This document shows positions 1 through 32,000 of a stretch of 32,000 nt of DNA, piece after piece. Made by a program: the position numbers and the translations under genes. The notes beneath the pieces are model-generated. The model did not search any database. It was given only the letters and a program-made list of their open reading frames with translations, and had not been told where the DNA came from. This DNA is from Erysipelotrichaceae bacterium MTC7 (GTDB lineage Bacteria > Bacillota_I > Bacilli_A > Erysipelotrichales > Erysipelotrichaceae): the NCBI GenBank assembly GCA_001695645.1, contig LVZN01000019.1, positions 1 to 32,000 of the forward strand, written 5' to 3'. Every line of letters begins with the position of its first letter. Position 1 is the stretch's first letter.

Positions 1-45
1 AGTAGTGAAGGTACCTTTTATACGATTTGTTTTTTTTCTTTAAGA

Positions 46-75
46 TGATGGAGTGTTTTTCTCCATCACTTTTTT
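46..75 (+). terminator. Rho-independent terminator of an off-window upstream + strand gene
   Basis: Perfect 8-bp stem TGATGGAG (46-53) / CTCCATCA (61-68) with a 7-nt loop, followed by C + T6 (70-75). Confidence 0.6.
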
Positions 76-165
76 ATGCATTTTATCGTCTATTTTACAT
101 GCATACTGCTTGAACCAGTAGTTATAAAGTGTTTTAATTAAGATAACATATAGGAGGAACGGAAT

Positions 166-732
166 ATGAAAATAGCAGAAATGACTGATCTTAAAAAATT
201 GAAAGGAACAAAAACCGAAGAAAACTTGAATACAGCGTTTGCTGGAGAATCAAAAGCTTCGATTAAATACACATTCTATGCATCAAAAGCAAAGAGTGAT
301 GGATATGTTCAAATTCAAAACATTTTTAACGAAACTGCACATAACGAACACGAACATGCAAAAGTTTGGTTTAAAATGTTACATGATGGAGCAGTTAAAG
401 ATACAGCATGGAATTTAAAAGATGCTGCTGCAGGTGAAAACTACGAATGGACAGATATGTACAAAACCTTTGCAGAAACAGCGGATGCGGAAGGATTGCA
501 CCAAATCGCTGAAAGATTTAGAAGTGTGGGAGATATTGAAAAACGTCACGAAGCTCGTTACTTAGAACTTCTTAAAAACGTGGAAGATCAATCTGTGTTT
601 AGTAAACCAGAAGAAAAGGTTTGGATTTGTTCAAACTGTGGACACATTTATGTTGGTAAAGATGCCCCTGAAATTTGCCCAACTTGTGATCACCCTCAAG
701 CACATTACCAAATTTTTGAAGAAGAATTCTAA
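166..732 (+). CDS. rbr: Rubrerythrin (ferritin-like diiron domain + C-terminal rubredoxin-like Cys4 finger)
   Basis: SD AGGAGG at 152-157. ExxH diiron motifs are present ([17 protein letters not shown]). C-terminal CSNC...CPTC pair of CxxC motifs. A hairpin terminator follows. Confidence 0.92.
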
Positions 733-750
733 AATTGTAAAGATATTGTT

Positions 751-778
751 AAAAACGGCAAAAAACGCCGTTTTTTTT
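751..778 (+). terminator. Rho-independent terminator after rbr
   Basis: Stem AAAAACGGC (751-759) / GCCGTTTTT (767-775), loop AAAAAAC, T8 run at 771-778. Confidence 0.8.
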
Positions 779-813
779 GTGCTTTGGTTGTTAATATTTT
801 CTAAAGTTGTATA

Positions 814-2208
814 ATGAATTTTATGAAACGTAAACTATATCAATTGATAACGATGCACGGCTTTGCCCCAACCAAAAAAATCGCAGTAAGTTTCTTTGCG
901 GTGATCTTGATTGGAGCCTTATTGTTGATGCTACCGATTGCAAATCAAAACGGTGCTTCGGTTCATTTTATCGATGCACTTTTTACCGCCACAAGCGCTG
1001 TTTGTGTTACAGGCTTGGTGGTCTACTTTCCTGCAGAACAACTCACAGTGTTTGGGCAAGTCGTCTTGATGTGTCTTATTCAAATTGGTGGACTGGGATT
1101 AATGACGCTAGTTGCCACCATCCACCTAGGATTTAAGAATCGTCTGTCTGTTCAAAACAAAGTCGCAATGAAAGAGGCCCTTGGTCAAAATCGCGTCATT
1201 AACTACAAAGCGTATCTATTTCGTATTGTAAAATACACAATTACTTTTGAACTTGTTGGAGCCCTATTACTTGCGCTTGTCTTTGTCCCTGAACAAGGAT
1301 TTGCTAGAGGTATGTTCTGGTCATTGTTTACTGCCATTTCGGCATTTTGCAATGCAGGATTCGACCTTGTGGGAACGACAAACTTAGCCCCATACGTCAG
1401 TCAACCGATCGTGAATATAGTTGTTATGACTTTGATTATTAGTGGGGGACTTGGTTTCATTGTATACTTTGATGTCCGCGACAAAATTCACTTACTTACC
1501 AAACAACACATTCCATTTAAACAGTTTGTGAAACGTTTAAACTTACAAACTAAGATTGTATTTGTCATGACAACCGTTTTAGTCCTTGTACCAGCGATCT
1601 TTATCTTCATTGATGAATTTAACAATCCTGGTACACTTGGTGCATTGGATATGCCGGGAAAAATCTTCGCCGCACTTTTTAACTCAGTCACTTTACGTAC
1701 GGCAGGTTTTTCAACCATTGATTATGCAAAGATCTATGAACCAACTGCCTTTATGATGATTATAACTATGTTTATCGGTGGTTCCCCAGGAGGGACAGCC
1801 GGTGGTATTAAAACAACAACGTTTGCAGTGATTGCATTATTTGTTATTAACAGTTTAAAAGGAAGAAGAGAAACTAGTGTTTTCCATCGCACCATTTCCC
1901 TAGATATGGTCGCAACTGCGATGAGTGTATTCACTTTAAACATCTTGTTCTTGTTTACTGGTATTATGATACTATCATCAGCAACTGATTTTAGTTTATT
2001 AGCAATTATGTTTGAGGCTGTCTCAGCAATGGCAACCGTTGGTTTATCTTTAGGGATTACCGCCAGTTTACCGGTGCTTGGCAAACTTATTATTATTGCA
2101 CTTATGTATATAGGTAGAATAGGAATCATAACGTTCTTATCTTCCATCGTAAAAGAAGATAAACAAAAAGACATTCGCTATGCAGAAGGTCGCGTTATGA
2201 TCGGATAG
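814..2208 (+). CDS. ktrB: K+ uptake translocating subunit, TrkH/KtrB family
   Basis: Polytopic membrane protein with four P-loop-like segments carrying the conserved Gly (SAVCVTGL, SAFCNAGF, LRTAGFST, ATVGLSLG), typical of Trk/Ktr/HKT transporters. The RCK-domain partner gene follows directly. No strong SD, so the start could be M4 (823). Confidence 0.85.
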   Translation: MNFMKRKLYQLITMHGFAPTKKIAVSFFAVILIGALLLMLPIANQNGASVHFIDALFTATSAVCVTGLVVYFPAEQLTVFGQVVLMCLIQIGGLGLMTLVATIHLGFKNRLSVQNKVAMKEALGQNRVINYKAYLFRIVKYTITFELVGALLLALVFVPEQGFARGMFWSLFTAISAFCNAGFDLVGTTNLAPYVSQPIVNIVVMTLIISGGLGFIVYFDVRDKIHLLTKQHIPFKQFVKRLNLQTKIVFVMTTVLVLVPAIFIFIDEFNNPGTLGALDMPGKIFAALFNSVTLRTAGFSTIDYAKIYEPTAFMMIITMFIGGSPGGTAGGIKTTTFAVIALFVINSLKGRRETSVFHRTISLDMVATAMSVFTLNILFLFTGIMILSSATDFSLLAIMFEAVSAMATVGLSLGITASLPVLGKLIIIALMYIGRIGIITFLSSIVKEDKQKDIRYAEGRVMIG

Positions 2209-2217
2209 GAGAAAATC

Positions 2218-2880
2218 ATGGAAAATAAAATTAAACAAGTTGCAGTGCTTGGGCTTGGTGTCTTCGGTTCAACCGTTGCCAAAACCTTAAGTAACCACGG
2301 AATTGAAGTAATCGCAATTGACCGTAATGAAGAAGCTGTCGAACGTATCGCTGATATAGTTTCGGTTGCAATTAAAGAAGATATTACAGATCTTGAGGTA
2401 TTAAGTTCTGCAGGAGTTGGGGATTGTGACGTGGCTGTCATTGCAGTTGGTACACAACTGGAAGTTAGTGTTATGAGTTTACTTAACTGCTTGGAGCTTG
2501 GCGTACCTCAGGTCATTGCCAAAGCGAAAAACAAGCGTTATGAAGCGGTCCTTAGAAAGGTTGGTGCACACAAAGTTATTCGTCCAGAAAAAGCAATGGG
2601 TGTATTAACTGCTAACTTATTAATCAATAACGATATTATTTCACAAATCAGTTTGGATGAAGACTATTCGATTGTCGAAACCAGACTGCCAGAACACTGG
2701 GTTGGAAAGTCATTGGTGGACTTGGATTTACGTTCCAAACTAGGTGTCAATGTACTAGGTATACGTAAACCACAGCAAACCTTAAACATTACACCAGATC
2801 CTACGTATGTATTGCAACCTGACGATCACTTGGTTGTTATTGCACACACGAATGTCATTCAAGATTTAGATTTAATTTAA
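2218..2880 (+). CDS. ktrA: K+ uptake regulatory subunit, KtrA/TrkA-N (RCK) family
   Basis: N-terminal Rossmann motif GLGVFGSTVA (GxGxxG). The 220-aa size fits RCK_N + RCK_C. SD AGGAGA, with a 9-nt gap after ktrB. Confidence 0.88.
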   Translation: MENKIKQVAVLGLGVFGSTVAKTLSNHGIEVIAIDRNEEAVERIADIVSVAIKEDITDLEVLSSAGVGDCDVAVIAVGTQLEVSVMSLLNCLELGVPQVIAKAKNKRYEAVLRKVGAHKVIRPEKAMGVLTANLLINNDIISQISLDEDYSIVETRLPEHWVGKSLVDLDLRSKLGVNVLGIRKPQQTLNITPDPTYVLQPDDHLVVIAHTNVIQDLDLI

Positions 2881-2904
2881 AGAAGTCGAAAGACTTCTTT
2901 TTTT
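2881..2904 (+). terminator. Rho-independent terminator after ktrA
   Basis: Stem AGAAGTC (2881-2887) / GACTTCT (2892-2898), loop GAAA, then T6. Confidence 0.8.
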
Positions 2905-2912
2905 CAAGACAT

Positions 2913-2940
2913 AAAAAAAGCAATCGTTTGATTGCTTTTA
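2913..2940 (-). terminator. Rho-independent terminator of the NifU-like gene
   Basis: Stem GCAATC (2920-2925) / GATTGC (2930-2935), extended by flanking A/T runs. On the minus strand the hairpin is followed by T7. It overlaps the stop codon at 2938-2940. Confidence 0.7.
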
Positions 2941-3186
2941 AAAATGCATTTCGGTTTGTTCGACGCGAACTTCATTGACGCCGTCGACTTCATCTTTTAG
3001 CATTGCTTCAATTCCAAATGTGATTGTATCATCGAGGGCTAAACAGTCCATACACGCACCTGACATTGTGACATATACTACGCCGTCTTCAAATTTTGAA
3101 AATTCAACGTCTCCACCATCCCTTTGAATGTAAGGACGCATTTTATTGATAACAGCAATAATTTCTTCTTCTTTTTTCGTTGCCAT
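2938..3186 (-). CDS. NifU C-terminal (Nfu-type) Fe-S cluster scaffold-like protein
   Basis: 82-aa protein with 'RPYIQRDGGDVEF' and the 'GACMDC' CxxC motif characteristic of Nfu/NifU C-terminal domains. Confidence 0.8.
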   Translation of the reverse strand: MATKKEEEIIAVINKMRPYIQRDGGDVEFSKFEDGVVYVTMSGACMDCLALDDTITFGIEAMLKDEVDGVNEVRVEQTEMHF

Positions 3187-3314
3187 AATACACCTCTTTA
3201 TCTACTGACATGTATTATAGCATGTTTTATAAAAAATAATAGAGGTTTGCCTTGCTTTCGTTACTTTTTTGTTTAGCGTTTGTGATATAATAATGCACAA
3301 AGGAGGTAACGCTT

Positions 3315-3674
3315 TTGTATCAAGTAGGAGATGTAGTAAAAGGTGTCATCACGGGGATTCAGCCTTATGGGGCATTTGTAAGAATTGATGACCATCACAA
3401 TGGTCTACTTCATATTTCTGAAGTTTCAGATGATTATATTCATGATATTCGTCAGTATTTACAAATGGAGGAGACGTTACAAGTAAAAATTCTCGATTTA
3501 GGAGAAGATGATCACCATTTTAAATTATCGTTAAAAGCTTTGCGTAAGGATGGCGGACGTTACCGTCGTTCCAATGTGCAAAAACTTTTGCCGGAACATA
3601 CATTGGGTTTTTCAACCTTGGAAGAAAACCTTCCTATTTGGATTGAACGTACGTTACATGGAGGAAAAAAATGA
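3315..3674 (+). CDS. S1 RNA-binding domain protein (YugI/CvfD-like)
   Basis: TTG start 8 nt after AGGAGG (3301-3306). S1 OB-fold pattern 'GDVVKGVITGIQPYGAFVRI...GLLHISEV'. 4-nt ATGA overlap with pgi. An extended -10 (TGaTATAAT, 3283-3291) lies upstream. Confidence 0.8.
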   Translation: MYQVGDVVKGVITGIQPYGAFVRIDDHHNGLLHISEVSDDYIHDIRQYLQMEETLQVKILDLGEDDHHFKLSLKALRKDGGRYRRSNVQKLLPEHTLGFSTLEENLPIWIERTLHGGKK

Positions 3675-4951
3675 TTAAATTAAACACAGAACACGCATTT
3701 TTAAAAGAAGACATTACTTCTTATCAAGACAAAGTAAATGCACTTCATGATGGAATCATGAACAAAACAGCAACAGGAAACGACTTCTTAGGATGGGTTG
3801 ACTGGTGCAATAACTATGACAAAGCAGAATTCGCTAGAATGAAAGAAGATGCTGCATACATCCGTGAAAACTGTGAAGTTTTCTTAGTATGTGGAATTGG
3901 TGGTTCATACTTAGGGGCAAGAGCAGCAATTGAAATGATCAATGGGTTGTATGGTAAAGACAAATACAAACCTGAAATTATTTTCGTTGGTAACACGTTC
4001 TCTAGCACATACACAAAACAAGTGTTGGACTACATTGCTGATAAAGAGGTCATCATTAACGTTATTTCAAAATCAGGAACAACAACAGAAACAGCATTGG
4101 CTTTCCGTTTATTTAAACAATTCATCGAAAAGAAATATGGAAAAGATGAAGCAAAGAAACGTATTTTTGCGACAACAGATGGAACAAAAGGTACATTGTT
4201 TGATTTAGCAACAAAAGAAGGTTACGCTAAATACGTCATTCCAAACGATATTGGTGGACGTTTCTCAGTTATTACACCTGTTGGTTTATTACCAATTGCG
4301 GTTGCTGGAATTGACATTGATGCATTGATGCAAGGTGTTACAGATGCTTACCAAGATTTAAACACAGCTGACTTAACAAAAAACCCAGCATATGCATATG
4401 CTGTAGCTCGTCGTATACTACAAAACCAAGGTAAAAACGTGGAGATGTTTATTTCATATGACTTACAAACAACCATGTTAGCTGAATGGTGGAAACAATT
4501 ATTTGGTGAGTCTGAAGGAAAGAATGGAAAAGGTATTTTCCCAGCAGCAGGAACTTTCTCAACAGATTTACACTCAATGGGACAATTTGTCCAAGATGGT
4601 TTGAAAATTGTATTCGAAACGTTAGTTTTATTTAAGAAACCAACAGAAGATATCATGTTCCCAGAAGATGCAGATAACTTAGATAACATGAACTACCTTG
4701 CTGGTAAATCACTGGATTGGGTAAATAAAATGGCGATGCAAGGAACGCTTGAAGCACATGAAGTTGAAGGAAACGTTCCAAACTTGCTTATTGAAGTAGA
4801 GGATATGAGTTCGCACTCATTTGGATACCTTGTGTACTTCTTCTTTAGAGCAGTAGCGATGTCTGTATTATTGCTTGATGAAAATCCATTTGATCAACCA
4901 GGTGTTGAAGTATACAAGAAAAACATGTTTAGACTCTTAGGAAAAAAATAG
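3671..4951 (+). CDS. pgi: Glucose-6-phosphate isomerase
   Basis: Firmicute-type 426-aa PGI with motifs GIGGSYLGARA, ISKSGTTTE, DIGGRFSV, GESEGK and FDQPGVE. Confidence 0.93.
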   Translation: MIKLNTEHAFLKEDITSYQDKVNALHDGIMNKTATGNDFLGWVDWCNNYDKAEFARMKEDAAYIRENCEVFLVCGIGGSYLGARAAIEMINGLYGKDKYKPEIIFVGNTFSSTYTKQVLDYIADKEVIINVISKSGTTTETALAFRLFKQFIEKKYGKDEAKKRIFATTDGTKGTLFDLATKEGYAKYVIPNDIGGRFSVITPVGLLPIAVAGIDIDALMQGVTDAYQDLNTADLTKNPAYAYAVARRILQNQGKNVEMFISYDLQTTMLAEWWKQLFGESEGKNGKGIFPAAGTFSTDLHSMGQFVQDGLKIVFETLVLFKKPTEDIMFPEDADNLDNMNYLAGKSLDWVNKMAMQGTLEAHEVEGNVPNLLIEVEDMSSHSFGYLVYFFFRAVAMSVLLLDENPFDQPGVEVYKKNMFRLLGKK

Positions 4952-5394
4952 TGCAAGAAAAACTGTTTCAAGTGGTGTGTCCAAATTGCAAACAAGCGTT
5001 TTTCATTAAGCGTGATACAGTGATCAATCATGAAATTGATGATGACAGTGTCTTGTTGCTAGAAAATCGAAGTTTGTTTGTACATACATGCAACCATTGT
5101 AGAACAACCATTCCATTGGACTATCCAGTGTTATACTACTTCCCAAAGGAACGTATTTACATTGGCTATCACTTAAAAGGTGAGGGAAGTCTTGATTCCA
5201 AAAGCTATGAAACAGACTCCATTGAACAGTTTGTCGAATATGTCATGATGGTTCGTGATGGTGTAATGATAGATGCAATACTGGAATTGAAACAGGGCTT
5301 GTTACAAGGATATACATACGATGGAATGGAAGCAAATCAACTGTTCTTTCGTAATGATGGACAACTTATATGTTTACCAAAGCGAGATGCGTAA
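4951..5394 (+). CDS. Zinc-ribbon protein, CpXC-domain-like (function unknown)
   Basis: GTG start sharing one base with the pgi stop (TAGTG). Two Cys pairs: CPNC (res 10-13) and CNHC (res 47-50). No alternative ATG until far downstream. A terminator follows. Confidence 0.55.
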   Translation: MQEKLFQVVCPNCKQAFFIKRDTVINHEIDDDSVLLLENRSLFVHTCNHCRTTIPLDYPVLYYFPKERIYIGYHLKGEGSLDSKSYETDSIEQFVEYVMMVRDGVMIDAILELKQGLLQGYTYDGMEANQLFFRNDGQLICLPKRDA

Positions 5395-5406
5395 TCTCGC
5401 TTTTTA
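5382..5406 (+). terminator. Rho-independent terminator after the pgi/CpXC unit
   Basis: Stem GCGAGAT (5382-5388) / ATCTCGC (5394-5400), loop GCGTA containing the stop codon, then T5. Confidence 0.8.
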
Positions 5407-5417
5407 CGTGCAAAGAC

Positions 5418-5470
5418 TTGCAAGATGTTAAAAATGGAGTATAATGAACATATGAACAAGTGTTCATATG
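5418..5470 (+). promoter_or_regulatory. cadC-cadA promoter with SmtB/ArsR-type operator
   Basis: -35 TTGCAA (5418-5423), 16-nt spacer, -10 TATAAT (5440-5445). A 10-2-10 perfect inverted repeat CATATGAACA-ag-TGTTCATATG (5449-5470) sits between the -10 and the SD. An extra ATGAACA half-site lies at 5444-5450. The TGAACA/TGTTCA core matches known SmtB/CzrA/CadC operators. Confidence 0.75.
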
Positions 5471-5479
5471 AGGTGAAAT

Positions 5480-5818
5480 ATGGAAACATGTAAAGTTGAA
5501 AGTTGTAAGCATACCCAGTTCAAACGTGTGGATGAACTTGATGTTGTAGAAGCTGAAGAGCTGTCGATTTTTTTTAAGATGTATGCAGATGCAACAAGAT
5601 TAAAAATCTTACATGTTCTCTTTAAAGGGGAAATGTGTGTCCAGTGCATTGCTGATGAACTGGATATGAGTCAAAGTGCCATTTCGCACCAGCTTGCCAT
5701 ATTGAAAAGGAATCGAATTATTAAGTCACGTCGTGATAAGAAAAATATGTTCTATTCTTTGGATGACAAACATATTGAACTTATTTTTAATGCAGCATAT
5801 GAACATATAAAGGAGTAG
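5480..5818 (+). CDS. cadC: ArsR/SmtB-family metalloregulator, CadC-like
   Basis: wHTH signature 'LDMSQSAISHQLAILK'. The Cys pair C-V-Q-C in the alpha3 region plus N-terminal Cys4/Cys9 resembles the CadC thiolate-rich sensing site. It is operonic with the P-type ATPase. Confidence 0.85.
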   Translation: METCKVESCKHTQFKRVDELDVVEAEELSIFFKMYADATRLKILHVLFKGEMCVQCIADELDMSQSAISHQLAILKRNRIIKSRRDKKNMFYSLDDKHIELIFNAAYEHIKE

Positions 5819-5822
5819 GAAT

Positions 5823-8069
5823 ATGAAACATTTACACGTACATCATCATGACCACAAGCCAGATGGATCTTGCTGTAATCATGATACAAAAGTCACAAAG
5901 GAAGCATATGAAATGCATGCTTCTAGTAACACGCCTAACCAGGCTTGTGCATGTAACACTGACATATCCAATGAGGAAGATGATATTGGCGATATAGAAG
6001 CCAAATATAAATTTAAACTCAGTGGGTTGGACTGTGGAAGCTGTGCACAAAAAATTGAAGATCGTCTCAATAAAGCCGATTATATTCAAGAGGCAAAAAT
6101 TAACTTTACACATGGGGTTGCTTACATTGAACCAAAAGGGAATATAAGCAAACAAGAAGTGTTAGAAAAAAGTAATGTACTTATCGACCAAGTTGAACCA
6201 GGAGCGAAAATGGTAGGGGATGATGAAGAAGAACCAAAAGAATCCAACCGTGAACGCAATGAGTTACTATTGAGTATTGCGATTTTCTTTATTGCAGTTA
6301 TCGTAGAGAAAACAACCAATATTCATCCATTTTTAATCTATGTACTTCCGTATCTATTTACGGGATATCACGTAATCTATAAATCAATAAAGAATATCAT
6401 GCACGGAGAAATCTTTGATGAACACTTCTTAATGACAATTGCAACGCTGGGAGCATTCGTTGTGGCTGCTTATGAAGAAGCTGTTGCAGTTATGCTATTT
6501 TACAATATTGGAGAATACTTCCAAGATTTAGCAGTTGATCGTACGCGAAAATCAATTACAGGTTTGATGGATTTACAAGCAGAGTACGCAAATTTAGTAA
6601 AAGCAGATAACTCTTATGAGGAAGTGGATCCAAAAACACTAAAAATTGGTGATCGCATTGCAATTAAAGCCGGTGAAAAAGTACCTGTAGATGCCATCGT
6701 GGTTTCAGGTAGTTCCTCACTCGACTTAAGTGCATTAAACGGTGAAGTGAAATTAAAAGATGTTCATGAAGGTGATGAGGTCCTTGCTGGTTCACTTAAT
6801 ACGATGGGTCTTATTACCTGTGAAGTCACAAAAGCGTATAAAGATTCAACCGTATCAAAAATTTTAGATTTAGTGGAGCATGCGAGCAATAAAAAAGCAC
6901 CGACCGAAACGTTTATTACAAAATTCGCGAAAGTATATACACCAATCGTTGTTGGACTTGCATTGTTGTTGGTCATTGTTCCAACACTTGTCGTTGGTGA
7001 TTTCTATACTTGGCTATATCGAGCTTGTACATTCTTAGTTATCTCTTGTCCATGTGCGCTTGTTGTATCTGTACCACTAGGATTCTATGCTGGTATTGGT
7101 AGTGCAAGTCGTATTGGTGCCCTTGTAAAAGGTGGAAACTATTTAGAATTACTTGAACATGTAGATACCATTGTTATGGATAAAACAGGAACCATCACAA
7201 AAGGTGAATTTGCCGTTGAATCCGTACAAGGTCATGAAGATACTTTAAAACTTGCTGCCTACGCAGAAAGTTATTCAAACCACCCAATTGCAAAAAGTAT
7301 TGCAACTGCATATACCAAGGCTATTGATGTGACAAAATTAAGCAGCTATCAAGAAGTTGCTGGATATGGAGTTTCGGTTTCTTATGATGACAAGCCATTA
7401 TTGGTCGGTAATCAAAAACTGATGGAGAAAGAGCACATTCCATATACAGTTAACCAAAATCTTGGAACCGTGCTCTACGTGGCTTATAATGGCCAGTACA
7501 TGGGTTCTATCGTAATTGGTGATCAAATCAAGCCAACAAGTAAACAAGCCATTCAAGATATGCATGATCTTGGTGTTAGTCAAACAGTCATGTTAACTGG
7601 TGACCAAGCAGATATTGCAAACGTAATTGCAAAAGAAGTCGGCATTAACAACGTTCATGCTGGACTATTGCCACAAGATAAAGTTTCGATACTTGAAGAA
7701 TATCTAACAAAAGACGATAAGGCTGTTGCTTTTGTTGGTGATGGTATTAATGATGCACCTGCCTTAATGAGAGCTGATGTAGGTATCTCCATGGGTGGTG
7801 TTGGAAGTGATGTTGCAATTGAAGCAAGTGACATCGTCTTGATGAGTGATGATTTATTGCTGATTCCTAAGACTATGAAAATAGCACGTAAAACAAAACG
7901 AATTGTTATTCAAAACGTGGTTATGGCATTGGGAATTAAAACCATTGTGCTTATCCTTTCTGCCTTTGGTATTACCAATATGTGGGCTGGGGTATTTGCC
8001 GATGTTGGAGTAACACTATTAGCGGTGTTAAACTCAATGCGTATGCTTTACTATTATAAAAAAGTGTAA
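5823..8069 (+). CDS. cadA: Heavy-metal (Cd/Zn/Co-type) translocating P1B-type ATPase
   Basis: His/Cys-rich N-terminus (HVHHHDH...SCCNHD), HMA domain with CGSC, transmembrane CPC motif (SCPCALV), DKTGT phosphorylation site, and GDGINDAP hinge. Confidence 0.93.
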   Translation: MKHLHVHHHDHKPDGSCCNHDTKVTKEAYEMHASSNTPNQACACNTDISNEEDDIGDIEAKYKFKLSGLDCGSCAQKIEDRLNKADYIQEAKINFTHGVAYIEPKGNISKQEVLEKSNVLIDQVEPGAKMVGDDEEEPKESNRERNELLLSIAIFFIAVIVEKTTNIHPFLIYVLPYLFTGYHVIYKSIKNIMHGEIFDEHFLMTIATLGAFVVAAYEEAVAVMLFYNIGEYFQDLAVDRTRKSITGLMDLQAEYANLVKADNSYEEVDPKTLKIGDRIAIKAGEKVPVDAIVVSGSSSLDLSALNGEVKLKDVHEGDEVLAGSLNTMGLITCEVTKAYKDSTVSKILDLVEHASNKKAPTETFITKFAKVYTPIVVGLALLLVIVPTLVVGDFYTWLYRACTFLVISCPCALVVSVPLGFYAGIGSASRIGALVKGGNYLELLEHVDTIVMDKTGTITKGEFAVESVQGHEDTLKLAAYAESYSNHPIAKSIATAYTKAIDVTKLSSYQEVAGYGVSVSYDDKPLLVGNQKLMEKEHIPYTVNQNLGTVLYVAYNGQYMGSIVIGDQIKPTSKQAIQDMHDLGVSQTVMLTGDQADIANVIAKEVGINNVHAGLLPQDKVSILEEYLTKDDKAVAFVGDGINDAPALMRADVGISMGGVGSDVAIEASDIVLMSDDLLLIPKTMKIARKTKRIVIQNVVMALGIKTIVLILSAFGITNMWAGVFADVGVTLLAVLNSMRMLYYYKKV

Positions 8070-8072
8070 AAG

Positions 8073-8116
8073 AAAAGCCAGTCGAAGTGATCGATATCAC
8101 ATTCGATTGGCTTTTT
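8073..8116. terminator. Bidirectional terminator between convergent cadA and the LCP gene
   Basis: Long hairpin AAAAGCCAGTCGAA (8073-8086) / TTCGATTGGCTTTT (8102-8115) with one G-T pair and an inner GTGAT/ATCAC stem. A-rich on the left and T-rich on the right. Confidence 0.8.
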
Positions 8117-8121
8117 ATTGT

Positions 8122-9954
8122 TTATTGACCTGGAGTGACTGAGGGAGTATTTGGATCTCCAGTCCCAGTTCCTGGATTACTTGGATTTTGTTCACCTTCA
8201 TTTCCACCTGTGCCAGGGGTTTCGGTTTCTCCGCCAGTACCCGGTGTCTCAGTTTCACTACCATCACCAGGATTTTCTGGGGTGTTTGGTTCTTCAACTA
8301 CTGGGGTTTCTGGAACTTCAGGTTCCTCAACAACTGGAGCCTGGTATTCTGGTTCTTCAGAGGTATAATCACCACCAGATTTTTCACCAGAGAAGTCATC
8401 ACCAACAAACATACCTGTCGCAGGTCGGTTGTATGCTGGTAACTGACTGTATAAATCATTTAAGTCAAATGAGAATTCCTTGAACTTAATTGGTTTGACA
8501 ATCATTTCATAACGATAGTACAACAATTCCATGTCCTGTAAAGATAGTATATATACAGATAATGGCATACTTCCACCTGCATAAGGGATTGGGATTTGAT
8601 CAAATCCTCCATTATCTAATGAAGTACTTCCAAATGTCCATGGCTCTAAATGATCAATTTCATAGTTTACGAAATCTGAAAGTTGAGCATAGCTAATATC
8701 TGTTTCAATGTATTTCGTCGCTGTATTCATTAAGGAAGGTACAGCTTTCACACCTTCAGCAGTAGTTAGTTTGTTAATCATAGCTTTAATGATGTCTTGT
8801 TGTGCTCTAGTACGTCCAACATCACCATCTTCTTGGTCATGACGGTTACGTGCATAGGCAAGGGCTTCTTCACCATTAAGTGTTTGCAATCCTTTTTTAA
8901 GCGTAATTAAATCACCATCTTCAAAACTTCGGTTACTGTTTTGTTCCGTAAAGTCCATGGCAACATCAACTTCGACACCACCCATAGCATTCACGATTTC
9001 AACTACTGATGTAAAGTTTACTTGCACATAGAAATCAATTTCAAATCCACTAATAGCTGCAATGGAATCCATGATATTTTCAACACCGTTATTTCCAAGG
9101 TGGGTAAGTTTATCGTTAATTCCACCGAGCGCCAAGTTAGGAATGTAAGAATCACGAGGGAAGCTTACCATTTCCATATGGTTCGTAATTGGATTTACAA
9201 TTAATATCATATTCACATCACTTCTTTGACTGGCTTCACCAGTATCAGAAGTATCAATTCCACTAAGTAGTACGGTAAATGGTTCTTTTGTTAAATCTTT
9301 TCCTGAGTTTTTTGAAGTTGTTTGTTCCACTTTGCGTTGGAATGTCGCAATTTCTTTAACTTCATCAGTAAATCCTTCGATATGGTCTTCAACGGTACTG
9401 ATACTTGATTTTGAAATAATTAAAGCATCAATATCTCCAGCAATTAATGAATTTGCTAAATCTGTATAGTTGCTTTGTCCTGCATAAGAAACGTTGCTAA
9501 CAGATGTATTGATTTGTTTTTTTGCAAAACTAGCATTTTCTTCGTCTGTTTCTTCTTGGAATCCCACGGTTGTGTTTTCTAGATCGTCTAGTTTTTCTAG
9601 TGAACTATCTGCTTTAGTCAACACCGAAATGGTGATGTATTTATCTTTGGTACGATCGGTCATCGATTGCAGGGTATCATCACCTTTATAAGCATAAACT
9701 GCCACAAAAGCGAAGAGGGCAGTAAATACAACAACGAAGAAACGACGTACCCAAGTTGCCTTCATTTGAAAACGTTTAAATGATAATGCCAATAGAATTA
9801 AGAAGATAATTGCACTAATGGCAATCACGGCAATTCTATATTTGATTGGTACTACACGAACTTGAAACGTAAAATACGCTGCAGCAAGTACGGCTAAGGC
9901 TTGTAGAATTATTAGTACAAAGTCAAGTTTACGTGACTGTATGATTTTTTTCAT
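8122..9954 (-). CDS. LytR-CpsA-Psr (LCP) family cell-wall glycopolymer transferase with a Pro/Glu/Thr/Gly-rich C-terminal tail
   Basis: N-terminal TM helices. LCP core motifs SDVNMILIVNP, FPRDSY, ALAYARNRH and GDVGRTRAQQ. The C-terminal low-complexity tail has ETETPGTGG x2 and PVVEEP x2. Confidence 0.87.
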   Translation of the reverse strand: MKKIIQSRKLDFVLIILQALAVLAAAYFTFQVRVVPIKYRIAVIAISAIIFLILLALSFKRFQMKATWVRRFFVVVFTALFAFVAVYAYKGDDTLQSMTDRTKDKYITISVLTKADSSLEKLDDLENTTVGFQEETDEENASFAKKQINTSVSNVSYAGQSNYTDLANSLIAGDIDALIISKSSISTVEDHIEGFTDEVKEIATFQRKVEQTTSKNSGKDLTKEPFTVLLSGIDTSDTGEASQRSDVNMILIVNPITNHMEMVSFPRDSYIPNLALGGINDKLTHLGNNGVENIMDSIAAISGFEIDFYVQVNFTSVVEIVNAMGGVEVDVAMDFTEQNSNRSFEDGDLITLKKGLQTLNGEEALAYARNRHDQEDGDVGRTRAQQDIIKAMINKLTTAEGVKAVPSLMNTATKYIETDISYAQLSDFVNYEIDHLEPWTFGSTSLDNGGFDQIPIPYAGGSMPLSVYILSLQDMELLYYRYEMIVKPIKFKEFSFDLNDLYSQLPAYNRPATGMFVGDDFSGEKSGGDYTSEEPEYQAPVVEEPEVPETPVVEEPNTPENPGDGSETETPGTGGETETPGTGGNEGEQNPSNPGTGTGDPNTPSVTPGQ

Positions 9955-9965
9955 AAGTTACCTCT

Positions 9966-10023
9966 TTTTCACTTCATTATAGTATAGGAAAGCAACGAGT
10001 GTAAAGTGAAAATGAAGTGAAAA
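9966..10023. repeat. 13-bp perfect inverted repeat bracketing the candidate promoter of the downstream LCP gene
   Basis: TTTTCACTTCATT (9966-9978) and AATGAAGTGAAAA (10011-10023). On the minus strand, -35 TTTACA (10005-10000), an 18-nt spacer and -10 TATAAT (9981-9976) lie between or overlap the arms. Confidence 0.5.
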
Positions 10024-10048
10024 GTTATGTTTCATATACAAGAACAAT

Positions 10049-10076
10049 AAAAAAAGATGTTCGGAAACACCTTTTT
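10049..10076 (-). terminator. Rho-independent terminator of the upstream LCP paralog
   Basis: On the minus strand: AAAAAGGTGTT-tccg-AACATCTTTTT (one G-U pair) followed by a T7 run. It lies 16 nt after the stop at 10092. Confidence 0.6.
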
Positions 10077-10091
10077 GTTTGTATATTCGAA

Positions 10092-11660
10092 TTAAGGAAC
10101 CAGTTGGATATCATCTGATTCTTCATATGTACTGTATCCGTTGTACATATCATCTAAATCAAAATGGAAATCCGTTAGTTCTTGACGTTCTTTCATTAAG
10201 TTGTAAATTGCATTCGCTTTTTCAATATCACTTTTTGATAAGTAATAGATACTTGAATACAATCCAGGCATCGATGCAGTTACATCTGAACCTTGTTCAC
10301 CTTTATCAAGGCTTAAAGATTTAAATTGCCATGAAGGCATGTTATCGACTTGTTGTTTAACAAGACTTGTCAGTTGACTTTCTGAGAAGTTCATAATGAC
10401 ATAGTTACTCATAAGTTTCATCACATCATCAACTTTGGTGATTCCTTCAGGAGATAATACGCGTTTGACAAGACCTTTCATAACTTCAATTTGTGCTTGA
10501 TTACGACCCAAGTCTTGGTTTTCATACGAATGACGGTGTCTTGCATAGGCAAGTGCTTGTTTTCCACTTAAGGTTTGTTGACCGGCTTCTAGATAGATTA
10601 AATCTTCTTCTGCAAAACTGCGGTATTCATCTTGTTCAACAATCGGTTGAAGAACATTGACGGGAATTCCACCAAGTGTATCCACAATTTCAATCAAAGA
10701 AACAAAAGAGACTTTGACATAAAAATCGATTTTGATATTAAAGGTTTCTTCTACAGCTAGTTTTGTATTATCCACGCCATCATTACCGGTATGCGTAAGC
10801 TTATCACTGACGTTATCATAGGCTGGGTTAGGAACAAATGAATCACGTGGTATGGAGATTGTTTGAATGACATTAGTTATTGGATCAATGATCAAAAGCA
10901 TGTTGGTATCACTTAAAGAGTGAGAAGTAGGAGCAACTGTTTGGTCGCTTGCACTTACAAGTACGGTAAATACTTCTTTTGTGATATCAATATCGTTACC
11001 TTTGATTTGGTTTTTAATTGTAAAACTATACGTATCAACGACATTACTTATTTCGTAAAGATTTTTATATTCTTCTGGTAGGTTACCTTTTTGACTTTGA
11101 TCAATTACAATCGCATCGACAAATTCTTTGGTGTAATCACTGTACATTGTCATGTAGTTATCGTAAGCTAAGCTGCCAAAATCACTTATTTTTGTTGCTA
11201 ACTGCGCTTTTGCTTTATCCGTAGCTTCAACGGAACCATTGCTTGGAAAACCGACAACGTATCCGTCTAGGTCTTCGACATGAGACAAGCCATTGGTGCT
11301 TTCTTTTAAGGTAAGAACATCGTAGGTAATGGTTGTTTCTGAATTATCCATTGAACCTGCAAAGGCTTGATAACCACTAGATAGATCGTTTGTATAAATG
11401 TTAGCAGCAAGAAGGACAACGACCAATCCAGCAAGAAAGATTCGTCGGATGATTTCCACTACATGATTTTTTATTCTAAAGAGTAGTAGGGTAAGAATAA
11501 ATAGAAAGACAAAGATACCAATTGCATACAAATAGTATTTGTCACTGTATTTACGAATAAATAAAACAAATAGAATGCTCAATATTGGAAAGAGCAGTAA
11601 GTTGATAAGGTCAAATATACGACCATATCTGATTTTTCTTTTTTTCTGATTTTTTTTCAC
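10092..11660 (-). CDS. LytR-CpsA-Psr (LCP) family protein, second paralog
   Basis: GTG start 5 nt after GAGGTG. N-terminal TM helices. Motifs SDTNMLLIIDP, IPRDSF, ALAYARHRH and DLGRNQAQ. Confidence 0.87.
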   Translation of the reverse strand: MKKNQKKRKIRYGRIFDLINLLLFPILSILFVLFIRKYSDKYYLYAIGIFVFLFILTLLLFRIKNHVVEIIRRIFLAGLVVVLLAANIYTNDLSSGYQAFAGSMDNSETTITYDVLTLKESTNGLSHVEDLDGYVVGFPSNGSVEATDKAKAQLATKISDFGSLAYDNYMTMYSDYTKEFVDAIVIDQSQKGNLPEEYKNLYEISNVVDTYSFTIKNQIKGNDIDITKEVFTVLVSASDQTVAPTSHSLSDTNMLLIIDPITNVIQTISIPRDSFVPNPAYDNVSDKLTHTGNDGVDNTKLAVEETFNIKIDFYVKVSFVSLIEIVDTLGGIPVNVLQPIVEQDEYRSFAEEDLIYLEAGQQTLSGKQALAYARHRHSYENQDLGRNQAQIEVMKGLVKRVLSPEGITKVDDVMKLMSNYVIMNFSESQLTSLVKQQVDNMPSWQFKSLSLDKGEQGSDVTASMPGLYSSIYYLSKSDIEKANAIYNLMKERQELTDFHFDLDDMYNGYSTYEESDDIQLVP

Positions 11661-11767
11661 ACGAACACCTCGGTAAGATTATATATCATATTCAATAAAA
11701 AATCTTGTAGTTTTAACAAAAATGATGCACCCTTTTGTAGTATAATGTTTGCAGTGAGGTAAAAACT

Positions 11768-13915
11768 TTGGATATTTTAAACGGATTAAATGCAAAACAA
11801 AAGGAAGCAGTCACCACAATTGATTCACATTTGCGAATCGTTGCTGGAGCGGGAAGTGGTAAAACACGTGTTATTACAACACGAATTGCCTATTTGATTA
11901 TGGAAAAGCATGTGGCTCCATATCGCATACTTGCTATCACCTTTACAAATAAAGCCGCAAACGAAATGAAAGAACGTGTGGAAACGATTCTTGGCGTAAA
12001 AAACAGTGGGGTCCTACTATCCACAATTCATAGTTTATGTGTACGGATTCTGCGTGAAGAAATCCGTTATTTTGACTATCCACGTAACTTTGTTATTTTG
12101 GATGGTGATGATCAAAAGTCCATTTTAAAGGATATTTATAAAAAACATGAAATTGAAGTGAAAAGTGCACCATATGGACAATCCCTTGGCTATATCAGCA
12201 ATAATAAAACCAATTTGATTGGAGCTGGTAAAGCCTATGATATGGCTAACTACGAGCATGAAAAACTACTTGCAACCATTTACCTGGATTACGAAAAGAA
12301 ATTAAACGATATGCAAGCCCTCGATTTTGATGACTTGTTATTGTTCGTGTATCGTCTTTTTCAAGAGAACATCGAAGTTCGTGAGAAATGGCAAAGAAGA
12401 TACGATTATATACATGTTGATGAATTCCAAGATGTGGATATGATTCAATACGGAATTGTTCGTTACTTATGTGGACCATCGTGTATTTTATGTGTTGTTG
12501 GTGATCCAGATCAAACCATTTACACATGGCGTGGTGCAAAAGTCGATATCATTATGAACTTTAAAAAAGATTTTAAAGGATGTAAGAGTATTGTCTTAAA
12601 TGAAAACTATCGTTCAACTAAAACGATCTTACAAGCTGCCAACAGTTTGATAAAACACAATGAATATCGAATCGATAAAGATTTGTTTACAGCAAATGAA
12701 GATGACAACAAAATTAGCTTCTATGAGTCCCAAGATGAAGCGCATGAAGCTTTATGGATTGCGAAGAAAATCATCTCATTACATAAAGAAGGGGTTCCAT
12801 ACCATCAAATTGCCATCTTATATAGAAGTAACTATTTGTCACGAAACTTGGAAAAAGTGTTGCTTGATGGAAATATACCGTATCGTATTTACGGTTCTGT
12901 GAAGTTCTTTGAACGTGCAGAAATTAAAGATGCACTGAGTTATTTGCGTTTGATGATCACCGATAATAAAAGTATGGGTGAACTTGCAATCAAGCGTATT
13001 TTAAATGTGCCAAAACGTGGAGCTGGACCTAAGACGATGGAAACGATGGACATCTTGGCAGAAAGTCATGACCATGACTATTTTGAAACCATTCGTTTGC
13101 ATCCAATTGCAAAAGGAAAGACCCAACAAAATATCGATCGTTTTGTAGATTTGATTTTGAAATATCGTAAAGAAACTGAAACGTTGGCAATTTCCATCAT
13201 CATTCGTAAATTGCTTGAAGAAAGTGGATATTTTAAAATGCTTGAAGATGCAAATGAAATGGACCGTTTGGACAACATTAACGAGTTGATTCATGATATT
13301 GAAAACTATGAAGAAAACAATCCTGAAGGAACACTTGATGATTACTTACAGATGATTGCTTTATATACCGATACACAAGATGAAGGTTTAAACGAGTCCG
13401 TTCAATTGATGAGTGTACATAGTGCAAAAGGTTTGGAATTTGATTGTGTCTTTGTGTATTCGGTTGCCGAAGGTATTTTTCCAAATGAACGTAGTGTCAA
13501 TGAAGGTGGAAAACACGCCCTTGAAGAAGAGAGACGTCTAGCGTATGTTGCATTTACTAGAGCACGCAAACGTTTATTTTTAACGACATCAGTCGGACTA
13601 AGTTACATAACAGGACGTATGAAAACAACCAGTCGCTTTGTAAAAGAACTCGGTGATGACGTCTTAAATAAAGAAGGTGAAATCTTCCAAGGCTACAAAG
13701 CGAAAAAAGATGATGGAATTCAAAGAACGTCTTCATCAAGTATGCCAAAAAGTACACGAAAGAATAGTTTACGCAAAGGTGACTTAATTCATCATGATGC
13801 CTTTGGTGATGGTGTTGTTATCAAAATCAATGATGGTGTTGCACAAATCGCATTTGATAAGAAGTTTGGAATTAAGAAACTTGCGGCAAATCATCACATG
13901 TTACATAAAAAATAG
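11768..13915 (+). CDS. pcrA: ATP-dependent DNA helicase PcrA (UvrD/Rep family)
   Basis: TTG start after GAGGT. Walker A AGAGSGKTRV, motif II DEFQD, VHSAKGLEF. Conserved position upstream of ligA. Confidence 0.92.
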   Translation: MDILNGLNAKQKEAVTTIDSHLRIVAGAGSGKTRVITTRIAYLIMEKHVAPYRILAITFTNKAANEMKERVETILGVKNSGVLLSTIHSLCVRILREEIRYFDYPRNFVILDGDDQKSILKDIYKKHEIEVKSAPYGQSLGYISNNKTNLIGAGKAYDMANYEHEKLLATIYLDYEKKLNDMQALDFDDLLLFVYRLFQENIEVREKWQRRYDYIHVDEFQDVDMIQYGIVRYLCGPSCILCVVGDPDQTIYTWRGAKVDIIMNFKKDFKGCKSIVLNENYRSTKTILQAANSLIKHNEYRIDKDLFTANEDDNKISFYESQDEAHEALWIAKKIISLHKEGVPYHQIAILYRSNYLSRNLEKVLLDGNIPYRIYGSVKFFERAEIKDALSYLRLMITDNKSMGELAIKRILNVPKRGAGPKTMETMDILAESHDHDYFETIRLHPIAKGKTQQNIDRFVDLILKYRKETETLAISIIIRKLLEESGYFKMLEDANEMDRLDNINELIHDIENYEENNPEGTLDDYLQMIALYTDTQDEGLNESVQLMSVHSAKGLEFDCVFVYSVAEGIFPNERSVNEGGKHALEEERRLAYVAFTRARKRLFLTTSVGLSYITGRMKTTSRFVKELGDDVLNKEGEIFQGYKAKKDDGIQRTSSSSMPKSTRKNSLRKGDLIHHDAFGDGVVIKINDGVAQIAFDKKFGIKKLAANHHMLHKK

Positions 13916-17030
<3,115 letters not shown>

Positions 17031-17040
17031 AAGGAGCATT

Positions 17041-17331
17041 ATGGAAAAAGATAAGGCATATTTTCGTAAGTTAGCAAATCAAATTATGTTTGATTTGAGC
17101 GATGAAGAACTAGAAGAACTGAAAAAAGAATTCGAAGTAACGATTCGTAAAATGGACTTACTTGATAAAATTAATACTGACGATGTTAAAGAAATGGTAT
17201 ATCCATTTGAAGGGGAAACGCATTTTCTACGTGAAGATGTTGTTGATCGTGTCGTAACACAAGAAGAAGCATTAGCAAATGCTCCAGAAGTAAGAGAAGG
17301 GCAAGTGTTAGTGCCTAAGGTGGTGAAATAA
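17041..17331 (+). CDS. gatC: Asp/Glu-tRNA amidotransferase subunit C
   Basis: 96-aa acidic protein directly upstream of gatA, with a TAATG overlap. The 'VYPFE...LREDVV' region is typical of GatC. Confidence 0.88.
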   Translation: MEKDKAYFRKLANQIMFDLSDEELEELKKEFEVTIRKMDLLDKINTDDVKEMVYPFEGETHFLREDVVDRVVTQEEALANAPEVREGQVLVPKVVK

Positions 17332-18743
17332 TGCGCATTCAAGATTGTAAAGAAAAAGAGTTAAACAAGCTTGTTGACTTACAAGCAAAACTTGTAAAAG
17401 CCAATGAAAAACTCAATGCGGTTGTTTCATACTGTGACGTGGATGCACAGTTAGAAAACTATACAGCACCAACAGATGCTCCACTTTATGGAACCCCTGT
17501 TGTTTTAAAAGACAACATTTCAACAAAAGGTGTAAGAACAACTGCATCAAGTCGTATATTAGATAACTATGTACCATTTTACGATGCAACCGTAGTTAAA
17601 AAGCTACGCGATGCTGGAGCTATTTTCACTTGTAAAAGTGCTATGGATGAACTTGGAATGGGTGGTACAGGACTTAATGCCTACACTGGAAAAGTTAACA
17701 ACCCTTACGATTTAGAGCGAATTACCGGGGGAAGTAGTAGTGGTTCTGCGGCATTAGTTGCTGCTGGACTAAGCCCACTTGCCATTGGAACTGATACTGG
17801 AGATAGTATTCGTAAGCCCGCTGCCTATTGTGGAATCGTTGGGGTTAAACCAACCTATGGACGTATTTCGCGTTACGGTGTGATTCCATATGCATCAAGT
17901 TTGGATCACGTAGGGTATTTTACAACCAACATCCAAGATGCTGCGCTTGCTTTAGAAGTTATGGCTGGACGTGATGATCAAGATATGACATCTTCATATG
18001 AAGAAGTAGCACCATATGCAAGCTTGTTAAAAGCCGATTTAAAAGGAAAGAAAATCGGAATTATCAGCAACGTAGTTGATGCAATTGTAGATCCAAGATT
18101 TAGACCATCATTTGATGCGTTTACCAAAAAACTTGAACAACAAGGTGCTATTTTAGAAATGGTTACCTTTGATCAAGATTTAATGAATGCCTTGTTACCA
18201 ACGTATTTTATTATTTCTAATGCAGAAGCTACAGCTAACCACAGCAACCTTGATGGGATTCGTTTTGGTATGCGTGAACCTGGAGCTGACTTAACTGAAA
18301 TTATGATTAACTCGAGAACCAAAGGGTTCAGTAGTGAAGTAAGAAAACGTTTCGTTATTGGATCGTACAGTTTATTTACCGAAAACCAAGAAAAGATCTT
18401 TAGAAAGGCACAAAAAGTGCGTCGTGTGATTGTCGAAGCTCTTGATGATGCGTTGAAGAATTATGATATATTACTTGCACCTGCTGCAGGTACACTTGCA
18501 CCTAAGCCAGATGAATCGTTTGGTGAAGACTTAAACAATACATTTATGGTTGCAGAAAATCACATGTTACTTGGAAACTTTAGTGGATATCCTTCCATTA
18601 CGGTACCATACGATGTCGTTGATACAATGCCTGTTGCCATCAATTTACTTGCACGTGCTTTCGATGAACAAACGATGTTTAATGTCGCTAAAGGAATTGA
18701 AGATATTACTGGTTTAGCAGGAATGACAAAGGAGGATTTCTAA
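17331..18743 (+). CDS. gatA: Asp/Glu-tRNA amidotransferase subunit A
   Basis: Amidase signature GGSSSGSAALVAAG and GTDTGDSIRKPA. Confidence 0.94.
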   Translation: MRIQDCKEKELNKLVDLQAKLVKANEKLNAVVSYCDVDAQLENYTAPTDAPLYGTPVVLKDNISTKGVRTTASSRILDNYVPFYDATVVKKLRDAGAIFTCKSAMDELGMGGTGLNAYTGKVNNPYDLERITGGSSSGSAALVAAGLSPLAIGTDTGDSIRKPAAYCGIVGVKPTYGRISRYGVIPYASSLDHVGYFTTNIQDAALALEVMAGRDDQDMTSSYEEVAPYASLLKADLKGKKIGIISNVVDAIVDPRFRPSFDAFTKKLEQQGAILEMVTFDQDLMNALLPTYFIISNAEATANHSNLDGIRFGMREPGADLTEIMINSRTKGFSSEVRKRFVIGSYSLFTENQEKIFRKAQKVRRVIVEALDDALKNYDILLAPAAGTLAPKPDESFGEDLNNTFMVAENHMLLGNFSGYPSITVPYDVVDTMPVAINLLARAFDEQTMFNVAKGIEDITGLAGMTKEDF

Positions 18744-18744
18744 G

Positions 18745-20169
18745 ATGAATTTTGAAGTCATTATTGGGATTGAAATCCACTGTGAATTAAAAACAAACAC
18801 AAAAATGTTCTCAAGTGCACCATTAAGTTTTGCAGCTGTACCTAATACATGTACAAATGAAATCGATTTAGGTATGCCAGGAACATTACCTTGCGTTAAC
18901 AAGGATGCAGTAAAAAGTGCAGTAAAAGCTTGTTTAGCAACCAACTGTACAATTGATACACTCATTCGCTTTGATCGTAAAAATTACTACTATTCCGATT
19001 TGCCAAAAGGGTTTCAAATTACACAACAATTCTATCCAATTGGTAGTCATGGAAAAGTAAATATTCAAACCGATGAAGGCACAAAAGAAATTCGTTTGAA
19101 CCGTATTCATATGGAAGAGGATACAGCAAAACAATTCCATACAGATGCAGGAACGATGATTGACTTTAACCGTGCTGGAACACCATTGATTGAAATTGTT
19201 AGTGAACCAGATATGCGCAATGGAAAAGAAGCTGCAGCCTATGTAGAAGAAATCCGAAAAACATTATATTACCTTGGAGTCAGTGATGTACGTATGGAAG
19301 AAGGTTCTCTTCGTTGTGATGTCAACATTTCACTGCGACCATACGGAAGTGATGTACTTGGGGCAAAAGCAGAAATCAAGAACTTGAACTCAATTGCAAA
19401 CGTACAACGTGCCATTGAATATGAAATGAAACGTCAAAACGATATTCTTTTAGCTGGTGGAGTTGTTACTCAAGCTACCTTACGTTACGATGAAGCAACA
19501 CGACAAACGGTAGAAATGCGAAAAAAGGAAGGAGCTGTGGATTACAAATACTTCCCAGAACCAAACATTTTCCCAATTCGTATTGATGAAGCTTTGATGC
19601 AAGACATCAAAGAAAATATGCCAGAATTACCAAAAGAACGTTACCAAACCTATGTCACAACCTATGAACTTAGTGATTATGATGCAAACACGCTAGTGGC
19701 CAATAAAGAATTATCTGATTTCTTTAACGAAGCTGTTGCACATACAAAAGAATACAAGCTCGTTGCCAACTGGTTGCTTGGTGATGTAAGTGCCTATTTA
19801 AATAAAAACGGACTGCAAATTCAAGATAGTAAACTTGAAGCCAAAGAGCTTGCAAGCATGATTGACATGGTTGCAAACCGTGAGATTTCTAGTAAACAAG
19901 CCAAAGAAGTATTTGAAGGTATTGTTGAAGGAAAAAGTGCAAAAGCCGTTGTAAAAGAAAAAGGTATGGAACAATTAAGTGATCCAAATGCGATCCTAGA
20001 TCTTGTAAAACAAGTGTTAGATGCAAATCCACAATCAATTGAAGATTTCAAAAACGGTAAAGACCGTGCTGTTGGTTTCTTAGTGGGTCAAGTTATGAAA
20101 TTATCGAAAGGTCAAGCCAACCCAGGTCTTACAAACAAGTTGCTTGTTGAAGAATTAAACAAAAGATAG
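18745..20169 (+). CDS. gatB: Asp/Glu-tRNA amidotransferase subunit B
   Basis: N-terminus 'EVIIGIEIHCEL', 'LNRIHMEEDTAK', 'SLRCDVNIS', and a C-terminal YqeY-like tail. Confidence 0.94.
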   Translation: MNFEVIIGIEIHCELKTNTKMFSSAPLSFAAVPNTCTNEIDLGMPGTLPCVNKDAVKSAVKACLATNCTIDTLIRFDRKNYYYSDLPKGFQITQQFYPIGSHGKVNIQTDEGTKEIRLNRIHMEEDTAKQFHTDAGTMIDFNRAGTPLIEIVSEPDMRNGKEAAAYVEEIRKTLYYLGVSDVRMEEGSLRCDVNISLRPYGSDVLGAKAEIKNLNSIANVQRAIEYEMKRQNDILLAGGVVTQATLRYDEATRQTVEMRKKEGAVDYKYFPEPNIFPIRIDEALMQDIKENMPELPKERYQTYVTTYELSDYDANTLVANKELSDFFNEAVAHTKEYKLVANWLLGDVSAYLNKNGLQIQDSKLEAKELASMIDMVANREISSKQAKEVFEGIVEGKSAKAVVKEKGMEQLSDPNAILDLVKQVLDANPQSIEDFKNGKDRAVGFLVGQVMKLSKGQANPGLTNKLLVEELNKR

Positions 20170-20196
20170 TAAAATAGGTAAGACAAGGAGAGTTAC

Positions 20197-20796
20197 ATGG
20201 CGATACTCAAACAATCAAACAAAGGAAATAAAAAAACAAAACATCGACCAAACTGGTTGTTGCGATTCACGATTGTGGTTGTGGCAATTCCATGTTTGAT
20301 TCTTGCTTTTGTATTACTTACATCGTTGGGTTCTTCCAACAAACCGGTCGTTGGTGATCGTTTTGAAGGTCAACTCAACCCAAAAATTGAAAGTGGTAAA
20401 ACAAAGGAAATCAAGGCTTTACTTGCATATCCTGAAGCAGAAAGCGTATCTGTCAATCTTAAAAGTGCAACGTTACGCATCACCATCAACTGTCTTGATG
20501 ATGTGAATAACGATCAAATTGCAGCTATTGTGAATGACGCATATGCAAAAGTAGATTCTGTATTACCCATTGGTACGTATTTCACCAACAAAGATAAAAC
20601 AAAAATGTATGATTTAGAAATACAGGTTTATAATTATCTACCTGATGAAAGTCGACCAACAAACATTCATTACGTACTTGTAAAGAATGCTAGTGCAGAA
20701 GCACAACATGTAGATAATGTCTCAGCTGCTAAAGATCAAGAAGTCGCAGACAAACTACAATCATATCCTAAACAAGGAGAAACCGTCGGGCAATAA
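20197..20796 (+). CDS. Hypothetical membrane-anchored protein (single N-terminal TM helix)
   Basis: SD AAGGAGA. Basic N-terminus followed by the hydrophobic helix LLRFTIVVVAIPCLILAFVLL. No motif recognised. Confidence 0.55.
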   Translation: MAILKQSNKGNKKTKHRPNWLLRFTIVVVAIPCLILAFVLLTSLGSSNKPVVGDRFEGQLNPKIESGKTKEIKALLAYPEAESVSVNLKSATLRITINCLDDVNNDQIAAIVNDAYAKVDSVLPIGTYFTNKDKTKMYDLEIQVYNYLPDESRPTNIHYVLVKNASAEAQHVDNVSAAKDQEVADKLQSYPKQGETVGQ

Positions 20797-20821
20797 TGTC
20801 CGACTTTTTTGGAGGAATGCA

Positions 20822-22138
20822 ATGAAAGAAAAAATACGTTTAACTGGTACGGTTATAGATTATACATACGATGGAATGGGTGTTGTTAAAGTGGATAACT
20901 TCACGTATTTTGTACGTGGGGTTTTGTTGCATGAAGAAGTTGAATTTCTTGTTTTAAAACGCAATAAAAACTTAGGATATGGAAAAGTGGAACGAATTAT
21001 AAAAGAAAGCGAACATCGTATTATACCTTCATGTCCATACTTTCCAAAATGTGGAGGATGTCATATCATGCATATGGATGAACAAGCCCAATTGGACTTC
21101 AAACATCGCATTGTAAAACAAAATATCAAGAACATTGGAAAACTAGACATTGAAGTGCGCAAACCACTTGCTAGTAATGCCTATCATTATCGCAACAAAG
21201 CGCAGTTTCCTGTACAAGCACAACCATTTGCAATGGGGTTTTATCGACAACGTTCCAATGATTTGGTCGATATTCAGACCTGTCTTGTACAAAGTGAATT
21301 AATCGATACCATTTACAAAGAATTACGTGCAATCAAAGATACAAGTTTTGTCGAAGATGTGCGTCACGTGTTAATTAAACATGCATTTGTCAGTGGGGAA
21401 GTCATGGTTGCCTTTATCATGCGGAAGGATCATAAAGATGAAATTGCTGCATTTATGAAACCTTTACTAGATAGATATCCGATCGTTTCTTTACTACAAA
21501 ACATTAACACAAGAAATGATAATGTGATTTTAGGTGATCATATTGATGTGATTGATGGAAAACCATCCATTGTTGAAGAACTTGATGGATTACAATTCCA
21601 AATTTCATTACATTCATTTTTTCAAATCAATCCAAAGCAAACCATTCATCTATATGATGAAGCAATCAAAGCAGCGAATATCACCAAAGACGATACCGTG
21701 ATTGATTTATATTGTGGTGTTGGAAGTATCACCTTGTTTCTTGCTAGACAAGCAAAGCATGTAACTGGAGTAGAAATCGTAGCTCCTGCAATTGAAAACG
21801 CCAAAATCAACCAACAGTTGAATCAAATAGACAATGTTTCATTTATTTGTAGTGATGCAGGTACATATGCAAGTAAAGTTGTCGCAAGTAAAAACTATCC
21901 GGACGTCATATTTGTGGATCCACCACGAAAAGGATTGGATGCATTAACCATTGAAAGTACGGTAAAAATGCAACCAAGAACAATCGCATATATTTCATGT
22001 AATCCAGCAACACTAGCAAGAGATATTGCGATATACAAAGAACATGGATATACGTGTGAATATGTACAACCTGTAGATATGTTTCCAAACACGTATCACG
22101 TTGAGACGGTAGTATTGATGTCAAGGGTTGATAAGTAA
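20822..22138 (+). CDS. rlmD: 23S rRNA (uracil-C5)-methyltransferase, RumA/RlmD family
   Basis: I prefer the ATG at 20822 (GGAGG at 20811-20815) over the ORF-track start at 20717, which overlaps the previous gene. TRAM-like N-terminus, Fe-S Cys cluster CPYFPKCGGC, SAM motif DLYCGVGS, and catalytic ISCNPAT. Confidence 0.9.
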   Translation: MKEKIRLTGTVIDYTYDGMGVVKVDNFTYFVRGVLLHEEVEFLVLKRNKNLGYGKVERIIKESEHRIIPSCPYFPKCGGCHIMHMDEQAQLDFKHRIVKQNIKNIGKLDIEVRKPLASNAYHYRNKAQFPVQAQPFAMGFYRQRSNDLVDIQTCLVQSELIDTIYKELRAIKDTSFVEDVRHVLIKHAFVSGEVMVAFIMRKDHKDEIAAFMKPLLDRYPIVSLLQNINTRNDNVILGDHIDVIDGKPSIVEELDGLQFQISLHSFFQINPKQTIHLYDEAIKAANITKDDTVIDLYCGVGSITLFLARQAKHVTGVEIVAPAIENAKINQQLNQIDNVSFICSDAGTYASKVVASKNYPDVIFVDPPRKGLDALTIESTVKMQPRTIAYISCNPATLARDIAIYKEHGYTCEYVQPVDMFPNTYHVETVVLMSRVDK

Positions 22139-22168
22139 GCGTGTAATAAGATAAGTAAATAAAGGCTT

Positions 22169-22218
22169 TCCGTGATTTGAGGTCTGGTTCTAAGCCGGAA
22201 GGATAATCACGGATTTTT
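22169..22218 (+). terminator. Terminator-like hairpin after rlmD
   Basis: Perfect 9-bp stem TCCGTGATT (22169-22177) / AATCACGGA (22205-22213) followed by T5 (22214-22218). The loop is unusually long at 27 nt. Confidence 0.55.
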
Positions 22219-22283
22219 GCTTTAAGGGAAGTTATCCAAGATTGGTGAATTTGAAAGTCTGTCCATGGAAAGATTTATTGGGG

Positions 22284-22325
22284 TGGTGAGTTGATAAAAT
22301 GGTTGGCAAAATAATGGTGAGTTGA
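22284..22325 (+). repeat. 11-bp direct repeat TGGTGAGTTGA x2, 31 bp apart
   Basis: Copies at 22284-22294 and 22315-22325. The second overlaps a TTGACA (22322-22327) that sits 16 nt upstream of TATAGT (22344-22349). Confidence 0.5.
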
Positions 22326-22416
22326 CATGATGGATAGAATAAATATAGTATCAATCTCTAGTGTCTAAGAGTATATTTTTTTAACTCCACTCTTCACTTA
22401 TCTATCAAGTCTTATA

Positions 22417-22445
22417 TTGACAAAAGGACATCAGGGTGCTAAACT
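22417..22445 (+). promoter_or_regulatory. Candidate sigma-A promoter of the methyltransferase gene
   Basis: -35 TTGACA (22417-22422), 17-nt spacer, extended -10 TGcTAAACT (22437-22445). It lies about 12 nt upstream of the ORF start region. Confidence 0.6.
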
Positions 22446-22457
22446 AAATTAACAAGG

Positions 22458-24488
22458 ATGAAAGGGGATGTGAATTTGAGATTTATTGGATCGAAATCTA
22501 ATTTAATTAACGAGATAGATAAGATAGTAAAAAAGAATATTCATGGAGATGAAGAAACATTTTTAGATTTGTTTGCAGGGACAAATATCGTCGGAGAATA
22601 CTTCAAAAAGGATTTTACGATTTATTCTAATGATATATTATATTTTAGCTACGTCAACGCAAAAGCTGTAATTGAAAATAACGGGAATTTGACATTTTCA
22701 AAGTTAAAGTTAGCGGGTATTGAATCTCCGCTAGACTATTTGCAGGAAAATGCCGAAAGATATATTCAGAATAGTGTCGTAGGTTACTATGAGCAAAACT
22801 ATACGCCTACAGGGGGGGCGATGTATCTCACCGTACAAAATGGGAAAAGAATTGACTATATTAGGGATAAGATTGATGTATGGAAAACTGAGAAGTTGAT
22901 AACAGATAATGAATTCTACTATTTACTTTCATCGTTAATAGAATCTATCCCTTATGTTAGTAATACTACGGGAACATATGGTGCGTATCTAAAACATTGG
23001 GATAAGAGAGCACTTAAATCATTAGAGCTTATACCTTTAGTTGTTCAGGATAACAAAAAAGAGAACAAAGCATATAACGAAGATGCTAATATACTAATTA
23101 ATAATAAAAAAGTGGATATTGCGTATATTGATACACCATATAATAATAGGCAATATGCTTCTAATTATCATTTGCTAGAAAATATTGCTAAAAATGATAA
23201 ACCAGAATTAAATGGCAAGACCAGAATTTTTGAATGGAGCAATTTAAAAAGTGATTACTCTATTAAGAGAAAAGCATTGACAGCAATGAAGGACTTATTA
23301 AATAATCTACAAGCTAAGCACATAATTTTGAGTTATAACAATGAAGGTATCATACCAGAGGATGAATTAATATCATTGATGAAAGAAAATTCTTTTGATG
23401 GGACAGTTCAGATAGAAAGAATTCCGTATCGGAAATACAAGTCAAAGAAACCTTCTAAAAGCGATGAATTATATGAAATTCTTATTTATGTTCAGAAGGA
23501 GGCAATTACTAATAAAAAGAGTAAAAGTATGTACATTGCTAAATCAAAACCAAGTAAATGGATTGGAGAAAAGCAGCGTTTAATCAAAAGTCCTCTAAAC
23601 TATATAGGTGGAAAGTTCAAGTTGCTAAAGCAGATTCTTCCGTTGTTTCCCTCTGAGATAGATACGTTTGTTGATCTATTTAGTGGGGGGGCTAATGTTG
23701 GAATCAATGTGGAAGCTAAACATTATATTTTTAATGATATGAACAATCGGATTAATGAGATGTTTCGCTATTTTGCAAAACAAGAAGTAGAATATCTAAT
23801 AGGTAGTATACGAAAGAGAATTGCTGAATATGACTTAACTAAGGAAAATGAGGAAGGGTATTTAGAATTTAGAAATCAATATAATAAAAATCCAAATCCA
23901 TTAGATTTATATGTGTTGGTATCGTTTAGTTATAATTATCAGTTTCGTTTTAATAACTCCATGGAATTTAACAATCCATTTGGACGCAACAGGAGTAGGT
24001 TCAGTGATAATATGGAAAAAAACTTAAGATTATTTGTCAACAAACTACACGAAATAGATGCCGAATTTACAGATGAGTTTTTCAATGAATTAGATTTATC
24101 TTGGTTGGGTGAAAAGGATTTTGTTTATTTAGATCCTCCGTATTTAATAACTACTGGTAACTATAATGATGGAAACAGAGGGTTTGTAAACTGGGGTATA
24201 GAACAAGAACGTGATATGTATAAATTGATGGACAAACTATCAAGGCAAGGAGTGAGGTATGCCCTTAGTAATGTAATAGAACATAAAGGTAAAAAAAACG
24301 AGCTACTTAAGGAATATATAAATACATCAAACGTAAGAGTCCATTATTTAGAATATAACTATAATAACTCGTCTCATAACTCCAAGGGAACAGGGAGTAC
24401 CGAAGTATTAATTACGAACTATGAGACAAGCAATTTCGATTTACTAACAGATAGAATTGGTTCTATTCGAAAAATTGCAAGTTCATAA
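22458..24488 (+). CDS. Fused two-domain N6-adenine DNA methyltransferase (Dam/D12 class x2), M.FokI-like
   Basis: Module 1: 'RFIGSKSNL', motif I DLFAGTNIVG, motif IV DTPY (23130-23141). Module 2 (from about 23590): 'LNYIGGKFKLL', DLFSGGANVG, DPPY (24132-24143). The layout and many strings match my recollection of M.FokI (starts MRFIGSK). The real start may therefore be the TTG at 22476, preceded by AAAGGGGA. Confidence 0.88.
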   Translation: MKGDVNLRFIGSKSNLINEIDKIVKKNIHGDEETFLDLFAGTNIVGEYFKKDFTIYSNDILYFSYVNAKAVIENNGNLTFSKLKLAGIESPLDYLQENAERYIQNSVVGYYEQNYTPTGGAMYLTVQNGKRIDYIRDKIDVWKTEKLITDNEFYYLLSSLIESIPYVSNTTGTYGAYLKHWDKRALKSLELIPLVVQDNKKENKAYNEDANILINNKKVDIAYIDTPYNNRQYASNYHLLENIAKNDKPELNGKTRIFEWSNLKSDYSIKRKALTAMKDLLNNLQAKHIILSYNNEGIIPEDELISLMKENSFDGTVQIERIPYRKYKSKKPSKSDELYEILIYVQKEAITNKKSKSMYIAKSKPSKWIGEKQRLIKSPLNYIGGKFKLLKQILPLFPSEIDTFVDLFSGGANVGINVEAKHYIFNDMNNRINEMFRYFAKQEVEYLIGSIRKRIAEYDLTKENEEGYLEFRNQYNKNPNPLDLYVLVSFSYNYQFRFNNSMEFNNPFGRNRSRFSDNMEKNLRLFVNKLHEIDAEFTDEFFNELDLSWLGEKDFVYLDPPYLITTGNYNDGNRGFVNWGIEQERDMYKLMDKLSRQGVRYALSNVIEHKGKKNELLKEYINTSNVRVHYLEYNYNNSSHNSKGTGSTEVLITNYETSNFDLLTDRIGSIRKIASS

Positions 24489-24497
24489 TAAAAGAGT

Positions 24498-24542
24498 TTA
24501 AGTGCACAAAACTTGAGATAATCCCGAAGTCTGTGCACTTAA
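24498..24542. terminator. Bidirectional terminator between the convergent M and R genes
   Basis: Perfect 11-bp inverted repeat TTAAGTGCACA (24498-24508) / TGTGCACTTAA (24532-24542) with a 23-nt loop. A-rich on the left flank and T-rich on the right. Confidence 0.65.
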
Positions 24543-24550
24543 TTTATTTG

Positions 24551-26296
24551 TCAATTATTAACCCAAAGAATCTCTTTATTATCAATATAGTCTGAGATTC
24601 TATTAGCATCGAGTTCGCCTCTTAGTACAGCATTAGCGCCAAGTAGCAGCTGCTCAACGTTTAATGCCGCCCCTTTTGTATTAGTTCGATTATACGTGCT
24701 TTCTATCTGTTCTTGAAATCTTCCTATAAATTTACTAGAGACCCACATAAAATAATACTTTTCTTTTTTAATACTTGACGGGAAGTTATTCCACCATTCT
24801 ATAGGATTACGTGTTGTATCTCTATATTGATTATCTTCAATATATCTTACCATTTCATCTTCTTGACTAATTGATTTGCTATATCCAGTACTATATGCCT
24901 TCGTGTCAATGATCATTCCAAAGTTAGCATTAAATACAAGGCAATCTGGTTTTCTCCCGCCGCCTAGCAAAACAGATTTTAAACCATAAACCTTTTTGAA
25001 AATTTCTGCAGTAATAATTTCGAAATCTCTATTTCTATTTCCATCAAAAGCAATTTCGAGCAGTTCAATATATTTTGCGGGTAAATCTGTTTTATTCATA
25101 AATTCAGCTTTACGTTGCTCTGATGCTTTATCTTTTAATTCCTTTGTGAGATTTAGTTTAGGTATTTCAAAATCAACTAGTAAGTCCTTCAACTCAATAT
25201 TAGGGCCGTTCTTCTCAATACGTATTCCAAAAGTGTTTAACCCTTGAATATCATTTTCAATAATTTTAGGATCATCATTGAAGCCCAGTTGCTGAAGTTT
25301 TTCCATTAAAACTTTAAATGACTTTGTTTCCTGCAAGAATTTCAATATATAGGAGCGTCTAGAGCGAATGTAATTTCTGTTTTCGCCCTCAACGGCTAAA
25401 AATTCCCAGGTTAGATATTTGGTAATACGCATATTTTTGGAGCTGCCATGTGCTTTTCGTAGTGCGTGGCTTCCCCGTCCTGTAATAGAAAACTCTTGGA
25501 AACCTGCTTTTTTTCCGTTAATCGTGTTAACAACAGTGCTATTTTTTTGCACAAAGCCAACTTTTTCTAACCAGGTCGATATCATACGTGCATATTTATC
25601 ACTAGTACCTTCAATATCTGACTTGATTTTTTTCTGTTCTTCATTTGTTCCACTGTTAAACCAGTCGAACATTAAGCTTTCATCATAGGATGTAAAACCT
25701 TTTTCACCAGAAAATCCTAATTGATTACCTATATAGAATTTACTAACTGGTCTAGTAGTTGATTCTAATATATTTAAAACTTGTGTTGCAGGAGGATAGC
25801 TTAAAAGAGAATTTCGGAGAATATTAATTTCATGTTCAGAATCATCAATAGATCGCGAAAATTCCCTACCCAAGGGCGTAATTGAGCACATATCCGTTTC
25901 GCGATTGTGTTTTACAAAATTTAGACTGAGAGCCCATCTTAAGTACCCATCAGATGTCCAATTATCAGTCCAAAACTTGCCTTTAGTCTTAGAGGATTGT
26001 GGTAATATTGTGATTTGTATTAACGCATCTGCAACAGCTTCAGATCTCGATTTAGGGGATCTTCCATGTTTGTTTTTTGAAGTACCTACGAGATCTAGAT
26101 ATGAGAATTCTTCAATTTTTCGAGTGAACTTATTTAATAAGTCAGATTTTATATCATCAAAATAGATATAGCGTGAAATCAAATTGCTTTTGAGGTTTTC
26201 ATAATGTACAGAAGTATTGTCAAAAATCTGAACCACTAGTTTTAATTTTTTGAAGTCAGATGGATTCTGAACCCAACCATATGTGCGTGAAATCAT
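24551..26296 (-). CDS. Type IIS restriction endonuclease, FokI family
   Basis: Collinear with FokI over its whole length. Matches include N-terminal 'TYGWVQNP..F..LK.VVQ.FD', 'SYPPA', 'GFSGEKGFTS' and 'SDKYARMI'. The cleavage domain has 'YIELLEIA', 'GGGRKPD(451)', 'IID(464)TK(466)AYSTGY', 'QEDEMVRYIEDNQ' and 'NPIEWW'. The PD...DxK catalytic triad and the equivalents of FokI D483/R487 (here D480/R484) are present. SD AAGGAGA. Confidence 0.9.
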   Translation of the reverse strand: MISRTYGWVQNPSDFKKLKLVVQIFDNTSVHYENLKSNLISRYIYFDDIKSDLLNKFTRKIEEFSYLDLVGTSKNKHGRSPKSRSEAVADALIQITILPQSSKTKGKFWTDNWTSDGYLRWALSLNFVKHNRETDMCSITPLGREFSRSIDDSEHEINILRNSLLSYPPATQVLNILESTTRPVSKFYIGNQLGFSGEKGFTSYDESLMFDWFNSGTNEEQKKIKSDIEGTSDKYARMISTWLEKVGFVQKNSTVVNTINGKKAGFQEFSITGRGSHALRKAHGSSKNMRITKYLTWEFLAVEGENRNYIRSRRSYILKFLQETKSFKVLMEKLQQLGFNDDPKIIENDIQGLNTFGIRIEKNGPNIELKDLLVDFEIPKLNLTKELKDKASEQRKAEFMNKTDLPAKYIELLEIAFDGNRNRDFEIITAEIFKKVYGLKSVLLGGGRKPDCLVFNANFGMIIDTKAYSTGYSKSISQEDEMVRYIEDNQYRDTTRNPIEWWNNFPSSIKKEKYYFMWVSSKFIGRFQEQIESTYNRTNTKGAALNVEQLLLGANAVLRGELDANRISDYIDNKEILWVNN

Positions 26297-26320
26297 TTCA
26301 TTATCTCCTTACTTAGTAAA

Positions 26321-26536
26321 TTATAAACTATTATCTTTTATCGTCTCCATAATATCTTCAAGCTTGCAATCAAGTGCTTCACATATTTTAAGCAGAATAT
26401 CCGTAGTGATATTCTCGCCTTTACCAAGCTTTGCTATAGATGCAGAGCTTATACCGGTGGCATTCTTCAAATCTTGTTTATTCATATTTTTATCAATTAG
26501 CATTTTCCAGAGTTTGTTGTAGCTAATTCTGAGCAT
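26321..26536 (-). CDS. XRE-family (Cro/C1-type) HTH transcriptional regulator; possible C-protein-like controller of the R gene
   Basis: 71-aa protein with the HTH 'NKQDLKNATGISSASIAKLGKGE' and 'ILLKICEALDCKLEDIM'. SD AAAGGAGA. It ends 24 nt upstream of the R start. Confidence 0.85.
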   Translation of the reverse strand: MLRISYNKLWKMLIDKNMNKQDLKNATGISSASIAKLGKGENITTDILLKICEALDCKLEDIMETIKDNSL

Positions 26537-26562
26537 ATTTCTATCTCCTTTATTGGATTTCC

Positions 26563-26590
26563 ATCCTAATTGCTATATACATCATGTAAA
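26563..26590 (-). promoter_or_regulatory. Weak candidate internal promoter for the XRE-R pair
   Basis: On the minus strand: -35 TTTACA (26590-26585), 16-nt spacer, -10 TAGGAT (26568-26563). The -10 overlaps the ATPase stop codon and a GGATG pentamer. The match is only 4/6 in the -10. Confidence 0.3.
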
Positions 26591-28395
26591 AAACCATAAC
26601 GACTTTCTTTGTACTTACTTATATATTTGCCATGTGTAAATTCTATTACCTTAGCATCTCTAGCCTCATAATCTAAATCTGGAAGATCCTTTGTGTTTTC
26701 TACAACTATCATTTGTCCTTCGGATTGATTGTCAATAAAGTATTGGAATAGGGCGGTTCTCATGCTTGTAGGTGCATTATCATCGACGCCTTGATCAAGA
26801 CCAAGCAAAGGTGTATCCACCACAAAAATTCCTGGTCTATGTACAGCATCTTCGTGTAAATACTTTCTAAAAGTTAACCCTACAATTGTATTGATAAAAG
26901 CCCAGTAACCCTTACCATGACTATCTTCTTTTGCATAGCCATTTATTTCTAAATCAAATGTACCCATGTTGAAATGAGCCGTATTCAAATTTTCATATTT
27001 GCAGTCAACTAGAATTGAATATGCTATTTCATCTATACGTGTATTAAAATCGACAGGGAAGTGTTCTTTTGGTTTAAATTTTGGGTTATCCGAATCATCA
27101 CTTTCTTGCTTTTGTAATTCAACAATCCACTCTTGTGAAACGCTTTGCAATACAGTTGATTCTTGTTGTAATTGTATATAAGAGCGATATTGTTGTATTC
27201 CTTCTCTTAGTTTATTAGATTGCGGAGTAAGTTCAGTTTCGATTAATTTATCTATCCCCGATCTTTGTCTTTCAAGATGATCGATTTTTTCACGAACTTC
27301 ATTTAATGATGAAACGACATCTTCTTCACTCTCAGACAAGCCCTGCAATTGAGTAATGATGCGATTCAGTTCAGCTCTTGATGCTTTAATGTATGATTTT
27401 CTCTCTGCTGGTTGCATATTACCATCACAAAAAGGACATTTTTTATTTTTATCAACAGAGTGTAGATGTACCTCTCCATCTACAATAAATGATAATCTTT
27501 TTATATCAGCTGTATATTGGCTTCGTAGCGATTGAAAGTGAGAATAAGTAACTTGGTTTTCTGCTTCTTTTTCCTTTAAATCTAGTAAAGTACCTAGTAA
27601 ATCCTTACTCTCTTCTGTAGCAGCCGCAATAGCAGCTTCAGTTTCAGAAAGATTGTCAATTAGCTTTTGCATTTCATCTTCCACATCTAAATCGCTATAA
27701 GTAGACAATGCTTTTTGTAGCTCTTCTCTTTTTTTAGACATCTGAGAAATTCTACCGTTTACAAATTGGCGAACAGCATCTTTTTTAGCTTTGCTGATTT
27801 CATCCTTGTCATGTTCCTCCATATCTGGGTATTCATTTCCAGTGAGAAGATATAGAAGGGATGCAAAAAAATAAGGATTCTGAGTAGGCGATGAAGGTAA
27901 AAGCACCGATTTCGGATTTTCAATTTCTTGTTCTTTTAACCAAAACAATCCCATAAGAGTTTTCCATGAGAGGCGTTGTCTAGCAAAATCTTGATTTTTT
28001 ATTATCATTGGCAGTTTTTTAATACCAATCAATTTAAGCCAAAGTTCATTTAAAACAGGATTTTTATTCCCGTTACTCTTATATTTAACGTCATAGTCAC
28101 CACCATCAATTGAGTTAATTTGGCTGACCACGTTTACTATATTCTTTCCAACTATCCGAGAGAGATGAATAGTGCCTTCTGGGGTATTAATATCTAGGCT
28201 GACGCTATCATATCCTGTTTGTTCTTTTTCAAAAGGCTTTTCAATTACACCCATAGCAAACTGGATGCATTTTAATATGCAGGTCTTTCCGGAATCGGAA
28301 ACTCCACAAATGATATTTAATCCTTTATCAAAAGTTACAATAGCAGGGGACTTCCCTGTGCCGGTTGCTGTGACTTTAGAAATATAAAACGCCAT
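26566..28395 (-). CDS. SMC-like coiled-coil ABC ATPase (DUF3732/LmuB-like; ABC-3C ATPase component)
   Basis: Walker A GVSDSGKT (res 31-38). Long charged helical insertion at about res 195-430 with CPFC at res 320-323. Signature-like SHGKGYW, Walker B IFVVD(527)TP, and QMIVVEN. SD GGAAGGAG, with a 5-nt gap after the preceding gene. Confidence 0.85.
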   Translation of the reverse strand: MAFYISKVTATGTGKSPAIVTFDKGLNIICGVSDSGKTCILKCIQFAMGVIEKPFEKEQTGYDSVSLDINTPEGTIHLSRIVGKNIVNVVSQINSIDGGDYDVKYKSNGNKNPVLNELWLKLIGIKKLPMIIKNQDFARQRLSWKTLMGLFWLKEQEIENPKSVLLPSSPTQNPYFFASLLYLLTGNEYPDMEEHDKDEISKAKKDAVRQFVNGRISQMSKKREELQKALSTYSDLDVEDEMQKLIDNLSETEAAIAAATEESKDLLGTLLDLKEKEAENQVTYSHFQSLRSQYTADIKRLSFIVDGEVHLHSVDKNKKCPFCDGNMQPAERKSYIKASRAELNRIITQLQGLSESEEDVVSSLNEVREKIDHLERQRSGIDKLIETELTPQSNKLREGIQQYRSYIQLQQESTVLQSVSQEWIVELQKQESDDSDNPKFKPKEHFPVDFNTRIDEIAYSILVDCKYENLNTAHFNMGTFDLEINGYAKEDSHGKGYWAFINTIVGLTFRKYLHEDAVHRPGIFVVDTPLLGLDQGVDDNAPTSMRTALFQYFIDNQSEGQMIVVENTKDLPDLDYEARDAKVIEFTHGKYISKYKESRYGFLHDVYSN

Positions 28396-28400
28396 ACAGG

Positions 28401-28853
28401 TTACTCCTTCCTTAACGATTTAGACGCTTCTCTACTAATCAAATTAAGAAGTTCTTTTTCGTTTTTCGAATCCATATAAATAATAGCTTTGTGTGCATAC
28501 AATCTATATTCATTGGCATAATCAGAAGCTAGGGAACTGCATAAGGCAAGTCCACGTTCTGTAATAGAATATATAAAGCCATCATTTGAATAAGAAACCC
28601 TAACCAAGTTTTCTAAAACAAGCTGTTTAATAGCTTGTTGTGATAATGATCTTCTCGCAGAAAATTCAGAAAAACTAAATTCATTATCACCATGAAGATT
28701 GCTATTTGATAATCCAAATTCTTTTGAGTAATTTGAAATAAAATCTGCTGTTACCAGCTTATCAATTGTAAACTTATTATTATTAGACAATGATAAGACA
28801 AGTAGTAATCTCATTGATATTTCAAATTCAGTATTGAAAACTTTATCATTCAT
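28401..28853 (-). CDS. Small winged-HTH protein (ABC-3C middle component / LmuC-like)
   Basis: I prefer the start at M11 (ATG 28853-28851), giving an ATGAATGA overlap with the upstream stop; the ORF-track start is 28883. It is a helical protein ending in a helix-wing pattern, 'QQAIKQLVLENLVRVSYSNDGFIYSITERG'. Confidence 0.72.
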   Translation of the reverse strand: MNDKVFNTEFEISMRLLLVLSLSNNNKFTIDKLVTADFISNYSKEFGLSNSNLHGDNEFSFSEFSARRSLSQQAIKQLVLENLVRVSYSNDGFIYSITERGLALCSSLASDYANEYRLYAHKAIIYMDSKNEKELLNLISREASKSLRKE

Positions 28854-29847
28854 CTTCATCCACCCACCGAACGCAACCATCATTTACCAATAGATGACAG
28901 GTTCCTTTCTTTTCTTTTGGGCCTACTAGATTTTGGATATTATCAACAACAGATGTGGTAGAGCAATCGACTACCTTTTTCATAACGGCTAACAGCCTTT
29001 TGTATCCATCATCGTAATCATCCCATAAAGTATCTTTAATGTAATCATGTGTTTCAGACTTCCACTTCTTAGAATGTTCTTCGCCTTTATCTATAGATTC
29101 TCGAATAAAGCGGTCAATACGCAATGCACTATAATAATTGATTCGTTGATCAGAGAAGTTTCTTTTGAATTTTGTAGGTAACGAGTCTAAATCAGCTTTT
29201 GTCAAATTACCAGATTTTATAGCTTCTGCATAAGCTGCAAGAAGCTCACTAACATATTTCTCTTCTTCAGGAGCAATGTCTTGTGGAGGCTCGATCTCCT
29301 TAGGAATAGATATTTCAACATTACCTATATGTAATTTTCCATCAGATTCGTCATAATAAATAGTTTGAGAAGGTAAAGATGCTAATTTAGAAGGGGAAGT
29401 TGCATTATTAGAAACATTGATGCTAGACGATTCTCTGCCTTCATAAATGTCATCTAGAATTTGAAGAAACAAATCAGCACAAGCATATCCTAAAACTTCA
29501 TCGGGATTGAAGCCTGGAATCATTTTTTTGATTTCATCCTCAATAGCCATCTGATTATGATCGTTTAAATTACTTATGTAATTTGCAAATTTATCTGTAT
29601 CTTTACGACTAATAACTACATGTACCTTTTTGGGGTTCAAAGGATTACTACCCTTTATCAATCGATCTAATGAGTCTGGTTTGAGAACACCAAAAGGGTT
29701 ATATCTATCATTCTCAGACAATTTTATTTCTTCCACCGTTTGAGGGGCTCTCATGATATTGTCAAAAAGCGACAGAAAAAACTCATATGGTTTATATGAT
29801 GTACCACTGTGTTTATAAAGTATATTCGCAAATTCACTAAAGAGCAT
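28846..29847 (-). CDS. Effector-position protein of the ATPase triad (LmuA-like placement); N-terminal ~140 aa unassigned
   Basis: SD GGAGGTGG 4 nt upstream of the ATG. It has two helical halves split by a Ser/Asn-rich linker (about res 139-160). The C-terminal half ends 'KKGTCHLLVNDGCVRWV'. I saw no nuclease, protease, TIR, SIR2 or HEPN motif. Confidence 0.8.
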   Translation of the reverse strand: MLFSEFANILYKHSGTSYKPYEFFLSLFDNIMRAPQTVEEIKLSENDRYNPFGVLKPDSLDRLIKGSNPLNPKKVHVVISRKDTDKFANYISNLNDHNQMAIEDEIKKMIPGFNPDEVLGYACADLFLQILDDIYEGRESSSINVSNNATSPSKLASLPSQTIYYDESDGKLHIGNVEISIPKEIEPPQDIAPEEEKYVSELLAAYAEAIKSGNLTKADLDSLPTKFKRNFSDQRINYYSALRIDRFIRESIDKGEEHSKKWKSETHDYIKDTLWDDYDDGYKRLLAVMKKVVDCSTTSVVDNIQNLVGPKEKKGTCHLLVNDGCVRWVDEDE

Positions 29848-29868
29848 TATCTGCCACCTCCAACTATA

Positions 29869-29903
29869 TTTCCGAATCTTTCCGAACCTCTCCGAGTCCT
29901 TCC
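29869..29903. repeat. About 3.5 tandem copies of a 10-bp unit (TYTCCGARYC), exactly 10-bp phased, upstream of the triad
   Basis: TTTCCGAATC (29869-29878), TTTCCGAACC (29879-29888), TCTCCGAGTC (29889-29898), CTTCC (29899-29903). It starts 22 nt upstream of the ATG at 29847 and abuts the hairpin CCTTCC/GGAAGG (29898-29914) + T8. Confidence 0.7.
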
Positions 29904-30095
29904 TTAATGGAAGGTCTTTTTTTTATACAATTTTATTAGTGATTGAGTGATATTGAAGAAGAAATTGCAAGCAAAAAAGACTGCTTAAATTATATCACGA
30001 AAAATCACACATTACCAGAAGAAAAATTCACAAAAGCAAATATTTTATCATTTATTGTTGAATTTATCTTCAAAAATGGAAAGGAGGTAGTGCAG

Positions 30096-30239
30096 ATGGC
30101 CAAACGTAATACGAAGCAAACATCAAAAAGAGTTGCGTCAAAAGCAAGCAAAATTCTTAACGATGGACGCTACAGTAAGAAATCCAAGTCAGTGGCTGGC
30201 AGTGCTTTAAGTCAAACTAGACCAAGCAAGAAAAAGTAA
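30096..30239 (+). CDS. Small (47 aa) highly basic Lys/Ser-rich protein
   Basis: Strong SD AAAGGAGG (30080-30087) 8 nt upstream of the ATG at 30096. The longer 98-aa ORF-track version starts at a TTG (29943) with no SD. Sequence: MAKRNTKQTSKRVASKASKILNDGRYSKKSKSVAGSALSQTRPSKKK. Confidence 0.5.
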   Translation: MAKRNTKQTSKRVASKASKILNDGRYSKKSKSVAGSALSQTRPSKKK

Positions 30240-30467
30240 TTTTCAGAACAGATGATAGGTAGCGACAGATTTGAATAATCAGCCTACTTATCCTCCCTAA
30301 GGGAGAAATCTATCCAGAGCGGTTATCGCTCAACAAAATCAATCTCAAAGTCCTAGTGCGCATACGGACGGCGGGATGCATAAGAGTTCAGAACACAGTA
30401 ATAAAGACTGTGTTTGGAATGAAGATGCACCCACCGTTATTTCGTGTGCCCTTTTTTAGGACAAGCG

Positions 30468-30501
30468 GAGTCTGTGGTCATCTTCACCGCAGGCTCTTTT
30501 T
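30468..30501 (+). terminator. Rho-independent terminator / attenuator 40 nt upstream of the sigma-like gene
   Basis: 10-bp stem GAGTCTGTGG (30468-30477) / CCGCAGGCTC (30487-30496) with two G-U pairs, a 9-nt loop, then TTTTT (30497-30501). Confidence 0.7.
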
Positions 30502-30541
30502 GTATTCCGCCGCCCAATGACTAGGCGGGAAGGAATACTTT

Positions 30542-31084
30542 ATGAAGATTCGAGTTTTATATGAAGACAACATTAAAAACGGTCACAAGAACTACACCAC
30601 AATTGAAATTCCAGATGGAGATTACAGCGTCATGCTGGATATCGACTATGAGCAACGTCTTGCAGAAGCAAAGCCTGAAAAGAAGGCAGAGGTGAAACGC
30701 TGCGAGACTCTACAAGAAATGTTCGACCTCATGAACAACAAGGAATATAACCATTGGCGCCGCTACCATAGGCACCTTGGTAATACCAAGACACCTTATC
30801 GAAAAGATGATGAAGTTGAAATTGATGTCATGGATACTTTCGCTGATAACTCCCAGGAGATAGAACGCAATCACCAAGATGAGTACGAATCTGTCTGCCA
30901 ATGGATACGCACCGTTCTTGGCAAAAAGCAGGACTGGGCAGATATGTTCATTGCAGTACGGATTGACGGTATGTCGATTCGAGAATATGCCAGTTCCATC
31001 GGTGTTAATGAAAACAATATTACTCAGAAATTAAAGCGAGCAACCAAGAAATTAGAACAAGAATATAAAAAACGTCAGATTTGA
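30542..31084 (+). CDS. Sigma-70 region-4-like HTH protein typical of Firmicute ICE/phage regulatory modules
   Basis: The C-terminal 'MSIREYASSIGVNENNITQKLKRATKKL' resembles a sigma region 4.2 HTH. SD GGAAGGAA. GC content is higher than in the neighbouring cargo. Confidence 0.6.
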   Translation: MKIRVLYEDNIKNGHKNYTTIEIPDGDYSVMLDIDYEQRLAEAKPEKKAEVKRCETLQEMFDLMNNKEYNHWRRYHRHLGNTKTPYRKDDEVEIDVMDTFADNSQEIERNHQDEYESVCQWIRTVLGKKQDWADMFIAVRIDGMSIREYASSIGVNENNITQKLKRATKKLEQEYKKRQI

Positions 31085-31148
31085 CCTTCTCCCAAGGCTA
31101 CTAGGTAGGAGGTCAAGACCTCCAAAAAAACACAAGGAGGTAATTCGA

Positions 31149-31931
31149 ATGGAATTACAAGTTTACAAAAATGCAGAGTTTGGCTCTGTACGTACTACAA
31201 CGATTGCTGGTCAACCTTATTTTGTAGGTAAGGATGTAGCTGATATTCTCGGCTACTCAAATACTCGCAAAGCTTTGATCGACCATGTTGACAAAGAGGA
31301 CAAGGATGACGTAACGATTCGTGACGCCATCGGAAGAAATCAAACGATGACTGCTATCAATGAATCCGGTCTTTATAGCCTCATCCTCTCAAGCAAGATG
31401 CCGAATGCTAAAAAGTTTAAGCGATGGGTGACAAACGAAGTCCTCCCTGCTATTCGGAAACATGGACTTTATGCAACAGATGATTTAATCGCAAATCCAG
31501 ACCTTGCCATTGCTGCATTTACTGCATTAAAAGAGGAACGTGAAAAAAACAAGGAACTGATGGCGGCCGTTGCGATTGGTCAGCAGCAGATTGCCGAGAT
31601 GAAACCCAAGGCTACTTACTATGATGTGGTTCTTAAATGCAGGGATGCAGTCAATATCTCTGTGATTGCCAAAGATTACGGCTGGAGTGCCATGCGCATG
31701 AACGAATACCTTCATGAAAAAGGCATTCAGTACAAACAAGGAACTATTTGGCTTCTCTATCAAAAGTATGCTCCAAATGGATATACCAAAACCAACACTC
31801 ATATTTACGAAGATAGTAAGGGTATCCAACATACGAAAGTGCACACCAAGTGGACGCAAAAAGGCAGACTCTTTATCTATGAACAGTTAAAAGCCGACGG
31901 TATTTACCCGCAAATTGAGATGGAGGTGTGA
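31149..31931 (+). CDS. Phage/ICE antirepressor, Bro-N + KilAC (ANT) domains
   Basis: Bro-N: 'FGSVRTTTIAGQPYFVGKDVADILGY...ESGLYSLILSSKMPNAKKFKRWVTNEVLPAIRKHG'. KilAC: 'YYDVVL...ISVIAKDYGWSAMRMNEYLHEKGIQY'. SD AAGGAGG. Confidence 0.88.
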   Translation: MELQVYKNAEFGSVRTTTIAGQPYFVGKDVADILGYSNTRKALIDHVDKEDKDDVTIRDAIGRNQTMTAINESGLYSLILSSKMPNAKKFKRWVTNEVLPAIRKHGLYATDDLIANPDLAIAAFTALKEEREKNKELMAAVAIGQQQIAEMKPKATYYDVVLKCRDAVNISVIAKDYGWSAMRMNEYLHEKGIQYKQGTIWLLYQKYAPNGYTKTNTHIYEDSKGIQHTKVHTKWTQKGRLFIYEQLKADGIYPQIEMEV

Positions 31932-31932
31932 T

Positions 31933-32000
31933 ATGGGAATCAATATGAAAAATGCAGAAGGGTATTATGACCCAACTCCCCATAAAGCACTTAGCAATAT
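31933..32000 (+). CDS. Truncated ORF (MGINMKNAEGYYDPTPHKALSNI...), hypothetical mobile-element protein
   Basis: ATG 6 nt after GGAGG (31922-31926) and 1 nt after the antirepressor stop. It is open to the window end. The family is not recognised with confidence. Confidence 0.4.
   Translation, partial: MGINMKNAEGYYDPTPHKALSN

What the first reader, a model, noticed from the sequence alone, without database searches (positions are those of the whole stretch)
26566..29847. Tightly coupled three-gene SMC-like ATPase module (Lamassu / ABC-3C architecture) whose effector-position protein has no recognisable effector domain
Seen in sequence: three minus-strand genes run 333 aa -> ~150 aa -> 609 aa. 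They are joined by an ATGAATGA start/stop overlap (28846-28853) and a 5-nt gap (28396-28400), and each start has a GGAGG-type SD. The 609-aa protein has a split ABC head. It carries Walker A GVSDSGKT (res 31-38), about 235 aa of charged helical insertion (res ~195-430, nt ~27106-27813), then signature-like SHGKGYW, Walker B IFVVD527TP and QMIVVEN. The ~150-aa protein ends in a winged-HTH-like helix-wing. The 333-aa protein has two helical halves separated by a Ser/Asn-rich linker. In its N-terminal ~140 aa I can find no PD-(D/E)xK, HNH, HEPN, TIR, SIR2, protease or phospholipase motif. Established knowledge: the order 'effector-CTD protein, small middle component, coiled-coil ABC ATPase (DUF3732/LmuB type)' defines type II Lamassu, DdmABC and the ABC-3C conflict systems. 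In those systems the first protein normally carries the toxic N-terminal domain. Inference: this is a candidate anti-phage/anti-plasmid system that uses either a new effector fold or an adaptor domain recruiting an effector encoded elsewhere. Its location in a defence/R-M island supports a conflict role.
Basis: partly seen in the sequence, partly recalled or inferred. Interest (0 to 1): 0.88.

Follow-up and report, generated by a model that had tools for sequence, protein, structure and literature searches.

The report
Prophage Lamassu with portable unknown head domain
This is a real, already-catalogued type of SMC-like anti-phage system (short type II Lamassu) carried at the end of a prophage, but its "effector" carries an uncharacterised 135-residue helical domain that recurs at the front of at least eight other kinds of immune-type systems, always behind the same promoter and 10-base repeat array, so it may be a regulatory head and not a toxin.

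Summary
The genes, junctions and every cited motif are at the stated coordinates.

The system call is right. PADLOC gives full-length LmuA, LmuC and LmuB matches (E 9e-124, 2e-58, 2e-256). Pfam gives CTD6 and MC2. So this is a catalogued short type II Lamassu / ABC-3C system.

- The operon has four genes. A 71-aa Xre HTH follows LmuB in 26 of 30 related loci.
- LmuB has a CPFC zinc hook.
- The "island" is the end of a Φm46.1-like prophage beside rlmD/rumA. LmuA is 99.7% identical in Streptococcus phage Javan630.

The N-terminal 140 aa of LmuA has no Pfam, PDB-sequence or PDB-fold match, although the model is confident (pLDDT 94). It is a mobile domain found in 129 protein clusters, almost always N-terminal. 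Its partners include CTD6, CTD11, NACHT, NB-ARC/TPR, HamA, TIR, and the first genes of AAA_13-ABC and SF1-helicase systems.

No second copy lies nearby, which argues against an adaptor role. No catalytic-looking residues are conserved.

The domain travels with a conserved extended −10 promoter and a leader carrying 3–5 direct repeats at 10-nt spacing. Controls lack this array.

My best inference (about 0.4) is a non-catalytic binding or regulatory output domain driven by oligomerisation.

The parts
29989..29997 (-). Extended -10 promoter TGATATAAT, 150 nt upstream of the LmuA start codon
   Evidence: Read directly in the sequence. A TGnTATAAT-like box lies 125-165 nt upstream of the N-domain gene in nearly all architectures examined. 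Function as a promoter is inferred.
29848..29988 (-). Roughly 130-140-nt 5' leader of the operon, containing the TTGTATAAAA box, a CCTTCC-N5-GGAAGG hairpin and the repeat array
   Evidence: No Rfam match and no significant fold (z = -0.44).
29869..29898 (-). Three direct 10-nt repeats GACTCGGAGA / GGTTCGGAAA / GATTCGGAAA at exactly 10-nt spacing, ending 21 nt before the ATG
   Evidence: One search gives the coordinates. TCGGA x3 is reached in 1 of 500 shuffles. Equivalent arrays occur in 60 of 71 N-domain loci (52 of 63 unique N-domain sequences) across all architectures. They are absent from controls.
28846..29847 (-). LmuA (333 aa): N-domain residues 1-140 (nt 29428-29847), disordered linker 141-161, small beta unit 163-180, CTD6 195-328 (nt 28864-29265)
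   Evidence: PADLOC PDLC03857 E 8.8e-124 full length. Pfam CTD6 E 6.9e-40. AlphaFold pLDDT 84.8 for the whole protein and 94.2 for the N-domain alone.
28401..28853 (-). LmuC / ABC-3C middle component 2 (150 aa from M11), overlapping the LmuA stop by 8 nt
   Evidence: Pfam MC2 E 2.5e-49, PADLOC LmuC PDLC03875 E 1.9e-58. Weak winged-helix hits at residues 82-139 (HTH_45 E 0.016).
26566..28395 (-). LmuB, short SMC-like ABC ATPase (609 aa): Walker A nt 28282-28305, CPFC zinc hook nt 27427-27438, Walker B nt 26809-26829
   Evidence: PADLOC LmuB PDLC03867 E 2.1e-256 (1-607 vs 2-604/605), Pfam AAA_23. Motifs. Rad50/ASRP NCBIfam hits are far below their cut-offs.
26321..26536 (-). Conserved fourth gene: 71-aa Xre-type HTH (HTH_26), 29 nt after LmuB and 24 nt before the FokI-like REase gene
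   Evidence: Pfam HTH_26 E 3.5e-20. Present directly after LmuB in 26 of 30 related Lamassu loci, down to 31-35% LmuA identity. Also follows N-dom-NACHT, PDC-S06 and PDC-S53 systems.
30096..31931 (+). Divergent prophage early operon: 47-aa basic ORF (30096-30239), sigma70-region-4-like protein (30542-31084), Bro-N/KilAC antirepressor (31149-31931)
   Evidence: Pfam. 97.4% identical to Javan630 over 29848-32000. The Javan630 annotation continues into primase, helicase, terminase, capsid, tail and lysis genes.
22458..26296 (.). Neighbouring FokI-like type IIS R-M: two-domain N6-adenine MTase 22458-24488 (+), REase 24551-26296 (-). This occupies the variable cargo slot downstream of the HTH gene and is not part of the Lamassu
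   Evidence: Pfam FokI D1/D2/D3 and cleavage domains, MethyltransfD12 x2. PADLOC REase_II/MTase_II. In other loci this slot holds NgoFVII, NgoBV, HsdR, a C5-MTase, a SNF2 helicase or a DruA-like gene.

Best explanation
SHOWN: This is a prophage-borne short type II Lamassu (ABC-3C, CTD6/MC2 class). The operon is LmuA-LmuC-LmuB plus a small Xre HTH gene. It is transcribed leftward from the intergenic region that faces the early operon of a Φm46.1-like prophage inserted beside rlmD/rumA.

INFERRED BY HOMOLOGY to solved Vibrio, Salmonella and Bacillus Lamassu complexes: a zinc-hooked LmuB dimer with LmuC scans DNA and recognises DNA ends. LmuA is held as an inactive monomer through its CTD6. ATP-dependent release then lets the CTD oligomerise LmuA, probably into a tetramer.

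SHOWN: The output domain (LmuA 1-140) is not a known effector. It is a compact eight-helix domain that has been shuffled onto the N-terminus of the first gene of many NTPase-based systems. It always travels with its own extended -10 promoter and a leader carrying 3-5 direct repeats at 10-nt spacing.

INFERRED (my commitment, about 0.4): the domain is non-catalytic. It is a binding or regulatory head whose activity depends on oligomerisation. Its locally basic helix-Gly-helix segment (residues 57-80) recognises the tandem repeats in its own promoter-proximal leader, as DNA or as RNA. Free, multimerised LmuA would then change expression of its own operon, and possibly of the divergent phage early operon, in the way MalT and AfsR-type STAND regulators act on direct-repeat boxes. 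Whether it also harms the cell or phage directly is not known.
For: System identity. Co-occurrence of the genes. Mechanistic template: PMC12663957 and bioRxiv 10.1101/2025.06.23.660979. The whole-model fold search finds solved LmuA chains as top hits, but weakly (E 0.1).

Portable domain: phmmer against 1.84 billion representatives gives 129 clusters, nearly all matching at residues 1-135. Partners are CTD6 x14, CTD11 x10, NB-ARC/TPR, NACHT-SNaCT14, HamA, TIR+VWA and Sel1, plus the first genes of PDC-S06 (AAA_13 ABC) and PDC-S53 (SF1 helicase) systems.

Non-catalytic look: the only positions at least 80% conserved in 102 non-redundant sequences are hydrophobic residues plus N50, P51, G66, D83 and C123.

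Cis link: arrays occur in 60 of 71 loci (52 of 63 unique sequences). Per locus, 0-4 of 500 shuffles reach the observed value in most cases. Arrays are present where no sigma-like or HTH_26 gene exists (L126/127, L129) and upstream of a standalone N-domain protein (L131). They are absent upstream of a slot-mate system lacking the domain (L045), of CTD6 LmuA genes with other N-termini, and of 21 other window genes. The extended -10 box has a conserved position.

Binding surface: residues 61-80 are the only net-basic stretch (+3.6), with conserved basic positions 62, 68, 72/73 and 86. hhalign places residues 53-82 on Xre helix 3-loop-helix 4.

Genomic position: the gene is divergent from the phage early operon in Javan630 and NatCom_6392, and no other repressor is annotated there.
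Against: No HTH or other DNA-binding family matches the domain. Pfam gives nothing at E<=10. hhalign probabilities are only 1-3%. Foldseek PDB best hit is E 0.39.

The domain is acidic overall (median pI 4.96).

The segment that would be the Xre recognition helix (residues 33-48) is variable, acidic and sometimes deleted.

Co-variation between domain sequence and repeat core is confounded by linkage, and the same GGAC core occurs with domains only 18% identical.

In every characterised Lamassu the N-terminal domain is a toxic enzyme, so a purely regulatory output would be unprecedented.

Another factor could bind the repeats. They also run into the SD and may act on translation.
Confidence: 0.4

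Rival explanations
1. The N-domain is a genuinely new toxic effector, enzymatic or not, activated by CTD-driven oligomerisation like Cap4 in DdmABC. The promoter and repeat leader is simply tight expression control exerted by some other factor.
For: It occupies the position held by the effector in all characterised Lamassu and ABC-3C systems. It also sits at the N-terminus of STAND NTPases, where bacterial NLR-like proteins usually carry effectors. It folds confidently into a fold with no PDB neighbour. N50, D83 and C123 are conserved polar residues.
Against: There is no recognisable catalytic constellation and no conserved His, Lys or Glu. The domain precedes bona fide effector domains (HamA, TIR) in single polypeptides. 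Standalone N-domain proteins exist with no evident immunity partner. The strict coupling to a cis repeat array is not a feature of known effector domains.
Confidence: 0.3
2. The N-domain is an adaptor (EAD-like) that recruits, by homotypic contact, an effector protein carrying the same domain and encoded elsewhere.
For: The domain occurs both on NTPase or scaffold proteins and on proteins with effector domains (TIR+VWA in P0165, HamA in P0112). It is all-helical and apparently non-catalytic.
Against: No second copy lies in the 32-kb window, within about 8 kb of 36 genomic Lamassu loci, or in 80 metagenomic loci. Only 2 of 113 architectures carry a known effector. The HamA fusion is itself the first gene in the same slot, not a partner.
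Confidence: 0.12
3. It is an effector-less Lamassu in which LmuBC alone acts, for example by capping or occluding phage DNA ends. The N-domain would be a structural remnant, and the fourth gene would be only the controller (C) protein of the neighbouring R-M system.
For: A published clade of short Lamassu 'seemingly lost the effector domain' yet keeps intact LmuB and LmuC. HTH_26 is followed 24 nt later by the FokI-like REase here, and by other REase, HsdR or MTase genes elsewhere. It also follows a system lacking the N-domain (L045).
Against: The N-domain is strongly conserved over wide divergence, confidently folded and independently mobile, which is not remnant behaviour. HTH_26 stays 51-94% identical while the downstream R-M type changes completely. 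True C proteins co-vary with their R-M system.
Confidence: 0.1

Closest known systems
Short type II Lamassu / DdmABC (Vibrio cholerae Lamassu Vc-Cap4; Salmonella LmuACB); ABC-3C systems of Krishnan et al. 2020
   Same: Gene order LmuA-LmuC-LmuB. Roughly 600-aa LmuB with Walker A, a Walker B of the hhhhD[QSTE] type (IFVVDT) and a CxxC zinc hook. MC-family middle component. LmuA with a conserved CTD (here CTD6) behind a flexible linker.
   Different: The N-terminal domain is not Cap4, Mrr, Sir2, protease, lipase, HNH, FMO or any Pfam family. A conserved fourth gene (Xre HTH) is present. The operon has a conserved long leader with 10-nt repeats. It is carried at the switch-proximal end of a prophage.
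'Clade O' short Lamassu of Haudiquet et al. (PMC12663957), described as having seemingly lost the LmuA effector domain
   Same: Short LmuB and intact LmuC with an LmuA lacking any annotated effector. Many species.
   Different: I could not verify whether this locus belongs to that clade, because no supplementary data are held. Here LmuA is full length (333 aa) with a well-folded, conserved 140-aa N-domain, so 'lost' would be a misdescription.
STAND transcription regulators (MalT; AfsR/SARP-NB-ARC-TPR; Xre-HTH-NB-ARC-TPR proteins). Functional analogy from established knowledge, not homology.
   Same: An N-terminal small binding domain fused to NB-ARC+TPR (P0153, P0107). Output depends on oligomerisation. 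Targets are short direct repeats phased by about one helical turn.
   Different: No sequence or fold match of the N-domain to SARP, LuxR or Xre domains. The repeats lie downstream of the putative promoter, in the leader.
Bacillus phage phi105 immunity repressor and its direct-repeat operators
   Same: A roughly 140-aa protein encoded leftward from the switch, divergent from the early operon. Asymmetric operators arranged as direct repeats containing ACGGAAA (verified in AB016282), resembling the TTCGGAAA units here. The phage uses a serine recombinase.
   Different: The phi105 repressor is a canonical Xre HTH. Similarity to the N-domain is not significant (hhalign probability 1%). phi105 operators are 14 nt long and spaced 23-30 nt apart, not 10.

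Membership tests
Lamassu type II (short) / ABC-3C | SMC/Rad50-like ABC ATPase with split head and coiled-coil insert (LmuB) | tested here: met
   PADLOC LmuB PDLC03867 E 2.1e-256, full length. Pfam AAA_23. Walker A/B, signature-like motif, CPFC hook.
Lamassu type II (short) / ABC-3C | Small middle component (LmuC / MC family) between LmuA and LmuB | tested here: met
   Pfam MC2 E 2.5e-49, PADLOC LmuC E 1.9e-58.
Lamassu type II (short) / ABC-3C | First protein carries a family-specific C-terminal domain (CTD) that docks on LmuB/C | tested here: met
   Pfam CTD6 E 6.9e-40, residues 195-328. PADLOC LmuA PDLC03857 E 8.8e-124. Docking itself was not tested.
Lamassu type II (short) / ABC-3C | First protein carries a recognised toxic N-terminal effector domain | tested here: not met
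   No Pfam, NCBIfam, PDB-sequence or PDB-fold match for residues 1-140.
Lamassu type II (short) / ABC-3C | The genes co-occur as an operon across genomes | tested here: met
   LmuA-LmuC-LmuB in the same order in all related loci long enough to show them, and in two phage genomes.
Lamassu type II (short) / ABC-3C | Protects against phage or plasmid, dependent on the LmuB ATPase | not testable with these tools
   Needs cloning and plaque or transformation assays.
Effector-associated (adaptor) domains, EAD type | The same domain occurs on an NTPase/scaffold protein and on a separate effector protein in the same neighbourhood | tested here: not met
   The domain HMM finds one copy per locus in the window and in more than 100 loci. 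No Pfam EAD family matches.
Xre / lambda-repressor-like HTH DNA-binding domains | Significant profile or fold similarity to an HTH family | tested here: inconclusive
   Pfam none. hhalign vs an Xre profile: probability 3%, pairwise E 0.015, in the expected register. Foldseek lists Xre and repressor entries only at E 0.7-3. A locally basic helix-Gly-helix segment is present.
Housekeeping RecN / SbcC / Rad50 / RecF | Reaches the curated equivalog score | tested here: not met
   NCBIfam Rad50 35 bits vs cut-off 700. ASRP 43 bits vs cut-off 300.
Φm46.1-group prophages at the rum locus | Siphovirus gene set, serine recombinases, insertion beside the rumA/rlmD-type methyltransferase gene | tested here: met
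   97-99.7% identity to Javan630, which has terminase, capsid, tail and lysis genes plus serine recombinases. An rlmD-like gene lies at 20717-22138. The rum hotspot is documented in PMC5053989. The att site and the far end lie outside the window.

The most novel reading that the evidence does not exclude
The 140-aa head is the nucleic-acid-binding output of a family of prophage/MGE switch regulators that use defence-type NTPases (the Lamassu SMC-like complex, NACHT/NB-ARC STANDs, AAA_13 ABC ATPases, SF1 helicases, Hachiman) as interchangeable input sensors. In this window Lamassu would not be a suicide nuclease system. It would be a DNA-end sensor wired to transcription. Sensing of foreign or replicating DNA releases LmuA, which tetramerises, binds the 10-nt repeat array in the switch region, and resets expression of the lysogeny-side operon and/or the phage early operon.
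Probability: 0.18. Interest if true: 0.9.

Novelty: new variant of a known kind. Interest (0 to 1): 0.64.

Why it matters
All Lamassu mechanisms solved so far end in activation of a nuclease. Here the same sensor core is joined to a domain with no enzymatic signature. That domain is reused by at least eight unrelated sensor architectures and is locked to a specific cis element.

If the head is a regulator, it would show that SMC-like and STAND immune sensors can drive transcription, or a prophage's life-cycle decision, instead of cell death. It would also explain the published "effector-less" Lamassu clade.

If it is a toxin, it is a new and widespread effector fold.

Either way, the promoter–repeat–domain cassette is a practical marker for finding first genes of uncharacterised defence systems in Firmicute prophages. 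It also warns that the PADLOC LmuA model PDLC03857 cross-hits non-Lamassu proteins through this domain.

Tried and rejected
- **Known effector or EAD family for residues 1-140:** rejected. Pfam at E<=10 on ten diverse members, NCBIfam, a PDB profile search and Foldseek PDB on the whole protein and on the domain alone all gave nothing.
- **Cis-encoded homotypic partner:** rejected. The HMM finds one copy per locus.
- **Homology to Xre HTH or the phi105 repressor:** not demonstrable. hhalign probability is 1-3%, so I keep it only as an analogy.
- **The sigma-like protein as universal neighbour and binder of the repeats:** rejected as universal. It is present in 40 of 55 loci. Elsewhere the first divergent gene is Rha, a DeoR-type HTH, DUF2800 or DUF4417, while the repeats persist.
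- **HTH_26 as strictly N-domain-specific:** rejected. L045 has HTH_26 without the domain, and NB-ARC loci have the domain without HTH_26.
- **Structured leader RNA or known riboregulator:** no Rfam hit and z = -0.44.
- **Assigning the repeat binder by co-variation:** uninformative because of linkage.
- **Simple sigma-70 and terminator scan:** fewer promoter-like hits than in shuffles. It missed the extended -10 box because of its weak -35.
- **Clade O membership:** could not be checked, because no supplementary files are held. Krishnan et al. 2020 was not readable.

Full report
**1. Observation**

The three minus-strand ORFs are present at 28846-29847 (333 aa), 28401-28883 (160-aa ORF) and 26566-28395 (609 aa). 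The biologically sensible start of the middle gene is M11 at 28853. The PADLOC LmuC alignment begins at residue 13, and the identical gene in Streptococcus phage Javan630 is annotated as 150 aa.

The junctions are as described. ATGAATGA (28853-28846) is an 8-nt overlap, 5 nt separate LmuC from LmuB, and GGAGG-type SD sequences precede LmuA and LmuB.

All LmuB motifs are at the stated residues:
- Walker A 31-38 (K37)
- SHGKGYW 492-498
- IFVVD527TP
- QMIVVEN 561-567
- helical insert at nt 27106-27813

The same call shows a CPFC motif at residues 320-323, at the midpoint of the coiled coil. This is a Rad50/SbcC-type zinc hook, as reported for many short LmuB proteins (PMC12663957).

The Ser/Asn-rich linker of LmuA is the only disordered part of the AlphaFold model (residues 140-161).

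**2. What the system is**

PADLOC-DB contains full-length models for all three proteins:
- LmuA PDLC03857, E 8.8e-124, residues 1-333 against 1-327/327
- LmuC PDLC03875, E 1.9e-58
- LmuB PDLC03867, E 2.1e-256

Pfam gives CTD6 (residues 195-328) and MC2 of the ABC-3C systems, and AAA_23 for LmuB. Housekeeping Rad50 and SMC-related NCBIfam models score far below their cut-offs.

In 36 genomic loci retrieved with an LmuA alignment, the three genes always occur together in the same order wherever the contig is long enough.

So this is a member of the short type II Lamassu / ABC-3C family, and as a system subtype it is already catalogued. Public databases name the homologues 'ABC-three component system protein' or 'hypothetical protein'.

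**3. Corrections to the anatomy**

*(a) There is a fourth gene.* The 71-aa HTH_26 (Xre-type) gene at 26321-26536 lies 29 nt downstream of LmuB. It is conserved in that position in 26 of 30 related Lamassu loci, including a clade whose LmuA is only 31-35% identical.

Downstream of it the content is variable and mostly R-M or defence:
- FokI-like REase (this window)
- NgoFVII-like and NgoBV-like REases
- HsdR
- a C5-MTase
- a SNF2 helicase
- a DruA-like protein

CTD6-type Lamassu loci with a different LmuA N-terminus (Bradyrhizobium) lack it.

*(b) The 'island' is the end of a prophage.* LmuA is 99.7% identical, and the flank 29848-32000 is 97.4% identical, to Streptococcus phage Javan630. In that record the Lamassu operon is divergent from the following genes, in order:
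- a 47-aa basic ORF
- a sigma70-region-4-like protein
- an antirepressor
- primase and helicase
- terminase, portal, capsid and tail genes
- lysis genes
- large serine recombinases

A complete, unrelated phage genome (NatCom_6392) has the same arrangement.

In the window the prophage abuts an rlmD/rumA-type methyltransferase gene (20717-22138). The rum locus is a documented hotspot for Φm46.1-group prophages (PMC5053989).

Copies that are 99-100% identical occur in Allofustis, Clostridiales, Anaerovoracaceae and even a 'Methanolobus' MAG, which shows recent horizontal spread.

**4. The N-terminal domain**

Residues 1-140 match no Pfam family even at E<=10, in ten diverse members. There is no NCBIfam hit and no PDB sequence profile hit.

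AlphaFold predicts an eight-helix bundle with very high confidence (pLDDT 94.2, pTM 0.88). Foldseek finds nothing in the PDB (best E 0.39, TM about 0.3). In BFVD it finds only three uncharacterised siphovirus proteins (E 1.7e-4 to 1.7e-2, TM 0.66-0.75).

The domain is not a Lamassu peculiarity. An exhaustive phmmer search found 129 clusters, and the match is almost always at residues 1-135 of the target.

Fusion partners:
- CTD6 and CTD11
- NB-ARC + DUF7779 + TPR
- NACHT + SNaCT14
- HamA
- TIR + VWA
- Sel1 and TPR regions

In loci fetched through the HTH_26 gene, the domain also heads other systems:
- the first gene of a three-gene AAA_13 ABC-ATPase system (PADLOC candidate PDC-S06)
- the first gene of a two-gene SF1-helicase system (PDC-S53)
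- the first gene of a CTD11 + DUF2326 ABC system

Standalone 166-179-aa versions also exist.

**5. What the domain is not**

*An adaptor?* A homotypic adaptor model predicts a second, effector-bearing copy nearby. The domain HMM finds exactly one copy in the window and in every related locus.

*An enzyme?* An enzyme would be expected to show conserved catalytic residues. In 102 non-redundant sequences, the only positions at least 80% conserved are hydrophobic residues plus N50, P51, G66, D83 and C123.

The domain is acidic overall (median pI 4.96). Its only net-basic stretch is residues 61-80, a helix-Gly66-helix segment with conserved basic positions 62, 68, 72/73 and 86.

hhalign places residues 53-82 on helix 3-loop-helix 4 of an Xre profile, but only at 3% probability. 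I treat an HTH relationship as unproven.

**6. A conserved cis element**

Three direct 10-nt units lie upstream of LmuA at 29898-29869, at exactly 10-nt spacing, ending 21 nt before the ATG: GACTCGGAGA, GGTTCGGAAA, GATTCGGAAA.

Equivalent arrays of 3-5 copies precede the N-domain gene in 60 of 71 loci (52 of 63 unique domain sequences), in every architecture. The core varies: CGGAA, CGGAC, GGTAG, GGATA, GGACA, TGACC, AATCC. In most loci 0-4 of 500 shuffles reach the observed chain.

The array is present where no sigma-like or HTH_26 gene exists (L126/127, L129). It is also present upstream of a standalone domain protein (L131).

The array is absent in the controls:
- upstream of the slot-mate PDC-S06 system whose first gene lacks the domain (L045)
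- upstream of CTD6 LmuA genes with other N-termini
- upstream of 21 other genes in this window

An extended -10 box (TGATATAAT, 29997-29989) lies 150 nt upstream of the ATG. A similar TGnTATAAT box sits 125-165 nt upstream in nearly all architectures. The repeats therefore lie in a conserved leader of about 130 nt.

That leader has no Rfam match and no significant fold.

A divergent sigma70_r4-like gene accompanies 40 of 55 loci but is replaced elsewhere by Rha, a DeoR-type HTH, DUF2800 or DUF4417. The invariant unit is therefore promoter + repeat leader + N-domain, facing an MGE early operon.

**7. Mechanism**

*Shown:* the identity and architecture of the system, the portability of the head domain, and its cis coupling to the promoter and repeat array.

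*Inferred by homology* to the solved Vibrio, Salmonella and Bacillus complexes: LmuB2-LmuC senses DNA ends, LmuA is sequestered through its CTD, and ATP-dependent release allows CTD-mediated oligomerisation.

*My inference (about 0.4):* the head is a non-catalytic binding or regulatory output domain that recognises its own tandem repeats when multimerised. All its partner scaffolds oligomerise on activation. This parallels MalT and AfsR-type STAND regulators acting on phased direct repeats (established knowledge). The phi105 repressor with its direct-repeat ACGGAAA operators is a similar arrangement; I verified the operators in the sequence, but homology is not supported.

*Rivals:*
- a new toxic effector (0.3)
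- a trans-acting adaptor (0.12)
- an effector-less Lamassu with a remnant domain (0.1)

The role of HTH_26 is unresolved. It could be the operon or phage regulator, or a C-protein-like controller of the variable downstream R-M slot.

**8. Novelty and verdict**

Its novelty claim is overstated for the system, which is catalogued in PADLOC, and an 'effector-less' short-Lamassu clade has been published.

It is justified for the domain, which remains uncharacterised. New here, to my knowledge:
- the breadth of the domain's architectures
- the four-gene operon
- the prophage switch-side location
- the conserved promoter and 10-nt repeat leader

I rate it a new variant of a known kind, interest 0.64. 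The most novel reading is that the Lamassu sensor is wired to transcription through this head (probability 0.18).

Noticed in passing
window 22458-26296: A complete FokI-like type IIS R-M pair. The 676-aa methyltransferase has two D12-class N6-adenine MTase domains (like M.FokI). The convergent 581-aa REase has FokI D1/D2/D3 recognition domains plus the cleavage domain. The REase start lies only 24 nt downstream of the HTH_26 gene on the same strand, which is the usual position of a controller (C) protein.
   Followed up: partly
window 29898-29922 (+ strand): Terminator-like hairpin CCTTCCTTAATGGAAGG followed by T8 on the + strand, inside the switch intergenic region and overlapping the first repeat unit. 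On the LmuA mRNA the same stem would form a hairpin within the leader, about 70 nt from its predicted 5' end. A second terminator-like site at 30467-30497 (+) lies between the 47-aa ORF and the sigma-like gene.
   Followed up: partly
window 29943-30239: The mechanically listed 98-aa ORF (TTG start) is probably not real. The conserved gene is the 47-aa, very basic product starting at M52 (30096, SD AAAGGAGG), as annotated in Javan630. The true switch intergenic region is therefore 29848-30095 (248 nt).
   Followed up: yes
PADLOC model PDLC03857 vs L107:1402-2415, L089:4632-5573, L116:882-2309: The PADLOC 'LmuA' model that covers this protein also hits, through the N-domain alone (E 4e-10 to 5e-16), the first proteins of non-Lamassu systems (PDC-S06, PDC-S53, CTD11 type). 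This is a likely source of partial or false Lamassu calls.
   Followed up: partly
L001 (JAVEPM010000258.1, 'Methanolobus sp.' MAG) and L002-L005: LmuA copies that are 99-100% identical occur in bins assigned to an archaeon, Clostridiales, Clostridiaceae, Anaerovoracaceae and Allofustis. This means either very recent cross-family phage transfer or mis-binned contigs. The archaeal assignment is most likely contamination.
   Followed up: no
L133 (Javan630 record 42349-46580): The far end of the same prophage carries aminoglycoside and spectinomycin adenylyltransferase genes next to three serine recombinase genes. This phage family therefore moves both antibiotic-resistance and defence cargo.
   Followed up: no
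window 8122-11660 (- strand): Two adjacent paralogous LytR-CpsA-Psr genes (610 and 522 aa) on the strand opposite to the surrounding housekeeping genes (pcrA, ligA, camS, gatCAB). They have long N-terminal regions without Pfam matches.
   Followed up: no
window 20197-20796 vs 20717-22138: A 199-aa ORF with no Pfam match overlaps the start of the rlmD/rumA-like gene by 80 nt. Composition drops from about 0.36-0.40 GC to 0.30-0.34 from about 22000 to 30000 and rises to 0.41 in the phage early region. This is consistent with mosaic cargo at the prophage end.
   Followed up: no
L016 and L017 (Lachnoclostridium phytofermentans KNHs2131): One genome carries two copies of this Lamassu type with identical leader arrays (4 x CGGAA). 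One copy has a fragmented LmuB and lacks the HTH_26 gene. This suggests two related prophages, one of them decaying.
   Followed up: no
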